Shown: positions 1 through 64,000 of the stretch, one piece after another | How the letters are laid out: every line of letters starts with the position of its first letter | How positions within the stretch are numbered: the first letter of the stretch is position 1 | DNA from: Escherichia phage rV5_ev147 | Sequence record: LR597647 | Strand: one strand, 5' to 3' | Length of the DNA stretch: 64,000 nucleotides | Translations under genes and position numbers: made by a program | Notes under the pieces: model-generated | The model's input: only the letters and a program-made list of their open reading frames with translations | Database searches by the model: none | Told to the model about the DNA's origin: nothing

Positions 1-258
1 TCGCTTCGCTCCCACACATGTTAACAGACCTTCATGTATGCACTTCTGTTATTGTGTGCACCAAGGAGGCCCGGCATCTCGCCCCTCGTAGGCGAGTGCC
101 AATGAAGGGCCGACACTACCTATAGTAAGTAATAAATTTAAAACATGGTACTTAGGATCTAGTATATTCTACATAAGTTAAGTATATGTACTTAGTACCA
201 TAAGTACTAGATCTTTTATTTTTTTTTATTATTTAGTTATTTTAGTTATATTCTTTAT

Positions 259-341
259 GTGTCCGTATCACGGACAGTTAGTGTCCGTATTACGGACAGA
301 TGTGTCCGCGTGACGGACAGTAGTGTCCGTATCACGGACAG
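259..341. repeat. Four tandem 19-bp palindromic sites (GTGTCCGTATCACGGACAG and variants) phased every 21-22 bp
   Basis: Copies start at 259, 281, 302, 323; half-sites TGTCCG/CGGACA; no T-tract after the stems, so operator-like rather than terminator. Confidence 0.8.
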
Positions 342-415
342 TTACTAACCTCTGTTCCAGAGTGAACATAAAACATACGAATCCTTATAGTACAGATATT
401 TAAGTTTTTACTGGT

Positions 416-766
416 CTAACCAGTTGTTGACATTCGAATAACTTCTTCTGGTGGCAAAACTTTGGAAAATGTGCATCTTTTACCTCTCCCTTGTGTGGAT
501 ATTTCAACCACTCCTGCACATTCTAAAGTTTTAACGCACGCTGCTGCTTTTGTTTTCTTTATCCCAATATCTGCTGCAATTTTCCTTGTGCTGGGCGTGA
601 AGCGTGAATTTCCTCCAAGCTTATACCAGTTGTGCAGGTAGCAGTATACGATCTTGTCATATAAGTCAAGAACAACAACCTCACCAGTTGTGTCATTCAA
701 AACTTTTGACATAGACAGTATTTCAAGGGGGACTTTAAGATATAGCAGCTTATCCCCATCTTTCAT
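416..766 (-). CDS. Putative helix-turn-helix DNA-binding protein
   Basis: ATG at 766 with AGGAG upstream; segment STRKIAADIGIKKTKAAACVKTLECAGVV resembles an HTH; lies next to the palindromic site array. Confidence 0.4.
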   Translation of the reverse strand: MKDGDKLLYLKVPLEILSMSKVLNDTTGEVVVLDLYDKIVYCYLHNWYKLGGNSRFTPSTRKIAADIGIKKTKAAACVKTLECAGVVEISTQGRGKRCTFSKVLPPEEVIRMSTTG

Positions 767-813
767 ATCTCCTGATTCTCCTTGTGTGGCAATTTTCTTT
801 AAAATAGCAGGGA

Positions 814-1368
814 TTACTCCACGCTGTCAATAGCAAGACTCATTGCAATACGGTATGCCTCTTCTAATGGTAAGAGTCTCCCCCACACATCCCAACCGAC
901 ATCAAACTGCCTGCCAAACAACTGCTGTGTGGTTCCGTGAGCATGACCGAACAGTTGGACCGATCCGTGAGGCTTTCTGTTCCACTTTGCAAACTGGTAA
1001 TGGCTCATACAGATCAAATTCTTGTTGTGGCGAAGCTCGTAATAATCTACAACCTCATGACCGAACTCTTTCATAATTCTGACAGTCGTCCTTGTGTCAT
1101 GGTTACCACGAACAAGAATAATATGTCCGTTCAACATATTTAGAACATCTGGGAGCAATTTGTTAATATTCTTATCATTAGTGCACGCAATATCTCCTAA
1201 GTGAAACACAGTGTCTGCAGGTGACACAACAGAGTTCCACTTGGTGATGATCCCCGCATTCATACTGTCAAGATTGTGATCATACTGAGATCTGTGTTTT
1301 TGACATGAGTCAAACTCCATGACCCGCTGGTGGAGAAAGTGTGTGTCGCTTGTTACAAAGTATTTCAT
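814..1368 (-). CDS. Calcineurin-like metallophosphoesterase (Ser/Thr phosphatase or polynucleotide 3'-phosphatase type)
   Basis: Start refined to ATG 1368 (MKYFVTSDTHF) with GAGGA SD; motifs DTHF, GDIACTND, GNHD typical of metallophosphoesterases. Confidence 0.65.
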   Translation of the reverse strand: MKYFVTSDTHFLHQRVMEFDSCQKHRSQYDHNLDSMNAGIITKWNSVVSPADTVFHLGDIACTNDKNINKLLPDVLNMLNGHIILVRGNHDTRTTVRIMKEFGHEVVDYYELRHNKNLICMSHYQFAKWNRKPHGSVQLFGHAHGTTQQLFGRQFDVGWDVWGRLLPLEEAYRIAMSLAIDSVE

Positions 1369-1375
1369 ACATTCC

Positions 1376-1786
1376 TCATTTAAGTTTAATGCAGTTTTTA
1401 AGCTGGCGTTCCATACGATCCACAACCCTGTCTGGAACATCATGAATGCTTTTACTACCATGGCGGTTTTCAACCACGATTACGGTATAACTATACCCAT
1501 GACTGATCGCCATGTCAATATATTCTTGCACATATTTTTCTTTTGTAAATGTATTACTTACCACGATACGGTCGTATCCCATACGCATCATATCTTCTAC
1601 GTTATCTTTGCACCATTTTGCTGCAAGTGTTACTTTACTTGCATCCCAGTTGTAATTTCCATCATCGTCGTACCAGAACATGTCGTTCTCAAAATGTGGA
1701 TACAGACCTTCTAAAGATAGCGCACTTGCCAGTGTTGATTTGCCAGACCCTGGTAGACCACGCACGATATATAGCATTTTAGACAT
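1376..1786 (-). CDS. P-loop kinase, polynucleotide-kinase-like
   Basis: Start refined to ATG 1786 (GGAGGA SD); Walker A GLPGSGKST near N-terminus; stop overlaps the SD of the phosphoesterase gene. Confidence 0.5.
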   Translation of the reverse strand: MSKMLYIVRGLPGSGKSTLASALSLEGLYPHFENDMFWYDDDGNYNWDASKVTLAAKWCKDNVEDMMRMGYDRIVVSNTFTKEKYVQEYIDMAISHGYSYTVIVVENRHGSKSIHDVPDRVVDRMERQLKNCIKLK

Positions 1787-1886
1787 AGTAATCCTCCGTT
1801 TTAATTTCAACGATAGTATACCTAACTGTTTTGTTAATTTCAAGTGTTGACACTAGGTTATTTGTGTGGCAGGATAGACTGACAAA

Positions 1887-2822
1887 ATGACAAATGAGGA
1901 ACGTATGATGAAGTATTTTAATGCAGACGACCTAGTTGACAAAGGTCTTGTAACCAGCAGATATCACCCAGACCTTGGGTTAAAGATCTATAAATATGCC
2001 AGAAAAGTATTCTACAACAACTTATGGCATTTGTCTCCTCGATTACTGGAGTGCCGAGGCATTGTTGTCGGTAATGAAGGAAATGTTGTGGCATGGCCCT
2101 TTACAAAAGTGTTTAACTTGGGAGAAAATTCCACCAACCTGCCTGACAATAAGCTTGTGACGGCGGTAGAGAAAAAGAACGGATTCCTTGGTGTGGTGTC
2201 ATCTCATAAAGGTGAACTATTGTTCTCAACAACCGGGTCTCTTGATTCTCCATATTGTAACCTTGCAAAGGAAACCATCCAGGAGCAATGTGGTAATTTA
2301 GATCTTATCAAGAAGGTTATGGGCAATGAAAATATGACATTCATGTTTGAAATTTGTCACCCCTCAGATCCGCATATTGTTCAGGAAGATCATGGCGCAT
2401 ATTTGATAGGTTGCAGATATAATGATTCTGGAATAATGCTACCAGAAGCAGCTTTAGATGGGATTGCCAAATACCTTGGTGCAAAACGTCCTCACACTGT
2501 GCGTGAAATTCCGTTCAGTTATGCAAAAGAATTAGCTGCAGAAACAAGAGGTGAAGGGTATATGATTCGTAAGCCTTACTACCCTTATGATCTGCAGCTG
2601 AAGATTAAGTCTCCATACTATCTGGCACGGAAGGCCGTAATGAGGGGTAAAGCTTGGAAGATTTGGGATGATGATATCTTTAAACGTGTTGACGAAGAGT
2701 TTTACGGCATGGTAAACTTCATTCGTAACAACTACACAGAGGATGTATGGAACTGCCTCCTGGAGCAGGAACGCCGTGAGATACTCGATTACTATTTCCA
2801 CAACGAGAACTATATGCAATGA
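1887..2822 (+). CDS. Putative RNA ligase (Rnl2-like nucleotidyltransferase)
   Basis: Candidate motif I EKKNGF, motif IV EGYMIRK, motif V LKIKS; divergent from the kinase/phosphoesterase pair. Confidence 0.45.
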   Translation: MTNEERMMKYFNADDLVDKGLVTSRYHPDLGLKIYKYARKVFYNNLWHLSPRLLECRGIVVGNEGNVVAWPFTKVFNLGENSTNLPDNKLVTAVEKKNGFLGVVSSHKGELLFSTTGSLDSPYCNLAKETIQEQCGNLDLIKKVMGNENMTFMFEICHPSDPHIVQEDHGAYLIGCRYNDSGIMLPEAALDGIAKYLGAKRPHTVREIPFSYAKELAAETRGEGYMIRKPYYPYDLQLKIKSPYYLARKAVMRGKAWKIWDDDIFKRVDEEFYGMVNFIRNNYTEDVWNCLLEQERREILDYYFHNENYMQ

Positions 2823-3169
2823 AGAAGTTGATTGTGTGGCTAGATGACTTGAGAGATCCGTCAAAGTACGGGCTCCAAGACGCTGTTTGGCTAAAGAATT
2901 CCTCCGAGTTTATAGATTTTATTAACGATAATAGAAAGCTCTACAGACGCGTTTCTGAGTGGCATATGGACAACGACCTTGGAGAGGTATTCGAAGGGTA
3001 CGATTGCCTATCTATGTTGGAGGAAAAATTTGTATTTGGTAAGCCTCCTGTAGTTGACAACGTGAAGATTTTCGTGCATACTTCTAACCCATCAGCGGCT
3101 CGTAAATTCATGCTTGCAGCTGACTCGTTTAAAAAGTTTGGAATAGAGATTAAACAAAACATCTACTGA
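2819..3169 (+). CDS. Hypothetical protein, first gene of the Sir2 operon
   Basis: ORF overlaps the upstream stop (ATGA); 9 bp before the Sir2 gene; no motif recognised. Confidence 0.45.
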   Translation: MKKLIVWLDDLRDPSKYGLQDAVWLKNSSEFIDFINDNRKLYRRVSEWHMDNDLGEVFEGYDCLSMLEEKFVFGKPPVVDNVKIFVHTSNPSAARKFMLAADSFKKFGIEIKQNIY

Positions 3170-3177
3170 GGACACTT

Positions 3178-3939
3178 ATGCGACGACTGATTATTATCTC
3201 CGGTGCTGGTTTGAGCGCTGAATCTGGTATTCCCACTTTCCGATCTGGTAGCACTGCAATGTGGGAGAATTTCAGCATCGATGAGGTGTGCAACATCCAC
3301 ACCTTTGCCAAGAACTACTATAAGGTGCATGACTTTTACAATGCACGTCGTGTAGCTTTAGGCAGTGTTGAGCCTAACCTTGCACATCTTCGGATCGCTG
3401 AGTGGTATTCCCGCTGGTCTGGTCGTGTGATCAACCTTACCACCAATGTAGATGATTTGCTGGAGCGTGCTGGTGTAAAACATGAAGATATTTTACATGT
3501 CCACGGGTATTTGCCAGAAATAGTCTATGAGGACGATGAAGGAAGTGACGTCATTAAGGACATTGGATACTCTGAGGTAGACGCAGGAAAGTATACCTGG
3601 GTTAAGCCTAATGTGGTGTTCTTCGGAGAAGTAGCTCCGAAGTATACAGACATGTATGACCTGTTGACTTCTCTTACGAGCAATGATATGGTTATCCTTG
3701 TAGGGTGCTCCAACACAGTTATCAATTTTAACTGGGAGCTATTCCCTGCCTGCAATAAGGGAACCAAACTACTGATCGTTAATAAATACGACTCACAGCA
3801 TCTAGAGGAGAATGGCATTTCACGTAGTGATATTTACCAGTATGAGGATCGTGGCATCCCAGTTTGGTTTAACGGTGCGGTTGATGCCTTCTCTGATAAA
3901 ACATTCATTGAGACTGTAGAAAACTTTATGGAACTTTAA
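3178..3939 (+). CDS. SIR2-family NAD-dependent deacylase / ADP-ribosyltransferase-like protein
   Basis: Canonical sirtuin motifs GAGLSAESGIPTFRS, TTNVDDL, HVHG; no CxxC zinc module seen. Confidence 0.7.
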   Translation: MRRLIIISGAGLSAESGIPTFRSGSTAMWENFSIDEVCNIHTFAKNYYKVHDFYNARRVALGSVEPNLAHLRIAEWYSRWSGRVINLTTNVDDLLERAGVKHEDILHVHGYLPEIVYEDDEGSDVIKDIGYSEVDAGKYTWVKPNVVFFGEVAPKYTDMYDLLTSLTSNDMVILVGCSNTVINFNWELFPACNKGTKLLIVNKYDSQHLEENGISRSDIYQYEDRGIPVWFNGAVDAFSDKTFIETVENFMEL

Positions 3940-3952
3940 AAGGAGACCTTTA

Positions 3953-4666
3953 ATGCTGAATACTAAATTAATTGACAACCTGGAAAAACTATCCCAACCT
4001 GAAAACTACCTTTGGTCTGCCAACTGGGTGGAAAACTGGAACCGTGTGGCAGCTAAAGTGAAAAAATCATACACACCATTCGAATTACAGCTTAGCTTCA
4101 TTGAGGAAGAGTTCAATGAAGTTTTGGAAGAGCTGGAGAAAGGTGATGGTGGAGATCACCTGCTAAAGGAGGCCTGCGATCTTCACGTTGTCACAAGTTA
4201 TGCAGCTTATCTTGTTAATGACAATCACGAAAAGTGGTCAAACCTGTTTGATAATCCACGAGGTCTTAAGTTCAAGATCGGTGAGTTCTATGATACACTG
4301 ATCGCTGCGAAAAACACCTCTAAGCAAAGAGCATCCGCTTACCGCTTAGCAGAGTTGTCAACAGCTTTGCTGTTCCAGCTTCGCGGCGATGTGTGCGGGA
4401 TGATGCGTAAGGTTCTCAAATCGAATGACAGCAAGTTTGCACGGGTCAACCATCTACGGTATTCACACGGTGCCAGTGCAGATATGCCTGCTGAACAACT
4501 CATCGAGTTGGAGATTAAAGATCTTGAGCGACGCTTTGATGGTCGATATGAAGGTTTTGTTGCTAAGGAAGAATTCTACAACGGTAATAAAGTTATCATA
4601 TTCCTTGACAGTAAAGGTAAGATCATGAAGCCTTCGAGCTTCAAGGATGTAACAGAGTATATTTAA
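3953..4666 (+). CDS. Putative MazG-like nucleotide pyrophosphohydrolase
   Basis: EEEFNEVLEELEK...EACDLH resembles the EExxE...ExxD MazG motif; 14 bp after Sir2. Confidence 0.35.
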   Translation: MLNTKLIDNLEKLSQPENYLWSANWVENWNRVAAKVKKSYTPFELQLSFIEEEFNEVLEELEKGDGGDHLLKEACDLHVVTSYAAYLVNDNHEKWSNLFDNPRGLKFKIGEFYDTLIAAKNTSKQRASAYRLAELSTALLFQLRGDVCGMMRKVLKSNDSKFARVNHLRYSHGASADMPAEQLIELEIKDLERRFDGRYEGFVAKEEFYNGNKVIIFLDSKGKIMKPSSFKDVTEYI

Positions 4667-4672
4667 CAACAT

Positions 4673-4698
4673 AGCCGGGATTACCCGGCTTTACTTGT
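4673..4698 (+). terminator. Rho-independent terminator after the Sir2 operon
   Basis: AGCCGGG-atta-CCCGGCT stem-loop followed by TTTACTTGTT. Confidence 0.5.
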
Positions 4699-4699
4699 T

Positions 4700-5038
4700 G
4701 TGGAAAGTATGCAAGTGAGGCAGATAGTTATGTACAAGCACTCTAGAGATCTTGAAAACGATGCTGTGTTTGGGGATCAGATGAAAGAGTTGGTTAAACT
4801 CATAGGCAGGATAGAGGATAAGTTTGACACTAAGATCTACATCGACAGCAAAGTATTCAACCACAAAATATGGACAAATCTGTGTGTTGGACTACATGGA
4901 GATAAAGATGCGGTAAATTTAGTTGTAATTAAGTTCATAGTGTGGCAGAATAAAACTATAAATTATTACGATCCACATCTGCTTGTTTACCCGATAAAAG
5001 ACCTATTAGATAAGGAGGACTGCAATGCCGTTATTTAA
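4700..5038 (+). CDS. Hypothetical protein
   Basis: ORF in dense co-directional array; start not refined. Confidence 0.4.
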   Translation: MESMQVRQIVMYKHSRDLENDAVFGDQMKELVKLIGRIEDKFDTKIYIDSKVFNHKIWTNLCVGLHGDKDAVNLVVIKFIVWQNKTINYYDPHLLVYPIKDLLDKEDCNAVI

Positions 5039-5294
5039 TCTTGCTAAACCTGTAGAAGCACACCAGTTTGACGGAAGCTCTTCATCAGTATCTGATCTGC
5101 AACGGTGGATTGATACAGGTGTGTTTACATCGTCACCTGTTCGGACCAGAGATCTTCGTCGTATGTGTGAGCTTGTAGAGCCGTTTGGTAACCTAGTCTT
5201 GCACCAGGGTGATTGGCTTGTTGATTTTATGGGGGACTGGTTGGTAATGAGTAAAGAAGAGATGTTTAAAATTTTTAAGGAAGAGGTAGAGTAA
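5025..5294 (+). CDS. Hypothetical protein
   Basis: ORF with GGAGGA-like SD upstream; no motif recognised. Confidence 0.4.
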   Translation: MPLFNLAKPVEAHQFDGSSSSVSDLQRWIDTGVFTSSPVRTRDLRRMCELVEPFGNLVLHQGDWLVDFMGDWLVMSKEEMFKIFKEEVE

Positions 5295-6577
5295 TGCATC
5301 AAATCAAAACAACACTGTACGCACTGAACAAAGATGGCAGCTACCAACAGTGGAAAGTATTCACGGATGGTGATAAGGTTATCGTAGAGTTTGGCAAGCT
5401 TGATGGTAAACTGCAATACAAAGAGACGATCTGCACACCTAAGAACGTGGGTCGCGCCAATGAGACTACAGCTGAGCAACAGGCCGAGCTGGAAGCGATC
5501 AGTAAGTGGGAAAAACAGGTCCGACTAGGGTACGTGGAGAGTATGGAAGATTGTGAGCAAGGTGTTGATCTTTTACCAATGTTAGTGCATGACTACCTGA
5601 AGCGTGGCAAGGCACTTAAATTACCTTGCTGGATCTTGCGTAAGTTAGATGGCCTTCGTCTACTTGTTGTTTTCCAGAATGGTGAGCCTAAATTTATTTC
5701 CCGTGGTAATAAGTCCTACCCTATTCAAGGAAAGCTTCTGGAGCAACTTCGCTCTTTCCACCTAACCACCGGGATTAAACAGCTCGACGGAGAGCTCTAT
5801 ATTCATGGTCTTCCTCTGCAGAAAATAGTGTCTCTTGCTAAACGGTGGCGCACACAGGAAGAAATTCAGGCCGAGATCGATAAAGACTACAAGGCAGATA
5901 AAAAACGCCGTCAGGCTGCGATTAAGGCAGGTTTAGCAACATACAAAAACTTCAACAAGATGGACATTCCTGTTGATGTTGAGCCTGTTCGTGATGATTT
6001 GCGTTACGGAGGGTACTGCAGCTACGACTTAGAGTATCATATTTTCGATATTCCTAGCGATAAGGTGTGGTGGGATCCTGAAACAGAGTCTGGACGCTGT
6101 AAGGATCTTATGGAGGCAAATGGTGCTATTGCTTCTTTGATGCTTGATCATATTAAGGTTGTTGATGCAGAGCTTGCATACACAGTTGATCGGTGCGAAG
6201 AGTCTGTTGGTATATTTATGTCTGAGGGATATGAAGGTACCATTATGCGTAACTTCTGTGGTAAATATGAGTATGGTCAGCGAACATCTGAAGCATTGAA
6301 ATGGAAAAAGTTCAACGACGCAGAGGTGAAAGTTATTGACGTTGAGAAAGATAAGAATGATGAAGGTGTTCTTATCTGTGTTGACAAGGAAGGTGTTGTT
6401 GTTAAAATGAAGATGAAAGGCACGCACGAGGAGCGTAGCTATGACAGGATGCAGGAAATGATCGGCAAGTTTGTCACCTTCAAATATCAAGCAAGGACAG
6501 AAGACAACAACTACCAATTCCCTGTCGGTATCTGCGTCCGAAATGTTAACCCAGACACTTGGGAGGTGCTGGAATGA
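5294..6577 (+). CDS. ATP-dependent DNA ligase
   Basis: Motif I KLDGLR, motif IV-like EGTIMRN, motif V-like KWKKF; ATGA overlap with upstream ORF. Confidence 0.55.
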   Translation: MHQIKTTLYALNKDGSYQQWKVFTDGDKVIVEFGKLDGKLQYKETICTPKNVGRANETTAEQQAELEAISKWEKQVRLGYVESMEDCEQGVDLLPMLVHDYLKRGKALKLPCWILRKLDGLRLLVVFQNGEPKFISRGNKSYPIQGKLLEQLRSFHLTTGIKQLDGELYIHGLPLQKIVSLAKRWRTQEEIQAEIDKDYKADKKRRQAAIKAGLATYKNFNKMDIPVDVEPVRDDLRYGGYCSYDLEYHIFDIPSDKVWWDPETESGRCKDLMEANGAIASLMLDHIKVVDAELAYTVDRCEESVGIFMSEGYEGTIMRNFCGKYEYGQRTSEALKWKKFNDAEVKVIDVEKDKNDEGVLICVDKEGVVVKMKMKGTHEERSYDRMQEMIGKFVTFKYQARTEDNNYQFPVGICVRNVNPDTWEVLE

Positions 6578-6701
6578 TGTAGGGAGGTTCAGTAGGTAAC
6601 GGTAGCCAATTGAATGATGGTTTTTCAATTGGCACCTACATAACCACACTATGCAGTGTTGTTGATCGGGTTAGTTATGAGTAAACTGGAGAGTATGAAA
6701 A

Positions 6702-7190
6702 ATGAAACTTGATAAAAATGTTCAACGAAAAGCTTTCTTGGATATGATCGCATATTCGGAAGGCACAGATAATGGTAGACAACCTACCAAGGATCGGGGG
6801 TACGATGTCATAGTCGGAGGCAAGCTGTTCAGCGATTACAGCAAGCATCCCGGTGTTTACGTTAAGCTAAATGCTAAGCTTACCTCCTCCGCTGCTGGGC
6901 GTTACCAGGTTTTGGAGAAGTTTGCTAAACACTACATGAAACAGTTAGGATTACCAGATTTTGGCCCTGACAGTCAGGACAAGATTGCGTTGCAACTGAT
7001 CCGTGAGTGCAAGGCTCTCGCCGACATTGATGAAGGGCGTATTCATCAGGCCATTTATAAATGCCGCAGCCGCTGGGCAAGCTTCCCACCACCGCCAGGG
7101 GCTGGAAAGCTGTACAATCAGCGAGCAGAAAGTATAGACAAGATGCTGGAGATCTTTAAGAAGGCAGGTGGAGTTGTTACAGATGAGTAA
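6702..7190 (+). CDS. Lysozyme, lambda R-type lytic transglycosylase
   Basis: QRKAFLDMIAYSEGTDNGRQPTKDRGYDVIVGG and C-terminal KEAGG closely match lambda R as recalled. Confidence 0.85.
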   Translation: MKLDKNVQRKAFLDMIAYSEGTDNGRQPTKDRGYDVIVGGKLFSDYSKHPGVYVKLNAKLTSSAAGRYQVLEKFAKHYMKQLGLPDFGPDSQDKIALQLIRECKALADIDEGRIHQAIYKCRSRWASFPPPPGAGKLYNQRAESIDKMLEIFKKAGGVVTDE

Positions 7191-7866
7191 CGGGATTGAC
7201 TGGTGGAGTGTCTTTAGATACGATACAGGCACTGGAAGGTTGTTTTGGAAGTCCCCACCAAAAAACAAACCTCAACTGATGGGAAAGGAGGCTGGATGTA
7301 CTAACATGGACGGGTACAGGGATATAATCTATCGCGGCGTGCATTACTACAGGCATAGATTGGTGTGGGAGATGCATTATGGACCAATTCCAGAAGGGTA
7401 CGAAGTTGATCACATAAAGCCACTTTTCTATTCCGATGGTGTTGCTGATGACAGGATAGAAAACCTACAACTGTTAACACCAGAAGAAAACGCAAAAAAG
7501 GCGGCAGATGACGGATGCCTGGCACGCAAGATACCTAAATCTAACACTGGACACTTGGGTGTATATTTTCATGCTAGAACTGGAAGGTATGCTGCTTTTG
7601 GTAAGGTAGGTCATTACTATAAGAAAGACCTAGGAGAATACGATACCTTAGAAGAGGCCCTTGCTGCTCAAAAGTCTTTTGAAAGTGGCACGTTTGTCAG
7701 GGAATATCGTGGACAGCCTTTAGGGAGGGATAAATCTAGAGGTGTCAGATTTGAAGCAGATAGGGGCAAATGGAAAGTAACTTTCAGAGGAAAAACGCTA
7801 GGCAGGTTTGACACCAAAGAGTCTGCTGAAGCGTGTTACGCAAAGGCTCTTGCTGAAAGATTGTAA
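7183..7866 (+). CDS. HNH homing endonuclease with AP2-like DNA-binding domain
   Basis: Start refined to ATG 7183; HNH region GYEVDHIKPL...ENLQLLTPEEN; overlaps the lysozyme stop. Confidence 0.6.
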   Translation: MSNGIDWWSVFRYDTGTGRLFWKSPPKNKPQLMGKEAGCTNMDGYRDIIYRGVHYYRHRLVWEMHYGPIPEGYEVDHIKPLFYSDGVADDRIENLQLLTPEENAKKAADDGCLARKIPKSNTGHLGVYFHARTGRYAAFGKVGHYYKKDLGEYDTLEEALAAQKSFESGTFVREYRGQPLGRDKSRGVRFEADRGKWKVTFRGKTLGRFDTKESAEACYAKALAERL

Positions 7867-7934
7867 CAGTATCATTGACATGACCACACGGACGTGGTAT
7901 TGTTACCTCATACAATGTTAGGGAGGGTTTAACC

Positions 7935-8141
7935 ATGAAAGATTTTCTGTTGGCAATTTTGTTCATGGCAGCATGTCTGGCCTGTGGTGTCGTGTTTGCA
8001 GGTGAAACAGCGTATCTTGTCGATGTATATCGGGACAATGGTAAACGTATTTGCCTTTATGAGACAAGCCAAGGTGAGCTCTACGAGCTTGTGAAACAAG
8101 GCGAGGCAGGTTCCTGCCCTCGCACCCATTTCTTTGAATAA
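7935..8141 (+). CDS. Small secreted protein or lipoprotein
   Basis: N-terminal hydrophobic signal MKDFLLAILFMAACLACGVVFA with Cys near the cleavage region; GGAGGG SD. Confidence 0.45.
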   Translation: MKDFLLAILFMAACLACGVVFAGETAYLVDVYRDNGKRICLYETSQGELYELVKQGEAGSCPRTHFFE

Positions 8142-8150
8142 GGGGGATAC

Positions 8151-8615
8151 GTGGAAGACGGACGTTTAATGAAGTCTGAACGCAGGCTTATTGTGCAACT
8201 GATCCCAGAAACAGCTTGGTATAATAACCTCCGAAACGCTGTAAAGAAGAGTGAGTGGGATAAGATCCGCAAGAAGTGCTATAGAGAAGCCAACTACACC
8301 TGTGAGGTGTGCGGCGGTAAAGGCAGCAAACACCCAGTGGAGTGTCATGAACTTTACACTTTCGAAGAGGGAGTGATCCGGCTTGTCGGACTGATAGCGT
8401 TGTGCCCAGATTGTCACACATCTGTGCATCCTGGGTTAGCAAATATCCGTGGAAAGTATGCTCAGGCAGTTAGTCAGTTGGCTAAGGTGAATAAGATCAC
8501 CAAGGGTATGGCAGAGGCGTATTACCGAGACTGCTTTGCAGAGTGGCGTGAGCTTAGTAAAGTTCCAGAATGGAAGACTGACTTTTCGTGGATAGAGGGT
8601 TACCTTGATGGCTAA
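8151..8615 (+). CDS. Putative HNH-type zinc-finger nuclease
   Basis: CEVCGG...HPVECHEL...CPDCH arrangement of Cys/His pairs. Confidence 0.35.
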   Translation: MEDGRLMKSERRLIVQLIPETAWYNNLRNAVKKSEWDKIRKKCYREANYTCEVCGGKGSKHPVECHELYTFEEGVIRLVGLIALCPDCHTSVHPGLANIRGKYAQAVSQLAKVNKITKGMAEAYYRDCFAEWRELSKVPEWKTDFSWIEGYLDG

Positions 8616-8898
8616 GAAACCTTTAAAAGAGAAATTTGATAAGACAGCTTTTGTATTCGATACACCTCTGGACGACATCATCAGAGGTATGCAATCCTTG
8701 TATCGGAAGGCTGAATCTGAGCAGTTGTCTGAATCAGAACTTTACTGGCTTGGTTGGTGGGAGTTAAACCTGCCTAAAGCTGAAAGTTCTTGTCTGAGAA
8801 CTGTTAAAACGTGCGCCCAAGAAAACGCTGCACTTGGAATCTACCACAAAAGGAAAAGATCAACAAAAAGCTCTCCAAGAAAGACCAAAAAGTCTTGA
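8605..8898 (+). CDS. Hypothetical basic protein
   Basis: ORF overlapping upstream stop; Lys/Arg/Ser-rich C-terminus. Confidence 0.35.
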   Translation: MMAKKPLKEKFDKTAFVFDTPLDDIIRGMQSLYRKAESEQLSESELYWLGWWELNLPKAESSCLRTVKTCAQENAALGIYHKRKRSTKSSPRKTKKS

Positions 8899-8924
8899 CA
8901 AAAGTGTTATTAATCTGATATTAT
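8895..8924 (+). promoter_or_regulatory. Sigma70-type promoter
   Basis: TTGACA (8895-8900), 18-bp spacer, TATTAT (8919-8924); precedes ORF 8958. Confidence 0.5.
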
Positions 8925-8957
8925 CGGTCAGATATCTATAAACTAGGAGAACTAGAT

Positions 8958-9266
8958 ATGCTTAAAATTTTTATTGTTGAAGATAAAGATATTGTCCAGT
9001 TGTATGCAAACGAGAATCATAAAGGTATGATTCTGAAGAAGGCAAGCAACCTTCATGAAAACACAATTCAACCTGGCGATGTAATTAAGATCTGTGGTTA
9101 TATGATATCAGACTCCTTGATGAAAATAACCCACCACTGGGGGTCTAATCCGTTCCTTTTTGAAAAGTATTGGGATGTTGAGTCACTTATTGCAGAGAGT
9201 GATGATGCATTCCATTACAGCATCCAACCATCTTGCAGAATAACTAACAGGAGGGTCTTTGAGTAG
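8958..9266 (+). CDS. Hypothetical protein
   Basis: ORF with AGGAGAA SD downstream of predicted promoter. Confidence 0.45.
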   Translation: MLKIFIVEDKDIVQLYANENHKGMILKKASNLHENTIQPGDVIKICGYMISDSLMKITHHWGSNPFLFEKYWDVESLIAESDDAFHYSIQPSCRITNRRVFE

Positions 9267-10398
9267 AGAATATCCACTTATTGAGTCCATAGATTGTCTG
9301 GCTGATCTTCTTGAACCTGACGCTATAGTTTATTATGACTTCGATCAGGTTGCATATCAAGCTGCAGCAAGTTGTGAAAAAAGGACAATTGAGGTAACAC
9401 ACAAAGCCTCCGGACGTAAGAAGATGTTTAAAACACGAACAGAGTTCTGGGGGCGGCAGAAGAACACCGTTGGTGGTTGGTTAAAAGCTGAGAATACCAA
9501 CCGTGAAGCTGCATGTAAAAAGGCTGGCAAGGAGTTTATTCCGTGGACACGAGAAGATTTCGATGTCTTGGATATCCAAACCCCTGATCCTGTAGAGAAC
9601 TGCTTGCACACAATTAAGTGTAAAGCTAATGCAGTCCTTAATTATCTCGGTATTCCGGAAGATCGGTGCGTGGGGGTACTTGGAGGCACAGGTAATTTCA
9701 GACTAGATCTTCCCATGCCGGAAAGATATAAAGCCAACCGTAACAATACTCTTCGACCACTGCTGCTTGGAGATGCAAGACAGTATCTCCAAAAGCAGTA
9801 TAATGCTCAAGTGATCAACGGTATCGAGGCTGACGACTGGTTAGCTATCCAGCAATTTGAAGGTTGGAACCACTACCAAAAAACAGGTAAGTTCAACAAG
9901 TTTATTATCTCTATTGATAAGGACCAAAGAACACTACCGGGGCTTGTGTTCGATCCCATGCGAAACGATAAGGGAGATTTTGTAAGAGAAACCCCTATGC
10001 TGATCGATAACGGTATGGGGAACATCTTCATGAAGCCTAATGGAGAGGTTGGTGGTTACGGAATGCTGTTCTTCGGATACCAAATGCTGTGTGGTGACTC
10101 TGCTGACAACATTAAGCCGTATCAAGGACTTATCGGTAAGGGTAAGTTCGGAGATGCCTCAGCATTCTACCTACTGTCTCAGTGCAGCACTCCAAAGGAG
10201 ATGTGGGTGGCTATTATTGATCAGTACAAGAAGTGGTTCCCAAAAGGTGTTGTTAAGTATACTGACTTCAATGGTATTGATCGTAGAATTTCCGTAGGTC
10301 AGTGGATGAGTATAATTTTTGACTGTTTGTATATGAAGCGAACATTCAATGATCAAACAAAACTTGTTAACGTTCTTAGAAATGTTGGAGCAATTTGA
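9259..10398 (+). CDS. 5'-3' exonuclease / flap endonuclease, T4 RNase H-like
   Basis: YKANR, GIEADDWLA and ISIDKD parallel T4 RNase H YKKNR / YEADDHIA / ISSDGD. Confidence 0.6.
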   Translation: MSREYPLIESIDCLADLLEPDAIVYYDFDQVAYQAAASCEKRTIEVTHKASGRKKMFKTRTEFWGRQKNTVGGWLKAENTNREAACKKAGKEFIPWTREDFDVLDIQTPDPVENCLHTIKCKANAVLNYLGIPEDRCVGVLGGTGNFRLDLPMPERYKANRNNTLRPLLLGDARQYLQKQYNAQVINGIEADDWLAIQQFEGWNHYQKTGKFNKFIISIDKDQRTLPGLVFDPMRNDKGDFVRETPMLIDNGMGNIFMKPNGEVGGYGMLFFGYQMLCGDSADNIKPYQGLIGKGKFGDASAFYLLSQCSTPKEMWVAIIDQYKKWFPKGVVKYTDFNGIDRRISVGQWMSIIFDCLYMKRTFNDQTKLVNVLRNVGAI

Positions 10399-10730
10399 TG
10401 ACTAAAAATTCTGTAGATAACGCAATTATGGAAGCTGTTTTTGAGGATGATCACACAACAGGGACACTTAAAACAAAAAATACATTCGTTGTTGCCACAG
10501 GTATGTGGCGGTTGTATGAAGATGACACCATTTCATACATCCTGTACACGGATGATTACGCAGATGACCGTGTATGGTCTGCTGTTTTAAAAGAGGATTG
10601 TGAGCTGATTGAGGGCGAGCGGTTATGCATGTTCACCAGTGTGGAAACAGATGTTAAGCTTTGCTCTCTCGTATTGTTCAAAGATAAGGCTTATGCTCCT
10701 GATGAAGGAGAGGAGGATGAGGAAGCATGA
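10395..10730 (+). CDS. Hypothetical acidic protein
   Basis: ORF, acidic C-terminus EGEEDEEA. Confidence 0.4.
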   Translation: MMTKNSVDNAIMEAVFEDDHTTGTLKTKNTFVVATGMWRLYEDDTISYILYTDDYADDRVWSAVLKEDCELIEGERLCMFTSVETDVKLCSLVLFKDKAYAPDEGEEDEEA

Positions 10731-11356
10731 GAGAGCGTCTATTATCCATAGACCAGTCGTTGACACACACAGCTTGCGTTGTATGGGACGATGGAAAGCC
10801 TGTTCATAAGGTTGTGTTACGAACTCAAAGCTCATCTGCAAAAGAGAAGAAACCAGGGACGGTTTCTTTTGCAACAGCTGCTGAGCGTATTGACTGGATC
10901 TGCAAACAGGTCAGATATTATATCCACACGCACGGCGTTGACACTGTAGTTATGGAAGGGCTTTCCTTTGGATCACGCGGGGATGCCACACGTGAACTGG
11001 CTGGGTTGTTTTACGGTCTTGAAGTTATGCTTTGGGATGCCTTAGCTGATTGTGAAAATGACGGCCTGTTTAAGGTCCACACAGTGACACCAACAACTGC
11101 CAAAAAGTTTGCTCGTGGTCATCTTCCTGAGGAACTTGCTTTCGAGGAGAAGAAAAAGCTTGACAAAAAGACAGGTAAAGAGCATACTGTGAAGAAACCT
11201 GTTACGATGGATAAAAAGTTGATGGTTAAGGCCTGCGAAGTATCTGAACCTGGGTTCCTAGATGGGATCAATTTGGTACAAGGTAAGGCCGATCTCGCAG
11301 ATGCTTATTGGATAGGCAGGGCGCATCTGGAGGGATTATCGCAAAGCGTAAAATAA
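10727..11356 (+). CDS. Putative RuvC-like resolvase (RNase H fold)
   Basis: LSIDQS, VVMEGLSFGSRG, acidic residues spaced as in RuvC/YqgF; weak. Confidence 0.3.
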   Translation: MRERLLSIDQSLTHTACVVWDDGKPVHKVVLRTQSSSAKEKKPGTVSFATAAERIDWICKQVRYYIHTHGVDTVVMEGLSFGSRGDATRELAGLFYGLEVMLWDALADCENDGLFKVHTVTPTTAKKFARGHLPEELAFEEKKKLDKKTGKEHTVKKPVTMDKKLMVKACEVSEPGFLDGINLVQGKADLADAYWIGRAHLEGLSQSVK

Positions 11357-11913
11357 GAAAGAAAGCTGTCAAAGCCCCCGTTCATAACGGGTGGTTAAAA
11401 GATTCTAAGGACATAGCCAACTTTCGAAAAGAATTGTCAGAGGAGCAGGATGGTCTTGATCCTATCTTGTGCGAGCCACTTCGTAAGCCTTGTTTGGATC
11501 ATGACCATCTGACTGGTCGTTGCAGGGGTGTTTTGTCCCAATGCACTAATACCTTTGAGGGGTATGTGCTTAAATACTGGATGAAATACTGTAACGAGTA
11601 TACAGATTGCAGTTTATCAGAGGCGTTGCGCCGGATGGCTGACTATTTGGAGAAAGACTACAGCGACTCCCCGCTCCACAAAAACTACAGAGATGATATG
11701 ACAAAGTTCTTGAGGAGATGCTCTAAAGCTACGATCATTGCACGAGCAGAATCAGATCTCAATCTTGTCATTAATCCGGAGTGCACCAAGCATGAGGCTA
11801 TTGAGTTCTACATGCAGGAGTTTATAAAGAAAACTGAGGAGAGAGATTTCTATGGGGATGAAAAAGGTATTCAATCCTTGCGATTCAGTTCTGATCAGGA
11901 TGAAATACCGTAA
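11308..11913 (+). CDS. Recombination endonuclease VII-like protein
   Basis: CLDHDHLTGRCRGVLSQCTN matches the T4 endo VII zinc/HNH core; start is non-ATG and uncertain. Confidence 0.65.
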   Translation: MDRQGASGGIIAKRKIRKKAVKAPVHNGWLKDSKDIANFRKELSEEQDGLDPILCEPLRKPCLDHDHLTGRCRGVLSQCTNTFEGYVLKYWMKYCNEYTDCSLSEALRRMADYLEKDYSDSPLHKNYRDDMTKFLRRCSKATIIARAESDLNLVINPECTKHEAIEFYMQEFIKKTEERDFYGDEKGIQSLRFSSDQDEIP

Positions 11914-12073
11914 CTGGAAAGGTGTTGTTGCAGATCGCTGCGTTACTGAACCTAATTTATGGTTTGGCTCTACAGAGTATCATAAAGAAGAGCAGTGGTT
12001 GATGCGTGCCTTCGATGTAGACAAGGGCGAATATCGTGACTTCGCTTTAAAAGACATTCTTCAGTTTTACTAA
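11852..12073 (+). CDS. Hypothetical protein
   Basis: ORF between endo VII and the exonuclease gene. Confidence 0.3.
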   Translation: MGMKKVFNPCDSVLIRMKYRNWKGVVADRCVTEPNLWFGSTEYHKEEQWLMRAFDVDKGEYRDFALKDILQFY

Positions 12074-12085
12074 GGAATCTTAACG

Positions 12086-13069
12086 ATGATGACAAAGTTA
12101 ACTCTTGAGCAAATTTTAACACTAAAGCAACAGGGATACACTAATAGACAAATTGCTCGTGAATTTTTAGGCCGTGAGTCACGTGAGAGCTGGATCCGAC
12201 TACAGCTTAAACGTGCACAAGAGAATATGTCAGAGATTGTAGGAGAAGCAACGGAGCGCTTCCTTGAAGAGCACAAAGGTGCTAAAGTTTGGGTGTATGA
12301 TACAGAGACATCTCCAACAAACGGCTGGTTCTTTGGGCACTATAAGACCAACATTCAAACCTGCGGTATTGAAATTATGCCCTACATGCTAACTTTCGCA
12401 GGTAAGTGGTTAGACAGTCCTAGTGTGGTTGACTGCGCTCTTCCTGATTACAAAATGTGGGATGAGGATATTCACAATGATCTCGAATTGATTCAGGATT
12501 TGTGGTATTATCTGGATAAATGTGATGTCGCAGTAGCCCACAATTCAGGTTTTGACTGTGGGTGGGCCAACCAACGATTTGCATTTCACGGATTGCCTCC
12601 AACAAGCCCCTACAAAGAGGTTGACACCCTTAAAATGATCAAGAAGGCATTCCGTTTGAATGCAAACACTTTGGAGTATGCATGCAAATACTTCCAACTT
12701 GCCCGACAGAAACTGATTGACCACACATTTGAAATGTGGATCAAGTGTGTTCACGGTGATCTTGAGGCGTTTAAACAGATGCGGGAGTACAATGTTGGCG
12801 ATATCCTATCTCTGGAAGGCCTGTATTTGCTGGCTCGCCCGTTTGCTAAGCAGCACCCCAACATGTCATTGTACTACCAGGATGAGGAGCCAAAAGTTCG
12901 TTGCCCACGCTGTGGTGGAGAACACCTTCACGAGGAAGAAGCTTTGGCGTATACTCAACTGAGTGCATTTAAAACATACCGCTGCGAAGGTTGTGGATCT
13001 GTTGTTCGTGACCGTAACAACATCCGCACCAGAGAAGAAATGAAAAATACCCTGATTCAGATAATCTAA
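12086..13069 (+). CDS. DEDD-family 3'-5' exonuclease with C-terminal zinc ribbon
   Basis: VWVYDTETS and HNSGFDCGW exonuclease motifs; CPRCGG...CEGCG ribbon. Confidence 0.5.
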   Translation: MMTKLTLEQILTLKQQGYTNRQIAREFLGRESRESWIRLQLKRAQENMSEIVGEATERFLEEHKGAKVWVYDTETSPTNGWFFGHYKTNIQTCGIEIMPYMLTFAGKWLDSPSVVDCALPDYKMWDEDIHNDLELIQDLWYYLDKCDVAVAHNSGFDCGWANQRFAFHGLPPTSPYKEVDTLKMIKKAFRLNANTLEYACKYFQLARQKLIDHTFEMWIKCVHGDLEAFKQMREYNVGDILSLEGLYLLARPFAKQHPNMSLYYQDEEPKVRCPRCGGEHLHEEEALAYTQLSAFKTYRCEGCGSVVRDRNNIRTREEMKNTLIQII

Positions 13070-13077
13070 CAATTATA

Positions 13078-13105
13078 GGGAGGCTTGCGCCTCCCTTTTC
13101 CTTTT
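13078..13105 (+). terminator. Rho-independent terminator
   Basis: GGGAGGC-ttgc-GCCTCCC followed by TTTTCCTTTT. Confidence 0.5.
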
Positions 13106-13114
13106 GGAGGCACT

Positions 13115-13933
13115 TTGAGCAAGAAAGAGTCCAACGACAAATACTACACAAACCCTGAGTATGCAGAATATCTTGTTGGTAAAGTAAAAGATAAGTATGG
13201 GAATTGTGCATACGTTGAGCCTTCTGCTGGAAGGGGTTCTTTTTCAAAACTATTTTCAGAGATACTGTCGTACGATTTAGTACCAGATCCTGAATTTGAA
13301 GGACCAACACCGTGCATTCAGGCAAACTTCTTGGAGGTGCATCCCAAGGCAGATGTCTTCATAGGTAACCCACCATTTGGCAAGAATTCATCCTTAGCTT
13401 GCAAATTCTTTAACCATTGTGCATCATTGCTAGAGCTTGGAGGGGCTATAGCCTTCATCTTGCCACGGACATTTGAAAAAATATTTTTTGCAAACAAACT
13501 GGACATGTCGATGCACCTTGTCTACAGCGAAAGGTGCCCTAAGAATTCGTTTTTACTTAATGGCAAACCTTATGACGTGCCATGTGTTTTCCAAATTTGG
13601 GAGAAAAAGGCGTGCAATAGGGATCCTGTAGAGATTGGAGAGAATAAGTTATTTTCTTTTAGCACACCAGATGACTACGACTTCTGTGTAAGACGTGTTG
13701 GGTATAATGCTGGAAAAGTATTGGGGGATGATGACCCAAAATCTGAAGAATCAACATATTTCATAAAATCTTTAGTTAACGGTGTTGACAGAGTGTTTGC
13801 TGAATGCTATTCTTCTTTTCAAGAAGAAGCAGGTAAGACTGCTGGAATGAAGAGTATAGGTAAGAAAGAACTACAATACATTTTGGAGACCAGGTATGAT
13901 CAAAAGCATAGACTTGACCAAAGAACTTACTGA
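13115..13933 (+). CDS. N6-adenine (or N4-cytosine) DNA methyltransferase
   Basis: Motif I-like EPSAGRGSF and motif IV FIGNPPFG; start moved to in-frame TTG 13115 after GGAGG because the longer ORF begins inside the terminator. Confidence 0.55.
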   Translation: MSKKESNDKYYTNPEYAEYLVGKVKDKYGNCAYVEPSAGRGSFSKLFSEILSYDLVPDPEFEGPTPCIQANFLEVHPKADVFIGNPPFGKNSSLACKFFNHCASLLELGGAIAFILPRTFEKIFFANKLDMSMHLVYSERCPKNSFLLNGKPYDVPCVFQIWEKKACNRDPVEIGENKLFSFSTPDDYDFCVRRVGYNAGKVLGDDDPKSEESTYFIKSLVNGVDRVFAECYSSFQEEAGKTAGMKSIGKKELQYILETRYDQKHRLDQRTY

Positions 13934-14354
13934 TGCAAAAGCTTTTGGTGAGACAGCGGTACAAAGAGGACAGGCGATGGGACTGGCACTACCTTTCGTC
14001 TTAAAAGAGCACTTTACAGATTTTCAACTTATCAAAGGTGATAAGGGAATGCTTATCCTGGAGCATAAGTTGAGTAAGAAACGCTATAAAGTCGTTTTTA
14101 ATTCTAAAGCTCCAACAAAACTGGGATTCAGAACTTACAATCTTAACCCATCCTACACTAAGGGTGTTGGAAGGGTAGAACAACAGCATTTCAGTGCCAG
14201 AGCTTCTTTAGCCCCTTTGATGCTAAATTTCTCAGGGGTGGCTTTAGGATACCTTGATAAGAAAAGGGTTCTTCATGTTCGTTTCACAGACTTTGTAACG
14301 CTTTTAGCTAACAACGAGGTTGATGAGAAGGGACGTGTAAAAACAAACTTCTAA
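13896..14354 (+). CDS. Hypothetical protein
   Basis: 152-aa ORF; no motif recognised. Confidence 0.4.
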   Translation: MIKSIDLTKELTDAKAFGETAVQRGQAMGLALPFVLKEHFTDFQLIKGDKGMLILEHKLSKKRYKVVFNSKAPTKLGFRTYNLNPSYTKGVGRVEQQHFSARASLAPLMLNFSGVALGYLDKKRVLHVRFTDFVTLLANNEVDEKGRVKTNF

Positions 14355-14369
14355 TAACGCATAGTATGA

Positions 14370-14573
14370 TTGGAGACCGAAATGACACTAGAGTTAACAA
14401 TTCCAGACAGCTTTTCAGAAAACTTTATCCCAGAAATGATGAGTAAGATGCGATCATTGCTTGATCAGATTGAGGAGGTTGTTTGGGAAGACGATGCTGT
14501 AGTGGCTAACGAGCTGGTAGATAAGTGTAAAAGTATTATTGATGCAGTTGAAGAATACCACGGAGGTTTTTAA
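14370..14573 (+). CDS. Hypothetical small acidic protein
   Basis: ORF with GGAGACC-like SD. Confidence 0.35.
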   Translation: METEMTLELTIPDSFSENFIPEMMSKMRSLLDQIEEVVWEDDAVVANELVDKCKSIIDAVEEYHGGF

Positions 14574-15187
14574 TGGATATTATTGTTCTTAACGCCCCAC
14601 CCAGCAGTGGTAAGGATCACATTGCAGATCTCTTGTTGGAAGCTATTCCTAACTCACACCACCGTGAGGTTAAGGAAATGCTCTTCAGTGTGGCAATTAA
14701 GGCAGCTGGTGTAACTCCTCAACTCTGGAATGCACTTTATGACCGCCACTACAAAGAAGAGCCTTGCCCTTTCTTAATGATAGACGGCAAGCATGTTTCT
14801 CCGCGAGAATGGATGATCCATTGTAGTGAAAATCTGATTAAACCTATCTTTGGTGAAGATGCTTTCGGTAAAGCCGCAGTCGCATCTTTGAAGAAAGATT
14901 TCCCTGAAGGTAAAGGGGTTATTGTTTACTCCGATGGGGGATTCAAAGAGGAGCTGGCATGCCTTAGCGAGTACGCATACAGCACAGGTGGAGATCTGTT
15001 GTTGTTCCGTATTCACCGTGTAGGATATGACTGGGGAAATGATTCCAGAACCTATCTAAGTCTGGAAAAGAACGGAATAAAAGGGGTTGAGTTTGATGTT
15101 GTAAACCCTGAAGGTGCACCTTGGGAGTGTGCATCGGAGATTGTGTGCAAGTATATTGATGCTAAAGAGGCCCAAGAAGAATGTTAA
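14573..15187 (+). CDS. Putative deoxynucleoside monophosphate kinase
   Basis: N-terminal P-loop variant NAPPSSGKD resembles T4 gp1 SGKD. Confidence 0.45.
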   Translation: MDIIVLNAPPSSGKDHIADLLLEAIPNSHHREVKEMLFSVAIKAAGVTPQLWNALYDRHYKEEPCPFLMIDGKHVSPREWMIHCSENLIKPIFGEDAFGKAAVASLKKDFPEGKGVIVYSDGGFKEELACLSEYAYSTGGDLLLFRIHRVGYDWGNDSRTYLSLEKNGIKGVEFDVVNPEGAPWECASEIVCKYIDAKEAQEEC

Positions 15188-15774
15188 TCGGAATTGATGT
15201 AGATCTGACACTGGTAGATTCAGGAACAGCATGGTGGGAGTGGTTGGAGCGTTTGTATGGTCCAGCCAGTAAGACAGTAGCTAAACCTTCTAATGGGCTA
15301 ATGTATTACGATCTGTCAAAGTATTGGCCTGATCGTCCCAAAGAAAACATCATAGGACCTTTTGATTTCTGGAGTGATCCGTTCCTCTACGACTTCCTTA
15401 AGCCTGAAGAGGGGGCTATTGAGGTTATGAAAGATTTGGTGGCTCGTGGTCACAAGCTTGCATTTATCTCGGTATGCAAGAAAGGTCACCTTGCATCTAA
15501 ATCAAGGTTCTTAAAGCGTTGGACCAGTGATTTTATGGATCTGGACGATCACACCCAGGGCCACGGCTTCTACGCCACACATTTCAAAGGGAATGTGGCT
15601 GTAGATGTTATAATTGACGACAGGCATGAATACCTGAACCAATTCGCTTCACGACCTGAAGTTATTAAAATCCTAAAAGATACGCCTTATGAGCAATTCG
15701 AGGAGTTAAAGGTCAGTGTTGACTATACCGCTAATAGCTGGTATAAAATAGGAAAATTTTTAGAAGGTATTTGA
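15181..15774 (+). CDS. HAD-superfamily hydrolase (possible 5'-nucleotidase)
   Basis: HAD motif I IGIDVDLTLVDS; later IIDD motif. Confidence 0.5.
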   Translation: MLIGIDVDLTLVDSGTAWWEWLERLYGPASKTVAKPSNGLMYYDLSKYWPDRPKENIIGPFDFWSDPFLYDFLKPEEGAIEVMKDLVARGHKLAFISVCKKGHLASKSRFLKRWTSDFMDLDDHTQGHGFYATHFKGNVAVDVIIDDRHEYLNQFASRPEVIKILKDTPYEQFEELKVSVDYTANSWYKIGKFLEGI

Positions 15775-15775
15775 A

Positions 15776-15976
15776 ATGGGCAGATGTTCTAAAGGTGGCG
15801 ATCCTGTAGTCAGATACGGTGACTGGCTAGAGGTGTATGATCTAGGAGGTAAGCTAGTGTATGCCTCTAGGATCACCCAAGATATGTGCTCTGACATGTT
15901 CAACAGATACCTTGCATTTAAGGCCAACATAAACCCAGACGAAATTTCCAAAATTAAAACAAGGAGAGCTAAATAA
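15776..15976 (+). CDS. Hypothetical protein
   Basis: 66-aa ORF tightly packed between HAD and thyX. Confidence 0.35.
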   Translation: MGRCSKGGDPVVRYGDWLEVYDLGGKLVYASRITQDMCSDMFNRYLAFKANINPDEISKIKTRRAK

Positions 15977-16959
15977 TGCTAAAACTGTGCACTGCAAAGA
16001 TTATTGCTGACAGCATTTCCGAGAAAGGTAAGCGTATCACCACTTTTGAACTAGAGTATCCTCGAATTATTCACTCAGAGCTTATGACGCACCGAGTGTT
16101 CAGCCGAAACGCCATGTCTTCCCGTGCAGTACCTGTCGGCAAGATGCTGCAACAGATTGTGGAGAATCCGGCAATGCCAGTTCGCTTCGGTGTAAATAAG
16201 CGAGGAATGGAAGATGGTGGGGAACACGATCAAAAGATCCGTGTAGAGTACACTGACATGGAGCTAACTCCTGAAGAGTTTTGGAAAGAAGCTGCAAAAA
16301 ACGCCGCTTGGCATGCAGAGAAGTTCGCCCTTGCTGGTTACCATAAGCAAGTATGTAACCGCTTAGTGGAGCCGTTCCAGCGCATGAAAACAGTTGTAAC
16401 AAGCACCGAGTGGAATAATTTTTTCCACCTCCGTTGCTGGCACGATGCGGATCCTACGATTCAGATGTTAGCTAATTGTATGTGGGAGGCTCTTGAGAAT
16501 AGCACTCCTGAAATCCTTAAACCGGGTCAATGGCACACCCCATATGTAGAGCACGTTTATTTGGACGGAGAGTTTAACTACGCTGTACGTGACACAGAAG
16601 GAAAGCTCTGCATTCTCGATACTAAAGAAGCTCTGTCTATCAGTGCTAGTTGCTGTGCACAAGTATCTTATCGAAATATTGACAGCACGTTTGAAAAGGC
16701 AGATAGTGTGGCTAAAAAATTGATTGGTGGGGATCGTATTCATGCAAGCCCTTACGAGCACCAGGCAACACCTATGGATCACGATAACGCAATGGAACGT
16801 TTAAACTACTACCTGTCTTCATGTGAAATCACACAAGACATCAGTACTTGGCAGGAAGGTGTAACCCATCAAGACCGTGATGGTAAATTCTGGTCTGCCA
16901 ACTTTTGTGGGTGGGTTCAGCACAGACAACTGCTTAATAACCACTTCGTGAAAGGTTAA
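15976..16959 (+). CDS. thyX: Flavin-dependent thymidylate synthase (ThyX-like)
   Basis: HRVFSRNAMSSRA resembles the ThyX RHRxxxxxxS signature; protein is longer than typical ThyX. Confidence 0.55.
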   Translation: MLKLCTAKIIADSISEKGKRITTFELEYPRIIHSELMTHRVFSRNAMSSRAVPVGKMLQQIVENPAMPVRFGVNKRGMEDGGEHDQKIRVEYTDMELTPEEFWKEAAKNAAWHAEKFALAGYHKQVCNRLVEPFQRMKTVVTSTEWNNFFHLRCWHDADPTIQMLANCMWEALENSTPEILKPGQWHTPYVEHVYLDGEFNYAVRDTEGKLCILDTKEALSISASCCAQVSYRNIDSTFEKADSVAKKLIGGDRIHASPYEHQATPMDHDNAMERLNYYLSSCEITQDISTWQEGVTHQDRDGKFWSANFCGWVQHRQLLNNHFVKG

Positions 16960-16988
16960 TCCTATCACAGCGATAGGTAACTTTTGTG

Positions 16989-17018
16989 TTGACTAATAGT
17001 ATTAGATAATCTATAATA
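16989..17018 (+). promoter_or_regulatory. Sigma70-type promoter
   Basis: TTGACT (16989-16994), 18-bp spacer, TATAAT (17013-17018). Confidence 0.5.
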
Positions 17019-17057
17019 ATGGCTCACTTTGTTGGTGAGCCAGAAATGGAGACAGAT

Positions 17058-17519
17058 ATGAGTAATGTTATGATTCCTAAAAAGACATTTATTTCAGTTA
17101 CTTTAGATTTTCTATCTACCGTCCCCGGGTTTAACGTTCGCACACGAAACGGTCTCCGAGCTGCACTCTTTGCCGTAGGGTTTGATTTAAAAAGTATTGA
17201 TGTTCTTCGTGGAAAAAACGTTCGATGCAAAAATAAGCCAACACATTATCGAAAGGCAGATGTATTTGCTGGTGTCATGCGTGCAGACTTTAGATACCCA
17301 CAAATGTATAACGGTGTAGATATTTTAGATGTAGATAAAGCACCTGGTGAGGCAATGCTTGTTCAAGATCTCCCGTATGATATCCCTGTAGAGGATCGTG
17401 TTAATGTAAGAAAGTATACAAAACAATCTGAAAAGGCTGAAGATATTCATATTGTTGATGAACCTTTCAATTTTGAAGATCTGCATCGCCTGGAAAAATT
17501 ATTCGGTATTGAAAGCTAA
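17058..17519 (+). CDS. Hypothetical protein
   Basis: Start refined to ATG 17058 downstream of the promoter. Confidence 0.4.
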   Translation: MSNVMIPKKTFISVTLDFLSTVPGFNVRTRNGLRAALFAVGFDLKSIDVLRGKNVRCKNKPTHYRKADVFAGVMRADFRYPQMYNGVDILDVDKAPGEAMLVQDLPYDIPVEDRVNVRKYTKQSEKAEDIHIVDEPFNFEDLHRLEKLFGIES

Positions 17520-17529
17520 GGTGGTGAAG

Positions 17530-17760
17530 ATGAGTCATAACTCCAAGTGGAAGGATCTTGGTTTTGCAAGTCGGGCAGAGTATGTTGGTTGGCTTTGGTT
17601 CAATGGCCTGACAAACGATATTAAAATGTATGATGATGTCTATTATGACGAGTATACAGGTAAAATTATAAATATCTCTGTAGAAGAGGATACTTTTATC
17701 CAGCAAGATACTGATACCTGCCTTGATAAATACGTTAGTGAAGTGGAGGAAGCAAATTGA
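17530..17760 (+). CDS. Hypothetical protein
   Basis: Start refined to ATG 17530 with AAGGTGGTG SD. Confidence 0.4.
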   Translation: MSHNSKWKDLGFASRAEYVGWLWFNGLTNDIKMYDDVYYDEYTGKIINISVEEDTFIQQDTDTCLDKYVSEVEEAN

Positions 17761-20072
17761 TCACCAAGGTAATTAAAAGCAACGGATGTGAAGTGGCATT
17801 CGATCCAGAACGTTTAAATAAGGCAGCTATTTTCGGTGACGATGGTAACGGCAATTGGTCACATATTGCACTGGATGCCTACAAGCGGTTGTATGATGGA
17901 TGTACAACCAAAGAAGTTAACCAAGCTATTATAGACTCTTGTGTTAGCCGTAAAGACGAAGCACATTCCCGTATGGCTGGTCGTGTTCTTATTGGTCAGA
18001 TCTATAAAGAGGCTTTTGGAGGGTTTACAAAGATCCCTTCCTTACCATCATTTTACAATGACATGGTTGAGAAAGGTTATTGGGAGGATATGGGTTATAG
18101 CTTTACCGAGCTAAACACTTTAGACGCTGTTATTGACCACAGTAAAGATCTCGGTTATGGCTATGCAGTCCTTAAACAGTTTCGCGACAAATACGGGATC
18201 AAGGATACTCTTAAAGACACCTTGTTTGAATCTCCCCAGATGATGTTTATGGGGATAGCAATGGCTGTCATGAAGAATATGCCGAAAGAACGTCGTATCA
18301 ACGATGTTGTAAAATTATACACTTATCTGTCCGACTTAAAGATCAATGCCCCAACACCGTACTTAAACGGGCTGCGCACAGGTAAGACAGGGTATGCATC
18401 TTGTTGTGTAATAAAAGCTGACGATACAGCAAAATCTATTGGTGTGGCACGTGAAGTTGCGTACACAATGACGGTTAACCAAGCAGGTATCGGCTACTAC
18501 TTATCCTCAAGATCTGCAGGCGATGGTGTTCGTGGTAACACTATTAAACATATGGGTAAGATTCCATATTATCGAGGTATTGATGCTGGGGTTAAGGAGA
18601 ACAGACAACAATCACGTGGTGGTTCTGCAACAGTATCATTCCTTGCACTGGACCCGCAGATTGATGAGCTAATCCGTTTGAGAAACCCTATGACTGTTGC
18701 TTCAAAAAGAATCAACACCATGGACTACTCCATCGGTATTAATAGGTCGTTTATCAACCGTGTGGCTAAGAATTTAGATTGGATGCTTGTTTCTTATAAG
18801 CACGCGCCTCAACTGCATGAGGGTATCTTCACCATGTCTATGGAGGAGTTTGATGCAGAGGTTGATCGTATTGCTAAAGATGACAGTATTCCTAAAACAT
18901 GGATCCGAGCTAGAGATCTTGCTGTTGAACTGATCACGCAGCGCACTGAGGTGGGAAGGCTGTACGTATACTGGACAGATGAGATGAATAGACATACACC
19001 TTTTAAAGATGTGATCTATTCAAGTAACCTGTGTGCAGAAATAGCCCTCCCGACAAAAGGCTATTCAGATATGCGTAATATCTTCAAGTACGATGCTGAT
19101 GATGGAGAGGTTGCATTGTGCTTCCTGTCATCTCTTGTAGCTGGAAGGGTTACTCCAGAGGAGTATGAGGATGTTGCATACTACACGGTGCTTATGATTG
19201 ACAATGTTATGGAAATCATGACATATCCGTATGAAAATATGGAAAGCACAGTTAAAAAACGCAGATCCATCGGGGTTGGCCTTACCAATGTTGCACATTT
19301 TATTGCCAGCCACAAGGTTACTTACGGGTCTCCTGAAAGTAAACAGCTCGTTCACGATCTTGCAGAACTTCACAGCTACAGCTTGCATAAGGCAAGTTTA
19401 CGGTTGGCAAAAGAGCGTGGTGTCTGCGAGTGGATGCATAAAACAAAATATCCAGAAGGTTGGTTACCAATCGACACCTATAACAAAGAGGTCGATAGCG
19501 TGGTGAAAGATCCTTCTCTTAAACAGGATTGGGAAGGGTTACGTAAAGAAATCATTGAGAATGGTGGGCTACGTAATAGCGTTCTTGAAGCATATATGCC
19601 TAATGAAAGCTCTTCGCTGGCAACAAACACCACTAACGGGGTTTATCCTGTCCGTGAGCACATTATCTTTAAAAAGTCGCCACAAGGGCAGGTGCTGTTT
19701 ATCGTTCCTGACTATGATGAGTTGAAAGAGTATTACACCTCGGCTTGGGACGTTGATACTAACGACATGATCGATATGTATGCCGTGATTCAAAAATTCA
19801 CAGGTCAGGCAATCAGCGCGGATTTATACATAGACTACACCAAGTTGAAAGATGGTAAAATTTCAATGAAGGAGCAGTTAGGGTACCTTATCCGTGCCAC
19901 TAAATTCGGGATGAAGACATGGTATTATTTAAACTCTAGGGTTGGTGCTGGTGACTCCTTGGCAGAGGAACTTCATGCCAAGAAACAGGCTGAAGATGAA
20001 ACCAGAAAGAACTATCCTTTGATTGCAGATAGTTCAGTTGAAGATCCGTATTGCGAAAGCTGTGCACTATAA
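17757..20072 (+). CDS. nrdA: Ribonucleotide reductase class Ia large subunit
   Basis: 771 aa; ATP-cone-like N-terminus (VIKSNGCEVAFDPERL), C-terminal Cys pair CESCAL; TTG start after GGAGG. Confidence 0.85.
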   Translation: MITKVIKSNGCEVAFDPERLNKAAIFGDDGNGNWSHIALDAYKRLYDGCTTKEVNQAIIDSCVSRKDEAHSRMAGRVLIGQIYKEAFGGFTKIPSLPSFYNDMVEKGYWEDMGYSFTELNTLDAVIDHSKDLGYGYAVLKQFRDKYGIKDTLKDTLFESPQMMFMGIAMAVMKNMPKERRINDVVKLYTYLSDLKINAPTPYLNGLRTGKTGYASCCVIKADDTAKSIGVAREVAYTMTVNQAGIGYYLSSRSAGDGVRGNTIKHMGKIPYYRGIDAGVKENRQQSRGGSATVSFLALDPQIDELIRLRNPMTVASKRINTMDYSIGINRSFINRVAKNLDWMLVSYKHAPQLHEGIFTMSMEEFDAEVDRIAKDDSIPKTWIRARDLAVELITQRTEVGRLYVYWTDEMNRHTPFKDVIYSSNLCAEIALPTKGYSDMRNIFKYDADDGEVALCFLSSLVAGRVTPEEYEDVAYYTVLMIDNVMEIMTYPYENMESTVKKRRSIGVGLTNVAHFIASHKVTYGSPESKQLVHDLAELHSYSLHKASLRLAKERGVCEWMHKTKYPEGWLPIDTYNKEVDSVVKDPSLKQDWEGLRKEIIENGGLRNSVLEAYMPNESSSLATNTTNGVYPVREHIIFKKSPQGQVLFIVPDYDELKEYYTSAWDVDTNDMIDMYAVIQKFTGQAISADLYIDYTKLKDGKISMKEQLGYLIRATKFGMKTWYYLNSRVGAGDSLAEELHAKKQAEDETRKNYPLIADSSVEDPYCESCAL

Positions 20073-20079
20073 TTTTAAA

Positions 20080-20099
20080 GGGGCTTCGGCCCCATTTTA
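20080..20099 (+). terminator. Possible attenuating terminator between nrdA and nrdB
   Basis: GGGGC-ttcg-GCCCC followed by ATTTTAG. Confidence 0.35.
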
Positions 20100-20110
20100 G
20101 AGGTAGAATA

Positions 20111-21199
20111 ATGGCTGTATTTAATGCTGAGAACACCGCTCATAAAACTGGTGACTATCCGCTGTTTCTGGGACAGCAAATGGGTATGTACGACTCTATC
20201 AACAAAAAATATCCACAACTGTTTGAACTATACAAAAAACAAAAAGAGCAAGATTGGGCAGAGGATGAAGTGGATTTGTCGCAATCTATTTCAGATTTTG
20301 TAACATGCTCAAAGTCAACTTATGACGTGATGGTGCAGACCTTGATGTGGCAATGGGAGGCTGATAGCGTTGCGGCAAGATCGATCATCTGCCTCTTTTC
20401 ACCATTCATCACTAATAGTGAGCTTTTCACTTTATTGATGAAACAGTCAGAGATTGAAGTTCTTCACGCACTAACTTACTCAGAGATTGTTAGACAATGC
20501 CTCCCCAATGCCCGTGAGATTATAGAAGAGATTCAGGAAAACCAAAACGTTCTGAGCAGATCCGGCGTTATTGTCAAATACATGCAAGAGCTTGAGGTTA
20601 TTGGTGCAAAATACCGCCTGGATCCTTCTAGTGTTGAAGAAGATATTGTGCGGAAATGCATTCTTAGAGCGCTTTTTGCGCTTTTAGCTCTGGAAAGTAT
20701 TGAGTTTATTGCAAGTTTTGCATGCACTTTCGCAGTAGCTGAACAGGGTATCTTTGTTCAGGTGGCGCAGCTTGTTCAAAAAATCATGCTTGACGAAATG
20801 CTACATTCGAAAGGTGATTTTGCCATCATTGATATCTTGCTTAATGATCCCGCATGGGAGAAAAGCTTCCTTGAGATAAAGGGGGAGTTAAAAGAGATTC
20901 TTGATGAAGTACGAACCAAAGAGTACGGTTGGAGTGACTATATTTTCAGCGAAGGAAGAGCGATTATAGGTCTTAACTCACCGTTGCTTAAAGAGTGGGT
21001 TGACTATAACTGCTCACCGATTTATGATTACTACGACATCGACAAAGACTTTGTGCCGCCAACAAAGGACCCGCTACCGTTTATGCAGGTGTGGATGAAA
21101 CCTTCATTACAACAGACGGCGAACCAAGAAATGTCGAACACTGACTACCGCGTCAACACAACTGTTAACGACGCTGAAGAAGAAATTTGGGAGTTTTAA
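20111..21199 (+). CDS. nrdB: Ribonucleotide reductase class Ia small subunit
   Basis: Start refined to ATG 20111; size and position after nrdA; ferritin-like E/H-rich helices. Confidence 0.75.
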   Translation: MAVFNAENTAHKTGDYPLFLGQQMGMYDSINKKYPQLFELYKKQKEQDWAEDEVDLSQSISDFVTCSKSTYDVMVQTLMWQWEADSVAARSIICLFSPFITNSELFTLLMKQSEIEVLHALTYSEIVRQCLPNAREIIEEIQENQNVLSRSGVIVKYMQELEVIGAKYRLDPSSVEEDIVRKCILRALFALLALESIEFIASFACTFAVAEQGIFVQVAQLVQKIMLDEMLHSKGDFAIIDILLNDPAWEKSFLEIKGELKEILDEVRTKEYGWSDYIFSEGRAIIGLNSPLLKEWVDYNCSPIYDYYDIDKDFVPPTKDPLPFMQVWMKPSLQQTANQEMSNTDYRVNTTVNDAEEEIWEF

Positions 21200-21202
21200 T
21201 AT

Positions 21203-21481
21203 ATGAGCTGCGAAAAATCTTTTTTCATCATCATTTACGGTAAGGATAACTGCCCACATTGTGTCAGAGCAAAAGAATTTGCAATCAGCAAAGGTCTGCC
21301 TTTTGTATATAAGACACTTGGCGAGGGCTACACAAAAGAAGAGCTTATTGAGAAGTGCAGTCCAATTGTCCCCAGAACGTTGCCGCAGATCTTCTTAGAA
21401 AGCGATCTTGACAGTGTCCATATAGGCGGTGCCGACGATTTCATCTCTTTTGTTAAGAATGGTTTTGGAGAGAAAAAGTGA
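21203..21481 (+). CDS. Glutaredoxin/NrdH-like redoxin
   Basis: CPHC active site near N-terminus; 92 aa between nrdB and nrdD. Confidence 0.6.
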   Translation: MSCEKSFFIIIYGKDNCPHCVRAKEFAISKGLPFVYKTLGEGYTKEELIEKCSPIVPRTLPQIFLESDLDSVHIGGADDFISFVKNGFGEKK

Positions 21482-23601
21482 AAGTTGTAAAACGGGACGG
21501 TAGAGAAGAGTTCTATAACGGAATTAAGGTGATCAAGGCGGCAGAGTCCGCCTTACTTGAGTCTGGACATACTGAAGAAGAAGCTTACCGGATCGCCTGC
21601 GCGGTTAATGAAGTTGTTGCTAACAATCTACCAACCGACCAGTGCACGATCTCTGTAAAAAATATCCATATCCTTGTTGAAGATGCTCTTATGGATATGG
21701 GTTTAAAATGTGCAGCCAGAGAATACATCCAGTATAGACAGACAAGAGATAATAACAGAGAGGCAGGTGGAAAACTGCTTGCAGATATTAGTGGCTTCTT
21801 GGATCGAACTTGTGATGAATTTACAAAAGAAAACGCAAATAAGCCTACTAATCATGTACACACTCATCGCGACCTGCTTGCAGGTATTCTTAGCAAACAC
21901 CTTGCATCAACACAGATCCTGCCAGACCGTGTCTCCGAAGAGCACAATAAAGGATTCATCCATGTGCATGATCTTGACTACTTGATCAGTCCGTTAACAA
22001 ACTGTTGTTTGGTAAATTATCCAGATATGTTGGAAAACGGATTCAACATTGGTAACGCCCATGTCAGTAAGCCGAAGTCAATAGGGGTTGCAACAACAAT
22101 CCTTAGCCAAATCTCTAGTGCGGTAGCTAGTGCTCAATATGGTGGTCAGACTATGAGCCATATTGATCATTATCTGGCACAGTATGCTGAAGCAACCTAT
22201 GAGAAGAACCTTAAATTTTGCCAGGAACATTGGTTGCCGGATGCTGAAACTGTTGCAATGCAAATGACAGATAAAGACGTATTTGACAGCATGCAGACTT
22301 TGCTCTATCAAATCAACACGTTAACTTCTGTCAACGGGCAAACTCCATTCATCACATTGAGTTTAGGACTGGATACCTCGGTCTTTGGTAGAATGATTAC
22401 CAAAAACTACCTGAAAGTCCACAAAATGGGTCTTGGTGAAGAACGTATCACACCTGTGTTCCCTAAAGTGCTGTTCTTCCTGGAAGAGGGTGTCAACATG
22501 AACCCTGGGGATCCTAACTATGATTTGAAACGATTAGCTCTGGAATGCTGTGCAGAACGTATCTATCCTGACTTCGTATCTGTACCACTAAATAGAAAAG
22601 TGACAGGCTCGACAGATGGCAAAGTAACTAGCATGGGTTGCAGGAGTTTTCTTAGCAAATACAATGACTTGGAAACAGGCGAGGAGAAATACCTTGGCAG
22701 ATTTAACTTAGGCGTTGTTAGCCTTAACCTGCCAATGATTGCGGCAAAAGCCAAGACGGAAGGTGTTGATTTCTTTGCAGTTCTTGACGAATACTTGGAT
22801 CTTGCATACGAGGCTCACCTTGTAAGGGTTAATCGTCTAAAAGGAACAAAGGCAGGGCAGAACCCCATCATGTGGTGTGAAGGCGCTCTTGCTCGCCTGG
22901 ATCCTGAAGAGAGTATTGATAAACTCTTCTATGACGGGTACGCTTCCATCAGTATTGGGTATATCGGTGTGTATGAAACCTGTCAGATTTTGGGCAGAGA
23001 GGGTGACAAGGCTTTAGCTCTTGGAATCCTTCAGCACATGAGAGATGCTTGTGAGCGATACAAGAAGGAAAGTAGACTAGCATTTAGCTTGTACGGCACT
23101 CCTTCTGAGAGTCTATGCTATAAAGCTGCAACCTGTCTGGATCGTGAATATCCGGAAGTGTTGAAGCACGAGCATGAATATCTCACCAACAGTTTCCATC
23201 AGCCAGTATGGATAAATAGCTCTCCTTTTGATAAGTGGGAGTATGAGGAAGGTTTTGCTATGATCTCCTCTGGTGGCAACATCGGATACGTAGAAACACC
23301 TAACCTGAAAAACAACCTAGATGCTTTAGAGGCTCTTGTTGACTTCGGGTATAAACACATTATGTATTTTGGTATTAACCAACCTGTGGATAAATGTCTC
23401 AAGTGTGGTTTCTCTGGTGAGTTCAGTGCAACAGCTAAAGGCTTTGTATGCCCAGAGTGTGGAAACCATGAAGAGGGAACGATCAGTGTAATTCGACGTG
23501 TGTCTGGATACCTTTCCAGTCCTAACTCCCGTCCTTACAATAAAGGTAAGCAAGCGGAAGTTATCGAGCGAGTTAAGCACTACGGAAGTTGTGGTTGCTG
23601 A
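21478..23601 (+). CDS. nrdD: Anaerobic ribonucleoside-triphosphate reductase (class III)
   Basis: 707 aa; C-terminal zinc ribbon CLKCG...CPECG and glycyl-radical motif RRVSGYL; GTG start after GGAGAG. Confidence 0.85.
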   Translation: MKVVKRDGREEFYNGIKVIKAAESALLESGHTEEEAYRIACAVNEVVANNLPTDQCTISVKNIHILVEDALMDMGLKCAAREYIQYRQTRDNNREAGGKLLADISGFLDRTCDEFTKENANKPTNHVHTHRDLLAGILSKHLASTQILPDRVSEEHNKGFIHVHDLDYLISPLTNCCLVNYPDMLENGFNIGNAHVSKPKSIGVATTILSQISSAVASAQYGGQTMSHIDHYLAQYAEATYEKNLKFCQEHWLPDAETVAMQMTDKDVFDSMQTLLYQINTLTSVNGQTPFITLSLGLDTSVFGRMITKNYLKVHKMGLGEERITPVFPKVLFFLEEGVNMNPGDPNYDLKRLALECCAERIYPDFVSVPLNRKVTGSTDGKVTSMGCRSFLSKYNDLETGEEKYLGRFNLGVVSLNLPMIAAKAKTEGVDFFAVLDEYLDLAYEAHLVRVNRLKGTKAGQNPIMWCEGALARLDPEESIDKLFYDGYASISIGYIGVYETCQILGREGDKALALGILQHMRDACERYKKESRLAFSLYGTPSESLCYKAATCLDREYPEVLKHEHEYLTNSFHQPVWINSSPFDKWEYEEGFAMISSGGNIGYVETPNLKNNLDALEALVDFGYKHIMYFGINQPVDKCLKCGFSGEFSATAKGFVCPECGNHEEGTISVIRRVSGYLSSPNSRPYNKGKQAEVIERVKHYGSCGC

Positions 23602-23604
23602 TTC

Positions 23605-23636
23605 TTGACAAAAGCCACAAGGATGTGGCATATTAT
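23605..23636 (+). promoter_or_regulatory. Sigma70-type promoter
   Basis: TTGACA (23605-23610) and TATTAT (23631-23636); spacer about 20 bp, so alignment uncertain. Confidence 0.35.
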
Positions 23637-23664
23637 TGACACACAGTGAGCTAGGAGGTGCAGT

Positions 23665-23781
23665 ATGTCATCAGGTATTTATAAAATTTGCAAGTGCGGC
23701 TGTAGTTGTAATCTTCGTTGGTGCAAGGCACTAGACGATTTTATTTGGCATTGCCCTAAATGTGATGCGGAGTATCTATGA
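23665..23781 (+). CDS. Small Cys-rich zinc-ribbon protein (38 aa)
   Basis: ATG 23665 after AGGAGGTG; CKCGCSC...CPKC; stop overlaps nrdG start (ATGA); below the ORF-track size cutoff. Confidence 0.4.
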   Translation: MSSGIYKICKCGCSCNLRWCKALDDFIWHCPKCDAEYL

Positions 23782-24251
23782 ACATTGCTGGATACACAGA
23801 AATATCTTACACCGAAGGACCAGGTATTAGAACTGCCTTGTGGGTATCTGGGTGCCCACACGCTTGCCCTGGTTGCTTTAATCAGGCATTTTGGTCAAAA
23901 GATAAGGGGAGGAAGTTCACTGAAGAAGACTTGCAAAAAATCTTGTCAGATTTAGATAACCCGTCTGTGTGCGGTATCTCTCTACTGGGTGGAGAACCCT
24001 TAGCATACTATAATGAGCCAGATATTATTAGCCTGATGGAGAAAATTAAGGAAAAATTTGGTGACAAGAAAACTATTCTTGTATATACTGGGTTCACATT
24101 TGACCATATCTCTAGTGATGTTCTTAAACTGGCTGATATCATCATTGACGGTAAGTATGTAAAAGATTTACCAACCAAGAAACCGTTCCGAGGCAGTGAT
24201 AACCAAAGAATGTTTAAAAAAGTATCAGGCGGTTGGGTTCAGGTAGACTAG
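23778..24251 (+). CDS. nrdG: Anaerobic RNR activating enzyme (radical SAM)
   Basis: CPHACPGC radical-SAM cluster motif; directly follows nrdD. Confidence 0.8.
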   Translation: MNIAGYTEISYTEGPGIRTALWVSGCPHACPGCFNQAFWSKDKGRKFTEEDLQKILSDLDNPSVCGISLLGGEPLAYYNEPDIISLMEKIKEKFGDKKTILVYTGFTFDHISSDVLKLADIIIDGKYVKDLPTKKPFRGSDNQRMFKKVSGGWVQVD

Positions 24252-24254
24252 TTG

Positions 24255-24284
24255 TTGACAAAGCTTTGTTGAGTTGGTTATAAT
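24255..24284 (+). promoter_or_regulatory. Sigma70-type promoter
   Basis: TTGACA (24255-24260), 18-bp spacer, TATAAT (24279-24284). Confidence 0.55.
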
Positions 24285-24423
24285 TGCCGTAATGAAAGCA
24301 GAGGAGGTGCCAAATGGCTAAAAAAGCCTTGAAGAAGGCGTACAAGAAAGAGATTGCGCTTGAGCTTAAGAAAAAACACAAGCGTGAAAAGAAACATCAT
24401 GAAGATGAAGAGGGGGTGCAACA

Positions 24424-24774
24424 GTGACACAAGAACGTATCGATTTGGCTAATAAGTTTGTAGATCTCATTTTGCCACGGTTAGTTACTCAACATGCAGA
24501 TGCTATTTCTACTAATCTTGATGGCTTACGCCTAATGCTGAATCGCACAGATGACCCTCGTATTCGGGCTGATTTAGAAGCCTCTGCCAACAAACTGGAA
24601 AAGTTCTTGCAAGTAGACACGCAAGAAGCCTTGCACAAGATTATGGTGGAAGGTTTCTCTAAAGAATTTACCATTAAAGAGCTTAAGGAGCTGATCCACC
24701 AAGAAGAGATGAATATCCGAGTTCAGGCTGTTGCAAGCAGCATGGAAGCGGCTATTGAAAAACTGTTGCAGTAA
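24424..24774 (+). CDS. Hypothetical protein
   Basis: 116-aa ORF; a short Lys-rich ORF (24313-24426) lies just upstream. Confidence 0.4.
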   Translation: MTQERIDLANKFVDLILPRLVTQHADAISTNLDGLRLMLNRTDDPRIRADLEASANKLEKFLQVDTQEALHKIMVEGFSKEFTIKELKELIHQEEMNIRVQAVASSMEAAIEKLLQ

Positions 24775-24812
24775 AAGTACTTGGCACATCTCAATCTGAA
24801 AGGAGTCCCAAC

Positions 24813-25601
24813 ATGGGTCGAGCTAAAGAAACAAAACGCATGCGTGATGAAGCTAGAGAGGCTCGCAAATCTGATCGCCTGCGTAAGGCTGCTGAGAAAT
24901 TTGCTGACGAAAGAGAGCACACCGCTCCAGCTCTCCGACCAATGAATAAGAAGCAGCAAAAGTATCTTGATTATCTAGGGTCACGTAAGATTATTATTGT
25001 AAACGGTGTGTTTGGATCCGGTAAGACATTCATGGCATCTGCATATGCAGGTGATCTTCTGCGTAAGAACGAGATTGATAAGATTATTGTTGCACGTCCT
25101 TACGTTCAGACAGGAAAGACTTCAGGATTTAAACCTGGAAATGCAATGCAGAAACTGTGGCCCTATCTTCGAAGCATGATGGACACGATTTGTCGTCGTG
25201 TTGGCAAAGGTGCTTTTGCCGCAATGCTGGGAGACGGTCAGAACAGCCGTATCGAGATTTGTGAAGTTGAAAGCATTCGTGGTCGTAGTTTCGATGAGCG
25301 ATGCTTTGTCCTGATTGACGAGGCACAGCAAACTAACCCTGAAGAAATGTTGTCAATTATCACAAGGATCTCTGATCAAGCCACCCTTGTAATTATGGGT
25401 GATAATAGCCAACGTGACATCCCTGGTAAATCTGGCCTTGCATGGGTGACGGATTTCTTTACTCGTCATCCAGATCCTGAGGTTGGAATGATCAGCTTTG
25501 ATAGTCCAGACGATGTCGTTCGTTCTGGGTTGGGTCGTCAGATCGCACTCAATCTTATTGAGGATCGTGCAAATCATATTTGGACCCCTGTTTCCGAGTA
25601 A
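24813..25601 (+). CDS. phoH: PhoH-like ATPase
   Basis: Walker A GVFGSGKTFMA, DEAQ Walker B-like box; AGGAG SD. Confidence 0.8.
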   Translation: MGRAKETKRMRDEAREARKSDRLRKAAEKFADEREHTAPALRPMNKKQQKYLDYLGSRKIIIVNGVFGSGKTFMASAYAGDLLRKNEIDKIIVARPYVQTGKTSGFKPGNAMQKLWPYLRSMMDTICRRVGKGAFAAMLGDGQNSRIEICEVESIRGRSFDERCFVLIDEAQQTNPEEMLSIITRISDQATLVIMGDNSQRDIPGKSGLAWVTDFFTRHPDPEVGMISFDSPDDVVRSGLGRQIALNLIEDRANHIWTPVSE

Positions 25602-25645
25602 TACAGAAGGGTGGTTATTCCACCCTTAAATATCTAAAACAGTTG

Positions 25646-25674
25646 TTGACAAATAGGTAAGCTTTAGATATTAT
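25646..25674 (+). promoter_or_regulatory. Sigma70-type promoter
   Basis: TTGACA (25646-25651), 17-bp spacer, TATTAT (25669-25674). Confidence 0.5.
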
Positions 25675-25702
25675 TATCGGACAAAACAGAGAGAAGGACA
25701 GT

Positions 25703-26014
25703 ATGGCTACAATACAAGAGAAACTGAATAAAATATACTGCCTGTTTGTCTATAACGGCGAGACAATTTTGGCAAATAAGGGATCCAAGAATGTGTGGAC
25801 CAAGGACAGCGGTGGTAATATAATTAACTTAGCGTTGCTACGTGAGCGCCGACACAGATTCTTTATCGAGTCTCGAATTATTGAAAGCAGCACTTGCTAC
25901 AGAACAGGCGATAAAGTAATTGTTGACAATGATACGTGGTATGTGGTAGACTGGCAATCATCGAGTTGTGATGCTTCTGACAATCGTAAGTATTCCATAG
26001 TGATTGCTAAATAA
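25703..26014 (+). CDS. Hypothetical protein
   Basis: 103-aa ORF downstream of predicted promoter. Confidence 0.4.
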   Translation: MATIQEKLNKIYCLFVYNGETILANKGSKNVWTKDSGGNIINLALLRERRHRFFIESRIIESSTCYRTGDKVIVDNDTWYVVDWQSSSCDASDNRKYSIVIAK

Positions 26015-26074
26015 AGGTAAATGTGAATCAGGTTTAAATAAATAGCTTTCAACTTCCAATATTAAGGATTTCTC

Positions 26075-27124
26075 ATGAATTTAACACCTCGCAGAACCAT
26101 GGTACACGGCATGAAAGAAAAACAGAACGGTTTCGAACCTATGAGTAATAAAATGTTTGGTATGCCGGGCGGTATCATGGAAACATACAGCTACCCAACA
26201 CCTGTTGTTGACCACGTTCTTTATATCGACGATTTGGAAGACTTACAAGATCATATGTCTCGTCTGCAGACGATCCGTATGGCTCAGCCGGAAGAAAGCA
26301 TTCGGGTGATCATCAATAGCCCTGGGGGTTGCGTGCACATTGCAATGGCTTATCTGCAGGCATTCCGAGAGTCTCAGGCAAGCGTTGTTGCACATGCTGA
26401 AGGGATGTGCTGCTCTGCTGGAACAATCTTATGGCTTGGTTGTAAAGAACGTACTGTGGCTCCGGACACAGAGTTTATGTTCCACTACTATCAAGGTGGC
26501 ACTTATGGTAACGGTGTGAACATGAATACTCAGGTCAGCTACTGGAAAAAACGTTTTGAACGCCTGATCGAAAAATACTACGGTGGGGTGCTGACAGAAG
26601 ATGAGATCGCATCCATCACAGCTGGTGGCGAAGTGTGGTTGGACGGAGAAGAGCTGGCAGCACGCACTGGAGCTATTATTCTGGATGAAGGCAACATACA
26701 ACGCATCCAGAACGGACAAAAACCGAAAAAGCTTCTGGCAAAAGGTGATGAAGAAGGCGTGTTAGGTGAAGCAGGTCTTCCGGAGATTCACCAGTGCACA
26801 TCTTTAGATGAGTTAGTTCATGCTGTTGAATCTGCAAAAGCGGGTGGTTCGAAAGGTGATGTTCACACTGTGTTCCTGAATCTGCAGATGGAAAGTGGCG
26901 AGACCGTCAGAATTGCCCTGAGTGAGATTACTTCAGAAGATCTGCAGAGATTCTCTGTCGTTGAACTTCAGGATATTCTGTCTCAATTGAAGACTACTCT
27001 GAACGGCGGTGAAGAGGTTAAGGTGAAAGATAAGACTCGCAAGCGTCTGGTGGACAATATTATTAAAACAGCAAAAGAGCTCAATGAAAAAATCCTGGGT
27101 GCAGGAATTGTCGAAGAAGCTTAA
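26075..27124 (+). CDS. ClpP-like serine peptidase with C-terminal extension
   Basis: INSPGGCVH and GMCCSAG resemble ClpP active-site regions; 349 aa. Confidence 0.55.
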   Translation: MNLTPRRTMVHGMKEKQNGFEPMSNKMFGMPGGIMETYSYPTPVVDHVLYIDDLEDLQDHMSRLQTIRMAQPEESIRVIINSPGGCVHIAMAYLQAFRESQASVVAHAEGMCCSAGTILWLGCKERTVAPDTEFMFHYYQGGTYGNGVNMNTQVSYWKKRFERLIEKYYGGVLTEDEIASITAGGEVWLDGEELAARTGAIILDEGNIQRIQNGQKPKKLLAKGDEEGVLGEAGLPEIHQCTSLDELVHAVESAKAGGSKGDVHTVFLNLQMESGETVRIALSEITSEDLQRFSVVELQDILSQLKTTLNGGEEVKVKDKTRKRLVDNIIKTAKELNEKILGAGIVEEA

Positions 27125-27136
27125 ACATTAATTCTA

Positions 27137-27161
27137 AAGCCCTCTTCGGAGGGCTTTTATG
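27137..27161 (+). terminator. Rho-independent terminator
   Basis: AAGCCCTC-ttcg-GAGGGCTT followed by TTAT. Confidence 0.55.
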
Positions 27162-27175
27162 ATCTGGAGATTTGC

Positions 27176-27709
27176 ATGACTTGTGCTAGAAAACCTGATG
27201 AACAACGTAACGCCTACGATGAGTATGTGACACCGGAGTGGTGTGCAGAAGGGCTGTATGACCTTATTCCGTTCCCAGAAGACTGGACCTACTTAGAGCC
27301 TTGCAGGAATAGTGCCTCAGGTGTGTTCTACTCCCGTATGCCGTTAGGATCTGCATGGGGAGAAATACAAGAAGGTGTTGACTATCTGAATACAGAATAC
27401 AACCATGTTGACTGTATTATCACCAACCCACCATACAGCCTGGCTCGTGAGTTTGTAGACAAGGCGTTGAAAGATGCTGACGTAGTTATTATGCTTTTGC
27501 GTCTTAATTTTCTGGAAAGCAAAGCCAGATTTGAATGGTGGCTTGATAATGCACCTACTACTGTGATCACAATATCTAAGCGTCCATCATTTCAATCAAA
27601 CGGCAGAACTGACGGGCAAGCATATGCATATTTTGTGTGGGATAAGAAAAACCGTTTAGACTTGCCGCCGTTTATGTGGTTGGCACCCCCAGAGGTAGAC
27701 CTGAAATGA
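27176..27709 (+). CDS. Small phage-type N6-adenine DNA methyltransferase
   Basis: Motif IV ITNPPYS; 177 aa. Confidence 0.5.
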   Translation: MTCARKPDEQRNAYDEYVTPEWCAEGLYDLIPFPEDWTYLEPCRNSASGVFYSRMPLGSAWGEIQEGVDYLNTEYNHVDCIITNPPYSLAREFVDKALKDADVVIMLLRLNFLESKARFEWWLDNAPTTVITISKRPSFQSNGRTDGQAYAYFVWDKKNRLDLPPFMWLAPPEVDLK

Positions 27710-27990
27710 AAATGAGTGCTAAGGACAAATTACACCAGCTAGCGCTAAAACGCCCTGTAACGCTCCCTGACGAGCTTAACTCCATTTATGATGCGATTGT
27801 AGGGGAGATACAAAATAAAGCGTTAGCAGGCTTTCTGGGGTGCGGATTTTCGATAAATCTACCCTCGCATCTCTCAGATTACTTCCCGCACATTGTTGGA
27901 GATTTAAGGGCAGGAGGTCTGCAGGTAGATGTTGTTGGCATCTCCCCAGAGAAAAATAATACGGTTGCCTACTTGACAGTAACCTGGTAG
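27706..27990 (+). CDS. Hypothetical protein
   Basis: Start refined to ATG 27706 (ATGA overlap). Confidence 0.35.
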   Translation: MKMSAKDKLHQLALKRPVTLPDELNSIYDAIVGEIQNKALAGFLGCGFSINLPSHLSDYFPHIVGDLRAGGLQVDVVGISPEKNNTVAYLTVTW

Positions 27991-28026
27991 TTGTGTATTG
28001 TTGTTTTCAACAAGAGGGGGTCATTT

Positions 28027-28266
28027 ATGTACAAGTCATTTTCAATCTACTCAAGACAGGCGAAACACTGCACAGAGATCCTGATCACTCAGAAAAAATC
28101 TGTGGAAGGTGAGTGGGAATATCACCATAAAATGTTGCGTCCAGACTGGGTTTTTGATAGACTTATTGCTATGATCCCTCTCGGAGAAGTATACCCTCTG
28201 ACAGCCCATCGCGATGCTTGGGATTTAATTGATTACATAGATTCATTTAAGGAGCCTAGATTATGA
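28027..28266 (+). CDS. Hypothetical protein
   Basis: Start refined to ATG 28027 after AGAGGGGG. Confidence 0.35.
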   Translation: MYKSFSIYSRQAKHCTEILITQKKSVEGEWEYHHKMLRPDWVFDRLIAMIPLGEVYPLTAHRDAWDLIDYIDSFKEPRL

Positions 28267-28661
28267 AGATTGAGATTACTAAAGAAGGTAAGAAAGTGTC
28301 CGGCAACTATGCAACAGTAATTCGGGATTTAATGTTTGAAGCCACCAAGATCGGTACATCTAAAGTTGGTCAAACTGTTAGTGTGAAAAGTAATATCTCC
28401 ACAGGAGAGAAGGTATTCATTGTGGTCAAAGGGCAGGATCCCGTGGAAGGAACAGTGGGCCGAGGTGGCTACCTGTGCATTTCTGAAGAGCCGCGTATGT
28501 TAGTGGCTGACGCTACTATGGGTGGGAAACGTGTGTGCGAGGCGGATGAGGTAATGATTATCCAACCTGTTGATCCAGATGACCCAGCAACTTGGGTGGT
28601 AGGAAATGAAATCTTCTCTTTAGAAGAGTTATCCTTCCCAGCACCGCGCTCTGTTCAGTAA
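28263..28661 (+). CDS. Hypothetical protein, possible distant member of the small acidic family
   Basis: MKIEITKEG start and acidic tail; GGAG SD. Confidence 0.4.
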   Translation: MKIEITKEGKKVSGNYATVIRDLMFEATKIGTSKVGQTVSVKSNISTGEKVFIVVKGQDPVEGTVGRGGYLCISEEPRMLVADATMGGKRVCEADEVMIIQPVDPDDPATWVVGNEIFSLEELSFPAPRSVQ

Positions 28662-28698
28662 TAATTTATCTTACCAGGGACGGTAGGTAGGAGGTAGC

Positions 28699-28932
28699 AT
28701 GAAAGTTAAATTTCTTACAGATTTAGGGTACCCTTCCTTGGTTGACTGTGTTGGTAAAATTGTGGAAGCAAAACGGCTATCTGCAAACGAGAATGTTGTC
28801 CTGGTTAAAGGGAAGGATTTACTAGCTGCAGGTGCAGAGTCTGGCAGGATCTCTCCTGATTATATGTATTACCTATCTTTAAGTAATCTGCCAGAGCGAG
28901 GCGGTAAAGGCCTTGAAGTTGTGGAGGAGTGA
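28699..28932 (+). CDS. Small acidic protein, paralog family A
   Basis: MKVKFL...VGKIVEA...VLVKGKDLLAAGA...LEVVEE aligns with ORFs 32258, 32475, 34346. Confidence 0.5.
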   Translation: MKVKFLTDLGYPSLVDCVGKIVEAKRLSANENVVLVKGKDLLAAGAESGRISPDYMYYLSLSNLPERGGKGLEVVEE

Positions 28933-29462
28933 CAGGTATGCTTCTGATTAACTGGGAAGACCTCTATGGGGACAAAGACCCTGTTGCGTTTGTTGATCGT
29001 AGGTGGAGATACACTGAAGAACAACTGGCGGCAAAAAATTTAACTGCAAAACGCAGAAAGATCATCCAGTGCAAGTACAAATACGCACAGTTTGCTGCAA
29101 AAGTGTCTCCACAAATCGAGAACTTTGTGCTTAAATTGTATGACGAGTACCTCAAATTCAAATTGGATTTTGTGCAGGTGTACCGTGCACAGGTACGACC
29201 AGATACCAACATATGTAGATGGAAGGTTGTTTGTGAAGGTAAAGATTTGCCGCTCAGCTTGACAATTGAGTGGCGTTATGGGTATCATGAGTGTGGTCTG
29301 TATGATATTTGGGATGTCATTGTAGATCCTGCTAAGCATCTGAACACAGAGGAGCTGGAATATATCAATAAGGTTATTCTCGATATGTTTTTCAGCTACA
29401 CACATGAAAACTCTGAGAAAGAACGGGATAATTTTCTTGACACCCTCAGCGACCATTTGTAG
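28929..29462 (+). CDS. Hypothetical protein
   Basis: 177-aa ORF; no motif recognised. Confidence 0.4.
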   Translation: MTGMLLINWEDLYGDKDPVAFVDRRWRYTEEQLAAKNLTAKRRKIIQCKYKYAQFAAKVSPQIENFVLKLYDEYLKFKLDFVQVYRAQVRPDTNICRWKVVCEGKDLPLSLTIEWRYGYHECGLYDIWDVIVDPAKHLNTEELEYINKVILDMFFSYTHENSEKERDNFLDTLSDHL

Positions 29463-29492
29463 TATACAATTTAACCTACAAAGGGAGGACCA

Positions 29493-29720
29493 ATGAGTAT
29501 AAATGTTGTGCTAATAGGTTACCTGGTAATGTCCGTTATAACAGCGGTATTCTTGACAGGTGTATGCATCGTGTCCAGACGAAGGGTGAAGTTTGATGAT
29601 TTTATCACCATCATCACTGCTGCACCTTTTTGGCCTGTTGTTATCTTCATCGTAATAATGTGCCTAGTTGATTACTACAAGAATATCAGGAAGGAGAGTA
29701 GGGATGGAGACCGCACCTAA
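29493..29720 (+). CDS. Small membrane protein (two predicted TM helices)
   Basis: Hydrophobic stretches VVLIGYLVMSVITAVFLTGVCIV and IITAAPFWPVVIFIVIMCLV. Confidence 0.4.
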   Translation: MSINVVLIGYLVMSVITAVFLTGVCIVSRRRVKFDDFITIITAAPFWPVVIFIVIMCLVDYYKNIRKESRDGDRT

Positions 29721-29921
29721 AACTATCTATACTGTTCTTAAAGAGATTGCGTTCTACGCAGATCTTAGCCAGGCACCTTTATGGGAAAAGAGCATGTATT
29801 TAAAATGGTGCGTTAATTTAGGGAGACCTTCCAGTGTTTCAAGCCATGTTTATTGAGATGCTATCTGGGATATTGTTACTGGTAGCCATCTTAGGTGGTG
29901 CAGTTCTGATGTATAACTATC

Positions 29922-30125
29922 TTGAAAAAGGAGACAGCAATGGTAAAAAATAAATCTTTAGAGCAGGCTGAAAACCTTCTCCACGAGCTGGTAAAGGAGT
30001 GGAAAGTTGAATACTCAGATTTTAATGCACGAGAGGGTGAAGATTATTGGCCTACGGAGCGCTCAGAGGGCGAATGGTATCAAGATTTTATAGAGTGGTT
30101 ATATCAGACGTGCGATGAGGGGTGA
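29922..30125 (+). CDS. Hypothetical protein
   Basis: 67-aa ORF. Confidence 0.3.
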   Translation: MKKETAMVKNKSLEQAENLLHELVKEWKVEYSDFNAREGEDYWPTERSEGEWYQDFIEWLYQTCDEG

Positions 30126-30592
30126 CGATGTTTGTTAAATATGTAAAAACGTGCCTCAACAGTCTTGGCAGAGAGCATTGGTACACCTTGCTTGAAAAAG
30201 GGGAAATTTTAACAAAATCTGGAAAGATAACTTTGATACCTCTTGATAGTAAAGGTAAAGACCCGTCACGACTTGTTATAGATGATTACGTTACAGGTGT
30301 GACGTTCGAGGTCTCTGTGGAGAGGTTAATACGCAGAGCTGGCGGCCCTTATGACCGAAGAGAGTATGTTTTCGATTCCGTTACAGAGATGGGGGAGCAT
30401 CCGTCTTTAATGTTCAGGATGGTAATCAGAGATATGAGGTCATCTATAGATAGGATCGTAAAGGACATTAAGGAACCTTTTAGAGTAAAAGTTAAGAAGT
30501 TTTTCGATTCTAAGATTAACATACTCGCCGTTGCACTAGGTGTAGTTCAACTTCTGTTAATTTTGCACTATTTTGAACTACTATTTAAGTAG
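30122..30592 (+). CDS. Hypothetical protein
   Basis: 156-aa ORF with hydrophobic C-terminus. Confidence 0.4.
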   Translation: MTMFVKYVKTCLNSLGREHWYTLLEKGEILTKSGKITLIPLDSKGKDPSRLVIDDYVTGVTFEVSVERLIRRAGGPYDRREYVFDSVTEMGEHPSLMFRMVIRDMRSSIDRIVKDIKEPFRVKVKKFFDSKINILAVALGVVQLLLILHYFELLFK

Positions 30593-30654
30593 TAGTTGAG
30601 ATATGGCACAAAGGATGTGCCATAGTGAAATAAACTAAGAAAGAGGTAGAGAGA

Positions 30655-31002
30655 ATGCCAAAGATTAAAACGTTATTACTGTGGGTAGCTGTTTTAGCTT
30701 TTATAGGGTACTGGACTTGGGAAACTGAATTAAAAGATATCGGATATACCAGTCTTGAGAGCAAGGCGTGCATTGGCATAACCGATGCGTTCAGGCAAAA
30801 TGCTATGGATCACGAATGTGTTGATGCAGATATAGATGAGAAACTGTCTAAGGACAAAGATTTTTACCATGGGCATGCTTTACTTGATAGTGGTGACACT
30901 GTAGAGTTCTGGTCGTGGTTTCGTGAAGATGGAACAATAAAAACAGCAGTAAAGATCTCTAACAAAGAGTTAATGCTGTTGCAGCAAAAGGAGGCTCAAT
31001 GA
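30655..31002 (+). CDS. Hypothetical membrane-anchored protein
   Basis: N-terminal TM segment LLLWVAVLAFIGYW; AGAGGTAGAGAG SD. Confidence 0.4.
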   Translation: MPKIKTLLLWVAVLAFIGYWTWETELKDIGYTSLESKACIGITDAFRQNAMDHECVDADIDEKLSKDKDFYHGHALLDSGDTVEFWSWFREDGTIKTAVKISNKELMLLQQKEAQ

Positions 31003-31286
31003 TCTGGATATCCTATGCTGATGGCACCATGCTGTATACTGCAGGTACCAGATATGAAGTTCAGGAGAACGATAAAAAATTTATCGTAAAAACATTTGAC
31101 AAGGACGACAACCTTTTGCTAGAATTGACTTACAAAGTTGGAGAGGTATCCAATATCCAGTTGGATTGTGGTCATAAAGATAATCCACTCAAAAAACCTG
31201 GAGTAGGTAAGGCTTCAGAAGAACGTCTGTCTCGTATTGCAGAAAGCGTTTCTCCCCAAAAATCTAAGAAGAGGACTAGAAAATGA
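30999..31286 (+). CDS. Hypothetical protein
   Basis: ORF overlapping by ATGA. Confidence 0.35.
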   Translation: MIWISYADGTMLYTAGTRYEVQENDKKFIVKTFDKDDNLLLELTYKVGEVSNIQLDCGHKDNPLKKPGVGKASEERLSRIAESVSPQKSKKRTRK

Positions 31287-31477
31287 AAAACTTACGTTTT
31301 AACACTTATTACTACAACACATTGAATGATTTGTATTATATTGTTCGAAGTAAAAGTCCTGAAACAGTCCTATTCTGCCGCGAACCTTTCAAAGGGGAGG
31401 AAGTAGAGTCTGAGATGAATGTTAGCCAGATCACCTCTTTGTTGCTCTCAGGCGCAATGGAAGAAGCAATATTCTAA
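31283..31477 (+). CDS. Hypothetical protein
   Basis: ORF overlapping by ATGA. Confidence 0.35.
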   Translation: MKNLRFNTYYYNTLNDLYYIVRSKSPETVLFCREPFKGEEVESEMNVSQITSLLLSGAMEEAIF

Positions 31478-31495
31478 ACCAGGCAGGAGGGTTTT

Positions 31496-31684
31496 ATGAA
31501 GCACTATTGCCTGTCTGGTAGAATGGGTGCAGATTGTGATTGGGTTTTCTTAAAACTTGTCAGCATTCGAGAGTTCATCCCAGAGGAAGAGCAAGAAAGC
31601 GAGCTGATGTCATGGATCAACCATTACGGTAACACTTTTCGGCATGTTAAGGTAGAAGAGTTGCCAAGCGAGGCTGAATTATGA
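31496..31684 (+). CDS. Hypothetical protein
   Basis: ORF with GGAGG SD. Confidence 0.35.
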   Translation: MKHYCLSGRMGADCDWVFLKLVSIREFIPEEEQESELMSWINHYGNTFRHVKVEELPSEAEL

Positions 31685-31977
31685 AACTTTTTGAGTGGTT
31701 TAAAAAGTTTAAATATAAAGCTGTAGCCATCGTGCCGTGGTCCATTCAGTGGGTTGATGAAGGTGGTCTACCGATACCTGGTGACAAAGATACTGGGTAC
31801 TGGATTATGATGGAGAACGGGTTTGGAAAGCGAAAGTATACGTGCACAAACTCTACTCGATCTGCACTTAATAGAGTGCCTGGTTACAAACTTATGGTTG
31901 TGTGGAAAATGTCAGGCGTGCCTCCAGCCAATGCTCAATTTCTTACTGACAATCCGACCACGGTAGAGGGAGATTGA
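31681..31977 (+). CDS. Hypothetical protein
   Basis: ORF overlapping by ATGA. Confidence 0.35.
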   Translation: MKLFEWFKKFKYKAVAIVPWSIQWVDEGGLPIPGDKDTGYWIMMENGFGKRKYTCTNSTRSALNRVPGYKLMVVWKMSGVPPANAQFLTDNPTTVEGD

Positions 31978-32261
31978 TAATGAAAAAGATTAACAGTAGT
32001 GAAGTAGAGTTTAAACTTGTCGGAAAAGGCACTTACTGGGAAGTTCGTCAAAAGGTATATTTGTTCGGTCTTATTCCCTACTGGTCTAAATTCTACTGGG
32101 GAGCTAACGAGTTGGGAAGATACGCCACCAAATCAATGGCACTTATTGGTATAGCAGAGTACATTGCAGCCCGAGACAGGGTTGGAACCACTTATTACTA
32201 CACTGCTGACGATATTCGTAACAGTGTTTACGTCCCACAACCACCTGATGGAGACCGTTGA
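31974..32261 (+). CDS. Hypothetical protein
   Basis: ORF overlapping by ATGA. Confidence 0.35.
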   Translation: MIMKKINSSEVEFKLVGKGTYWEVRQKVYLFGLIPYWSKFYWGANELGRYATKSMALIGIAEYIAARDRVGTTYYYTADDIRNSVYVPQPPDGDR

Positions 32262-32485
32262 TGAAAGTTAAAGTTTTAGATTCAAGCTTCTATATTGGTC
32301 AGGAGCCTTTAGTAGGAAAAGTGTTTACTGCTGTCCCTAACGAAGATTACCCTGACCTTTTAAAAATAAAAGGAGCAGATCTTATTGCCGCTGGTGCATC
32401 TCAGGAATGCTTTGACAGTCAGTGGACCTATAACTTTGCCCTAGGTGAGGATGTAGAGGTAGTGGAGGACGATCATGAAGGTTAA
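32258..32485 (+). CDS. Small acidic protein, paralog family A
   Basis: MKVKVLDSSFYIGQ...GKV...KGADLIAAGA...VEVVEDD. Confidence 0.5.
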   Translation: MMKVKVLDSSFYIGQEPLVGKVFTAVPNEDYPDLLKIKGADLIAAGASQECFDSQWTYNFALGEDVEVVEDDHEG

Positions 32486-32729
32486 AATTCTTGATTCTAA
32501 CGTCTACTTGGGACAATCCTTCCTGAATGGAAAGGTCGTTCCTGCGGTATACTTTGAAGGGTTGCCGTGGGATGATCCTGTGCGGCAACATCACAGTTAT
32601 GTAGGCCACAACGTGGTGTTTATCTTGGGATCAGACCTGATCACCGCTGGTGCACCTGAATATTATTTCGGGGAAGAGTCCTATTATGCCTTTGGGGCAG
32701 GGTCAGATGCAGATATTGTAGAACTGTGA
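32475..32729 (+). CDS. Small acidic protein, paralog family A
   Basis: MKVKILDSNVYLGQ...GKVV...LGSDLITAGA...DIVEL. Confidence 0.5.
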   Translation: MKVKILDSNVYLGQSFLNGKVVPAVYFEGLPWDDPVRQHHSYVGHNVVFILGSDLITAGAPEYYFGEESYYAFGAGSDADIVEL

Positions 32730-32741
32730 TGGGTAACCGTT

Positions 32742-33140
32742 GTGAAAAATAAACTATTCAAAGTTACAATGAAAATTCGCGGAGCTTGGAGCGTAAAGCA
32801 AGGGCGTATCCCAGAATTTGAGAAAGACTTCTACGTAGTCTCCACCTCGGAGGAGGCTGCATGCTGGCAGGCTGGCTATGCCTATGCAAGAACCTGGTAC
32901 GAAGGATACCAGACCGGGGGATATGACGGAGAAATTATCAGCAGGGGTGTGGAAGAAATTAATGTGTTGACAAGTGAAAAAGTTTTTGTTATAGTGCATC
33001 CAGATTCCAGAGTGAAGCATTACTGGAACGCCAGAACAAAAACTTGGACACCGTTTGCAGATTCTGCTACGCCACTTTTAAACCAGAAAGCTCTTGACTC
33101 TGCCCCAAGTTATGGGATTGTTGAAGAAAAGCTAAACTGA
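32742..33140 (+). CDS. Hypothetical protein, paralog of ORF 34946
   Basis: FVIVHPDSRVKHYWNARTKTWTP matches FVMRHPHSNIAYYWDVLNNEWTP in ORF 34946-35341. Confidence 0.45.
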   Translation: MKNKLFKVTMKIRGAWSVKQGRIPEFEKDFYVVSTSEEAACWQAGYAYARTWYEGYQTGGYDGEIISRGVEEINVLTSEKVFVIVHPDSRVKHYWNARTKTWTPFADSATPLLNQKALDSAPSYGIVEEKLN

Positions 33141-33157
33141 AACAGTGAGGTACTAAC

Positions 33158-33448
33158 ATGATGGATTTAGTTCTGGACACGGATAACACCGGAGAGTTTA
33201 AAAAGGATGGTGTAACAAGCGTTGACCAATCCTTCCCTGCCAAGATTGACTCAAAATGGACCTACAAGTTTGATGGAGAGATCTTCGCAAATGATGAGAA
33301 GGTTGTAGATGCTGCAGCCATTTTGAACGCTCTAGGGTACGACCCTGTGAATTCTTTGATCAAGGATCCTGTTGAGTTTGCAGAGTATGTTCGAAAAATG
33401 GCAGATCTTGCTGTGGATATTTTAAAAACTATCGACGACAAGCTGTAA
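33158..33448 (+). CDS. Hypothetical protein
   Basis: 96-aa ORF. Confidence 0.35.
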   Translation: MMDLVLDTDNTGEFKKDGVTSVDQSFPAKIDSKWTYKFDGEIFANDEKVVDAAAILNALGYDPVNSLIKDPVEFAEYVRKMADLAVDILKTIDDKL

Positions 33449-33454
33449 AAACTG

Positions 33455-33484
33455 TTGACACAACGCTTCAGATTTAGTATCATT
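33455..33484 (+). promoter_or_regulatory. Sigma70-type promoter upstream of hpf
   Basis: TTGACA (33455-33460), 18-bp spacer, TATCAT (33479-33484). Confidence 0.45.
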
Positions 33485-33530
33485 GTTTTAAAAGAGGGTT
33501 TGGTTCCCTCTTCTTTAAAAGGAACACGTT

Positions 33531-33848
33531 ATGCAAATTGAAATCACTGGCAACGTAGAAATCACTGAAGGTATGGTGTCTTTCATTTCCCACAAAATGT
33601 CTAAGCTGGAGCGTTTGCACCCATCTGCCAACTATGCACGTGTGAGTGTAAAAGTTGAAAATGATCACCAGGAAGTTATGGCGTTCATTTTTGACAATTC
33701 TGGAAAAGAAGTTATTGCCAAGGCTAAAGGCAGTGATGCTTACGAGGCAACTGACCGTATGGTAGATGTTGCAGCACGTCAGCTGGCTAAATGCGGTGGA
33801 AAGAAAGGTAAGGGGAAAGGCAAAGTAAAGATTGACTTTGGAGAATGA
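33531..33848 (+). CDS. hpf: Ribosome hibernation promoting factor / RaiA-family protein
   Basis: MQIEITGNVEITEG...KLERL...VSVKVEN...AKGSDAYEATD...ARQLAK parallels E. coli HPF over its length, as recalled. Confidence 0.7.
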   Translation: MQIEITGNVEITEGMVSFISHKMSKLERLHPSANYARVSVKVENDHQEVMAFIFDNSGKEVIAKAKGSDAYEATDRMVDVAARQLAKCGGKKGKGKGKVKIDFGE

Positions 33849-33985
33849 GGTGCTACAATGGGTGTGATTGAGAAATTAGTCCCAAATGTAGAGATTGCAT
33901 GCTTTGAAATTATGTTTGCAATCGCAGTTGTAGTTAATGTGTTAGGTTACGGCTATTAATATCAAATAATTGAGGAGACCTCTAA

Positions 33986-34255
33986 ATGAAAATTAAATTA
34001 TTCAAAACTGAGCTGGCAGACAAAAATTGTGGTCTGGTTGAAGGCATGATTGTTGAAGCACAACCAGTGGACTATATGAAGGTGGTTCGTGATGCCCTGG
34101 GTGAAGGTTTTGATCTGATGGAGCCAGCCCTGCGGGAAGATGTTATCGAGATGGCTAAAAAGCACACACCTGAAGGTTTGGTGGTGTTTATTGCACCGGG
34201 TAACGGAGAAGAGTTGATTGTAACTCCTGATGTGTATGAGATTGTAGAGGAATAA
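33986..34255 (+). CDS. Small acidic protein, paralog family B
   Basis: MKIKLFK...GEGFDL...VVFIAPGNGEE...YEIVEE aligns with ORFs 35418 and 35679. Confidence 0.45.
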   Translation: MKIKLFKTELADKNCGLVEGMIVEAQPVDYMKVVRDALGEGFDLMEPALREDVIEMAKKHTPEGLVVFIAPGNGEELIVTPDVYEIVEE

Positions 34256-34345
34256 TCCTGCTTGGATTAGCATACTTCCTCGATAAGGAAGGTTTGTAAT
34301 TATTTGTGGGAAAGGAATCCCATCTCTTACCAGAGGTGATACTAT

Positions 34346-34609
34346 ATGATTGTTTATTTTAAAACTTCAGGTGGATACCCTGATTCTCAAAGCTTGATCG
34401 GAAAAACGTGCACAGCATACTCACCTCTTGATGAGGAGGTAAGCGATATTCTACGAAATATGTATCGGATTGATCCCCAAGAAGCTTTTGATCAAAACCT
34501 TGTATTTGTCAAGGGCTCAGACATGAAGTCTTTGGGAGCATTCCCTGAAGCAGATGATGATGCCGTTTATTCGTTCATGACCCCTTTTGAAGCTATGGTT
34601 GTTGGGTGA
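34346..34609 (+). CDS. Small acidic protein, paralog family A
   Basis: GGYPDSQSLIGK...LVFVKGSDMKSLGA shared with ORF 28699. Confidence 0.45.
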   Translation: MIVYFKTSGGYPDSQSLIGKTCTAYSPLDEEVSDILRNMYRIDPQEAFDQNLVFVKGSDMKSLGAFPEADDDAVYSFMTPFEAMVVG

Positions 34610-34613
34610 TAAT

Positions 34614-34946
34614 ATGAAAGTACGCTTTATTGGTGAAACAATTCCTGTGCATCTCAGGTCGCCTGAAGATTCTGCGGATCTTGCATCTCAGAAGGCGAGA
34701 GGTTATGATAAGAAAGTAATCTCAACCGATGTAGAACTTGAGGCTACTAGTCTACCTGACCCTGCTGCATTCTTTAATCATTATGGATACTATTTCAGCA
34801 ATCTGATGAATATCGGTGAGCTTGTGTTTATTAGTGGTGGAGAAATTGTTAGCAAGCTTGGCGGCGATCCGGATATCTTTCATGAAACCTGTCCTTTTGC
34901 ATTTGTGGTAGGTTCAGATGTGGAAGTTATTGAGGAGGTGCGGTAA
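34614..34946 (+). CDS. Small acidic protein, family-related
   Basis: Start refined to ATG 34614 (MKVRFIGE); ends VEVIEEVR. Confidence 0.4.
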   Translation: MKVRFIGETIPVHLRSPEDSADLASQKARGYDKKVISTDVELEATSLPDPAAFFNHYGYYFSNLMNIGELVFISGGEIVSKLGGDPDIFHETCPFAFVVGSDVEVIEEVR

Positions 34947-35341
34947 TGGTAAGCCTATACCGTGTTGAGTATAGCTCAGATACTGTATACAACGTAAGAA
35001 GCAAAGATCGCAGCGACAGAGTGCAAGAAATGTATGTTCTTGCCGACAGTCCGTTATCTGCAGCGTTCAAGGCAGGGGCTCTTGCATCTCGTTGGAAATT
35101 TGAAGGTGGATCTTTCTATGAAGAAACCCTTGAAGATTCTGTTGTTATTTCTTCTGTAGAGGTTTCAGATGACTACGAAGGGAAAAAGTTCGTAATGCGG
35201 CACCCACACAGCAACATTGCGTACTACTGGGATGTTCTGAACAACGAGTGGACCCCAGATCTTCAGAAGGCTACTGTGCTAACACCGTTTTTGGCAGATA
35301 AGTTCCCACCAGAAGGTAATTTATCCGCACTGTTTCAGTAA
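34946..35341 (+). CDS. Hypothetical protein, paralog of ORF 32742
   Basis: Shared HP(D/H)S...YW...WTP block with ORF 32742-33140. Confidence 0.45.
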   Translation: MVSLYRVEYSSDTVYNVRSKDRSDRVQEMYVLADSPLSAAFKAGALASRWKFEGGSFYEETLEDSVVISSVEVSDDYEGKKFVMRHPHSNIAYYWDVLNNEWTPDLQKATVLTPFLADKFPPEGNLSALFQ

Positions 35342-35417
35342 TTTTCTTGCACACAGGTGTTGACAACGCCAACCCTGTGTGAAATAATACCTTCATCTTA
35401 ACAAGACAGGGGACCGA

Positions 35418-35678
35418 TTGATGAAGATTAAATTGAAAAACCTTGAAACGGCAGAGATTCAGGACGGTGTTGATTTCCGTTCTAAAGATGGTGACATCTT
35501 AGAGGTAAATATTCCAACCTACGAGCTGATTAAAGGTTTTGGCAACGTTCCGGAAGAGGATATTACAGAAATTCTTATGATGTTGATTCTTGACGGAACT
35601 GTGTTTGTAGGTGAAGGTGAGAACGCTATTGCAATCCCAGGCCATTTTTATGAAGTAGTTGACGAAGAGGTGCTGTAA
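35418..35678 (+). CDS. Small acidic protein, paralog family B
   Basis: MMKIKLKNL...KGFGNVPEEDITEILMM...VFVGEGENAIAIPGHFYEVVDEE. Confidence 0.45.
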   Translation: MMKIKLKNLETAEIQDGVDFRSKDGDILEVNIPTYELIKGFGNVPEEDITEILMMLILDGTVFVGEGENAIAIPGHFYEVVDEEVL

Positions 35679-36029
35679 ATGAAAGTAGAAATTACCGGTT
35701 TTGATGTGAATGTGGTTCCGGAAGATATTTTAGCTAAACTTCCAGAAGGTTTTGGTAACGGCGTTGTGGTGGATGCTGTTCCTCCTACCAAAGACATTCT
35801 GCTGCAGTATGGTGTAGCAGAGGAAGATGTCGATAAAGTTCTTACAATGATGGCAATCGATCGTGTTGTCGTTGTTAAAGGTCTCGATAATTTTGAGAGT
35901 GATCCCCTGATTATTCGTGGAGATGACTACAAAATCATCGATAATGAAGGCCAAGAGTTCTATGAACCTTGTGCAGAAGATATTCTTAACTTATTACTGG
36001 AAGCAGGTACCGAAGAGGAGGACGAATAA
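35679..36029 (+). CDS. Small acidic protein, paralog family B
   Basis: MKVEITGF...EGFGNG...VLTMMAIDRVVVVKG; acidic tail. Confidence 0.45.
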   Translation: MKVEITGFDVNVVPEDILAKLPEGFGNGVVVDAVPPTKDILLQYGVAEEDVDKVLTMMAIDRVVVVKGLDNFESDPLIIRGDDYKIIDNEGQEFYEPCAEDILNLLLEAGTEEEDE

Positions 36030-36358
36030 TGAAGATTGACCCGTTACTGAAGGCTCGTGCAGAAAAAGCGTACACCATTAAGTTGACCAACTTGGTTCCT
36101 ACTTGTCATCCGGATGTAGGTTGGCCCGAAGGTTTGGTGGAGGGAACTGTAACAGCTGCATACCTTCCTAACATCAAATACCTCATGGAAATCTTGGAGC
36201 TGGATGAGGAAACGGCAGAAGAGTTCCAGTTGGACATGAAACAAAGTGGGACTCTGGTTATTCACGGGTGGTACAATACTAAAGATGCAGAAGACCCTCT
36301 GGTAACTTCTAATCTGGCATATGAAATCTTAGGGCCTTTGAACCTGGAGGAAGACTAA
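36029..36358 (+). CDS. Hypothetical acidic protein, possible family member
   Basis: 109-aa ORF, ATGA overlap, acidic C-terminus. Confidence 0.4.
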   Translation: MKIDPLLKARAEKAYTIKLTNLVPTCHPDVGWPEGLVEGTVTAAYLPNIKYLMEILELDEETAEEFQLDMKQSGTLVIHGWYNTKDAEDPLVTSNLAYEILGPLNLEED

Positions 36359-36645
36359 TGAAAGATCTGGTTAAGATTAAGATTAAAGATACCAATGGAG
36401 AACTCAGCCATTTTGGAATTAATGATGGTGACGAGCTGATCGCACACCTGCCTACCAAGGAGGTTGTAAGCAAAGCAGTTGCCGGAGAAGAAGCTGCAAT
36501 GCAGGCTGCAGGTGTGGATGAAAACTATGTAGCTATGTGCATGTGCCGAGATCAGGTTGTTCTGTATAAAGCGTATCGACCAAACGGAGCCACGGAGTGG
36601 CTTGTATTCCGACCCGAAGGATATGAAATCTTAGAGGCACTATGA
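36358..36645 (+). CDS. Hypothetical acidic protein, possible family member
   Basis: 95-aa ORF ending YEILEAL. Confidence 0.4.
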   Translation: MKDLVKIKIKDTNGELSHFGINDGDELIAHLPTKEVVSKAVAGEEAAMQAAGVDENYVAMCMCRDQVVLYKAYRPNGATEWLVFRPEGYEILEAL

Positions 36646-36734
36646 TAAATCTTGCCAAGGTTGCAACGGCACTGTTAATTATTTGCTGGTCAGTAACCTT
36701 AACACTGTGTCTTGTATTTCAGTGAGGTGCTTGT

Positions 36735-36998
36735 ATGAACATCCTGATGTGGGTTATAGCAGTGGCGTTTGTTGCATGTTTTTGCTGCTGGGTTGCGGTG
36801 AGGATTTCTGTAGCTACCCTTCGGAAGTTGGGGTTCTCAGAATGGGATATTAATATCCTTTCTTTTCGCAATGAAACAATCTCAGCCGCCCTGCTTTGTA
36901 AGAAATTTAAGTGGGAACCTTGTGAGGTCATGAGCTATCTAAGAACAGGCGATATCCCTGAAAGATTTAAAAAAGTTCTTGACGGCAAGGATAAATGA
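36735..36998 (+). CDS. Small membrane protein
   Basis: N-terminal TM segment ILMWVIAVAFVACFCCWVAV. Confidence 0.4.
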   Translation: MNILMWVIAVAFVACFCCWVAVRISVATLRKLGFSEWDINILSFRNETISAALLCKKFKWEPCEVMSYLRTGDIPERFKKVLDGKDK

Positions 36999-37153
36999 CA
37001 GTATAGTGACTAACAAGAGGTGAGGGGTGACTGATTTTACTGAAGCTTTAATGATGGCCTTGTCTGTTTTAGCGCTATCGGTGTGTTTTGGGGCGTTATT
37101 CACATCTCTGGTTAAAGTTTTACATACAGTATTATTACCCAAGGAGCGCAGTA

Positions 37154-37405
37154 ATGACGAAGATTGACTTGAATGCTGGTGATCATGTTGTTGTCAAATG
37201 CGTTGGAGATTATCTTGGATTCACAATCGGCAATACTTACGAGGCGGTAGTGGCGAAGGTTTATCATGATAAAGTCCTCAGTCTTGTATTTGACTGTGAT
37301 GATGACGGAGATGACCGTTACGTCTGTGAGGTGCTGGCTCGTGACGATAGTGAAGACCAGAAATTCCTGGTTATTGAACTGAACGGTATTTTTGTAGAAC
37401 GTTAA
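37154..37405 (+). CDS. Hypothetical acidic protein
   Basis: Start refined to ATG 37154 after AAGGAG. Confidence 0.4.
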   Translation: MTKIDLNAGDHVVVKCVGDYLGFTIGNTYEAVVAKVYHDKVLSLVFDCDDDGDDRYVCEVLARDDSEDQKFLVIELNGIFVER

Positions 37406-37433
37406 TTTAAAACAACATAAGGAGACTCTTACT

Positions 37434-37739
37434 ATGGCTAAATCTAAAGTTGAACTGTTCACCTCTCTTCCTTCTGACACTGCAGAACGTGATCGCCTTC
37501 GCAAAACAATTGAAGAACTGGTGGAACTCCAGCTTCAGATTAAAGATTTGAAAGATGCCATCAAGGATATCATTCTTGTTGAGAAGCAGGATCATCTGTA
37601 TTCTCCTAAATTCATCAAATCTTTGGTGGCTACAGAGTTTGATATCCGCTACGAAGCTGAAAAACGTCGCGCTAAGATTGAAGAAGAGGTTGAGCACATG
37701 TCTGAGGCAGACATTCTGTTCAAACGCTCTGTAGAATAA
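37434..37739 (+). CDS. Hypothetical coiled-coil protein
   Basis: AAGGAGA SD; charged heptad-like sequence. Confidence 0.45.
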   Translation: MAKSKVELFTSLPSDTAERDRLRKTIEELVELQLQIKDLKDAIKDIILVEKQDHLYSPKFIKSLVATEFDIRYEAEKRRAKIEEEVEHMSEADILFKRSVE

Positions 37740-37745
37740 TATGGC

Positions 37746-37776
37746 AGAGGGGCTACGGCCCCTCTTTCACTATTTG
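37746..37776 (+). terminator. Rho-independent terminator
   Basis: AGAGGGGC-tac-GGCCCCTCT followed by TTCACTATTT. Confidence 0.5.
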
Positions 37777-37791
37777 CAAAAGGAACCAGCT

Positions 37792-38118
37792 ATGAGAATG
37801 CCAATCACTGTGAAAGAGCTAAATGAACGTGATGCAGGTGGTCTATGGCCTGCACGAAAAATCCGCTACGTCTATATGAAAGAGAATCTTGAACATCTTG
37901 ATCAACAGATCAAGGTCGGTGATATTTTCGAGGTCTTCTATTCCAATCGTCGCAACTGGGAAACCATTCAGCCTTCTGGTTTTGTTCTTGCCAAACTTGA
38001 CACTGGAGAAGTGATTATTCCTGGGTTGGATATTGTCTTCAAAATTATCCAGGAGTGGGATCCGGATAAGATTAGATATGAAGAGTTATTCGGTGAAGGT
38101 ATTATCAAACCTGTGTGA
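37792..38118 (+). CDS. Hypothetical protein
   Basis: Start refined to ATG 37792 downstream of the terminator. Confidence 0.4.
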   Translation: MRMPITVKELNERDAGGLWPARKIRYVYMKENLEHLDQQIKVGDIFEVFYSNRRNWETIQPSGFVLAKLDTGEVIIPGLDIVFKIIQEWDPDKIRYEELFGEGIIKPV

Positions 38119-38126
38119 GGTGGATT

Positions 38127-38426
38127 ATGTCTACAAAGGCGGCTAAATACTCCTATATGCCATCAACCTCTGCAGAGGTAGACTTTAGTTTCGATGTGTT
38201 TCCACTGTTTGAGGTGGTTCTGGCATACCCAACAATACTATCTACTCCTGAATCACTTGTACCTGTTAAGTTGCAGAACGCTATGCATTCCATGCACTAC
38301 AACAACAAATGTAGGCACAGATGGTGTCAGGACGAGGAAAAAGATTTGGATAGTTTGAGAGATTTTGACAGTCACCTTTTGACACCTTTCAGCTACTCCA
38401 ACCTTGATAAGCCCTCGTGGGTATAG
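38127..38426 (+). CDS. Hypothetical protein
   Basis: Start refined to ATG 38127 after GAGGTGG. Confidence 0.4.
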   Translation: MSTKAAKYSYMPSTSAEVDFSFDVFPLFEVVLAYPTILSTPESLVPVKLQNAMHSMHYNNKCRHRWCQDEEKDLDSLRDFDSHLLTPFSYSNLDKPSWV

Positions 38427-38450
38427 CAAAATATCAAATTTAAGACACCT

Positions 38451-38479
38451 AGGACGCTCTGTGGCGTCCTTTTCTTTAT
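38451..38479 (+). terminator. Rho-independent terminator
   Basis: AGGACGC-tctgtg-GCGTCCT followed by TTTCTTTAT. Confidence 0.55.
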
Positions 38480-38786
38480 CTGGTGCACGATTGCATACCT
38501 TGGGTAGTTAATCTCATTACAGAGCGTTTAAGAGCTCCCTACAAACAACTCCATATTTCGAGCGTAGCGAGAACGCACGTCCGTTTTGACCCAAATCACC
38601 ATACGCTCGGATTTTAACCAAACCCTCGCGGCGTTTCTGTTGACACATTACCGATCCAGTGATAGTATCCACACATAGTTTGTAGAATATGGAGTACACA
38701 ATGAGAACATTGTCCGAAGTTTTAGTGGTGATCCTGATGATCATTACGTCCATAGCGGCTGTTGCCGGAATACTCACGGGTGGAAC

Positions 38787-38999
38787 ATGATCAACACACA
38801 TGCATCTGAAGAGACATCCGAAGGAGTGACCATCTGTCCCTTGGCCGAGCCGGGGAAAGAGGAAAACTTCGATTCTGAAGATTCTCCATCTCCGTCCCAG
38901 GTAGACCCTGAGGCTGATGACCTGACGTGGGAGGACATCGTAGACATCTGGTTCTCTATTATGCCTGAGCACGAAGAGTTCAGAGGTGGTAGACTATGA
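38787..38999 (+). CDS. Hypothetical acidic protein
   Basis: 70-aa ORF preceded by a 29-codon hydrophobic ORF at 38700-38789. Confidence 0.3.
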   Translation: MINTHASEETSEGVTICPLAEPGKEENFDSEDSPSPSQVDPEADDLTWEDIVDIWFSIMPEHEEFRGGRL

Positions 39000-39120
39000 A
39001 GCACCGAGCCCACACCGGTTCCTCATGCTAAAGCATGGCCTGAAGAGGCAAACGTGTATAATTCCTGTGCATTAGAACGTATAAAACCCTGTTCACACTT
39101 TCATTCCCAGAGGAGATTTT

Positions 39121-39336
39121 ATGAAGATAGAGATATTTGGTGGAGCTGACAACACTCGTGGCCTGATTTACCTTGAATTCGATGAATCATACCTGCCAGA
39201 GGTGTTAAATATAGACTCTGTTGCTGAGGCTTTGGGAGTAAACCCTAAAGAACTCCACTCTTGTGCTGAGATCGATGGTTGGGAAGAGACCATGAACATT
39301 GATTTCAGTGAAGTAGAGGATGAACCGCTGGACTGA
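39121..39336 (+). CDS. Hypothetical small acidic protein
   Basis: MKIEIFGG start, acidic tail; last + strand gene before the non-coding region. Confidence 0.4.
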   Translation: MKIEIFGGADNTRGLIYLEFDESYLPEVLNIDSVAEALGVNPKELHSCAEIDGWEETMNIDFSEVEDEPLD

Positions 39337-39463
39337 CACACAATTAGCTGCCCGGCTAAAGTGCTGGAAGCACCTATAACACATCTTTCAACTAAATTTC
39401 CTACCACCACAATCACTTACCTCCCACACATGACTGTTTGCTTGTTTAGTGAGCAGTCATGCC

Positions 39464-39491
39464 TTGACATTCTTGCCTATCCTGATAAAAT
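39464..39491 (+). promoter_or_regulatory. Sigma70-type promoter with extended -10 and overlapping 8-bp inverted repeat
   Basis: TTGACA (39464-39469), 16-bp spacer, TGaTAAAAT; CATGACTG...CAGTCATG palindrome just upstream; no ORF follows. Confidence 0.45.
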
Positions 39492-39497
39492 TAAGTT

Positions 39498-39775
39498 CTT
39501 CTCTTTTCTTTTACCGAGTAATTCGGGTTTTCTGTTCTCTTCGGTTTGAAGGGGTATAGAGATACACCTGAGTGAACAGGGTGAACAACCGAACCATTAG
39601 CTATGGCATTAGCATGGCGAAGCGGACGGGTGACGAAAGAGGGGCCGGAGGACACCAGTCACTGCCATATGATATATGGGTGATAACCTGAAGAGTCTGA
39701 ATAAGTGTTTAAGTACCAGTCAGAGGAAAAGGTGAATGGTAGCCGAAGGGGGGGAGGGGGGTTTCTTGTATCTTT
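39498..39775 (+). ncRNA. Candidate non-coding RNA ending in a G-rich tract
   Basis: About 280 nt downstream of a good promoter with no ORF; local hairpin CCGAGtaatTCGG; ends GGGGGGGAGGGGGGG + T-run. Confidence 0.25.
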
Positions 39776-40806
39776 AATTTGTATATTATGTATACACTTG
39801 TAAACCAATCTAATCTGAATCTGTTTACCACACAAAGCGGATAGAGACAAATATTGCCTATTAAACTTGAATTATTTATAGAAAATACCACAACACCCCT
39901 TAAGTCTTTGATTTTACACACAAATCCTACAGATATTCAACCTCCATATTTAACATACTTGTAACATATTCCATACTCTACCTGTCTGATCAATTTCCCC
40001 AACTACATTCTCATATTTTCCCTGTCTGTACTACCCCTGCCCCGCCGGGAGTCCCGTCATATCTGGCTTTCCAGCAAATATCACACCCACAAATATCATT
40101 GCCTGAAGAGGGTTTCATCCCATAATACCTGCCTTACCTGAAGAGCGCTTCATACACCACGTAAATTTTTTAATTGACCTCCCCCTGCCCCGCCGGAGAG
40201 GTTGGCTTTTCCCACACAGACCTGAAGAGTCAGCCAGAAATATCTGAATAGGCCCAATTCTACCACGATTTTGACCTGACCTACAGGGAGGCCCGAAGGG
40301 TCTAGCTTTCAGCTAGAGTCCTTGCAGGACCTACAGGAGCGCTGCCAGGCGGACGGAATGGGAATACTTCTCATTCTTATAACAATTCTCAAATATCGAG
40401 GCAGTGAGAGAAATTAATAGGCCAGGCCGTTCACACAGTGGCACAACATTTGCAACCTATTTTGTGTGGATGAATGAGAATACCTATCATTGTGAGAACT
40501 GTTATCATTACGGGCAATTTAACATAATACCCATTATGCGCACCACTGGCGATACATACAAGGATTGATAACATGAGTTACAGTTTACGCATATAACAAT
40601 CATATTTCTTACTATTTGTGTGGGATATAGTTAGCAGCCAATAGATTAGATATTGACCTGCGGACTTCCAACCGTCTAGACGTCTAAACGCCCACACAAC
40701 AAGGATTATACATACATTACTGAATGTAAACAGGACCGCAAAAATGCTACCATACCAGTTTGTAAATTTTTCATGCAGCACTTGACAAAGAGGAGGAAAA
40801 CTTGTC

Positions 40807-40852
40807 TGACATAATGGTGACATAACTGACACGATTGACATAATTGACATGC
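40807..40852. repeat. Five tandem TGACA(T/C)(A/G) boxes at about 10-bp phasing
   Basis: TGACATAA at 40807, 40818, 40836 and variants at 40827, 40845. Confidence 0.7.
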
Positions 40853-40936
40853 CTGACTGTTCACGCTCTCATTATTCCCGCCCTTACTATTCACGCCCTT
40901 TACTGCTTACATTCTTGATAGTCTACATGCTTAATG

Positions 40937-40992
40937 GTTTACATGACTAATAGTTTACATAGCTAACTGTTTACGCATAAACTGTTTACACA
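40937..40992. repeat. Four GTTTAC(A/G) iteron-like repeats at 15-16 bp spacing
   Basis: GTTTACATG 40937, GTTTACATA 40953, GTTTACGCA 40969, GTTTACACA 40984. Confidence 0.7.
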
Positions 40993-41002
40993 GATATGAT
41001 AA

Positions 41003-41302
41003 GCCATGCCATTCGTTTGCATGATAACAATAACGATCAACAACAATAAAGACTGAAATGATAACGTTGTTGATTTGACTGACTAACAATTAACAGGCTA
41101 ATAATCTATGACATAATATAAAAGCAGGGCAACTATTAGCAGATCTATAGTTGCCTTGCTTGTTATGTCATGATTAACTAAATACAAGGCAACTATGATC
41201 TGATTAATAGTTTGCAGACAAACTATCACGGGGGTGATGGTTACTGCTTTTATATTATGTCGCGACTCCGTCGCGCCATGCCATTCGTTTGCATAGTTGC
41301 CT
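41003..41302. repeat. Composite repeat locus: 20-bp direct repeat, 18-bp inverted repeat and GGCAACTAT palindromes
   Basis: GCCATGCCATTCGTTTGCAT at 41003 and 41275; GACATAATATAAAAGCAG (41110) with exact reverse complement at 41244; GGCAACTAT/ATAGTTGCC palindrome at 41128-41155. Confidence 0.75.
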
Positions 41303-41955
41303 TATTGTTACAGATAAAATAATTGTATTGTTAATTATTTCTTATCTTTCTATTAGTCATCTAATGATTCCAGTTAGTATAGTAACGTACAGTAAACATT
41401 AGACGACTAAAGATTTCTCTGATTATGATAACTTGCCGTGACAATTTCAGACTGTTTACGAAAAATGTTGACACCTGAGCTGATTTATGTTATGCAATTT
41501 AAACGAATAATTATTTTATGCAGGTATTGACTATTCTGTTATTCTATGGTCGGAATAAATACTTAGCAGGCTATAGAATGGTGAGCGTACGTAAATTCTG
41601 AGATCTGTCGGCTATAGTTATACTCGATTTTTCACGTAGAACACGCTTTTTGGTTTGTGTAAGTGTATGACTTATAAAGATTTTTAGTTGTTGACAAGAT
41701 ATTGAAGATGTGCATCAGGTTAAATTTTGTGCAATAGCTGCATTACGTGCAATTTTGGAAGGAAAACGGGTAAAAATAGCACCGCTACCACACAATGAAA
41801 GGTTATGCAATAGTTATTTTACATGTATATTTGTACAGTGTGTGGGATTGATGGCTCGTCAATTATTCCACTTGCCAGGTAGGGCCGTTTATGGTAGGGA
41901 GGAAGAGCAGACAAAAAGAAAGGGACCTAAGCCCCTTGATAATTCAGTTAAAAAA

Positions 41956-42375
41956 TTATAATGATTCGTATATTTCAAAAATCCGATTTGCCAGGTCGTT
42001 ACGGTACCGGAATTTTTCATCACGTTTGATCATAAGATCTTTATAGCCGTACTCTTTAAGCACTTCATTAACTTTATGGCGGCACACCTTCATATTATCC
42101 TGAGCGTCACCAATAAACCTGTTGCTATGGTGCATGGCTTTAATTTCTTCTTCCAGGACCAGGGCAACTATGCGGACCGGATCAAGCTGATAGGCGGTAA
42201 CATCCATGCGGCATTGTAAACGGCTTTTTACGTCTGCCACCGGATATACTGCAACCTCTTCCCCGTCAACATTGACAATAATTAGTTTACCATCGATTTC
42301 GAATCCTTTCGCCGCCGGACCGTGACAAAAAGCGTTATCAAAGCTATATGCCGGATTATTAGATTTAATGTTCAT
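41956..42375 (-). CDS. Hypothetical protein
   Basis: 139-aa ORF with minus-strand promoter 42424-42452 and SD upstream. Confidence 0.45.
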   Translation of the reverse strand: MNIKSNNPAYSFDNAFCHGPAAKGFEIDGKLIIVNVDGEEVAVYPVADVKSRLQCRMDVTAYQLDPVRIVALVLEEEIKAMHHSNRFIGDAQDNMKVCRHKVNEVLKEYGYKDLMIKRDEKFRYRNDLANRIFEIYESL

Positions 42376-42423
42376 GGTGTTTTTACCTCTTAGTTAATTT
42401 TCTTACAACTTCCCTTCAAAAAA

Positions 42424-42452
42424 GAATATAGCAAAACTGCCGATCCCTGTCA
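42424..42452 (-). promoter_or_regulatory. Sigma70-type promoter (minus strand)
   Basis: On minus strand TTGACA (42452-42447), 17-bp spacer, TATATT (42429-42424). Confidence 0.5.
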
Positions 42453-42518
42453 ACCAGGGATAGCATAATTTTTATGTGATCAAGGGGCTTTAAGCCCCTG
42501 ACCGTGCACCTTGTTGTA

Positions 42519-42782
42519 TTATTTGTTGCTCATCCAGTTTTCCCAAGCTGCCTGATAATCTGCCTCACTACGGCGGATCTCTTCTTGCTCTTCAAGTCGG
42601 ATCTCTTCTTCCAGGTACCCCAAGATGTCAGCCTTTTTGGTCTGGCGTAGCATCCAGTCATCTTTTTTGCGAGTGAAGATCTTATAAGCTTTCTCGCAAA
42701 CCTCTTTTTTGCTACCTTTCTGGACTTCAAGAACACGATAAGCCATATATTGAACTAATTTGAGCTGATCAAGGCGTTTCAT
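42519..42782 (-). CDS. Hypothetical protein
   Basis: 87-aa ORF; 5' hairpin GGGCCaaaaGGCCC then AAAGAGGAAAAA SD. Confidence 0.45.
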   Translation of the reverse strand: MKRLDQLKLVQYMAYRVLEVQKGSKKEVCEKAYKIFTRKKDDWMLRQTKKADILGYLEEEIRLEEQEEIRRSEADYQAAWENWMSNK

Positions 42783-42844
42783 GATGTTTTTCCTCTTTAT
42801 GTGGTTTTTGTTTAGTGGGCCTTTTGGCCCGTGTCATTATCTTA

Positions 42845-43117
42845 TTACTTACGGCGGCAGAATTCAAGCGTTTTTAATTGATAATCTTCCTCAGCCTGGA
42901 GTACAACCGCCTCGATCATTTCGTTGGCATTGTTGAAGCCATATCCTTTAGCGAATTCATCCGCACCACCTTCGTGATCATGTTCTGCGTTCATCGCTTC
43001 CACGAAATGGAATTCAAGATTATTGAGATAAGGGCTTGATGTTCCGTCCTCTTTTTCGATGAGATCCCAAATAGCATTGAAACGTGATTCAACTTCTTGG
43101 TTAATCCAGCTTAACAT
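42845..43117 (-). CDS. Hypothetical protein
   Basis: Start refined to ATG 43117 (GGAAGAGAGG SD); minus-strand promoter TTGACA-18-TAGCAT at 43202-43173. Confidence 0.45.
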   Translation of the reverse strand: MLSWINQEVESRFNAIWDLIEKEDGTSSPYLNNLEFHFVEAMNAEHDHEGGADEFAKGYGFNNANEMIEAVVLQAEEDYQLKTLEFCRRK

Positions 43118-43329
43118 GGCGTTTTCCTCTCTTCCGGTTGTTGTGTGGGCGCTTTTGCCCCCTTCGAGATAAATGCTACCCCACCACCTGGCAGATGTCA
43201 ACGGTTTTTATAGTTTTTATATAGCAGGCACACCCGGTGATTGTCTCCCCCCGTCGCCAGGTGCCTGCCGTGAAACAAGTATAACAAAAAACAGGACCAT
43301 TGCAAGCCCTGTTTTGTAGTTTATAAGGA

Positions 43330-43521
43330 TTATATTTTTTCGCCTATGTAGTCCGGTCGGTTTTTCTCTGTCATGCGCTTTAGCAATTCTTGCATGTTAC
43401 TTATGGCTTGTAGTGTATCCCCTTCCAGGCTTGAATCGACATAATCAGGATCGTCTATGACCTTTCTATGATTATGATAACGCAGTACCGCCAATACCTT
43501 TCTAACTTGTTCGATATTCAT
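43330..43521 (-). CDS. Hypothetical protein
   Basis: 63-aa ORF. Confidence 0.3.
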   Translation of the reverse strand: MNIEQVRKVLAVLRYHNHRKVIDDPDYVDSSLEGDTLQAISNMQELLKRMTEKNRPDYIGEKI

Positions 43522-43670
43522 TTTTACCGCTCTTTAAAACAAGGTGCCAACCGTTTCCAATAGATCACTGACTACCAGGACAATACCGATCAGTACATAC
43601 CTAACCATAAGGAGAAAGAGCGCCAGCGATCCCGCCACAATCCCCAAGGTGATGATTATCTTTCTCATGG

Positions 43671-43955
43671 TTAACGGTTTACGTAAGTTTTCCCGTTTAC
43701 GGTGATGGGCAGATCCTCCAGGTCTGGATCTTCCTTAAGGTCGCGAGCAAGTTCACCGCACCGGACACCCTCGAATCCGTAGTACTCTGTCGTGCCGTCC
43801 TTAAAAGTTTTAGCGGCAAGGCATAAGCGATAAGTAACCCCGATTCGATTGACGGCATGAATATCCGTTAGATTAACCTCTTTTGCCAGCTCTTTAGCCA
43901 TTACAGGCGCATTAAGTCCAACAACCAGGGCAACCACTGCGATCATCTTTTTCAT
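43671..43955 (-). CDS. Small secreted protein
   Basis: Signal-peptide-like MKKMIAVVALVVGLNAPVMA. Confidence 0.45.
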   Translation of the reverse strand: MKKMIAVVALVVGLNAPVMAKELAKEVNLTDIHAVNRIGVTYRLCLAAKTFKDGTTEYYGFEGVRCGELARDLKEDPDLEDLPITVNGKTYVNR

Positions 43956-44046
43956 TGTGTCTATCCTCTTTCTGCTACGTTTAAGGCGGCGGTAACCGCC
44001 TGTTTATGCTTTGTTGGTTAATTTTCGGGTATCGGTATAAATTAAA

Positions 44047-44262
44047 CTATGCTGTACGCTCAACTATAACAACGGTTTGAGGGATCTCACCTTCCACCAC
44101 TATCAAGGCCTTTTTCTGCGTGATGGATATCTTTGCCCGTTGCAGCGTGGCGGTGAAGTCTTTCATTTCGTCACGTGGTGTTTTAGTGCAATACCAGATC
44201 TCAGGCTTGCCGATCTGTAAGTTGCGTAAAAATTCCGTTTTGCCTGTTTTGTTAGTGATCAT
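44047..44262 (-). CDS. Hypothetical protein
   Basis: 71-aa ORF. Confidence 0.35.
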   Translation of the reverse strand: MITNKTGKTEFLRNLQIGKPEIWYCTKTPRDEMKDFTATLQRAKISITQKKALIVVEGEIPQTVVIVERTA

Positions 44263-44271
44263 TTGCCAACC

Positions 44272-44376
44272 TCACCCGATACCGTTGGAAGACAAGATCA
44301 CATTAGCCATGGTTGCAATCAGGCCAATACCCAGGGCAATAACCAGGATCACCGCATCAATTAATTTCTGTTTCAT
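44272..44376 (-). CDS. Small hydrophobic peptide (34 aa)
   Basis: ATG 44376 after GAGGAAAA SD; MKQKLIDAVILVIALGIGLIATMANVILSSNGIG; below ORF-track cutoff. Confidence 0.35.
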   Translation of the reverse strand: MKQKLIDAVILVIALGIGLIATMANVILSSNGIG

Positions 44377-44466
44377 TTTGTTTTCCTCTTCTTGTTCCAG
44401 GTGGCGGACCATTCCACCGCCTTATGTATTATGCTTTGTAAGATGGTTGTTTGTTTTCAAACTATT

Positions 44467-44646
44467 TTAACGATAATCATCGTACGCTTTATTAACCTGG
44501 CGAATATAACATTCAAAAGCCAGATCAATAGATTTATATTCACGGATATACTCACCATAGGAAACCACATACATTTCTATAGCTTCCTCATATGCGAGGA
44601 GAATAGAATCCAAGCCTACGATCTCAGTCTTTGCAATAATAGCCAT
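44467..44646 (-). CDS. Hypothetical small protein (59 aa)
   Basis: ATG 44646 after AGAGGATAAAAA SD; below ORF-track cutoff. Confidence 0.35.
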   Translation of the reverse strand: MAIIAKTEIVGLDSILLAYEEAIEMYVVSYGEYIREYKSIDLAFECYIRQVNKAYDDYR

Positions 44647-44717
44647 GATTTTTATCCTCTTTGTGGTTGGTGGGGCTTGCCCCTTTGATTTATATACTAC
44701 AGTCTTATATGGTCATG

Positions 44718-44951
44718 TCAACTATTTTCAAAAAATTTTTCTGCTGTGATATTTTTCCCGGTAGGGTTCGCTACTTTCAAAATTTTATCATGCACTGGAC
44801 GCCCAAAAGAATAAGCGCCGTACACAGTACACCAATAATCGCCGTCAGGCTGTACTATTACCGCCGCATAGGGTACGCCTTTTTCGTTTTTGCTGACAAA
44901 ATAGATCACGTTGCCATTAATAGCCTCGGCGCGTTTAATTTGTTCCATCAT
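44718..44951 (-). CDS. Hypothetical protein
   Basis: 77-aa ORF; 5' hairpin GGGGCCgaaaaGGCCCC and AAGAGAGG SD. Confidence 0.45.
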   Translation of the reverse strand: MMEQIKRAEAINGNVIYFVSKNEKGVPYAAVIVQPDGDYWCTVYGAYSFGRPVHDKILKVANPTGKNITAEKFFENS

Positions 44952-45006
44952 GATGATTTGCCTCTCTTTATTTTCATAATTGGGGGCCTTTTCGGCCCCG
45001 CCAGGT

Positions 45007-45291
45007 TTATTTGTTGATAGCGTGCAGCGGGAAAGGTACGCCAGGTTGATAGATAACTTTTACAACCTCATCAGGGCAAAAGAAATTACAAAATTCACCC
45101 TGATAAGCCTCATCCTCTTTTAATTCTTCATCAACATACTGGAAAAAGTAGTCAATGCTTGGATAATCCTGACCGGGATTATATTCAACCATGGTTAATA
45201 ACAATTCTTGATCATTCCGTATGATATGCATACCAGCTTTTAAGTATTTGGCTTCCATTTCTACTACATCGCCAACGGTAACAATAGCCAT
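45007..45291 (-). CDS. Hypothetical protein
   Basis: 94-aa ORF. Confidence 0.4.
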   Translation of the reverse strand: MAIVTVGDVVEMEAKYLKAGMHIIRNDQELLLTMVEYNPGQDYPSIDYFFQYVDEELKEDEAYQGEFCNFFCPDEVVKVIYQPGVPFPLHAINK

Positions 45292-45498
45292 GGTTTTAAC
45301 TCCTATCTATCCGGTTAATGATTGGAGGCCTCACCGCCCCCCCGACACCCTTTATTATCCATATTGTAGGACTTGATGCAAGTACTTCTTTAAAAATTTT
45401 TTAAGCGCCTTGGGGGCCGCTGTAACGCCAAAATAATAAAGGCTATGCAACCGCATAGCCTTTATGTGATTATATCGCTGCAGGCCCTGCCAGGGGCC

Positions 45499-45849
45499 TT
45501 ATTTTGCATTCTTTCCTATATTGCCGCTACGGTACCAGCGTTTACGGTGAAAATGGTAATAATCACCATCGGCATTAAACATCAGATGATTTTCAATAAC
45601 CAGCTTACGAAGGTGGGCCGGATCTTGTTCCATTCTTGCCAGATTCTGGCGGCTGTTACGTAAGCGGATAAATTCCATATTCAGGCCGTTGATTGCAGCA
45701 TGGATGTCAAAGTAACCACCTTTGAGACGTTCACGCATGGAGTTAAGCTCAACACAATATACAGATTTCTCACAAATCAAGGTATTAGCCAGGGCGCGGA
45801 CCTGGGCAAGGGGGTTAAGCTCATTAAGGTAATATAGTTTTACTTTCAT
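45499..45849 (-). CDS. Hypothetical protein
   Basis: 116-aa ORF. Confidence 0.4.
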   Translation of the reverse strand: MKVKLYYLNELNPLAQVRALANTLICEKSVYCVELNSMRERLKGGYFDIHAAINGLNMEFIRLRNSRQNLARMEQDPAHLRKLVIENHLMFNADGDYYHFHRKRWYRSGNIGKNAK

Positions 45850-45866
45850 AAAATCACCTGCTGAAA

Positions 45867-46172
45867 TTAGTTTGAGAAAACATCGTTCACAATAGCGATC
45901 ACAATGCCGCCCACCTTGTCACGGTCAACAATGCACAAATCACCATAGATCATGTGGTAGTCTGGATGATCTTTCACGGAATAATCAATGAGTGTTTTCT
46001 TGTCATCCAGCTTACTAACTTCCATTCTCATAACGATATGAGAATCATCAAAGGCATTATTCCGAAAAGTCATAACCTGACCGCCAGGGCACCCGGTGAT
46101 TTCCACCTCCACGCCGTCTACGATCTGACCATCAAAGAAATAAAGATTATTAGCCTGGATAAACATGATCAT
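45867..46172 (-). CDS. Hypothetical protein
   Basis: Start refined to ATG 46172 after AAGGAG; driven by 44-bp repeat copy 1. Confidence 0.4.
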   Translation of the reverse strand: MIMFIQANNLYFFDGQIVDGVEVEITGCPGGQVMTFRNNAFDDSHIVMRMEVSKLDDKKTLIDYSVKDHPDYHMIYGDLCIVDRDKVGGIVIAIVNDVFSN

Positions 46173-46210
46173 TACTCCTTTTTGCACTGATTATTTTAAC
46201 AGGGTTTAAA

Positions 46211-46254
46211 TTTACTTTATTGATGGCCCTGGAGTCAAGGCCATCTAAAAATAA
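46211..46254 (-). promoter_or_regulatory. Conserved 44-bp element copy 1: promoter-like with palindrome around -35
   Basis: Exact 44-mer TTTACTTTATTGATGGCCCTGGAGTCAAGGCCATCTAAAAATAA; on minus strand GATGGCC-TTGACTCCAG-GGCCATC then 18 bp to TAAATT. Confidence 0.5.
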
Positions 46255-46257
46255 ATT

Positions 46258-46458
46258 TTACAGGCCTACAATCTCTTTAATTCGTTTTACTGCTGCCTCA
46301 GCGCCTTGAGGGTAAAAATTATGGTAACCAATCACGCGAGTGATACTAATCGCCGTTTGATGATCTTCATAATCACCTTTAAAGATTTCTTGACCGTCAA
46401 TCAGCACGGCAATTTTTTCTTCTTTTTTGAAGTTAATAACGCGGATATTGTTGCTCAT
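46258..46458 (-). CDS. Hypothetical protein
   Basis: 66-aa ORF; 5' hairpin GGGGAGacaCTCCCC and AAGGAG SD. Confidence 0.4.
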   Translation of the reverse strand: MSNNIRVINFKKEEKIAVLIDGQEIFKGDYEDHQTAISITRVIGYHNFYPQGAEAAVKRIKEIVGL

Positions 46459-46552
46459 TTTGTTTCTCCTTTTGGAACTTTGTCTATGCGGTGGGGAGTG
46501 TCTCCCCGTTGATTGTTATTATCCATATTCTGGATCGGATTGCAACACTCAG

Positions 46553-46594
46553 GGAGAAAAAAATTTGAAAAGTTAGGCCCCAGGGATCGGGGCC
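46553..46594 (-). terminator. Rho-independent terminator (minus strand)
   Basis: On minus strand GGCCCC-gatccct-GGGGCC followed by TAACTTTTCAAATTTTTTT. Confidence 0.5.
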
Positions 46595-46598
46595 GTTA

Positions 46599-46718
46599 TC
46601 AATTACTTACAGCGATAAAATACATCCCTACGCCTAACAATATTTCAAGGGCGATGATCTCAAGCCATACCATAACACGGCGCGCCTTATCGGTGCGGGG
46701 CTTATCCTTGGGTGTCAT
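46599..46718 (-). CDS. Small hydrophobic peptide (39 aa)
   Basis: ATG 46718 after GAGGAAA SD; hydrophobic core; below ORF-track cutoff. Confidence 0.3.
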   Translation of the reverse strand: MTPKDKPRTDKARRVMVWLEIIALEILLGVGMYFIAVSN

Positions 46719-46937
46719 CGTCTCCCCCTTTCCTCCTGTTAGCAGTGACGTGGTTTGCAATGGCCCCCAGGAGTATTATCACCACGCACATTACAAGAAA
46801 AATTATCTCTGTCGTTGTTCGATCCATTGTTATAAAATTCCTTAAGATCAGGCCTGAAAATAAAGCTTTCGTTATTGAATCCATCCCGCCAGGCGGCTGG
46901 CTTCAAATCTTCACTAAAGGGGTTAATTAACGTGGCA

Positions 46938-47309
46938 TTATTTAAACGGCTGGTCCACATATTTTCTATTCCTCTCAAATAGGCGATCCGCCTCAGTTAA
47001 ACAAATCTCATGGGCGTGATCTCTGGTTTTAGCTTCATCGAAAACCTGTTGTGCAAGGCTGCAACGTAGGGAGACTGGAAGATCGCTGTAGTAGGCGTTG
47101 ACAAATGTTTGAGCGTCGTACAGGTCTGAAAATACTTTACCCTTTCTATTATTCCCCTTGTCAACAATTGCAAGGATAACAAGTACAATAGTTGCAACCA
47201 CCCCCAGGAAAATAGATATAATAAACCATAAAAAAGCGGATCTACCCATCTTGCCAGCGATCCAGGCGTTGAACAAGGCAACTACTACAGCCAAAATAAT
47301 AAATTCCAT
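46938..47309 (-). CDS. Membrane protein (two TM helices)
   Basis: Start refined to ATG 47309 after AAGAGG; MEFIILAVVVALFNAWIAG...FLWFIISIFLGVVATIVLVILAIV. Confidence 0.45.
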   Translation of the reverse strand: MEFIILAVVVALFNAWIAGKMGRSAFLWFIISIFLGVVATIVLVILAIVDKGNNRKGKVFSDLYDAQTFVNAYYSDLPVSLRCSLAQQVFDEAKTRDHAHEICLTEADRLFERNRKYVDQPFK

Positions 47310-47373
47310 TCTATGTACCTCTTTTGCAGTTCTGTTTAACAATAAGGCGGCAAATATGCCGCCTGTTACCTGA

Positions 47374-47754
47374 TTAAAAAATATCGCCGTAAATCTTTCC
47401 GCTTTCTGCCCACACCACCACGCGGGGCATGTTATCCCATACATCTTGTTTCAGATTTAACGCGTGCAATTCTTCGGTGGTGCTCATACCGGGCACGGGC
47501 TGATTGTATACTGCAAAACGACCGCCTGCATAATCATAGGCCAGAGTTAAATCACACTGGATCATCTTTTTGATCATGGCGTTAAGCATAGCGTTAGCCG
47601 CGTACTGGTCACGTTTTAAAGGCAACTCTTTGATTAGTTTGCGATAGTTTTCGATATGGTCGCACACTGTTTCACGTGGAAGATCTTTCATATCTTCACG
47701 GAATGTAACCAGGTTAAACATAACGGTGTCAATAGCTTTAGTAGTGTTTTTCAT
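47374..47754 (-). CDS. Hypothetical protein
   Basis: Start refined to ATG 47754 after AAGAGGAAAA. Confidence 0.45.
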   Translation of the reverse strand: MKNTTKAIDTVMFNLVTFREDMKDLPRETVCDHIENYRKLIKELPLKRDQYAANAMLNAMIKKMIQCDLTLAYDYAGGRFAVYNQPVPGMSTTEELHALNLKQDVWDNMPRVVVWAESGKIYGDIF

Positions 47755-47844
47755 GATGTTTTCCTCTTTGTTTTGTGGGGGGCAAGTCATCTCGCCCCTT
47801 GAGTTTTTAATATAGCAGGTTTTTAGATTATTGCAACACTTTAT

Positions 47845-48468
47845 TTATGAAAAACTCATCTCCCCATATTCATCCACATCAAACCGCCAATCATTGGCTT
47901 CAATAAGGCCGATCAGGTTTTCGGTAGTAAACTGTTCAAGATAGGCCTCCTCCAGGTCTACGTAAACCTTGCGGGATAGCTCCCGTACCGTCTCGGTGAT
48001 CAGCTCTTCCAGCTCTTCAACTTTGTCCTCTTGCTTGGTGGTCAGGTCTAGCCAATTAGTATCGATGCACCCTCCTATTGTGTTTTCGTGATGATAATGG
48101 CTAAACGGGATACGTTCAACACTGGCTGATAACTCGCCATCGTGCATTGTGCCGAACAAGTGACGAATTGATCGGAACTTGGTCAGGGCCTTTACTTTAC
48201 GCAAGAATTTTTCTAAATCCACGTTTTCAGCACTGATTGACGCGCCATCGCCTTGACACCAAAAGCCGGACCAACGTACTTCGGTATCTTCAAGGCCGTA
48301 CTCTGGAAAGACATATTCTTTATAGTGTTCAATTACACTTTCTGCAAAAAAATTATCCCCGCTGTGTTCTTCTCTTTCGCGGACCATTTCAATAGCTTTT
48401 TCTTTTTGTTCGTCGGTCAGCACGTCGAAAGATAAATTGTAACCTGTGGTAATGTTAACGGTGGTCAT
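47845..48468 (-). CDS. Hypothetical protein
   Basis: 207-aa ORF; promoter TTGACA-16-TATACT, 5' hairpin GGCGGGAAaactTTCCCGCC, AGGAG SD. Confidence 0.5.
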   Translation of the reverse strand: MTTVNITTGYNLSFDVLTDEQKEKAIEMVREREEHSGDNFFAESVIEHYKEYVFPEYGLEDTEVRWSGFWCQGDGASISAENVDLEKFLRKVKALTKFRSIRHLFGTMHDGELSASVERIPFSHYHHENTIGGCIDTNWLDLTTKQEDKVEELEELITETVRELSRKVYVDLEEAYLEQFTTENLIGLIEANDWRFDVDEYGEMSFS

Positions 48469-48542
48469 GATATTTTCTCCTATTTTCTTTGTTAGTGGCG
48501 GGAAGTTTTCCCGCCTGTGTGTTTAAGTATACTTATCGAGAT

Positions 48543-48803
48543 TTACTTGTCAACACTATTTTTTAAATTATTGTGGCGTAAAATGTTCAAGATCTCTTCA
48601 ACGTCATCAACACGGCGGCAATTTTTAAACGCTACCAGTTGCCCCAGTATTTTAATCACTGGACGGCCTTGCCAGTGCCCTTGGAGAAAGCGAGCTTTAA
48701 CTTTATCGGTGGAACTATCACGCCACCAAATGGCCTTGTTGTTGCAGTAGTAAAAATTATTCAGGACAACATCAACTTTATCAAAATTTTTTAATTTACG
48801 CAT
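48543..48803 (-). CDS. Hypothetical protein
   Basis: 86-aa ORF. Confidence 0.4.
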   Translation of the reverse strand: MRKLKNFDKVDVVLNNFYYCNNKAIWWRDSSTDKVKARFLQGHWQGRPVIKILGQLVAFKNCRRVDDVEEILNILRHNNLKNSVDK

Positions 48804-49045
48804 GGCGTTTACTCCTTTCTCTCTTTGATGTGGTTAGTATAGCTAACCTGTTTAAGATGTCAAGCTTTAAATAAAATCACTGTCAATGATATTTTTAACG
48901 CCATAAAACGGCCCTAAGCGATGTTTTCAGGTTAAAGGGGGGGCGATTGCATAGGTGGGGCCTTTTTGGCGCTTACAGGGCCAACCGGGGGCGCTATTCG
49001 TAGGATAGAAATAAAAAGCCCCGCACAATGGCGGGGCGTTGGTTG

Positions 49046-49243
49046 TTATTTGCCTTTGTGGCGGTATCGTTCCGCCTGTCGTTCACGTTCCAAAAGCAGG
49101 CCCGGTAATTTGCGATCATAATGATTCCGCCAGATCTTCCCAAATCTTTTTGGCTTATTCAGTTTATTGTTGCGCTGGCGGCGTTCCGGCAGCTCTTCGG
49201 AAGCATGAGATCGCTTTACAATCTTCTCAAAATTAATCTTCAT
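49046..49243 (-). CDS. Hypothetical basic protein
   Basis: Start refined to ATG 49243 after AAGGGGGG; Arg/Lys-rich. Confidence 0.4.
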   Translation of the reverse strand: MKINFEKIVKRSHASEELPERRQRNNKLNKPKRFGKIWRNHYDRKLPGLLLERERQAERYRHKGK

Positions 49244-49297
49244 ATATTCCCCCCTTGCTAACTTCAATATTGGCCTGAATAGCCCGGATACGGCGCT

Positions 49298-49585
49298 TTA
49301 TAACTTCCTGATCTGTGTGATCGTATCCCAAAAGTCTACGATTTTTGCGCCTCCAGCCTTTAGGCGGTATAGTGTTTCTTGCATCTTGTAAGCCGGGATC
49401 GGTCGCGGTGTTACCTGGTCGCCCTTCTCATTCTTGTACTTGATAATATAGTCTTCATTGTCGTTGAATACCCAAAACGGGTATTCTGTAAGGGCGTTGC
49501 TATCTTTTTCGTTTTTAGATTGGATCTTGTTTACAATTAAAGCCGTAGCAATAGCGCCAATAATAAAACTTGCCCCGCTGATCAT
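49298..49585 (-). CDS. Membrane-anchored protein
   Basis: Start refined to ATG 49585 after AAAGGAGAAAG; N-terminal TM ISGASFIIGAIATALIV. Confidence 0.45.
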   Translation of the reverse strand: MISGASFIIGAIATALIVNKIQSKNEKDSNALTEYPFWVFNDNEDYIIKYKNEKGDQVTPRPIPAYKMQETLYRLKAGGAKIVDFWDTITQIRKL

Positions 49586-49660
49586 GTACTTTCTCCTTTC
49601 ATTGTATTGATAAACTATCTTTATAGATGGCCCTGCTACCAGGACCACCGAAAAAACAGC

Positions 49661-49906
49661 TTATTTGACGATACCGACAAAACAGATCCCGCCTTCCCCT
49701 ATATAGGCAATATCGGTAATTTTATAATTTGTCAAGATCCGCGTGTTCAGATCATTAATAAAATCGGTCATCGCGTTGGTGTAGTTGTCTTCCGTGTCTA
49801 AGGCATAATCCCAGGTGTACACCTTTTTACGTCCGAAGCCTTTTACCATGATACGGGCGCTTTTGGTGTTGGTAGGGGCATAATATTTGGTGATTAGTGC
49901 TGCCAT
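49661..49906 (-). CDS. Hypothetical protein
   Basis: 81-aa ORF driven by 44-bp repeat copy 2; TAGGAG SD. Confidence 0.45.
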   Translation of the reverse strand: MAALITKYYAPTNTKSARIMVKGFGRKKVYTWDYALDTEDNYTNAMTDFINDLNTRILTNYKITDIAYIGEGGICFVGIVK

Positions 49907-49949
49907 GGTTTTAACTCCTATGCATTAGTTCAGTGTTAACAGTATAAAG

Positions 49950-49993
49950 TTTACTTTATTGATGGCCCTGGAGTCAAGGCCATCTAAAAATAA
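49950..49993 (-). promoter_or_regulatory. Conserved 44-bp element copy 2
   Basis: Identical 44-mer to 46211-46254. Confidence 0.5.
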
Positions 49994-49995
49994 TC

Positions 49996-50337
49996 TTACT
50001 CGTTTTCTTCCAGTTCTGCAAGCTCTTCTTTTGCTTCTTCTAACTCTGTCTGTAATTCCTGGTATTCTTCATCGTCCTCAATATCCAGGCTGTCGATGTA
50101 GTCGCTAAATCCGCAGCGGTAAGCGATAGGATCTAGCTCCTTGAGGATACGCGACGGAAGAAAAGAAATGTTTCCGATCATAATTTCGCCGTAGATCTCG
50201 TCTAACCATTCATCATAGTTTTCGTCGTACTTGTCCTCGTCGATTTCAAAGTTATCGATCTTGTTCTCAAGGTCTGCGATCTGTTTTTTCAGTGCGGCGA
50301 TCTGAATAGCTTTTTCTGCGGCGGTCATAGTAGTCAT
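49996..50337 (-). CDS. Hypothetical acidic coiled-coil protein
   Basis: 113-aa ORF; promoter TTGACA-16-TATACT and 5' hairpin GGGAAaactTCCC upstream. Confidence 0.45.
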   Translation of the reverse strand: MTTMTAAEKAIQIAALKKQIADLENKIDNFEIDEDKYDENYDEWLDEIYGEIMIGNISFLPSRILKELDPIAYRCGFSDYIDSLDIEDDEEYQELQTELEEAKEELAELEENE

Positions 50338-50416
50338 GGTGTTTTCTCCTTTTGTGTGCTCTGGGAAGTTTTCCCGTTTACGTGTTTAAGTATATCAATC
50401 TAAGTTAGCTTGTCAA

Positions 50417-50536
50417 TTAAAAATTTAAGAAAAATTTTGCAAAACTGTTAGCGCTACTCATTAACATTTGCGCCAGGATGTAACCGACAACGCAGGCGAT
50501 AATAGTTACCTTTGTGTATTGGCGTGTAGTGCTCAT
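50417..50536 (-). CDS. Small hydrophobic peptide (39 aa)
   Basis: ATG 50536 after AAGGGGG; MSTTRQYTKVTIIACVVGYILAQMLM...; driven by 44-bp repeat copy 3; below ORF-track cutoff. Confidence 0.35.
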   Translation of the reverse strand: MSTTRQYTKVTIIACVVGYILAQMLMSSANSFAKFFLNF

Positions 50537-50570
50537 CTTAAAGCCCCCTTTTTCGCTTAGCTGAGATTAA

Positions 50571-50614
50571 TTTACTTTATTGATGGCCCTGGAGTCAAGG
50601 CCATCTAAAAATAA
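50571..50614 (-). promoter_or_regulatory. Conserved 44-bp element copy 3
   Basis: Identical 44-mer to 46211-46254. Confidence 0.5.
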
Positions 50615-50616
50615 AT

Positions 50617-51021
50617 TTAGTAAGTTTTAAGTACTTTACCGTCTAACCTGTCAAGCTGGATCTCAATAGCTGCAGAGAATCTATTGTACACCACATCGCC
50701 CATAGAATCCAACCAGTCTATGACATTATACACTTGCTCTTTGTTCTTGCAGGTCCGGATCCGTTTCATGATGTAAGCCGGATCAATATTGGTACTCTCG
50801 TTGGTGCTCCCCTGTACCTGGTTTGCCGTATTAGTTACATCTTTAATGGCCTTTACCACCACCTGGAATGGCTTTAAGGTGCCTTTTGCGTTCATCTCAC
50901 GCGCTTTTGCGGCGCGGTTGTTATATGTTACACAACGGCGGCAAATGTTGATCAAATGCATGTCAATAATTTTTTCATCGTTTGCCAGTTCATTCATGAT
51001 GCGGCGTACGTTCTTATTCAT
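50617..51021 (-). CDS. Hypothetical protein
   Basis: 134-aa ORF; 5' hairpin GGCGGGAAtgtTTCCCGCC and SD upstream. Confidence 0.45.
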   Translation of the reverse strand: MNKNVRRIMNELANDEKIIDMHLINICRRCVTYNNRAAKAREMNAKGTLKPFQVVVKAIKDVTNTANQVQGSTNESTNIDPAYIMKRIRTCKNKEQVYNVIDWLDSMGDVVYNRFSAAIEIQLDRLDGKVLKTY

Positions 51022-51103
51022 GATCTTTTTCCTTTGTGTTGGCGGGAAACATTCCCGCCTTTTGTGACTAGTTTACTTGAATTTTGCAGCGTGTCAACAA
51101 TTT

Positions 51104-51502
51104 TTATTCGTGGGCGCATGTTACAATGTGCTTTTTATAGCCAAGGTGGTTAGCAAGTGCCGACAAAAACTCTTCTTCATAGATCCAGCCGTTGGCAGTG
51201 ATCCCCATAGCATTTAATGCGCTCTCAAGTGCTGCATTAGCTTTATCGTAACCGTGACCGCTCGCCTTCCCGCCAGTATAACCGTACTTATTGTTCTTGT
51301 TGTCGTGAATCCAAAAAACGCAGTATTGAGTGTTCCCGCTGGCGGCGGCATAATACCGGATCTCAGCTACTTCGTGCAAATTATTGTCATCGTCCAGGCC
51401 AACCAGATTATAAGCCTTGTAGAATCCACGATCACGGCGGCAGTTCTTGACATCAGAAAAAGAAAAGTCCGCATTATCAAAGTTAAAGGTAGTGGTTTTC
51501 AT
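51104..51502 (-). CDS. Hypothetical protein
   Basis: 132-aa ORF. Confidence 0.4.
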   Translation of the reverse strand: MKTTTFNFDNADFSFSDVKNCRRDRGFYKAYNLVGLDDDNNLHEVAEIRYYAAASGNTQYCVFWIHDNKNNKYGYTGGKASGHGYDKANAALESALNAMGITANGWIYEEEFLSALANHLGYKKHIVTCAHE

Positions 51503-51566
51503 GATTTTATCCTCTTAGTGTCTTTTGTGCTTTTAGTGTATTTGGTGTCGGACTATATGTCAATAC

Positions 51567-51764
51567 CTATTTTTTATTAAACCAGTGGTTGATCTGGCCT
51601 TTTGTCAGGGCGCAACGATTAAGCTGTTGCCGGGTATAGCTCTGACCGCGACGGAATTTATAAAGGCCTTGCCCGTTGTTGATGGTTACGTCCGCCTGGC
51701 AAACCATTTGATCGGTGACGGCCTGGCGAGTGTTGCGACGTACTTTAATTCCGTAGGCGTTCAT
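51567..51764 (-). CDS. Hypothetical basic protein
   Basis: 65-aa ORF. Confidence 0.35.
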   Translation of the reverse strand: MNAYGIKVRRNTRQAVTDQMVCQADVTINNGQGLYKFRRGQSYTRQQLNRCALTKGQINHWFNKK

Positions 51765-51851
51765 GATTTTTATCCTCTCTGTTAATTAGTGTGGTGTTGT
51801 TCACCTTGCGAGGATAAGAATAACAGAACTATCCGAGCTGTCAACCATTGG

Positions 51852-52022
51852 TTAGAATTTTTTTGGTAAGAATTCTCCAGCCGCCGCCCCTGCCAGGTTA
51901 ACCATCATTTTTTCGTACTCTTCTTTATGTTCCAACGCTCCCGCCATAGCCTTTTCAACCAGGGCGATAGCCTCAGCGTCATTAATAGCTACATTTTCCA
52001 GGGGGATCATATTACCTTTCAT
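51852..52022 (-). CDS. Hypothetical small protein (56 aa)
   Basis: ATG 52022 after GAGGAGG SD; below ORF-track cutoff. Confidence 0.35.
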   Translation of the reverse strand: MKGNMIPLENVAINDAEAIALVEKAMAGALEHKEEYEKMMVNLAGAAAGEFLPKKF

Positions 52023-52239
52023 TTTTGTACCTCCTCTTCAATTGTTACCTATCCTATAGCATAGGCCCACCAGGTTTGCAAGCCTTCATTCTCTCCTACC
52101 TGGTCAGTTAGGTCCTGCCAGGCTGGCCCCGCCAGGTTGCAGCGGTCAGCGCATCAGGTTAGAAAAATTTTTTTGAAAAGTGTTGACAGCGGCCCCGCCA
52201 GGTGGCACAATATACCTATCGAAAGGACGGCAGGCACCG

Positions 52240-52440
52240 GTGACGGGGAGACAACCACCGGGGATGGGCGCTGCATAAAATGAGAACGGTTATCATTATC
52301 GTCTAAAAATTTATGCAAAAACTTCTTGCTTTCTTTGTCCTGTGTGTTACTATAATAACAAGCCGGGGCAGTAGGGGCCGGGAGACAATCACCGGGGGTG
52401 CCCGTTATTCTGCAAACGAGAATGATTATCATTCAAAATT
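52240..52440. repeat. Two tandem diverged GC-rich units, each followed by an ATGAGAA/GAGAATGA box
   Basis: GGGGAGACAACCACCGGGG (about 52248) and GGGAGACAATCACCGGGGG (about 52383), each followed by ...TGAGAA...TTATCATT; ATGAGAActtttCTCATTTC hairpin at about 52445. Confidence 0.6.
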
Positions 52441-52566
52441 CTAAATGAGAACTTTTCTCATTTCATAAATTTAGTTAGCATGCTAATTACCTACCGTGAC
52501 AATTCTATATAAAATAATACCTCCTAAAATATTTCCATATACAAATTTTAAAAATCCATTTCCGAA

Positions 52567-52718
52567 AACGAAAAATCGCTTTCGTTCCCAAAAATTTTAG
52601 ACCTGGTGCTGGACCAATTTCAAGAAAATCCGATTCAGAAAACGAAAAACAGATCGAGTACTGAGAAGTTTATCGAGAAAAATTTTCAGAAAATTCAATC
52701 TTTGAAACGAAAAACAGA
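52567..52718. repeat. GAAAACGAAAAA direct repeats in a non-coding stretch
   Basis: GAAAACGAAAAACAGATCGAGTAC at about 52637 and 52695 (24 bp, exact); related GAAAACGAAAAATCGCTTTCGTT palindrome at about 52567. Confidence 0.6.
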
Positions 52719-53038
52719 TCGAGTACCTAGAAAGCTGCACCGCAATTTCAAGATGGTGGTTAGATTATTACCATAAAAGGTCAAGGGTGAGTGGGAAAGT
52801 TCTGGTAGAGGGGTGTGAGCATACGCGGAAAATCTAGAATGGTAGTCCGGAATATGGTGCAAACGATAGGATGAGTGGTTCAGCTCGTCGTGCCTACTCT
52901 GAAAAAATCCATTTTAGTTTTCGATCCATTTTCTGATTTTCTAACAATTTTAAAATATCTGGCCGGGTGAAATATCAAAAGGAGGAAATCCATTTTAGAA
53001 ATCCTCCTTATACTTGATATGTCAGAAATTTTCAAGTA

Positions 53039-53368
53039 TCAGCTATCTTTGTTTTTAGGTTTATACATGCGGAGAGGTATAGTCTTTGTAACATTCCATT
53101 TACTCAACCCTTCCCAGCTCCAGTTGTGGGCATGGTATCCGGTTATGCATGCACTGCTGGAGTGATCGTAAGCATAAGAGAACGCTAAGCGCACCAGGTG
53201 AGGCCAGTCTTTCCACGGTTGTGGTCCGTAAGCTTTTCTCCAACACCGACACAAACTAAATGTCTCAAGAATAGGCAGGATAACAAATCCATACACCGCC
53301 ACCAGAATAGCCAGCGCAATGATTGTCAGGAATACATACCCTGCAGTTGAAACGATGATCTCTGTCAT
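53039..53368 (-). CDS. Membrane protein
   Basis: N-terminal TM segments IIVSTAGYVFLTIIALAILVAVYGFVILPI. Confidence 0.45.
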   Translation of the reverse strand: MTEIIVSTAGYVFLTIIALAILVAVYGFVILPILETFSLCRCWRKAYGPQPWKDWPHLVRLAFSYAYDHSSSACITGYHAHNWSWEGLSKWNVTKTIPLRMYKPKNKDS

Positions 53369-53568
53369 TTGTCGTCCCCTTTCTTACGGATATAGATGTG
53401 AGAGCCTGCCTGTATATAAATTTCTCGACCATCTTCTGCAAAGATATGAAATACACGATCACCTTCATACTCGATACGTGATATCTTCATAATGGTCTTT
53501 CCACCTGGGATGCGGATCTCGTCCCCCACAGCGATGTTCCATGCAGATTTAAGCTTAAACATCTGCAC
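53365..53568 (-). CDS. Hypothetical protein
   Basis: 67-aa ORF, ATGA-type overlap. Confidence 0.4.
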   Translation of the reverse strand: MQMFKLKSAWNIAVGDEIRIPGGKTIMKISRIEYEGDRVFHIFAEDGREIYIQAGSHIYIRKKGDDK

Positions 53569-53800
53569 CCTCCTTTGGGAACTTAAACTCTGGCATAGCC
53601 ATATACGCTACAACAGGGTTGTGATCAAAGTAGAACTGACCGTTAATTATCCCGGTTTTGTCCACATAGTTACCAGATCCTGCAAGAACAACCTCGCAAG
53701 CTCCGAAATCCACATTGCCATCCTCATCAGCCATGGCTACGATATACTTTCCAAGAGGCATGTTTTTAACGCCGTCTACAAATGTCCACCCTTTGTTCAT
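53555..53800 (-). CDS. Hypothetical protein
   Basis: 81-aa ORF. Confidence 0.4.
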   Translation of the reverse strand: MNKGWTFVDGVKNMPLGKYIVAMADEDGNVDFGACEVVLAGSGNYVDKTGIINGQFYFDHNPVVAYMAMPEFKFPKEGADV

Positions 53801-53820
53801 ACTTTATCTCCTGCATTCTC

Positions 53821-54153
53821 TTAAGGTAACCAGTAAACAATCTCGCCTTTCAGCTTCATGTCGTTTCCAACATAAATTTGCCAGCCATCCATCTTAGCAG
53901 CTGCAGGCCCAAAGTCATCCGCACCCCTTACCTCTTTCCAGGTCCCGTAGTCAGGTTGCCAGATGTAAAATCCACCTTCTTTGTCCCATGCTCCATACAC
54001 TACGTTTAACAAGTTTCCCATTGCAACAATAGTGGGCCGTGGGAACAATGCATCTACAGATGCGCCACAATATCTGGTATCTTTTAAATTGCACTCCCAA
54101 AAGATGTCTGCCAGTGTGGCGGCGATAGCTTTACGTCTTTCTAATGTTACCAT
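53821..54153 (-). CDS. Hypothetical protein
   Basis: 110-aa ORF. Confidence 0.4.
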   Translation of the reverse strand: MVTLERRKAIAATLADIFWECNLKDTRYCGASVDALFPRPTIVAMGNLLNVVYGAWDKEGGFYIWQPDYGTWKEVRGADDFGPAAAKMDGWQIYVGNDMKLKGEIVYWLP

Positions 54154-54160
54154 ATCATAC

Positions 54161-54352
54161 TCACTTGTTGTTAATAAGTTCTAAAACTTTCTGTCTTACC
54201 TTATCAATATCTGTTGATTCAAAAACTGTACGATATCCCCAACTTTGCCCATAAGAATGGCTGCAATCACCATAACACCATTGCTCAATTTGATAGTATT
54301 CAAGGAACGGGTGCTGTCTAACTATGATACCGTCCCGGTTAAAAATTACCAT
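54161..54352 (-). CDS. Hypothetical protein
   Basis: 63-aa ORF. Confidence 0.35.
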   Translation of the reverse strand: MVIFNRDGIIVRQHPFLEYYQIEQWCYGDCSHSYGQSWGYRTVFESTDIDKVRQKVLELINNK

Positions 54353-54415
54353 AATACATCACTCTCTGTTAGTTTATGCGTATATTATACACTGCAGTTT
54401 TCAGATGTCAACCTC

Positions 54416-54610
54416 TTACAGATTGCTCCAGTACAATCGGCATTTACATTTTGGGCAATGAGGTTCTTTTATGTAATAACCGTCAGTCTTTGGAACACTT
54501 TTTGGTGCAGTTTTAATATTGTACCTGGTAAAACATCGGAAGCAGGTTACCTCTCCAATCTGTTGATCGTTGATCCACTCGCCAGAGTAAAGTTCTTTCT
54601 TGTTCCTCAT
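54416..54610 (-). CDS. Small zinc-ribbon protein
   Basis: CFRC...CPKCKC Cys pairs. Confidence 0.4.
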   Translation of the reverse strand: MRNKKELYSGEWINDQQIGEVTCFRCFTRYNIKTAPKSVPKTDGYYIKEPHCPKCKCRLYWSNL

Positions 54611-54819
54611 AAGCCCTCCTCAGTCCTCCAGAACAAATACCAACTCTCCGGTAAATGTTTTTGCAAAGTAATAGCCTGAACATTCATCACTTTTGTACAG
54701 CCACCACGTGTCCCAGTCAGGAAGTCGTACAAGGATATGCTAGGCCCATCTATTACTGGGTATTCTTCAAACGGCCCTTGATTATCCGATTGCGTGGACA
54801 CACATATGCAGGTTTTCAT
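54607..54819 (-). CDS. Hypothetical protein
   Basis: Start refined to ATG 54819; a 56-codon GTG-initiated ORF (about 54816-54986) with AGGAGAG SD lies just upstream. Confidence 0.35.
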   Translation of the reverse strand: MKTCICVSTQSDNQGPFEEYPVIDGPSISLYDFLTGTRGGCTKVMNVQAITLQKHLPESWYLFWRTEEGL

Positions 54820-55040
54820 GCCAGAATCTCCAGCCAGAAAGCGCACGGGAACACTTTGATGATTGAATCTTTACCCGGTTCGGCAGTTCTTTTTCCGTAG
54901 GGTAGGTAGAAATACCCTCCTGCAGATTCGAACACAGCCCCTTCGGTTGTATCTATCACAGCTAGAATTAAGATTTTAGTCTCCACAGTGCTCTCCTCTC
55001 TTAGTTGTTGTGGAAACTATATCACCTCAGAAGATGGTCG

Positions 55041-55499
55041 TCAACACTTTTTGTACTCTACTACAACCACATCAATATCTGTGGTTGCAAGATTAATTAC
55101 ATCTTCTACATGTTCCCACTTTAGACCGCCAATACCGCATCCGATTTTAGGAATGTAGAACGGCAATGACACACCTTTGAATACCTCGTTGACTCGCTCA
55201 AAACCTTTCATGATTGAGAAGTATTCAGCATTGGGCCCTGGGTAGAACTGGGTATACAGGTTGATTCCATATACGACCCTGTTCTTGGCAAAATGCTCCC
55301 AACAAGAAAACATACCCAGCTTGTCTAGATTCCCATAAGCAGTCTCTTTGTCGGCTGCCAGTGCTTGAGGGAACTCACGGGCAATATCTTTCGCTATGCC
55401 TGCACCCATTGTGTGAAAGCAGTTACAACCGTGGATCATGTGGCCTGACCCTTTCTTGAAAATGGAGATTAGATCTCCCTTTACAGTATCAATAATCAC
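55041..55499 (-). CDS. Macro-domain protein (ADP-ribose binding/processing)
   Basis: GDLISIF...HGCNCFHTMGAGIAKDIAREFP and C-terminal IPKIGCGIGGL resemble macro-domain motifs; start set to GTG 55499 after GAGGAG, ATG alternatives lack SD. Confidence 0.55.
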   Translation of the reverse strand: MIIDTVKGDLISIFKKGSGHMIHGCNCFHTMGAGIAKDIAREFPQALAADKETAYGNLDKLGMFSCWEHFAKNRVVYGINLYTQFYPGPNAEYFSIMKGFERVNEVFKGVSLPFYIPKIGCGIGGLKWEHVEDVINLATTDIDVVVVEYKKC

Positions 55500-55914
55500 G
55501 GTATTCCAGCTCCTCTTCTGCAATTTCCAAAAACTCATCCCAACCCTGTGGCATATTTGAGTTGCCGAAGTGGCTTTCGTAGTAGAGATTTTTACCACTT
55601 GGAAGGTAGAAATCTGTTACCTCATAGAATCCACAATCGTCGCACTCACCTTCTTCAAACTTGGCCTCAACCTTAATACCGAGGAAGGTGAAAAGTTTAT
55701 GGATATCTTCAGTTTCGAACTCCCAGTGAATGTTGTTTTCCGCATCGGTGTAGAACTGGATCAGCAGACCATTGTCCAGTTTACCAAAATACTCTGTGAA
55801 GTAACTTCCTTCCCAGAAATCTTTATGACAAATAATATCCATGCGTTTGCCCATAATAATGGTGTGAGCGTTTTGGGCATCGTCACGAATCAGTTTTGGC
55901 ATTTCATAGATCAT
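55489..55914 (-). CDS. Hypothetical protein
   Basis: 141-aa ORF overlapping the macro-domain gene start. Confidence 0.4.
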   Translation of the reverse strand: MIYEMPKLIRDDAQNAHTIIMGKRMDIICHKDFWEGSYFTEYFGKLDNGLLIQFYTDAENNIHWEFETEDIHKLFTFLGIKVEAKFEEGECDDCGFYEVTDFYLPSGKNLYYESHFGNSNMPQGWDEFLEIAEEELEYRDY

Positions 55915-55982
55915 CTTAGTTCTCCGGGTTCAACAGGTGGTGGTGCTACAGGAAGATCATAAAACATGGCTATCACAGTCTC

Positions 55983-56180
55983 TTACACAGGAATTGCTTC
56001 AAATAGACCGTTATCTATACCGTCCTTCAGATAGAGATTATATTCTATGTCGGTATCTGTATAAAGGGCAGCATCCAGCATTCTATCTGTGAGTCCATCC
56101 ATCGGGTGGAGAAACCACCACCCACGCCAGTCAAAGTAACAGCCTGGTGCATCTTCTCTTACACGGATTCGATAAATCAT
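55983..56180 (-). CDS. Hypothetical protein
   Basis: 65-aa ORF. Confidence 0.35.
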   Translation of the reverse strand: MIYRIRVREDAPGCYFDWRGWWFLHPMDGLTDRMLDAALYTDTDIEYNLYLKDGIDNGLFEAIPV

Positions 56181-56276
56181 GGGCAGTGGCCTCCTGTTAG
56201 TTATACATCCCAGTTTTCTTCGTTCATCACGTCCTCCCGTTCTATGAAGTTATAATTGCACACCTTTCAACTTGTG

Positions 56277-56693
56277 TCAACAGAAAACTTCAACAAATTC
56301 TTCCACAGTTTTAATGTCGTGGGAAAAAGGTTTACGGCTATAACGGGCAATAGCACTATCAACCACCGCCCGGTACTCCAAATCTTCAGAATATTTCATG
56401 AAGCATTGCAGCGTCTCTGGGCAGATAGCTAAATAGCTCCACCACCCCTCTTCAGATTGGTAGTCGAATCCCATACTCTCCAACCATGAAGCATATACGC
56501 CTGCACCTTCAAGCCAGTGAGTATTTTCATCCAGAAACTTGTTAATAGACATGTGAGCTTCTAAGCATTTATCCAGCTCTTTTCCGTTAACCAGCCATGC
56601 ACTGACTGTGGCGCATCCGAGGTCTACAGATTGAGTTGACAGGTTGTATTGGTCATAGTTCTCAGGTTTAACAATGATATCTTCTAATGTCAT
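56277..56693 (-). CDS. Hypothetical protein
   Basis: 138-aa ORF. Confidence 0.4.
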   Translation of the reverse strand: MTLEDIIVKPENYDQYNLSTQSVDLGCATVSAWLVNGKELDKCLEAHMSINKFLDENTHWLEGAGVYASWLESMGFDYQSEEGWWSYLAICPETLQCFMKYSEDLEYRAVVDSAIARYSRKPFSHDIKTVEEFVEVFC

Positions 56694-56755
56694 TTTTCAG
56701 ATCTCCTTATACAAAAATGCCCCACCCTTTCGGGCAGGGCTATGTTAACTAGATG

Positions 56756-57982
56756 TTAGAATGGGATGTCATCATCAAAGGCGTACTGTGCTGGATTCTG
56801 ATCCATCGGGTCATCTTCCTCGTCATTTACAGGAGGAGCGTCTACAGTGTTTTGCTGTGGAGCTGCTTCCTGTTTGGCAGCTTGAGGTTCTTGATGGTCA
56901 GTGGACTCAGCACCGTTCTTGATCCAATCGTACAACGGCTCAGCCAGATTAGTCAAGACATCTTTTGCTTCTGCAGTAATTGCCGCTGCAAAATCATCAA
57001 CTTTCGTTTTCTTGTCAATACGGCGACAAGCGTTCAACACCGCATTACCGACACTGGCACCTACTTCATCTTCAGTTCGGTTGGTGGCTTGAGCATACTC
57101 TTTCTTAAGCTCAATGGTGACTACGTGCAGTGTTTTAGCCACGCTTAGTGGGTCATCCACTTTAAACCCGCGATCCAGGATGATCTGCAAAGCATTGATG
57201 CTATGCCCCGTCTCTACACCAATAGGGTCGTAAGAGGATTTACGCTTGCCACCAGAGCCTTGAGTGCCGTTCTCTGCCTTAGGTGGATAGGCTTTGAAAC
57301 CACTGATAATGTTTCCGGTGTCTTTGTCAACAATGGCTGCAACACGACCACCTACTACCAGGTCTTTAAGCTGCTCATCAGTGACAACCATAGCACCTTC
57401 GCCAATCTTGTGGTCATTAACAGTAACCACGTTGCCAACAATCTGAGTCACATCACCATAGATGCGTAAAACGTCCTGATTGGCATTCTGCTGAGGTTTC
57501 TGCTTCTGGCCTTGTGATTGTGCACCTTGTTGCTGTTTTTGCTGTTGAGTCGCTGCTGGGGCCTCTCCTGCACCCAGCTTAACCATTTTAGCCAGTGATC
57601 CTTTATAATAGGTCTTACCGTTATGCTCGTTTGCCTTCAAAGGGATATTTACGATCCATCCCGGCGTTACGGTTTCCCACTTGTCATCAATTTTAACAGA
57701 GACAGAGTCTTGATGACCAGGTTTAAGCAGCTTATCACCCATACTGATCCAAACTTCTTCACCACCTTGAAGCAGGTTATCAGAGGAATCCAGTTCAGAA
57801 ATCAGTAAAGAGATGGTGTGGCTGGATTCAATTTTCTTACCTTGCCACACAGTGGTTTTAATACCTGTTGTAGGATCAGCACCTTTGATAGGTTTGATGC
57901 TGACACGTTTAATCATGCCGTGAGCCAGTAAAACAGTTTCACGCGGATTCATCGGGTTAGCAAATTGTTGAATAACGCTCAT
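56756..57982 (-). CDS. Putative single-stranded-DNA-binding protein with host-SSB-like C-terminal tail
   Basis: 408 aa; Gln-rich low-complexity linker; terminal residues FDDDIPF match the E. coli SSB tail; AAGGAGA SD; N-terminal OB fold not verified. Confidence 0.5.
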   Translation of the reverse strand: MSVIQQFANPMNPRETVLLAHGMIKRVSIKPIKGADPTTGIKTTVWQGKKIESSHTISLLISELDSSDNLLQGGEEVWISMGDKLLKPGHQDSVSVKIDDKWETVTPGWIVNIPLKANEHNGKTYYKGSLAKMVKLGAGEAPAATQQQKQQQGAQSQGQKQKPQQNANQDVLRIYGDVTQIVGNVVTVNDHKIGEGAMVVTDEQLKDLVVGGRVAAIVDKDTGNIISGFKAYPPKAENGTQGSGGKRKSSYDPIGVETGHSINALQIILDRGFKVDDPLSVAKTLHVVTIELKKEYAQATNRTEDEVGASVGNAVLNACRRIDKKTKVDDFAAAITAEAKDVLTNLAEPLYDWIKNGAESTDHQEPQAAKQEAAPQQNTVDAPPVNDEEDDPMDQNPAQYAFDDDIPF

Positions 57983-58347
57983 TATTTGTCTCCTTGTTCT
58001 TCGTTAGTGTTTGCCGTGTGTGCAAACCCTGCTTGAATTAATTTGTCCTGAACTTGAGCCAGCAGGCCCATTGCAAAACTTGTGGTCCCAGAGAGGGCCA
58101 TCAGCATATCTCGTTGTTGAGCTACCCAACCTAAGGCATAGTCCAAACGACGATATTTTTCTTCTTCACGCAAAGCTTGGAATAATTGTTCAGCCTCTGG
58201 CTGTTGTGTGAGCTCCTGAAGTCTTCCCATGAAAGAAGAAAGCACTAGCAGAAGAGACACTTGATCTTTACTTAACCCTAAGAAAAATTCTTGAGGTTGT
58301 TCTTGCTCGTTCATCGCAACCGACGCTTGATCGTTCATTTGTTCCAT
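57982..58347 (-). CDS. Hypothetical protein
   Basis: 121-aa ORF; stop overlaps the SSB start (TAATG). Confidence 0.45.
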   Translation of the reverse strand: MEQMNDQASVAMNEQEQPQEFFLGLSKDQVSLLLVLSSFMGRLQELTQQPEAEQLFQALREEEKYRRLDYALGWVAQQRDMLMALSGTTSFAMGLLAQVQDKLIQAGFAHTANTNEEQGDK

Positions 58348-58430
58348 TATGGAATCTCCGATTTTATTTGAACAACATAGAAGGAGACACTATTTTAGCA
58401 TCCCCTTCTGTAAATTACAATAGGTATTTG

Positions 58431-58676
58431 TTAGCCAATCACTTCGAAAGTTCCCCAATTCCCGTCCAGCAGGCAGGTGATCGGATCTCCATCGTCGTCA
58501 AAGATTTCAAAGTTTTCAGCATCCAGGATGTGGCCCTCGAACACAATACTCTCGTCGCCACCACCAGAAATAACAGCGTATTCCTTACCTTGAGTCAAGT
58601 TTTGACACCCTTTGCCACCAAAACCTACTTCCACACAACGTACTTTCTGTCCTGCGCGAGCAACTACTTCAGCCAT
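58431..58676 (-). CDS. Hypothetical protein
   Basis: 81-aa ORF. Confidence 0.4.
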   Translation of the reverse strand: MAEVVARAGQKVRCVEVGFGGKGCQNLTQGKEYAVISGGGDESIVFEGHILDAENFEIFDDDGDPITCLLDGNWGTFEVIG

Positions 58677-58693
58677 CTTAAGGTCTCCTGATA

Positions 58694-59014
58694 TTAATCG
58701 TCAAGTTCAAAATAGATTTTAACAGCTTCATCAAAGATTGGAATCCCGATGTTGTTGATAAGCTGCCAAACTACCATATCTTTACCTGGATCTGGGAGAA
58801 TGTCAACCTTTCTCCATGCGCTGTATATCCAGTTCGGACCACCTTCTGCACTAACTGGCAGATTTTCACCAGCTTCCTGTAGATACTTATACAGCAAAAG
58901 ATATTCTGGATACTCTAGAACACTGTCCTCTGTAGTATATAGCAGTTCACGGTATACTTTTAAAAACCCTGCGGGGGTGATGTTTTCAGTCTTCATTTGC
59001 TGCTTCTCCTGCAT
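58694..59014 (-). CDS. Hypothetical protein
   Basis: 106-aa ORF. Confidence 0.4.
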   Translation of the reverse strand: MQEKQQMKTENITPAGFLKVYRELLYTTEDSVLEYPEYLLLYKYLQEAGENLPVSAEGGPNWIYSAWRKVDILPDPGKDMVVWQLINNIGIPIFDEAVKIYFELDD

Positions 59015-59378
59015 TCATCAGATCTGCCATAGCGTCACCAACGAAGAGGACAACCACATCGTTGACAGCGTCAGCATCATCTTTGTTGACGTTGCTGAAT
59101 TTAGGACACACAGCAATGATCATATAGACACCGTTGCCCACCTGAACTGTCCGTGTGGTGCACATCATGGCGGTATTTGTGCCTTCTTTGAAGGCGAAGC
59201 CTTGAAGACGCTCCTCTAGAGTGTTACCGGTAGATTTCAGAAGCGCCAGCTCGTCCAAGGCATAGATGATATCTCCGGAAGTTAGTGTTGCCTTTCCATC
59301 AGACACCATAATCACTCCATCAGCACCGTCAAGCTTAGAGGCTTCAAAGATATCAATATCCCAAATATTTTTCATCAC
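58986..59378 (-). CDS. Hypothetical protein
   Basis: 130-aa ORF. Confidence 0.4.
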   Translation of the reverse strand: MMKNIWDIDIFEASKLDGADGVIMVSDGKATLTSGDIIYALDELALLKSTGNTLEERLQGFAFKEGTNTAMMCTTRTVQVGNGVYMIIAVCPKFSNVNKDDADAVNDVVVLFVGDAMADLMNAGEAANED

Positions 59379-59707
59379 GCTTCCTCGTCGTCTAAGTAAT
59401 CATCAAGAGAGGTGAAGATTTCACCGAAGTATTCTAAGATTTCTAGCTCACGTGTGGTGCAGCAAACATAATCTCCTTGGTCGTCCTTAATAGTGGCCTC
59501 TTTACCCAGAATATCTACTTCAAGTTCATCGTTCAACAGGACGGCCCCTGTGTAAACTTTGTCAGCTGTGCAGTCCCGAAAAGCAGAGTCCTTCTCCAGA
59601 TAGTCTGGCTTAACCTTGGCTTTAATTCGTTGATATTGTTTGGTCATTGCTGTGGTCCCCTTTCGTTTTGATAGGGCCATTATAGTAGGCCCTATCACTG
59701 TTGTCAA
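59375..59707 (-). CDS. Hypothetical protein, paralog of ORF 59711
   Basis: SAFRDCTADKVYTGA matches RAFKDCTVGAIYEAE in the neighbouring ORF. Confidence 0.4.
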   Translation of the reverse strand: MTTVIGPTIMALSKRKGTTAMTKQYQRIKAKVKPDYLEKDSAFRDCTADKVYTGAVLLNDELEVDILGKEATIKDDQGDYVCCTTRELEILEYFGEIFTSLDDYLDDEEA

Positions 59708-59710
59708 GTA

Positions 59711-59965
59711 TTAATGTTCAGGTTTTACAAAAACTACTTCATTAACAGTGCACCAGACAGAGTCTCCTTCATCATCTTTAAAGGTAAGGCACTGTGCTGA
59801 GTTTTCCAGCTCATCGATCTCTTCTTGTGATAAAGGGGCCCCTTCTTCCAGGAGGGCTTTTACCAGAGGGTTCTCACAAAACTCTGCTTCATAAATTGCA
59901 CCGACTGTGCAATCTTTAAAAGCTCGGTCATTTGCAACGCATTCTGACTTCAAAGTAATTTTCAT
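59711..59965 (-). CDS. Hypothetical protein, paralog of ORF 59375
   Basis: Shared (A)F(R/K)DCT block; acidic Cys-containing small protein. Confidence 0.4.
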   Translation of the reverse strand: MKITLKSECVANDRAFKDCTVGAIYEAEFCENPLVKALLEEGAPLSQEEIDELENSAQCLTFKDDEGDSVWCTVNEVVFVKPEH

Positions 59966-60041
59966 CTTAGCAGTCTCCTTAGTTATTTAAAAATCAACGC
60001 TCTGTTTGTGTAAAGCATCTTATATCTAATCTTACTTCTTG

Positions 60042-60413
60042 TCAATGACTATTTTCAATCAGCCACACAGGGTCGAGGTAAATTTGTTGGCGTGTTGCCC
60101 AATGACAAACTTCATTGTACATCTGAACCTCTTTGTCCGTCAGTTCACGAATAGGCTCATCTATACCCCCATTTTTGTGGTAATCCCAGTCGGCATCGAT
60201 TTCCCACAGCCATGACTTGTTGTCACCACGCTTACGCACACAGAAGTCACCAGGACGGCCTGCCAGTGCATTTAAGAACTCGTTCTCCGCTCGCTCCTGA
60301 AGAATACTAAGGAGCAAAACGTTGGAGCATGACCGTAAAATATGCTTCAGCTCACAATCATCAATCTCAACTTCAATACGTTGTTTGACTGTGTGGGTAC
60401 CTTTTACTAACAT
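60042..60413 (-). CDS. Hypothetical protein
   Basis: Start refined to ATG 60413 after GAGGAGG. Confidence 0.4.
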   Translation of the reverse strand: MLVKGTHTVKQRIEVEIDDCELKHILRSCSNVLLLSILQERAENEFLNALAGRPGDFCVRKRGDNKSWLWEIDADWDYHKNGGIDEPIRELTDKEVQMYNEVCHWATRQQIYLDPVWLIENSH

Positions 60414-60423
60414 ACTACCTCCT

Positions 60424-60618
60424 CTAAACGAACTCTGCAAGAGTTGTGTTGTTCACTGCACCGCAGTAAATGGAGTATCCCAGCCCATTAGAGTGCAGAA
60501 ACCACGGCGTGCCGAAATTATCTTTCACGTAGACATCACCGTTGTTTGTAAAGGGCCAATATTCTTCCCCAAGGGTAAAATACCTATTCATACCTTCAGC
60601 AAGATACTTTACTTTCAT
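60424..60618 (-). CDS. Hypothetical protein, paralog triplet member
   Basis: GTPWFLHSNGLGYSIYCG matches GVAWFISHLANGEYHIYG in ORF 60615. Confidence 0.4.
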   Translation of the reverse strand: MKVKYLAEGMNRYFTLGEEYWPFTNNGDVYVKDNFGTPWFLHSNGLGYSIYCGAVNNTTLAEFV

Positions 60619-60842
60619 AGGTCCTCTTCAACAACTACAAACTTGGCAAGCAAAGTGGTTCCGTAGATATGATACTCGCCGTTTGCCAGATGGGAGATAA
60701 ACCAGGCAACCCCTTCCTCGTCTTTAATCATTTTATTTGCACGAGCTTTATCGTAATAAACCTCGTAGGTCTTTCCTTCTTTAAAGAATGACAGGTCTGT
60801 CATCTTTTCTTCTACAAAAGTAGCTTTAACCAAAGTTGTCAT
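60615..60842 (-). CDS. Hypothetical protein, paralog triplet member
   Basis: Shared WF(L/I)SH...G...IYG block. Confidence 0.4.
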   Translation of the reverse strand: MTTLVKATFVEEKMTDLSFFKEGKTYEVYYDKARANKMIKDEEGVAWFISHLANGEYHIYGTTLLAKFVVVEEDL

Positions 60843-61156
60843 TGATCGGTCTCCTTCTTGTTAAGTCTGAATACTGCAATAATAGCATTCCCAAGGTGCA
60901 GTGTCAAATCATTTCCAAGATACCACAGCATCCCACGGTCATCTTTAATGAAAGGGTAGCAATTTGGTGCCTTCTCTTTAATGAAAGGGTGACAATCTGG
61001 TGCCTTCCAGACATTGTACACTTTCCCAACCTGAAAGAAATCAGGCCCTGTCGGGATTTTGGTGCCTGGCCACACTTGAGATACCTGAACACACTCCACC
61101 TGCATAATAACAGGGATAGTCATGGATGTAAATGTTTTTGTTGGCTCTACTACCAT
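60839..61156 (-). CDS. Hypothetical protein, paralog triplet member with internal 11-aa tandem repeat
   Basis: Start refined to ATG 61156 after AAGAGGAG; GMLWYLGNDLTLHLG block; 33-bp tandem duplication at 60943-61008. Confidence 0.4.
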   Translation of the reverse strand: MVVEPTKTFTSMTIPVIMQVECVQVSQVWPGTKIPTGPDFFQVGKVYNVWKAPDCHPFIKEKAPNCYPFIKDDRGMLWYLGNDLTLHLGNAIIAVFRLNKKETDQ

Positions 61157-61205
61157 AAAAGTCTCCTCTTTGCTCAACAACACTTCCATGTGTTGATAGT
61201 TTACA

Positions 61206-63983
61206 TTAGTGACAATCACCCCAATTACGACCACACAAGTATTCACCTGTGATCTGGAACGGGACTCCCATCATTTTAGAAGCTTGCCAGAAGCAATGCA
61301 CCACCATTTCACCCACAGGGCTCCAGATAAGTTCAAGCTTCCCGTCATCGTTCAGGATAGGATCGTACACCGTGTTTCCGTCTCTGTCAACCACTTCGTT
61401 TCCGTTCTCATCCTTGCGTGCCTTTTTGTACTTATGACCGTCAAACACATGAAGTTTGGCTTCCTGCTCTGCCTTAAATGCTTCCAATTCTTCAATTGTG
61501 TCGAAGGTGTACACAGTCTTATACTTAGGCGTGTCAGGGACTTGAAGTTGGTACTCATCATGGTAATAAATAATACGACGAACACCTTCATCGTACCACC
61601 CACGCTTCACCATTTGGTGGTGCATGAGTATCCCAACTAAGTCACACAACGATGCACCGCCATTTTGTTGGTATGCATTGAGTAAAGAGTGTTTAGATCG
61701 AGTCCAGATAGCATGACCATCAAAAGAGTAGATAAACTTCTTACCCGTTGCTTCCCAGAATTTCTCCAGATCTTCTTTACGCCCCTTAAGACCCGGGTTG
61801 GCATCCCAGAGTGCATCGATTACCCTTTGTCCCAACTCTGGAGAGATATCCAGCATATCTGCAACTTTATCTTTTTGTGCCCCGTACATAACCCCATACG
61901 TGATAGGTTTACCGTCGTTACGAGATACCTCTCTGCCTGCTACTTTTGTATATGCCTCGGCGTTGTTTTGGTGTGCGTCTCCGTTACTTACAACATCATA
62001 ATACAAGCCGTTGTCGAACTCAAAGGCACCCCAAGCCCCGATAAGCTGCTCTAAGTTGGACCCGTCAATACCGATCTCAAAGTATCCCGGAGGAACACCC
62101 CACAGACTACGCATCTCTTTACCCATAACCACTTTAGGAGATGGTTTAGGCATGTTCGCACAAATACTGTGTTTCTGTCGGGAAGTGTTTGTTAACCCAG
62201 AACTTTTAGCAGGAAGCTTATGGTCAATCTTCAAACGTGGGTGATTAAGAAGACCAGTATCAACCTTATCCTCCTTGATTGGATCAAGTACCGATCTGCG
62301 GTTTCGCAATGATAACCACAAGACGATATCTTTAGCCATCTCTCCGTTCAATTTTTCAAGATTAGGGCATAGGTGTCCAAACGTATCTTTCAGTTGCGGA
62401 GAAGTAATAAGTGCCCTAGCTTTTCTACGTATTTTCCCGAATACTTCCTTTTTAATCCTTTCGGAGTTAGGAAAGCTTCGGAACTTGTGCACGGTTGTCT
62501 GGAACTTAGCATCAGTTTTGTTCCAGAAGTTGATAATCAGGTCACAATACTCTGACTCTAAAAGCTCGTCCATATATGCATATACTCGTGCATCAACATC
62601 TGCATCAGGTAGAGCTTTCTTCTTGCTGTCTTTAGTTACATCCTTAGTTCTCCACATTGTCGGAAGCCAACCAGCACTGATCAGGTATCGCTTAATGTCG
62701 TCCTGGTTGCTGATTTTCATAGGTATCTTGCAGTCCGGCATTCGCTTCTGCTGTAGATCACTTATTGCCTGATCCATTAGCTCTTTAGGTAAAGGTTGTG
62801 GTGTGGAGGTGCCCTTAATATAGCCTCTCAAGAAATCAGCCATCTTATCGGGGTCTTTGCAGCCCATCTCTTCACACCATTTTATCCCCATCTTACTGAC
62901 ATCTCCTGTAGAGGTAAATGCTCGCTTAGGCGGGGCTTTGAACTCTAAAGCGCTCATATCTACAGGATAGCCAAGCTTATCTTTTAACCATTTCCAACCA
63001 TTATTGGAGATTGTCCCATCTTGGTTAAACGGCTTTTCAGGGAACTTGGGCCGCTGAGACATTGACAGCTCTTTTAAAGGTAGTTGCGGTTCAACACGAT
63101 CAGCGATTTCTTTCATCCACGCATCGCAACGGTCACGTAAAGCAATAGCCCCATCTATGTCAAAATACACACCCTGACGGGCCTGCAGCTCCATCAGGAA
63201 GTGCTGCAGCATGCCTCGGCGTAATGCGTTCTTCCAGGTGATCTTCTTGAACCCTTTCGGCTTCTCTTTGGCAGGATCGTACATAAAGTTCTGCATGTCA
63301 GATTTGCCGTAGAATACACCTTTTGATTCCGCTACCAGCTCTTTCCAGAGCAGCTCCTGGATGATAACGTCCTCGAATACACGATCCACATACTTCCACA
63401 ACGGAAGATCGCGCCAGTCATCAATTTGAACTTTCTGGTTACCAAGGGCGTAGCCCCATGCCATAAGGCCGTGAGGACCGACAGGCTGCATTTTCTTAGT
63501 AACCGGGTTGAATACAGAGTCCGGACAACCTTTTGGTAAAGGGCGATCAGGCCATAAGATTCGGCTCATCGCCAACGTATCAAACAGGTTGACCTGGTGG
63601 TCGTTGATAGTCCCCATGCATTTAGGATCACGGAACATATCAAAATGAATACCGGATAATCTTTCCATCAGCATAAAGTCATAACTGTAGCAGTTATGGC
63701 AGTTCAAAGCTGTTGGTGACCAGTCGGAATTGCCTGTAAGCCAACCTTCTAACTCCGAAAAATCTGCTATGCGAACTTCAAAATCTTTATAAAGAGTTTT
63801 CTTTGCCAGAATAAAGTTCTTAGCCTTCTCTATATCCTCCTCGGAGTAGTGTGTGCGGTCATTTAGAGGAAGGAACAGCATAAAACGGTTCTTATTCAGC
63901 TCTTTAAACAGGCCGCAGTGATAATAAAGATCTGGGTCTTCCAGCAAACCGGATGACTCAAAATCGAAAGACCACATGCTCAT
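61206..63983 (-). CDS. Family A DNA polymerase, T7 gp5-like, with 3'-5' exonuclease domain
   Basis: 925 aa; FDFESSG (Exo I), LMAWGYALGNQK, GIDGSNLEQL, TYGVMYGAQ (motif B), YYHDEYQ (motif C), C-terminal GRNWGDCH parallel T7 gp5 as recalled; AAGGAG SD. Confidence 0.8.
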   Translation of the reverse strand: MSMWSFDFESSGLLEDPDLYYHCGLFKELNKNRFMLFLPLNDRTHYSEEDIEKAKNFILAKKTLYKDFEVRIADFSELEGWLTGNSDWSPTALNCHNCYSYDFMLMERLSGIHFDMFRDPKCMGTINDHQVNLFDTLAMSRILWPDRPLPKGCPDSVFNPVTKKMQPVGPHGLMAWGYALGNQKVQIDDWRDLPLWKYVDRVFEDVIIQELLWKELVAESKGVFYGKSDMQNFMYDPAKEKPKGFKKITWKNALRRGMLQHFLMELQARQGVYFDIDGAIALRDRCDAWMKEIADRVEPQLPLKELSMSQRPKFPEKPFNQDGTISNNGWKWLKDKLGYPVDMSALEFKAPPKRAFTSTGDVSKMGIKWCEEMGCKDPDKMADFLRGYIKGTSTPQPLPKELMDQAISDLQQKRMPDCKIPMKISNQDDIKRYLISAGWLPTMWRTKDVTKDSKKKALPDADVDARVYAYMDELLESEYCDLIINFWNKTDAKFQTTVHKFRSFPNSERIKKEVFGKIRRKARALITSPQLKDTFGHLCPNLEKLNGEMAKDIVLWLSLRNRRSVLDPIKEDKVDTGLLNHPRLKIDHKLPAKSSGLTNTSRQKHSICANMPKPSPKVVMGKEMRSLWGVPPGYFEIGIDGSNLEQLIGAWGAFEFDNGLYYDVVSNGDAHQNNAEAYTKVAGREVSRNDGKPITYGVMYGAQKDKVADMLDISPELGQRVIDALWDANPGLKGRKEDLEKFWEATGKKFIYSFDGHAIWTRSKHSLLNAYQQNGGASLCDLVGILMHHQMVKRGWYDEGVRRIIYYHDEYQLQVPDTPKYKTVYTFDTIEELEAFKAEQEAKLHVFDGHKYKKARKDENGNEVVDRDGNTVYDPILNDDGKLELIWSPVGEMVVHCFWQASKMMGVPFQITGEYLCGRNWGDCH

Positions 63984-64000
63984 ATACAGTTCTCCTTAAA

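Follow-up and report, generated by a model that had tools for sequence, protein, structure and literature searches.

An array of four helically phased palindromes in the genome of Escherichia phage rV5_ev147 may well be the initiator-binding part of an iteron-type replication origin of the rV5-like phages; we put the probability of this at roughly 0.55. This reading is favoured because the dyad array adjoins the AT minimum of the genome, occurs at a single locus and is next to a gene whose product has initiator-like relatives encoded beside iterons. It is also favoured by the conservation of the half-sites, by the iteron-block layout of related plasmids, by a distance of 1.5 kb from the point of divergent transcription, by the loci of distant homologues and by an oriC-type 13-mer. 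The rV5-like phages belong to the most frequently isolated coliphages and have found use in therapeutic and biocontrol cocktails; we found no publication defining an origin for them. The locus provides a 350-bp origin candidate together with a candidate binding protein, testable by standard assays, and would be an engineering handle, for instance for minimal replicons or conditional replication.

Genome context of the array

The window, that is, the whole stretch of 64,000 nucleotides analysed here (from record LR597647), corresponds to positions 64001–128000 of LR694165.1 except for a few small indels around window position 49,327. Its bases 1–1500 are 100% identical to positions 64001–65500 of that record and match 118 phage records, all of them of the Vequintavirus type, with an identity of at least 95% in 117 of the 118. 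The whole genome, rebuilt from the LR694165.1 record and the window, is 136,385 bp long with a mean GC content of 43.7%; 6 kb of the record to the left of the window were also analysed. As the window represents internal positions of the record (64001–128000), it does not begin at a genome end, and vequintaviruses have been reported to be circularly permuted headful packagers (PMC8407724, PMC13211470, PMC3606486). The idea, raised in the initial annotation, that the array might be a terminus-proximal recognition site is therefore abandoned.

Two minus-strand genes flank the 663-bp intergenic gap that contains the palindromes (window −247 to 415); the gap is part of a long minus-strand transcription unit that has early genes on one side of the array and tRNA and structural genes on the other. 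The sequence to the left of the window, which had been proposed for inspection, consists of a conserved GC-rich block up to about −130, followed by ORF77 on the minus strand. In the direction of transcription, the features of the locus are:

About 1843–1887: divergent promoter region, the first element in this order
Early operon, between the divergent promoter region and the promoter at 801–830: genes for a PNK-like ATPase and a phosphoesterase
801–830, minus strand: predicted sigma-70 promoter (TTGACA-18 nt-TATTTT with TG, 10/12 match), upstream of the HTH gene
416–766, minus strand: HTH gene (rV5 ORF79 / gp075), encoding a 116-aa winged-helix protein, the candidate origin-binding protein
345–415: spacer from the stop codon to the array
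259–344: array of four palindromes, the proposed iterons (17-bp dyads within 21–22-bp direct repeats)
121–258: AT-rich block, the proposed DNA-unwinding element, from its GC content, repeats and conservation
210–222, plus strand: oriC-type 13-mer GATCTTTTATTTT, a perfect match to the consensus
1–120, minus strand: right-hand part of a GC-rich structured element, from composition, plasmid comparison and covariation
Further along the minus strand, past the GC-rich block: ORF77, small ORFs, six tRNAs, spanins, large terminase and portal

The promoter at 801–830 carries the annotation P76 in NC_011041, and transcripts starting there would probably run across both the array and the AT-rich block. 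The cumulative GC skew reaches its global minimum at record position 65826, which coincides with the point of divergent transcription, 1.5 kb from the array. This minimum is weak evidence for an origin, since GC skew follows the direction of transcription in rV5, as described in the rV5 genome paper of 2013, where skew analysis could not define the origin (PMC3606486).

Architecture of the palindrome array and the AT-rich block

Allowing at most one mismatch, TGTCCGNNNNNCGGACA matches the window four times, at 260–276, 282–298, 303–319 and 324–340, compared with a chance expectation of 0.04; none of 100 shuffles gave four matches. The motif is TGTCCG-N5-CGGACA, with start-to-start spacings of 22, 21 and 21 bp, so the four copies with TGTCCG and CGGACA half-sites at 21–22 bp intervals that had been reported are confirmed. 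They had been described as 19-bp palindromes; palindromes they are, but the perfect dyad spans 17 bp (6+5+6), with the half-site centres 11 bp apart. The repeated unit of 19–22 bp (GTGTCCG..CGGACAG on the plus strand) is a direct repeat, the outer bases of which (C...C in the gene sense) are asymmetric. Throughout the 136,385-bp genome, sites with zero or one mismatch are limited to the four of the array, the next best being two sites with two mismatches; this restriction to one locus argues against a regulator with several operators. The array starts 76 nt downstream of the stop codon of the HTH gene and, because this ORF is on the minus strand, lies just 3' of it, in agreement with the initial annotation. 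One GenBank record already marks the array as a repeat_region.

The AT-rich block (about 140 bp) directly adjoins the array. Its GC content falls to 18% at 159–258, a minimum for the 136-kb genome whether windows of 100 bp or of 150 bp are used. An AT-rich stretch with inverted repeats had been noted before; it is present, with the repeats at somewhat different coordinates: GATCTAGTA at 156–164 pairs with TACTAGATC at 205–213, and a second pair, 145–155 with 191–201, is interleaved with the first. Two GATC sites are located in the block, at 156 and 210. The second of these positions is also the start of GATCTTTTATTTT, the sole perfect match in the genome to the 13-mer consensus of E. coli oriC, GATCTnTTnTTTT, which we take to be that of Bramhill and Kornberg (1988). 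By chance, 0.08 matches to this consensus would be expected in the window, and 8 of 100 shuffles contained at least one; the match was recognised post hoc and is suggestive only. Consensus sites for DnaA or IHF were not found in the region.

Conservation in the genus Vequintavirus

Thirteen sequences from GenBank and metagenome contigs were aligned, eleven of them with complete loci. The initial annotation had made its proposal depend on the array being kept in relatives, and all eleven complete loci contain four palindrome copies with 21/21/22 spacing. The AT-rich block, the array and the structured element hardly vary among the 13 sequences, which, together with the flank identity of at least 95% in 117 of 118 records, suggests a core function. 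Changes within the array are concentrated in the central 5 nt of the dyads, and the half-sites are invariant bar occasional single-base changes, the most common being a T to C substitution in a single half-site. Divergence within the intergenic region is fastest in the approximately 25 nt of the spacer nearest the array (window about 345–368); the spacer half adjoining the stop codon is kept by all relatives except the most distant. In this relative, the protein of which is 71% identical, the spacer is replaced beyond the first 30 nt or so after the stop codon; its first site nevertheless reads TGTCCG-TCACA-CGGACA, and the following one begins 21 nt later.

No compensatory double change was found among the 24 stem pairs of the palindromes. 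The commonest variant, TGTCCG to TGCCCG in the third site in gene-sense order, is present in most phages examined and would give a C·A mismatch on the mRNA strand. Base-specific contacts of a protein with duplex DNA would be expected to give such a pattern; an RNA hairpin would not. The 6-5-6 dyad, the two-turn period, the single locus, the constant half-sites and the drifting flanks make it most likely that the array is a set of cooperative binding sites for a dimer of the adjacent winged-helix protein. The array had previously been taken for cooperative sites of a dimeric regulator; cooperative binding by an HTH dimer would fit the new data, while a role as regulator and operator appears less likely.

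The HTH gene is confined to Vequintavirus among 50,697 phage records. When the gene was searched for in the sister genera 4MG and muut, which have a related replisome, no homologue was found at the syntenic place.

The winged-helix protein

The 116-aa protein is a single winged-helix domain and matches the Pfam families HTH_36 and DUF6945, bearing out the HTH-like segment that had been noticed in ORF 416–766. It also matches phrog_12838, a "replication initiation protein" family, and more weakly PHROG 8102, 428 and 270, which are initiator families as well. The assignment to an initiator family rests on remote homology, and the fold is common to transcription factors; the predicted structure matches transcription regulators as well as initiators. 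Structure prediction from the single sequence was useless (pLDDT 38), and an alignment of distant homologues was required. The protein consists of the DNA-binding domain only, and no helicase, primase or loader-recruiting part was recognised in it. No homology to lambda O was detected (hhalign probability 0.1%; no match to Pfam Phage_rep_O at E up to 1), and the RepA_N match is not significant (E about 0.9, with no Pfam match). RefSeq already labels the gene "replication initiation protein", on the basis of homology.

A word-indexed protein search and a scan of IMG/VR returned near-identical relatives or nothing; distant homologues were obtained by an exhaustive HMMER search and a profile search. 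These proteins are 174–198 aa long and about 30% identical to the rV5 protein. Their genes head early operons and are located beside divergent non-coding regions of 500–850 bp, and three of the four such regions examined contain repeated short palindromes or repeats, for example GCCGC-TTA-GCGGC. One of the genes is 1.4 kb upstream of a Pol A gene. At the C-terminus, the longer homologues have additional sequence that is missing from the rV5 protein; its acidic tail ends in PF or PY and is reminiscent of the C-terminal tips of SSB from E. coli and gp2.5 from T7.

A structured element shared with small E. coli plasmids

The conserved GC-rich element (54–62% GC) extends from about 130 nt left of the window edge to window position 120; its 5' hairpin is at 65–116 and its 3' domain begins near 21. 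Two segments of the element have counterparts, with 84–85% identity, in the non-coding DNA of small circular plasmids of E. coli, and three helices show compensatory changes between phage and plasmid:

Helix 1: CUCGCC/GGCGAG in the phage, CUCUCC/GGAGAG in the plasmid
Helix 2: GGCA/UGCC in the phage, GUCA/UGAC in the plasmid
Helix 3: ACCGAC/GUCGGU in the phage, GCUGCC/GGCAGC in the plasmid

The 3' domain was analysed with RNAalifold and pair counts on an alignment of ten sequences. In its last helix (55–60/85–90), three pairs have both partners changed, and one phage lineage has a G·U intermediate; 99.6% of cells are paired, a figure that drops to 30–44% if the partners are shifted by one to three columns. 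As two lineages are compared, the compensatory changes amount to a handful of events. Conserved U·G pairs in the closing helix of the 3' domain indicate that it is the minus (gene-sense) strand that folds, either as RNA or as single-stranded DNA. Folding the GC-rich block from one sequence gave z-scores of −1.7 and −1.5 for the two strands, which are not significant, and the structure is revealed only by the comparison with the plasmids. No Rfam family was found at the locus or in the plasmids, a match to rli43 being attributable to chance (22.5 bits, against a cutoff of 100); the plasmid comparison points to a new structured nucleic-acid element without an Rfam family. An exact 18-mer scan for the element in 596 Gb of genomes gave 95 matches, in unrelated GC-rich bacteria, which we likewise regard as chance.

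The plasmids that share the element are CP020521.1 (13.7 kb), CP148565.1, CP035869.1, CP134895.1 and CP043822.1, the last of which is 39.6 kb long and has three copies of the match. All five are typed as non-mobilizable, and none has a recognised replicon type. Their sole initiator-like gene encodes an HTH_36 protein of about 300 aa that matches the PHROG categories "replication initiation" and "replication initiation O-like", with E-values down to 9.8e-10. The N-terminal domain of the CP148565 allele aligns with the rV5 protein family (hhalign probability 95%, E 4e-8), and the MarR-like allele of CP020521 aligns weakly with the rV5 protein (57%). In the non-coding DNA of the plasmids, iterons are followed by the structured block, in the same orientation as in the phage; in CP020521.1, three 36-nt AT-rich repeats are located between the two. 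The iteron sequence varies with the plasmid allele while the flanks are conserved, and successive iterons start 23 bp, or a multiple of about 21.5 bp, apart:

CP020521.1: CGGAAATATTTACCGnGGT, six copies, start-to-start 23, 23, 44, 86 and 86 bp
CP148565.1: CTGAAGATTTCTCAC, four copies, start-to-start 43, 23 and 23 bp
CP035869.1: CCTGTTGGAATTTCCCAC, five copies, start-to-start 77, 43, 23 and 23 bp

The palindrome motif of the phage is absent from the plasmids, and the phage sites are unlike every plasmid iteron seen; nucleotide similarity between phage and plasmids is limited to the structured block. The plasmids also encode a capsid protein and relatives of the rV5 baseplate (51% identity), neck (45%) and tape-measure (25%) proteins, and no terminase or replisome genes were found on them. 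Since these elements, present in at least five independent complete genome assemblies, persist as plasmids, it is a reasonable inference that the HTH_36 protein and the iterons form the plasmid replicon; if so, the rV5 gene and its array would be a homologous module. The plasmid link appears to point to an undescribed helper-satellite pair in E. coli.

More tentatively, rV5-like phages and 13-kb plasmid-borne satellites might have in common a three-part cis module of initiator sites, unwinding block and structured element, in which the structured element would be a "handshake" for the helper machinery. This is a possibility on which we would not insist. If it were true, the handshake would act through replisome loading, priming or packaging on both genomes, and the iterons and winged-helix proteins would set the private specificity of each replicon. 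The shared element is a more novel thread than the array itself.

Comparison with known origins

The locus resembles ori-lambda in having four dyad-symmetric repeats of 17–19 bp with a period of about two turns, an AT-rich stretch on one side and a linked winged-helix gene. In ori-lambda, four 18-bp iterons with starts 20, 24 and 23 bp apart (22, 21 and 21 bp in rV5) are followed by an A-rich stretch; transcription from an upstream promoter crosses the repeats and has a role. However, the lambda repeats are inside the O gene and those of rV5 76 nt after the stop codon, and the AT-rich block of rV5 measures about 140 bp and has its own inverted repeats. The proteins also differ: O has 299 aa and recruits P and DnaB through a C-terminal domain, whereas the 116-aa rV5 protein has no such domain.

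With the iteron origins of plasmids such as R6K, pSC101, P1 (oriR) and RK2, the locus shares phased direct repeats, an AT-rich region and a gene for a winged-helix protein, in rV5 a candidate initiator; the repeat sequence in such plasmids co-varies with the initiator allele, as it does in the related E. coli plasmids. A classic plasmid Rep protein contains two winged-helix domains and, as a monomer, binds an asymmetric iteron. The rV5 repeats, in contrast, are symmetric dyads, which suggests that dimers bind, and DnaA boxes are absent. The RepA_N proteins, among them RepA of pSK41/pTZ2162 and RepA of PLE, the Vibrio cholerae satellite that uses the replisome of phage ICP1, have semi-palindromic iterons; the similarity of the rV5 fold to theirs is no better than to many transcription factors, and the RepA_N C-terminal domain is missing from the rV5 protein. 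In SaPIs, the origin reportedly lies just 3' of the pri-rep genes and has iterons on either side of an AT-rich region (Ubeda et al. 2007, 2008, cited in PMC7145576). The position just downstream of an initiator gene, a candidate one in rV5, and the combination of short repeats with an AT-rich core are thus shared, but SaPI Rep is a helicase and its hexamer iterons are on both sides of the core, while the 17-bp dyads of rV5 are on one side.

Proposed mechanism

The features expected of an iteron-type origin include three or more helically phased direct repeats, of which there are four here, and an adjacent AT-rich region, here the 18% GC segment at 159–258. A further one, an initiator that carries or recruits a helicase or loader, is not seen in this single-domain protein of 116 aa. 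From the arrangement of the locus we infer binding, unwinding and origin activity as follows. The winged-helix protein would be made early, from its own sigma-70 promoter, and its dimers would occupy the four 17-bp dyads. The two-turn repeat would place the dimers on one face of the DNA, allowing cooperative packing and bending or wrapping. The resulting distortion, together with transcription through the site, could open the adjacent 140-bp AT-rich block, at which the T7-like helicase-primase and the polymerase of the phage would enter. A role in priming or replisome loading is possible for the GC-rich structured element, which could alternatively be an unrelated RNA.

Assignment as an origin is weakened because the protein is a bare DNA-binding domain with a fold that is also regulator-like and with no detected homology to lambda O and no significant match to RepA_N. 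It is weakened as well because the module is confined to the genus, sister genera are without the gene at the syntenic place and DnaA and IHF sites are absent from the region.

Alternative explanations

The winged-helix protein might instead be a repressor, roadblock or activator at a four-site operator array, which we consider unlikely. It would then control read-through leading from the early operon (ATPase, phosphoesterase and HTH genes) to ORF77 and on to the tRNA cluster and late genes, or else a promoter for the structured RNA. The position of the array inside the minus-strand unit, between early genes and tRNA and structural genes, suits such control. The lambda OR and OL operators of cI likewise consist of several adjacent 17-bp dyads that HTH dimers occupy cooperatively, and the 6-5-6 dyads of rV5 suit such a dimer. 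The lambda operators, however, overlap promoters and are found at two loci, whereas the rV5 array is at a single locus, has no credible promoter overlap and is next to an extremely AT-rich block. A relaxed scan of the minus strand does find a weak promoter-like 9/12 match that includes the outermost half-site, CGGACA-15 nt-TAAAAT, but a standard scan of the gene strand found no promoter or terminator meeting its criteria at the array, and none of the 33 promoters and 20 terminators predicted in the rV5 paper is located there (PMC3606486). The site is also absent near the protein's own promoter and elsewhere in the genome. An operator would leave unexplained why the array adjoins the extreme AT minimum of the genome and why the closest informative relatives of the protein are initiator-like proteins beside iterons.

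A pac site, in which the array or the structured block marks concatemers for the first headful cut through a small-terminase-like protein, seems to us distinctly improbable. Vequintaviruses package by the headful mechanism (PMC13211470, PMC8407724), and no small terminase is identifiable beside the large terminase, where the two upstream genes encode spanins. The satellite-like plasmids, which lack a terminase, share just the structured block with the phage at the nucleotide level, and the sequences of GenBank record A141 and of four metagenome contigs break off in or at the array. These breaks can, however, be explained by trouble in sequencing or assembling tandem inverted repeats beside DNA of 18% GC, and the start points of the other listed genome records are scattered, as for arbitrary cuts of permuted genomes. 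Being absent from the plasmids, the palindrome motif cannot be a shared packaging signal; the compensatory changes in the block indicate a folded single strand, not a duplex recognition site, and also argue against pac. The HTH gene is moreover early and about 4.5 kb from the large terminase gene, and its product is initiator-like, not small-terminase-like, with no match to a terminase family in Pfam or PHROG.

There is a still smaller chance that the module serves conflict or incompatibility, the phage keeping a copy of the DNA-binding domain of a plasmid or satellite initiator, with its own sites, to interfere with satellite-like plasmids or be recognised by them and not for its own replication. 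The module is genus-specific, its homology is confined to the N-terminal domain of the plasmid initiator-like protein and the plasmids carry genes for proteins related to the neck, baseplate and tape-measure proteins of rV5, as such a conflict would have it; yet the phage sites differ from all plasmid iterons seen, the phage motif is absent from the plasmids, and the near invariance of the locus suggests a core function. Least probable is that the palindromes act as hairpins (6-bp stem, 5-nt loop) of RNA or single strands in the 3' UTR of the HTH mRNA, as stabilisers, processing sites or protein-binding sites: the region is probably transcribed from 801–830 with no terminator in between, and the loops vary while the stems are kept, but no U-tract follows the stems, intrinsic terminators are absent, and the lack of compensatory changes, the C·A mismatch of the common variant and the conservation of the sequence itself, beyond pairing, all speak against it.

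Returning to the replication origin, a second ORF-free region that is AT-rich and repeat-rich was found at 40,800–41,000 of the window, an ORF-free stretch already noted in the rV5 paper (PMC3606486). This region could equally be a rival place for the origin, or a pac site.

Conserved element and satellite-like plasmids

Window 1-120, continuing into L001 (the 6 kb left of the window) at 5870-6000; minus strand; conserved GC-rich element (54-62% GC) adjoining the AT-rich block
L030 (NZ_CP020521.1), L128 (CP148565.1) and L129 (NZ_CP035869.1), grouped with L029 (NZ_CP043822.1); 13-kb circular E. coli "plasmids"

The compensatory base changes that distinguish the phage copies of the GC-rich element from the plasmid copies support its folding, as RNA or as a single strand, with the gene-sense strand as the putative folded strand. 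A TGTGTGG(G) motif is repeated within it in phage and plasmid copies alike. No Rfam family was found for the element (window 1-120 plus L001 5870-6000). A 56-residue product, ORF78, is annotated inside it in NC_011041, and in rV5 it contains an 18-nucleotide deletion.

The 13-kb plasmids have a gene for a major capsid protein, and others whose products are related to rV5 proteins of the baseplate (51% identity), the neck (45%) and the tape measure (25%); terminase, portal and replisome are all absent from them. Their iterons, which are allele-specific, lie in a non-coding region of 2.9 kb. They appear to be plasmid-borne satellites, so far undescribed, of phages of the rV5 type. CP043822.1 is 39.6 kb long, contains three copies of the match and may be a trimer. 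CP057073.1, deposited as an E. coli plasmid, is an rV5-like genome of 137.6 kb.

Sequence ends, packaging genes and a second repeat region

Four metagenome contigs (L006, L011, L017 and L018) end within or shortly past the palindrome array, and MG065672.1 (Campylobacter phage A141, UNVERIFIED; ends L026 and L027) breaks off 4 nucleotides ahead of the first palindrome. Tandem inverted repeats beside 18%-GC DNA could have caused such breaks artefactually, during sequencing or assembly; alternatively, the breaks could hint at real DNA ends.

The two genes immediately upstream of the large terminase (L001 1956-2638, record 59956-60638) are both Rz-like spanins rather than a small terminase, and this phage has no recognisable gene for one nearby.

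Window 40,800-41,000; second AT-rich, repeat-rich non-coding region, inside an ORF-free stretch of about 39,300-42,000

Here two transcription units converge, and the sequence contains tandem units of 9, 15, 16 and 18 nucleotides (TGACATAAT, CCTTACTATTCACGC, TTACATGCTTAATAGT), plus four copies of ACTGTTTACGCATAA. The region is a candidate origin or pac site, competing with the array locus.

Relatives of the HTH protein

The homologues P0012, P0015 and P0017-P0028 (alignment A4) are 174-198 residues long, with about 30% identity. Their C-terminal tail, missing from the rV5 HTH protein, is acidic and ends in PF, PY or PWE. This tail is reminiscent of the C-terminal tips of SSB and T7 gp2.5, which recruit replication proteins. 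Large divergent non-coding regions adjoin the distant homologues (loci L020, L023 and L024), each with its own repeated short motifs.

L020 3153-3479 and L023 2905-3487; GC-rich palindromes, TAGCCGCTTAGCGGCCA, four times
L024 3249-3523; repeat CTCGCAGGTACAGACCTA

These motifs are possibly cognate sites; N4-type hairpin promoters are another possibility.

Database records

Eighteen records, several of them UNVERIFIED, carry the title "Campylobacter phage" with C. jejuni as host; they share 98% identity with rV5-like coliphages, which makes their host assignment look doubtful. Small indels at about 49,327 (position 13,327 of locus L010) set the window apart from LR694165.1, and the two are in register again by the window end.

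Follow-up and report, generated by a model that had tools for sequence, protein, structure and literature searches.

The window analysed here, a 64,000-nucleotide stretch from an rV5-like E. coli phage (Vequintavirus), carries a six-gene locus contained entirely within positions 814 to 4666. On the minus strand lie the genes for a P-loop polynucleotide-kinase-like protein (1376-1786; 136 aa) and a metallophosphoesterase (814-1368; 184 aa), while the plus strand encodes an Rnl1-family ATP-dependent RNA ligase (1905-2822; 305 aa), a cREC (cyclic-phosphate-processing receiver-like) domain protein (2819-3169), a sirtuin of a phage clade (Sir2; 3178-3939) and a MazG-like nucleotide pyrophosphohydrolase-like protein (3953-4666). 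A first-pass annotation of this DNA had reported a three-gene cassette, at 814-1368 and 1376-1786 on the minus strand and 1887-2822 on the plus strand. The three reading frames are where it placed them, with the kinase directly upstream of the phosphoesterase and the pair divergent from the ligase, but they do not stand alone, as the cREC, sirtuin and MazG-like genes belong to the same locus.

The kinase and phosphoesterase genes are separated by 7 nt, and the ribosome-binding site of the latter, GAGGA, shares bases with the TGA stop of the former; a strong GGAGG ribosome-binding site precedes the kinase ATG at 1786. These two genes would form a translationally coupled operon, and the ligase, cREC, sirtuin and MazG-like genes a second operon running in the opposite direction. 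The two groups are about 100-118 bp apart, and the intergenic segment (1787-1904) is a candidate divergent control region, with a minus-strand sigma-70-like candidate site (TTGAAA-17-TATACT, 1843->1815) and a plus-strand candidate (TTGACA at ~1848, then a weak -10), both read as consensus matches. The ligase reading frame is open from 1887 (311 aa), from which the ligase residues below are numbered, and its start is probably the ATG at 1905 or 1908, where a GAGGA ribosome-binding site is present and homologues begin; GenBank annotates 1905. Ligase and cREC genes share a 4-nt start-stop overlap, and a bidirectional intrinsic-terminator-like hairpin (4673-4690; AGCCGGG-ATTA-CCCGGCT, seven pairs, six of them G-C, with T-rich tails on both strands) closes the plus-strand operon after the MazG-like gene. 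A distinct gene 2.5 kb downstream, at 5294-6577, encodes a bona fide ATP-dependent DNA ligase. No tRNA genes were found within the window; the tRNA cluster of the phage sits just upstream of it, which in rV5 is 2-3 kb away from the cassette.

The phosphoesterase matched PF12850 and PF00149 (Metallophos_2 and Metallophos) above gathering cut-offs and phrog_547 ('phosphoesterase') at 5e-51. Its five catalytic motifs, D8xH10 (D8-T-H10), G58-D59, G88-N89-H90-D91, H123 and G141-H142-A-H144, were invariant or nearly so across 36 homologues, and its closest solved relative, the only significant one, was Aquifex aq_1665 (1xm7; E 7e-11). Judged by these features, the protein is a calcineurin-like binuclear metallophosphoesterase of the aq_1665-like subfamily. 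The PPP/lambda-phosphatase-like branch bears the signatures GDxHG, GDxVDRG and GNHE. The corresponding motifs here read SDTHF, LGDI and GNHD, which sets the protein apart from the lambda-phosphatase/CthPnkp type, and no lambda-phosphatase or CthPnkp chain was retrieved at E<=1 in the structure-database search. The best NCBIfam match, far below cut-off at E 2e-4, was PdeM, a ligase-associated DNA-damage-response enzyme. The predicted role of the protein is RNA 3'-end healing, by removal of a 2',3'-cyclic phosphate or a 3'-phosphate.

The kinase bears the P-loop GLPGSGKST that had been noted earlier, at residues 10-18 (nt 1733-1759), and matched AAA_33 (2.4e-10), phrog_2071 (1.6e-57) and phrog_505 'polynucleotide kinase' (7e-10). 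Single-sequence PDB searches were uninformative, returning a P-loop match only for the kinase and nothing useful for the ligase, so that profiles were required for both proteins. The kinase profile matched Pnkp1, PSTK, T4 Pnk and CthPnk, with modest E values of 1e-5 to 1e-3 for solved Pnks. The structural model (pLDDT 83) superimposed on T4 Pnk (1ly1/2ia5), CthPnk, Pnkp1 and PSTK (4jst and 4xrp included) with TM 0.70-0.77, compared with 0.45-0.60 for small-molecule kinases, and the viral proteins closest to it in structure mostly carry a Pnk annotation and are often fused to phosphatase or ligase domains. Invariant among homologues were G10xxG13xG15K16S17T18, D35, N78, T79, E106, N107 and H109, with R108 near-invariant. 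In T4 Pnk, Asp35 is catalytic, Arg38 and Thr86 bind substrate and Arg126 belongs to the lid. D35 of the phage kinase aligns to the catalytic aspartate and T79 (SNT) to Thr86 (SDT); R108 (ENRHG), outside the HMM alignment, is a plausible lid arginine, and the Arg38 position is taken by W38/F, with the Arg38 equivalent absent. The enzyme may resemble N4BP2-type polynucleotide kinases. By profile and model it groups with the polynucleotide 5'-kinase clade (T4 Pnk/CthPnk/Pnkp1), with predicted activity on 5'-OH RNA. The kinase domain covers the whole 136-aa protein, which contains no HAD DxDxT 3'-phosphatase domain; the GenBank name '3'-phosphatase, 5'-polynucleotide kinase' overstates what is a kinase-only protein.

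The ligase had been described as carrying Rnl2-like motifs and proved instead to be of the Rnl1 type. It scored 56.1 bits against PF09511 (RNA_lig_T4_1; cut-off 28.3, E 6.3e-15) over profile positions 1-227 of 227 and matched phrog_562 at 7.7e-67, and a 37-sequence profile retrieved the T4 Rnl1 chains 2c5u and 9do4 (E 3.4e-13) in an alignment ending at about residue 250 of 374. The nucleotidyltransferase motifs K96-K-N-G99, F154-E155, E223-G224 and K239-x-K241 are all present, with K96/G99, E155, E223/G224 and K239/K241 corresponding to T4 Rnl1 K99/G102, E159, E227/G228 and K240/K242, and K96 is the nucleophile predicted from this alignment. Residues R57, K74, F76, K96xN98G99, E155, E223G224 and K239xK241 were invariant in the 37 homologues. 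Outside the shared motifs, the residues specifically essential to Rnl1 are reportedly T4 R54, K75, F77 and K119, from mutagenesis by the Shuman laboratory. The first three align to R57, K74 and F76; the fourth corresponds to Thr116, inside an invariant STTG motif. After motif V, the ligase has about 65 residues (four helices), a region much shorter than the C-terminal domain that confers tRNA specificity on T4 Rnl1, and its score against the T4 RnlA equivalog TIGR02308 of NCBIfam was 39.3 bits, below the cut-off of 242.

The ligase model (pLDDT 91) pointed the same way. Foldseek ranked Rnl3, T4 Rnl1 and the fungal Trl1 ligase highest (E ~1e-11), with the Trl1 ligase-domain structures 6n0t, 9qw7 and 8rbj at E ~1e-11 to 1e-10, and gave TM values of 0.60-0.64 to Rnl1, Rnl3 and Trl1 against 0.38-0.40 to T4 Rnl2, whose structures ranked 25th or lower (E 2e-6 to 8e-5). 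PF09414, the Rnl2-type RNA_ligase family, did not match at E<=0.01, and an Rnl2 assignment was rejected on both counts. Identity as a DNA ligase or capping enzyme, which the first-pass annotation had named as one outcome that would overturn its proposal, was likewise rejected: matches to DNA ligase folds were at E ~3e-5 or weaker, with TM<=0.41, and the phage has its own DNA ligase gene at 5294-6577. Of the family searches that it had suggested, those for polynucleotide kinase (phrog_505), metallophosphoesterase (PF12850/PF00149) and RNA ligase were all positive, the last for PF09511 and not for the Rnl2 type. On sequence and model alike, the protein is an Rnl1-type RNA ligase with predicted ATP-dependent sealing activity. 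The label 'RNA ligase and tail fiber protein attachment catalyst', used for phrog_562 and in several GenBank records, could suggest that the protein serves mainly to attach tail fibres, as does T4 gp63 (= Rnl1); this name is inherited from gp63, however, and the gene lies among nucleic-acid enzymes and not tail genes, has kinase-fused counterparts in other phages, occurs in cyanobacterial chromosomes and retains invariant catalytic residues, and we regard such a role as scarcely credible.

The linkage of the three genes was surveyed in 80 IMG/VR phage loci containing a ligase homologue (36-88% identity). The kinase family was present in 74 of them, the phosphoesterase family in 62 and both in 59, and the three genes mostly adjoin or overlap one another in the same orientation (MPE-LIG-KIN or KIN-LIG-MPE). 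Among 80 kinase-centred loci, 49 contained the phosphoesterase, at a gap of <=100 bp in 25 of those 49, and 43 contained an Rnl1-like or Rnl2-like RNA ligase. In 12 phage loci, AAA_33 and RNA_lig_T4_1 were fused in a single protein of 421-432 aa, a fusion that also occurs in Cardiobacteriaceae, and in Leptolyngbyaceae cyanobacteria the order AAA_33-Metallophos-RNA_lig_T4_1 was found in one protein of ~750 aa, whose gene in strain PCC 7375 lies 1.6 kb from RtcB. These gene fusions support a functional link between kinase, phosphoesterase and ligase. Next to two of the kinase-ligase fusion genes (L044 and L057), no substitute 3'-phosphoesterase was detected by Pfam, the neighbours being unknown proteins, a GIY-YIG protein and an Rnl2-like ligase. 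Clusters of tRNA genes were seen in the fetched flanks of 37 of 59 loci, a proximity that has no baseline for comparison.

The same surveys bear on whether the kinase and phosphoesterase might instead clean 5'-OH/3'-phosphate breaks in DNA, to be sealed by the DNA ligase at 5294-6577. Such breaks could come from host nucleases or arise in replication and recombination. T4 Pnkp acts on DNA as well as RNA, 43 of the 80 ligase-centred loci have a DNA ligase gene no more than 10 kb from the RNA ligase, as is the case here, and the weak PdeM match would fit. In kinase-centred loci, however, a DNA ligase was present in 4 of 80, against the 43 with an RNA ligase, the fusions join the kinase to an Rnl1-type domain and never, in these samples, to a DNA ligase, and the sealing enzyme falls clearly in the RNA-ligase clade, which together make this reading very unlikely. 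We find it extremely unlikely that the phosphoesterase, cREC, sirtuin, MazG-like protein and kinase act in counter-defence, degrading or modifying small-molecule immune messengers such as cyclic nucleotides and ADP-ribose derivatives, with the ligase a bystander. That proposal would accord with the contexts in which cREC, sirtuin and MazG are mainly discussed, namely NAD/ADPr and nucleotide signals, and with the suggestion that calcineurin-like phosphodiesterases hydrolyse cyclic nucleotides (PMC7824862, PMC9503650), as well as with weak PADLOC matches of the kinase to CARF-associated proteins (E 2e-5), but it leaves unexplained the kinase-ligase and kinase-phosphoesterase-ligase fusions and the near-obligate linkage to the ligase in loci devoid of cREC, Sir2 and MazG. 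The PADLOC scan of the six proteins gave no meaningful membership of a defence system.

The remaining genes of the plus-strand operon were assigned by family. The cREC protein matched PF20274 (4.5e-15) and phrog_1479 (4.7e-35) and carries the acidic stretches LDD (aa 8-10) and MDND (aa 50-53); the predicted role of its family is taken from earlier work (PMC7824862, PMC9503650). The sirtuin matched PF02146 (3e-27) and phrog_2162 (9e-110) and has only three cysteines and no CxxC pair. The MazG-like protein matched phrog_671 (5.4e-22) and no Pfam family, and its gene is counted in the phage V5 neighbourhood (PMC9503650). The corresponding genes of Klebsiella phage KP12-like contigs are rearranged into a single co-directional block (MPE..LIG-cREC-KIN-Sir2). 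The best explanation is that these three genes, confined to rV5/Mydo-like phages, are accessory; they would probably allow more kinds of damaged end to be cleaned up, or handle NAD/ADP-ribose by-products.

The sirtuin and cREC would be core components, and not accessories, in the NAD+-dependent Trl1/Tpt1-like route modelled by Iyer et al. (2022), in which opening of the 2',3'-cyclic phosphate by cREC or the phosphoesterase leaves a 2'-phosphate. Once the ends have been ligated, the sirtuin would consume NAD+ and release this 2'-phosphate as ADP-ribose-1'',2''-cyclic phosphate, replacing KptA/Tpt1 functionally, and by-products would be cleaned by MazG-like or phosphoesterase proteins (PMC9503650). 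The route was proposed explicitly for phage V5/Mydo (PMC9503650) and is compatible with the contiguity of the ligase, cREC and Sir2 genes, the first two of which overlap, with the retention of this linkage in KP12-like phages, where the kinase lies between cREC and Sir2, with the presence of kinase, phosphoesterase and ligase in 11 of 11 Sir2-containing loci, and with the place of fungal Trl1 domains among the top structural matches of the ligase. The activity of cREC is, however, uncharacterised (PMC9503650). Furthermore, a sirtuin was found in 11 and cREC in 10 of the 80 ligase loci, against the 59 with both kinase and phosphoesterase, so the three-gene core evidently works without either of them, and no 2H/CPD or KptA domain was detected in the six proteins by Pfam or NCBIfam. 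We also know of no sirtuin with 2'-phosphotransferase activity, and we consider the route rather unlikely.

Overall, the family assignments, intact catalytic motifs, predicted folds, conserved linkage and gene fusions suggest that the locus probably encodes an RNA heal-and-seal repair system, with tRNA as its most likely substrate, much as the first-pass annotation had predicted from separate 5'-kinase, 3'-phosphoesterase and RNA ligase genes. Cutting of tRNA by host or competitor ribonucleases, anticodon nucleases among them, would produce one end with a 2',3'-cyclic phosphate and another with a 5'-OH. The 136-aa kinase would phosphorylate the 5'-OH, the binuclear metallophosphoesterase would restore a 3'-OH by taking off the cyclic or 3'-terminal phosphate, and the Rnl1-type ligase, adenylylated on K96, would transfer AMP to the 5'-phosphate and seal the break. 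An independent published computational interpretation agrees (PMC9503650). Weighing against heal-and-seal are the membership of the phosphoesterase in the uncharacterised aq_1665-like subfamily and not in the RNA-healing lambda-phosphatase/CthPnkp type, the W38 of the kinase in place of Arg38 together with its modest similarity to solved Pnks, and, in the ligase, the threonine in place of the essential Lys119, the short C-terminal region and the sub-cut-off RnlA score. The literature searched contained no experimental study of an rV5/Vequintavirus RNA ligase or Pnk, nor biochemical or genetic data on the cassette proteins. Any protection conferred by the cassette would be at best selective, because phages of the Vequintavirinae remain subject to restriction by retron Eco2, which nicks tRNA (PMC12916289).

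A broader and more speculative proposal, which we hold doubtful in its entirety, joins two parts. The ~130-aa kinase and the aq_1665-type phosphoesterase may constitute a portable and previously uncharacterised RNA end-healing pair, which would be very common in phages and plug into Rnl1-like or Rnl2-like ligases, and in rV5-like phages the cysteine-poor sirtuin and cREC may provide NAD+-dependent 2'-phosphate removal as a non-homologous replacement of Tpt1/KptA, as hypothesised previously (PMC9503650). If true, removal of 2'-phosphate would add a new activity to those of the sirtuin fold.

Anti-phage defences that cleave tRNA are a growing class that includes PrrC, RloC, PARIS, retron-associated nucleases and Cas13a. 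To our knowledge, the phage repair answer is understood experimentally only for T4 Pnkp and Rnl1; the cassette would be a second, structurally different solution, in which a minimal kinase is combined with a metallophosphoesterase and a short ligase of the Rnl1 type, and it is widespread in the present samples. Since rV5-like phages are used in phage therapy and in BASEL-type collections, knowing which defences it neutralises has practical value.

The analogies originally drawn with T4 Pnk plus Rnl and with the fused bacterial Pnkp are upheld, the T4 partner being Rnl1. The T4 response to PrrC likewise combines a 5'-kinase, 3' healing and Rnl1-family sealing from separate genes, Pnkp (PseT) and Rnl1 (gp63), the nucleotidyltransferase domains of the ligases are homologous, and the kinase domain of T4 Pnk is the closest fold to the phage kinase (TM 0.75). 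Unlike T4 Pnkp, the kinase here stands alone, without the HAD phosphatase domain, and 3' healing is assigned, by prediction, to a separate binuclear metallophosphoesterase; unlike T4 Rnl1, the ligase has no sequence-recognisable C-terminal tRNA-specificity domain and bears threonine at the Lys119 position. The Clostridium thermocellum CthPnkp/Hen1 and Pnkp1-Rnl-Hen1 systems share the combination of P-loop kinase, binuclear metallophosphoesterase and ATP-dependent ligase, and the phage kinase has some of its best structural matches in the kinase domains of CthPnk and Pnkp1. In the phage, by contrast, the three activities are predicted to come from separate genes, with an aq_1665-like and not lambda-phosphatase-like phosphoesterase and a ligase of the Rnl1 type, and no Hen1 methyltransferase was found among the six locus proteins. 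Fungal and plant Trl1 (ligase-kinase-CPD) with Tpt1 also combine kinase, phosphoesterase and ligase, with the Trl1 ligase domain a top structural match, and link them to an NAD+-using enzyme (Tpt1 there, the sirtuin here, a functional parallel), but the phage genes are split and encode neither a 2H cyclic phosphodiesterase nor a KptA/Tpt1 domain.

The closest precedent is the 'type 2' sirtuin-centred RNA-repair neighbourhood of Iyer, Burroughs, Anantharaman and Aravind (Viruses 14:1977, PMC9503650), whose prototypes are Escherichia phage V5 and Proteus phage Mydo and which comprises a T4-like tRNA ligase, cREC, a nucleotide kinase, a sirtuin, a MazG-superfamily protein and a calcineurin-like phosphoesterase. 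The six genes at 814-4666 of this Vequintavirus belong to it, with the same phage lineage and the same reading as RNA-end clean-up plus ligation. The split layout had been offered as a variant worth confirming, and the same neighbourhood was already published for 'Escherichia phage V5' (PMC9503650); many GenBank records, moreover, annotate RNA ligase, polynucleotide kinase and phosphoesterase at the locus. The gene neighbourhood is real but not new, having been described computationally before, and its value lies in biochemistry and not in discovery. In that description the neighbourhood is centred on the sirtuin, with the phosphoesterase 'occasional' (PMC9503650), whereas in the present samples it is the kinase, phosphoesterase and ligase that make up the widespread core (59/80), with sirtuin (11/80) and cREC (10/80) as lineage-restricted additions.

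The three open reading frames (ORFs) proposed in the first-pass annotation to form an RNA-repair cassette were all present at the positions assigned to them, namely a metallophosphoesterase (MPE; 814-1368, minus strand), a P-loop kinase (1376-1786, minus strand) and an RNA ligase-like nucleotidyltransferase (1887-2822, plus strand), but belong to a locus larger than initially described. The ligase gene is overlapped by a gene encoding a "cyclic-phosphate processing receiver" (cREC; 2819-3169, plus strand; PF20274, 4.5e-15), followed by a sirtuin gene (3178-3939, plus strand), a MazG-like gene (3953-4666, plus strand) and a bidirectional terminator hairpin (4673-4690). The ligase, cREC, sirtuin and MazG-like genes form a four-gene operon divergent from the kinase-MPE operon. 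Judging from its sequence, the sirtuin retains both the NAD-binding motif GAGxS..GIPxFR and an HG motif; it has three cysteines in all and none paired as CxxC, so that the usual module for zinc binding is apparently missing. Further along, the endolysin region, a short way downstream of a DNA ligase gene, is bordered by annotated homing endonuclease genes (7183-7866 and 8151-8615), one of which is missing in some related records such as Phage 203. In the region ~38000-42000, the cumulative GC skew reaches its maximum near 38-40 kb before falling, which would be consistent with a switch of coding strand there.

The ligase ORF matched PF09511 (RNA_lig_T4_1, 6.3e-15) and phrog_562 (7.7e-67), and translation more likely starts at ATG 1905/1908, given a GAGGA site, the starts of its homologues and the GenBank annotation at 1905. 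The Rnl2-like motifs earlier ascribed to this protein were not borne out, as a Pfam scan gave no match to the Rnl2 model PF09414. A single-sequence PDB search retrieved nothing, and a profile of 37 homologues (A1) matched T4 Rnl1 (2c5u, 9do4; E 3.4e-13) over the entire nucleotidyltransferase domain. The residues invariant among these homologues (R57, K74, F76, K96-x-N-G99, E155, E223-G224 and K239-x-K241) correspond, in order, to R54, K75, F77, K99/G102, E159, E227/G228 and K240/K242 of T4 Rnl1. The nearest folds to the AlphaFold model (pLDDT 91) were the ligase domains of Rnl3, T4 Rnl1 and fungal Trl1 (E ~1e-11, TM ~0.6), with T4 Rnl2 (TM 0.39) and DNA ligases ranking far lower. Profile and predicted fold thus identify the protein as an Rnl1-type rather than an Rnl2-type ligase. 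Because of these matches, of the low rank of DNA ligases and of the separate ATP-dependent DNA ligase encoded at 5294-6577, its identification as an RNA ligase, and not as a DNA ligase or capping enzyme, stands.

The 136-aa kinase, with its GLPGSGKST motif, matched AAA_33 (2.4e-10), phrog_2071 (1.6e-57) and phrog_505 ("polynucleotide kinase", 7e-10), and its start codon, ATG 1786, is preceded by a ribosome-binding site, GGAGG. It belongs to a family of at least 7,989 clusters of proteins of ~130 aa, in which the P-loop, D35, N78-T79, E106-N107 and H109 are invariant and R108 nearly so. The best full-length matches of its profile in the PDB were Pnkp1, PSTK, T4 Pnk and CthPnk (E 4e-5 to 2e-3), with D35 aligned to D35, the general base of T4 Pnk. 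The kinase model (pLDDT 83) was likewise closer to these four proteins (TM 0.70-0.77) than to nucleoside, sugar or adenylate kinases (TM 0.45-0.60), and its neighbours in BFVD were mostly annotated Pnk/PseT, several of them fused with phosphatase or ligase domains. No HAD phosphatase domain was found in the 136 residues, so the name "3'-phosphatase, 5'-polynucleotide kinase", which this kinase-only protein often carries in GenBank, is an over-annotation.

The stop codon TGA of the kinase gene shares bases with the ribosome-binding site (GAGGA) of the MPE gene, which starts 7 nt later and encodes a 184-aa calcineurin-like protein (PF12850/PF00149 above cut-off; phrog_547, 5e-51). All five binuclear-metal motifs were invariant in the homologue alignment, as expected of a catalytically competent enzyme, but its branch is one without a known substrate, the only significant solved relative in the PDB search being the uncharacterised Aquifex aq_1665 (1xm7, E 7e-11), with neither lambda-phosphatase nor CthPnkp among the matches.

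Gene linkage was surveyed in 80 IMG/VR loci with a ligase homologue at 36-88% identity, whose six-frame ORFs were scanned for features within 10 kb of the ligase using HMMs built from A1 and two further alignments (A2, A3). The kinase was detected in 74 loci, the MPE in 62 and both in 59, usually in the order MPE-LIG-KIN or KIN-LIG-MPE with co-directional, adjacent or overlapping genes; cREC occurred in 10 loci and the sirtuin in 11, all of the latter large rV5/Mydo-like contigs (Mydo being a Proteus phage) with an MPE in every one. In Klebsiella phage KP12-like contigs the one-strand order was MPE..LIG-cREC-KIN-Sir2-DNA ligase. Kinase and ligase were a single ORF in 12 of the 80 loci, and Pfam matches bore the fusion out (AAA_33 at 16-115 and RNA_lig_T4_1 at 184-367 in contig L057; similar in L044). 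Cellular homologues of the ligase were few and located in fusion proteins: Cardiobacteriaceae have a kinase-ligase fusion followed by an MPE gene, and Leptolyngbyaceae chromosomes (L174-L199) an AAA_33-Metallophos-RNA_lig_T4_1 fusion of ~710-770 aa. In Leptolyngbya sp. PCC 7375 the fusion gene (L182, 6546-8861) lies 1.6 kb upstream of an RtcB gene (10466-11647), with a Pol-beta-type nucleotidyltransferase between them. Among 80 kinase-centred loci, an MPE was nearby in 49 (gap of at most 100 bp in 25), an Rnl1-like ligase in 23, an Rnl2-like ligase in 27, either RNA ligase in 43 and a DNA ligase in 4. These fusions and the RNA-ligase-specific linkage poorly fit a role in DNA end repair, degradation of a small-molecule signal or tail-fibre attachment. 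In unrelated metagenomic phage contigs, the gene right after the kinase-phosphoesterase pair encodes a conserved protein of 414-417 aa without a Pfam match (L004, 7082-8326; L005-L007, 7121-8374), with a Nudix gene a few genes upstream.

Window positions 1-7000 were 100% identical to 64001-71000 of Escherichia phage rV5_ev156 (LR694165.1); another 121 phage records, almost all of them Vequintavirus, matched at 90-99% identity. Matching records included 18 named "Campylobacter phage", with C. jejuni entered as host in 16 (phage D1, the one listed, had 95.5% identity across all 7,000 bases), which suggests that host or label is at fault in those records. A scan of the window itself found no tRNA genes; six annotated tRNA genes lie together in LR694165.1, 2.1-2.9 kb before the first base of the window. 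Genes for tRNAs were present in the fetched flanks of 37 of 59 loci scanned, a suggestive raw count, without a baseline. Within the rV5 cluster, whose tRNAs are those for Pro, Met, Thr, Ser, Tyr and Arg, ARAGORN reported a "tRNA-???" of 98 nt whose anticodon has four bases, unannotated in GenBank (L001 305-403, i.e. LR694165.1 61305-61403, ~2.6 kb ahead of the window); the related contig L010 gave the same call. In several metagenomic phage loci (L049, L057, L062, L064, L066, L069, L071, L074 and L079), the cassette is accompanied within 10 kb by tmRNA genes and by tRNAs of the suppressor type (anticodon CTA or TTA), hinting at stop-codon-recoded phages.

The best-supported reading is a T4-like heal-and-seal repair of RNA, in which the kinase would provide the 5'-phosphate, the MPE would convert a 2',3'-cyclic or 3'-phosphate into a 3'-OH and the Rnl1-type ligase would seal the ends through a K96-AMP intermediate. 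Since most loci hold only these three genes, they are probably sufficient, and cREC, sirtuin and MazG-like proteins would be add-ons of rV5-like phages. The published alternative (PMC9503650) gives these three proteins a central role, with the cyclic phosphate opened to a 2'-phosphate that the sirtuin would strip using NAD+, in the manner of KptA/Tpt1. Whatever the cassette repairs, it does not neutralise retron Eco2, a tRNA-targeting defence that nicks the acceptor stems of tRNAs and still protects E. coli from Vequintavirinae of the BASEL collection (PMC12916289).

Our literature search found no experimental work on these phage proteins. Genes for an RNA ligase, a polynucleotide kinase and a phosphoesterase are already annotated at this locus in many GenBank records, under names inconsistent between records; the ligase is "hypothetical" in some and a "tail attachment protein" in others, and the MPE of Phage 203 carries a "MutT/nudix" note. 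Linkages of cREC with RNA ligases were described by Iyer et al. 2021 (PMC7824862), and Iyer et al. (PMC9503650) read the neighbourhood as RNA repair. The cassette noted at first pass is therefore a real observation, largely correctly interpreted apart from the Rnl2 label, of a system already known as a prediction. Our additions are modest: the widespread core is the MPE-ligase-kinase trio and not the sirtuin, the kinase-MPE pair also accompanies Rnl2-like ligases, the kinase occurs fused to the ligase both with and without the MPE, and the family label and start codon of the ligase are corrected. Compared with the T4 enzymes, the kinase has no equivalent of Arg38 of T4 Pnk, and the ligase, whose score falls well short of the NCBIfam cut-off for the RnlA equivalog, has Thr116 in place of Lys119 of T4 Rnl1 and only ~65 residues after motif V, whereas T4 Rnl1 has ~120, forming the domain that confers tRNA specificity.

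Follow-up and report, generated by a model that had tools for sequence, protein, structure and literature searches.

Repair of tRNA by Pnkp and Rnl1 enables phage T4 to counter the PrrC anticodon nuclease. A sirtuin-centred RNA-repair neighbourhood, designated type 2, has been described as 'prototyped by Escherichia phage V5 and Proteus phage Mydo' (Iyer, Burroughs, Anantharaman and Aravind 2022, Viruses 14:1977, PMC9503650, section 3.7.3); it was predicted to carry out NAD+-dependent repair of RNA (tRNA), its sirtuin removing RNA 2'-phosphates in the manner of Tpt1/KptA, and the Sir2-Nudix-cREC-PIN arrangement of jumbo phages constitutes the type 1 neighbourhood of the same study. The idea of a 2'-phosphotransferase sirtuin is already in print as a prediction, and no experimental paper on the predicted mechanism was found in the literature. 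If the published prediction is true, sirtuins, usually viewed as protein deacylases, gain an RNA-repair activity, and receiver domains gain an enzymatic role outside two-component signalling. It would further account for how a large group of coliphages in therapeutic use (the rV5-like phages, joined by T5-like and jumbo phages that have the same sirtuin clade) could survive host defences that cut tRNAs. The rV5-like phages and the E. coli strains that they infect are in routine laboratory use.

The window (the entire stretch of 64,000 nucleotides from Escherichia phage rV5_ev147 that was analysed, LR597647) derives from an rV5-like Vequintavirus and is 100% identical to Escherichia phage rV5_ev156. 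Its locus is a member of the type 2 neighbourhood, with the same components in the same phage group: sirtuin, T4-like ligase, cREC, nucleotide kinase, MazG and calcineurin-like phosphoesterase all lie inside positions 814-4666. The feature is real and has already been described computationally with the rV5-like phage group as its prototype, the mechanism being a prediction; the present analysis adds the coupling of ligase and cREC through an ATGA overlap, structural confirmation of the receiver and dimeric-dUTPase-like folds, the clade-wide loss of the zinc cysteines, and the tracking of a DNA ligase by the MazG-like gene. The preferred reading, to which a probability of about one half is given, is that the three genes noticed in the sequence-only reading (cREC, sirtuin and MazG-like) form the downstream end of a system with which the rV5-like phage repairs RNA, most likely tRNA. 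The features of the locus are as follows.

814-1368, minus strand: calcineurin-like metallophosphoesterase, candidate 2',3'-cyclic or 3'-phosphate end-healing enzyme (Pfam, PHROG).
1376-1786, minus strand: P-loop kinase (AAA_33, polynucleotide-kinase-like), candidate RNA 5'-OH kinase (Pfam, PHROG).
1887-2822, plus strand: T4 Rnl1-like ATP-dependent RNA ligase, first gene of the operon (Pfam RNA_lig_T4_1, PHROG 562).
2819-3169, plus strand: cREC, standalone receiver-fold domain, predicted cyclic-phosphate phosphoesterase (Pfam cREC_REC).
3178-3939, plus strand: zinc-less sirtuin of a phage-specific clade, predicted NAD+-dependent Tpt1-like remover of RNA 2'-phosphates (Pfam SIR2).
3953-4666, plus strand: all-alpha NTP pyrophosphohydrolase of the MazG/HisE/dimeric-dUTPase superfamily (signature, fold, family matches).
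4673-4698, plus strand: intrinsic terminator, end of the four-gene unit (consensus scan, RNA fold, homologous site in phage Gotham).
5294-6577, plus strand: ATP-dependent DNA ligase of the following transcription unit, the gene found most constantly near the MazG-like one (Pfam DNA_ligase_A_M, DNA_ligase_OB_2).

The three plus-strand open reading frames first noticed (encoding 116, 253 and 237 amino acids) are real: the block is kept at a nucleotide identity of at least 90% in 120 phage records, and all three proteins have family-level matches, so the frames are not a product of chance. They do not form a three-gene operon as had been proposed, because the RNA ligase frame upstream belongs to the same unit, its TGA overlapping the ATG of cREC (caATGAag, ATGA at 2819-2822); the three genes make up the downstream portion of a four-gene unit that opens with the ligase. 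The consensus scan detected no terminator-like site on the plus strand between 1887 and 4673. The spacers, given earlier as 9-14 bp, measure 8 nt and 13 nt, and a ribosome-binding site precedes each of the two genes that they separate from their upstream neighbours. The order is thus Rnl1-like RNA ligase, cREC, zinc-less sirtuin, MazG-like pyrophosphohydrolase and terminator. The last of these is as clear as had been claimed: a stem-loop at 4673-4690 (7 bp, of which 6 are G-C, with a 4-nt loop) is followed by TTTACTTGTTG, the region folds at -17.6 kcal/mol (z = -3.8 against shuffles), and ARNold places an annotated terminator at the homologous site of phage Gotham. The true start of the ligase may be the ATG at 1905, which is preceded by GAGGA. 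The kinase and metallophosphoesterase genes read away from the operon, starting from the intergenic region that they share with it.

The ligase matches Pfam RNA_lig_T4_1 (E = 6.3e-15, 56.1 bits against a cut-off of 28.3) and PHROG 562 (E = 7.7e-67), and its score of 39.3 bits against the cut-off of 242 in the T4 RnlA equivalog model shows that it is no equivalog of that enzyme. The kinase, whose open frame reaches up to 1843, matches Pfam AAA_33 (E = 2.4e-10) and PHROG 505, 'polynucleotide kinase' (E = 1.1e-9), and is annotated in phage Gotham as '3'-phosphatase, 5'-polynucleotide kinase'. The metallophosphoesterase exceeds the cut-offs of Pfam Metallophos_2 and Metallophos and matches PHROG 547, 'phosphoesterase' (E = 5.6e-52); its open frame reaches up to 1473, and the start at 1368 was taken from the homologous annotation in two loci (L001 and L002). 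This set resembles the Pnkp and Rnl1 of T4 in bringing together an Rnl1-family ligase, a 5'-kinase and a phosphoesterase in a large lytic coliphage, and in its inferred purpose of resealing tRNAs cut by host defence. T4 Pnkp, however, is bifunctional with a HAD domain, whereas the kinase here is a standalone P-loop protein of 136 amino acids and the phosphatase is a calcineurin-like metallophosphoesterase, and T4 is not known to have a cREC, sirtuin or MazG-like partner.

The product of the second gene of the unit, in which no recognisable motif had been seen, is identified by Pfam cREC_REC (PF20274, 56.5 bits against a cut-off of 27, E = 4.5e-15). It has a receiver-like (beta-alpha)5 fold in which the aspartates at the ends of strands 1 and 3, and the acidic pocket typical of REC domains, are conserved; no receiver in the PDB was matched by sequence profile. 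A two-component response-regulator receiver was considered and rejected, because the 116-residue protein stands alone with no output domain and has no histidine kinase among its neighbours. The original proposal for this family named cyclic ADP-ribose or 2',3'-cyclic nucleotides as substrates, alongside RNA ends (PMC7824862). In phages, cREC adjoins Rnl1, kinase and Sir2 (rV5/Mydovirus-type) or Sir2 and Nudix (jumbo phage JP4), and here it is translationally coupled, through the ATGA overlap, to an Rnl1-type RNA ligase, an identical 4-nt overlap being annotated in Mydovirus KNP2. Five bacterial cREC loci lie outside RNA-repair contexts, with DUF2779 and an AAA ATPase, with Peptidase_M50, or with FGE-sulfatase and Peptidase_C1, and no histidine kinase was seen beside cREC in any of the five.

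The third gene of the unit encodes a sirtuin, as had been recognised from the motifs GAGLSAESGIPTFRS, TTNVDDL and HVHG, all of which are present; the profile check agrees (Pfam SIR2, PF02146, E = 3e-27; the score of 96.2 bits exceeds the cut-off of 24, and the match spans 178 of the 180 profile positions), as does PHROG 2162 (E = 9e-110). Across 23 homologues there is no variation at residues G9-A10-G11, S16-G17, F21-R22, Y54, R57-R58, N90, D92 and H109-G110, and H109 aligns with the catalytic histidine of SIRT5. The absence of CxxC motifs was also correctly observed: the only cysteines are at residues 38, 177 and 192, so that between residues 110 and 176 there is none, and the Cys4 zinc module (two CxxC pairs located between HG and the FGE loop) is missing. 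Six divergent phage lineages lack cysteine pairs in the stretch from HG to KPNV, and the pairs are likewise absent from the 23 closer homologues; judging by these alignments, loss of the zinc cysteines holds throughout a large, phage-only sirtuin clade. Membership in the Tpt1/KptA family is excluded, as there is no ART fold (Pfam PTS_2-RNA) and SIR2 is the sole Pfam match, but the sirtuin could possibly work like Tpt1. It was also rejected as a defence-type Sir2 NADase (DSR, ThsA, Sir2-HerA or pAgo-Sir2), since it has no similarity to the PADLOC defence models, none of which matched any of the three proteins at E <= 1e-3.

Sir2 recurs with RNA-end-processing genes in three separate phage groups. 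The order in Vequintavirus (metallophosphoesterase and kinase on the minus strand, then Rnl1-cREC-Sir2-MazG-like) is replaced in Mydovirus/Seunavirus-type loci by metallophosphoesterase, Rnl1-cREC-kinase-Sir2-DNA ligase and, further on, the MazG-like gene, the kinase of Mydovirus lying between cREC and Sir2 on the same strand. In Phapecoctavirus-type loci the order is cREC-metallophosphoesterase-Rnl1-kinase, followed at a distance by DNA ligase-MazG-like; there and in the Justusliebigvirus type, Sir2 is about 30 kb from the cREC/ligase block. The metallophosphoesterase accompanies cREC, Rnl1 and the kinase in the Vequintavirus, Mydovirus and Phapecoctavirus-type loci. Two independent linkages of Sir2 were confirmed outside these phages. 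In the Escherichia jumbo phage JP4 (370 kb), Sir2 is followed by a Nudt16-like Nudix protein, cREC and, 360 bp downstream of this trio, a PIN-PhoH RNase-type protein, with no RNA ligase, kinase or metallophosphoesterase within 4 kb; in the T5-like phage fp01, Sir2 is followed by HAD_SAK_2, a 'Swiss Army Knife RNA repair' phosphatase. The neighbours of Sir2 in KVP40 and muut are without RNA-repair domains. Much of the synteny is found inside related phage subfamilies and may reflect descent rather than selection.

Taken together, the coupling to the ligase, the end-healing neighbours, the occurrence of the sirtuin clade beside RNA end-healing enzymes in two unrelated phage groups and the lack of any PADLOC match point to RNA (tRNA) repair. 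The counter-defence role suggested in the sequence-only reading is plausible, but the manipulation of NAD+ or nucleotide signals that it envisaged is not what a gene coupled to Rnl1, with a kinase and a metallophosphoesterase alongside, would indicate. Defence ribonucleases of the host would cut tRNAs or other RNAs to leave 2',3'-cyclic phosphate and 5'-OH ends; the kinase would phosphorylate the 5' end, cREC or the metallophosphoesterase or both would open the cyclic phosphate, the ligase would seal the break, and the sirtuin would remove the leftover 2'-phosphate with NAD+, as Tpt1/KptA does. In that reaction the phosphate oxygen would attack C1'' of NAD+, formally by the same two steps that a sirtuin performs on an acyl oxygen. 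The cyclic by-product would be opened by cREC and its diphosphate broken by the pyrophosphohydrolase (MazG-like here, Nudix in jumbo phages). All of these substrates and reaction steps are predicted, the greatest uncertainty attaching to the part played by the MazG-like protein.

By analogy, the locus may work like the Tpt1-type pathway (mechanism as summarised in PMC11417386): proposed points of likeness are the opening of a cyclic phosphate to a 2'-phosphate, ligation of the break and NAD+-dependent removal of the 2'-phosphate, with degradation of the ADP-ribose cyclic-phosphate by-product by a cyclic phosphodiesterase and a pyrophosphatase. It is not a member of the enzyme families of that pathway, in which the folds differ throughout (ART-fold Tpt1 against a sirtuin, 2H phosphoesterase against a receiver, and Nudix against an all-alpha MazG-like protein). 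Several points count against the repair reading: the synteny that may reflect descent, the distance of Sir2 from the cREC/ligase block in the Phapecoctavirus and Justusliebigvirus types, the five bacterial cREC loci and, as described below, the survival of the MazG-like gene in a lineage with no Rnl1, cREC, Sir2 or kinase nearby and the SIRT5-like features of the sirtuin. Moreover, judging by the Pnkp/Rnl1 system of T4 and the Pnkp of Clostridium thermocellum, Rnl1 could form a complete heal-and-seal pathway with the kinase and the metallophosphoesterase alone, in which case no 2'-phosphate would arise and there would be nothing for the sirtuin to remove. In addition, E. coli itself encodes KptA.

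The final gene of the operon does carry the MazG-like signature noted earlier (E51-E52-E53-x-x-E56 and E73-x-x-D76), of which E52, E53, E56 and D76 are invariant or nearly so in 54 diverse family members, and the family profile aligns the EExxE...ExxD segment to HisE and MazG structures. The assignment to MazG stands at the level of the superfamily, through fold and family matches, while the sequence itself falls under the Pfam cut-offs, with 13.7 bits against 21.3 for PRA-PH (PF01503, E = 0.084) and a score for MazG (PF03819) that does not reach the gathering threshold; at E <= 0.01, PRA-PH is matched by 34 of the 54 family members and MazG by 11. No solved structure was matched at the sequence level, but the fold search retrieved dimeric dUTPases, MazG and HisE, whose all-alpha NTP pyrophosphohydrolase superfamily, based on a four-helix bundle, was reportedly described by Moroz et al. 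in 2005. The protein differs from these in a conserved C-terminal extension with a KGKIMKP motif, in which K223/K226-P227 are invariant and located on a beta-hairpin.

This gene need not belong to RNA repair. A real possibility, somewhat short of even odds, is that it encodes a nucleotide-pool 'house-cleaning' enzyme (for dUTP/dNTP or an alarmone) of the DNA ligase and replication genes, which has no role with Sir2 or cREC and in Vequintavirus is simply cotranscribed with Sir2; this would concern the MazG-like gene only and is compatible with RNA repair by cREC and the sirtuin. The gene is about 0.2-1.7 kb from a DNA ligase in every lineage examined (among them Vequintavirus, Mydovirus/Seunavirus-type, L013, L015-L017 and L030/L031) and directly beside Sir2 only in Vequintavirus, and since it follows DNA ligase more faithfully than Sir2, it is the weakest member of the trio. 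In the related lineage of loci L030/L031 it accompanies the DNA ligase and the phosphoesterase, which are 69% and 65% identical respectively, and there is no Rnl1, cREC, Sir2 or kinase within 7 kb. In locus L034 a different, canonical MazG (PF03819) takes the same post-ligase position, yet Sir2 is still within 4 kb of it. Also against a purely house-cleaning function, the Nudix protein of JP4 lies between Sir2 and cREC, indicating that the pyrophosphatase partner recurs as a non-homologous enzyme, and the MazG enzyme is counted as a component of the neighbourhood in PMC9503650.

A conventional protein lysine deacylase of the CobB kind, with which the phage would reprogram host or phage proteins during host takeover and to which the neighbouring genes would be unrelated, is an unlikely identity for the sirtuin. 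Among solved structures it is closest to SIRT5 and CobB (E about 2e-21), with which it shares the Rossmann NAD+-binding motifs, the catalytic histidine, an N/D pair and the Y-x-x-R pair (class III, acidic acyl groups), all of the catalytic residues and this pair being invariant; its first 111 residues show about 45% identity with SIRT5, which together with the Y-x-x-R pair leaves some probability to protein deacylation, as do the loci of KVP40 and muut. The best NCBIfam models are likewise of the 'NAD-dependent protein deacylase' type, but every score is far under the equivalog or subfamily cut-off (NF001753, 122.7 against 243; CobB, 103.5 against 320). In canonical sirtuins the zinc module shapes the peptide cleft; the approximately 48 residues of this module in SIRT5 correspond to approximately 23 cysteine-free residues here, and its absence from all phage lineages compared suggests a changed substrate. 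The clade also differs from CobB and SIRT5 in being restricted to phages and in its nucleic-acid-processing context, repeatedly adjoining cREC, Rnl1, HAD_SAK_2 or Nudix.

Least probable is the original suggestion that cREC, Sir2 and the pyrophosphatase manipulate NAD+ or destroy NAD+-derived or cyclic-nucleotide immune signals (Thoeris, CBASS, type III CRISPR) with no part in RNA repair: cREC was indeed first proposed for cyclic ADP-ribose too, cleavage of ADP-ribose-type diphosphates is established biochemistry for Nudix enzymes and by inference open to the MazG-like protein, and the JP4 trio is without a nearby RNA ligase, but an NAD+-consuming sirtuin would worsen depletion rather than relieve it, no PADLOC model was matched, the rV5-like cREC is translationally coupled to an RNA ligase, the T5-like partner is an RNA-end phosphatase, and the JP4 trio is itself followed by an RNase-type protein.

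A bolder form of the RNA-repair reading, put forward tentatively because the odds are rather against it, is that the zinc-less sirtuin genuinely acts as a 2'-phosphotransferase on RNA and so replaces Tpt1 without being homologous to it, that cREC represents a new class of cyclic phosphodiesterase with aspartyl-phosphate chemistry, and that together with a pyrophosphatase they constitute a self-contained cassette for removing 2'-phosphates and clearing the by-product, bolted by phages onto differing sets of RNA ligases and phosphatases. If true, this would provide the first demonstration of a sirtuin-fold enzyme acting on RNA. The neighbourhood of JP4 is similar in having a sirtuin of the same zinc-less clade (39% identity), a cREC of the same family and a pyrophosphohydrolase in the cluster, but differs in that the last is Nudt16-like Nudix instead of MazG-like, and in that PIN-PhoH occupies, within 4 kb, the place of the ligase, kinase and metallophosphoesterase.

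Over bases 1800-5300 the window matches Escherichia phage rV5_ev156 at 100% identity and 120 phage records, nearly all of Vequintavirus, at identities of 90% or more; the locus is therefore that of an rV5-like lytic coliphage. The features under discussion are as follows.

814-1368, minus strand: calcineurin-like metallophosphoesterase
1376-1786, minus strand: AAA_33 P-loop kinase
1887-2822, plus strand: T4 Rnl1-type RNA ligase
2819-3169, plus strand: gene 1, cREC
3178-3939, plus strand: gene 2, zinc-less sirtuin (Sir2)
3953-4666, plus strand: gene 3, MazG-like
4673-4698, plus strand: terminator
4700-5038 and 5025-5294: two small ORFs (PHROG 7684 and 14585) that separate the terminator from the DNA ligase
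5294-6577, plus strand: ATP-dependent DNA ligase, in the next transcription unit
7168-7866 and 8151-8615: a pair of ORFs downstream of a lysozyme-like gene (6702-7190), corresponding to genes that a homologous record annotates as HNH endonucleases

The sequence-only reading described genes 1-3 as an operon beginning at 2819 and ending at the terminator. The feature is real and well conserved and was correctly noticed, but its boundaries were wrong. The coordinates of all three ORFs hold, the intergenic gaps being 8 nt (genes 1-2) and 13 nt (genes 2-3), each with a GAGGA or AAGGAG ribosome-binding site ahead of the following gene. The terminator is borne out by its consensus form, a stem of 7 bp with 6 G-C pairs (4673-4690) followed by a T-rich tail, by its predicted RNA fold (-17.6 kcal/mol, z -3.8), and by an independent ARNold annotation of the same terminator in phage Gotham. 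The stop codon of the RNA ligase ORF, a TGA, however shares bases with the gene 1 ATG, and no terminator-like site is found on the plus strand from 1887 to 4673; because of this ATGA overlap, a closed, self-sufficient operon of genes 1-3 was rejected. In some Vequintaviruses the RNA ligase and cREC genes are separated by an additional ORF of 202 aa that matches no Pfam family (loci L032 and L033 7384-7992, from other genomes), which breaks the overlap, so that it is not universal in Vequintavirus. The true start of the RNA ligase may be ATG 1905, which is preceded by GAGGA and agrees with the Gotham annotation; ATG 1887 is without a ribosome-binding site. The search for a sigma-70 promoter of the plus-strand unit gave no convincing candidate. 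A perfect -35 hexamer (TTGACA, 1847-1852) lies 35 nt 5' of the RNA ligase ORF, with no acceptable -10 hexamer at 16-18 nt.

Gene 2 is assigned to the sirtuins by Pfam (E 3e-27) and PHROG 2162 (E 9e-110), with the class III enzymes SIRT5 and CobB as the closest solved structures (E ~2e-21), and scores far under all NCBIfam equivalog cut-offs. The sirtuin motifs quoted earlier are present, and so is the reported lack of a CxxC zinc module, cysteines occurring solely at residues 38, 177 and 192. Homologues are found in 1010 phage records; among 23 homologues there is no variation at the NAD+-binding residues, the catalytic histidine or the Y-x-x-R pair, and the stretch in which canonical sirtuins have their Cys4 zinc module is shortened and cysteine-free in the phage homologues compared (rV5-like, Mydovirus, T5-like, Justusliebigvirus, KVP40 and jumbo phage). 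The zinc module of canonical sirtuins helps to build the peptide cleft, and its loss fits an altered substrate.

The gene overlapping gene 1 is an RNA ligase of the T4 Rnl1 type (Pfam E 6.3e-15), and the kinase, which matches the PHROG "polynucleotide kinase" and is annotated Pnk in Gotham, is transcribed divergently from a shared intergenic region together with the metallophosphoesterase. Together, RNA ligase, kinase and phosphoesterase form the usual trio of "heal and seal" RNA repair. No RNA family (Rfam) or tRNA (ARAGORN) was detected in the whole window. Just upstream of window position 1, as seen in a locus fetched from another genome (L001 1227-2078), lies a cluster of tRNA genes (Met, Thr, Ser, Arg), at a distance of about 3-4 kb from the phosphoesterase and kinase genes, so that the genes predicted to repair RNA have the tRNA genes of the phage itself as neighbours. 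All of this neighbourhood has been described before as a computational prediction, for which this phage group served as the prototype: Iyer et al. (PMC9503650) propose that the sirtuin strips 2'-phosphates in the manner of KptA/Tpt1, and that partner enzymes either resolve the cyclic phosphate or act on the ADP-ribose cyclic phosphate so formed. This published RNA-repair reading is adopted here for the locus with a probability of about 0.5. In a first step a nucleophilic oxygen would attack C1' of NAD+, and in a second the ribose 2'-OH, activated by the histidine, would attack; each of these two sirtuin steps has a direct counterpart among the two steps of Tpt1 (PMC11417386), which makes Tpt1-like chemistry by a sirtuin plausible. 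Domain identities, folds, conservation of catalytic residues, loss of the zinc module, operon anatomy and cross-lineage linkages were observed; the substrates and the order of reactions we infer. The main logical weakness is that the kinase, metallophosphoesterase and Rnl1 might fix breaks without any 2'-phosphate arising. A literature search found no experiments on phage sirtuins, on cREC or on the transcription of rV5 (a paper on NARP3 was set aside as concerning different genes).

The neighbourhood was compared across phages by tblastn on fetched loci, in which the following gene orders occur (orf112 and orf89 are small ORFs).

Vequintavirus: phosphoesterase and kinase (opposite strand); Rnl1, cREC, Sir2, MazG-like, orf112, orf89, DNA ligase
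Mydovirus/Seunavirus-type (one strand): orf112, phosphoesterase ... Rnl1, cREC, kinase, Sir2, DNA ligase, orf89 ... MazG-like
Phapecoctavirus-type: cREC, phosphoesterase, Rnl1, kinase ... DNA ligase, MazG-like; Sir2 elsewhere in the genome

Clustering is preserved despite changes of order and strand, and the Mydovirus/Seunavirus-type loci keep a 4-nt Rnl1/cREC overlap; these phages are related, so descent is a confounder. More telling are the linkages outside the group. In the T5-like phage fp01 an orthologous sirtuin is followed by HAD_SAK_2, a "Swiss Army Knife RNA repair" phosphatase, and the jumbo phage JP4 (370 kb) carries Sir2, a Nudt16-like Nudix hydrolase, cREC and PIN-PhoH in that order. 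The sirtuin is thus joined to RNA-end-processing enzymes in three separate lineages, and sirtuin and cREC are again found together with a pyrophosphohydrolase, this one non-homologous. In T5-like phages the Sir2/HAD_SAK_2 pair is immediately followed by two DUF7415 proteins in tandem (fp01, L003 6502-7332).

The description of gene 3 as MazG-like was upheld at the level of the superfamily. The EExxE...ExxD signature is present, and matches within the family (34 of 54 members to PRA-PH, 11 of 54 to MazG) favour the assignment, but gene 3's own PRA-PH match (E 0.084) is below threshold. Searches of PDB chains with the single sequence and with a 12-sequence profile reached no solved structure, a 54-sequence profile gave just weak HisE/MazG matches confined to the EExxE segment, and a Foldseek search of PDB with the gene 3 model returned nothing at E <= 1e-3, with usable TM-scores for dimeric dUTPases alone. 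An exhaustive profile search yielded 166 cluster representatives of the family, and N30, E53, D76, N158, K161, K223 and K226 are invariant across 54 diverse members; from this invariance and the PRA-PH/MazG family matches, gene 3 is apparently an active member of the all-alpha NTP pyrophosphohydrolase superfamily. Its place in the RNA-repair scheme is the least secure element. In the fetched loci (tblastn) the MazG-like gene always lies ~0.2-1.7 kb from the ATP-dependent DNA ligase gene, and gene 3 alone could tentatively be regarded as a house-cleaning enzyme, at somewhat less than even odds. A defence-type Sir2 NADase was dropped because PADLOC matched none of the three proteins to a defence model.

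In a lineage related to the rV5-like phages, represented by the metagenomic contigs L030 (131 kb) and L031 (82 kb), the DNA ligase (69% identical), MazG-like (53%) and phosphoesterase (65%) genes are clustered with an uncharacterised ORF of 166 aa, and no Rnl1, cREC, Sir2 or kinase occurs within 7 kb, which looks like natural loss or absence of that cassette as judged over this distance. The small ORFs of 4700-5038 and 5025-5294 accompany the same block in other lineages, both being present in L030/L031, and in Mydovirus-type loci the former is found upstream of the phosphoesterase gene. A 135-kb phage contig (L034 8001-16696) holds within 9 kb a zinc-less sirtuin, DNA ligase, canonical MazG (151 aa, PF03819), Band_7/SPFH and NADAR; RNA ligase and cREC are absent from this interval. 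Band_7 and NADAR are discussed in Aravind-lab papers as components of RNA repair or ADP-ribose processing.

Gene 1, described as having no recognisable motif, in fact matches Pfam cREC_REC (PF20274; E 4.5e-15, twice the gathering score). cREC is a known domain family and not new; it was first defined in PMC7824862 and is called experimentally uncharacterised in PMC9503650. Sequence searches with the single protein and with a profile reached no solved receiver domain, and the receiver fold was instead recognised by an independent fold search. Conserved residues occupy the positions of the receiver phospho-acceptor pocket: D9/D10 after strand 1, D51/D53 after strand 3, and H87-T88-S89-N90-P91 after strand 4. 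The protein is a standalone domain of 116 residues, and no histidine kinase was found nearby. A search for related loci with the single cREC protein gave one near-identical locus, an alignment query being needed for more. The surroundings of five bacterial cREC loci are unrelated to RNA repair. Three Christiangramia species (L024, L025, L027) have DUF2779, an AAA ATPase and an N-terminally extended cREC of 162 aa in that order; a Myxococcota MAG (L026) has cREC next to Peptidase_M50, and a Bacteroidales MAG (L023) has it next to FGE-sulfatase and Peptidase_C1. These loci are at odds with the claim that cREC is confined to RNA-repair/ADP-ribose contexts.

Base composition does not indicate a foreign insertion. 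The ORFs at 7168-7866 and 8151-8615 are probably homing endonuclease insertions. About 18-25 GenBank records (MG0656xx) entitled "Campylobacter phage", with Campylobacter jejuni as host, are 94-100% identical to rV5-like coliphages here, which suggests that they are mislabelled or contaminated.
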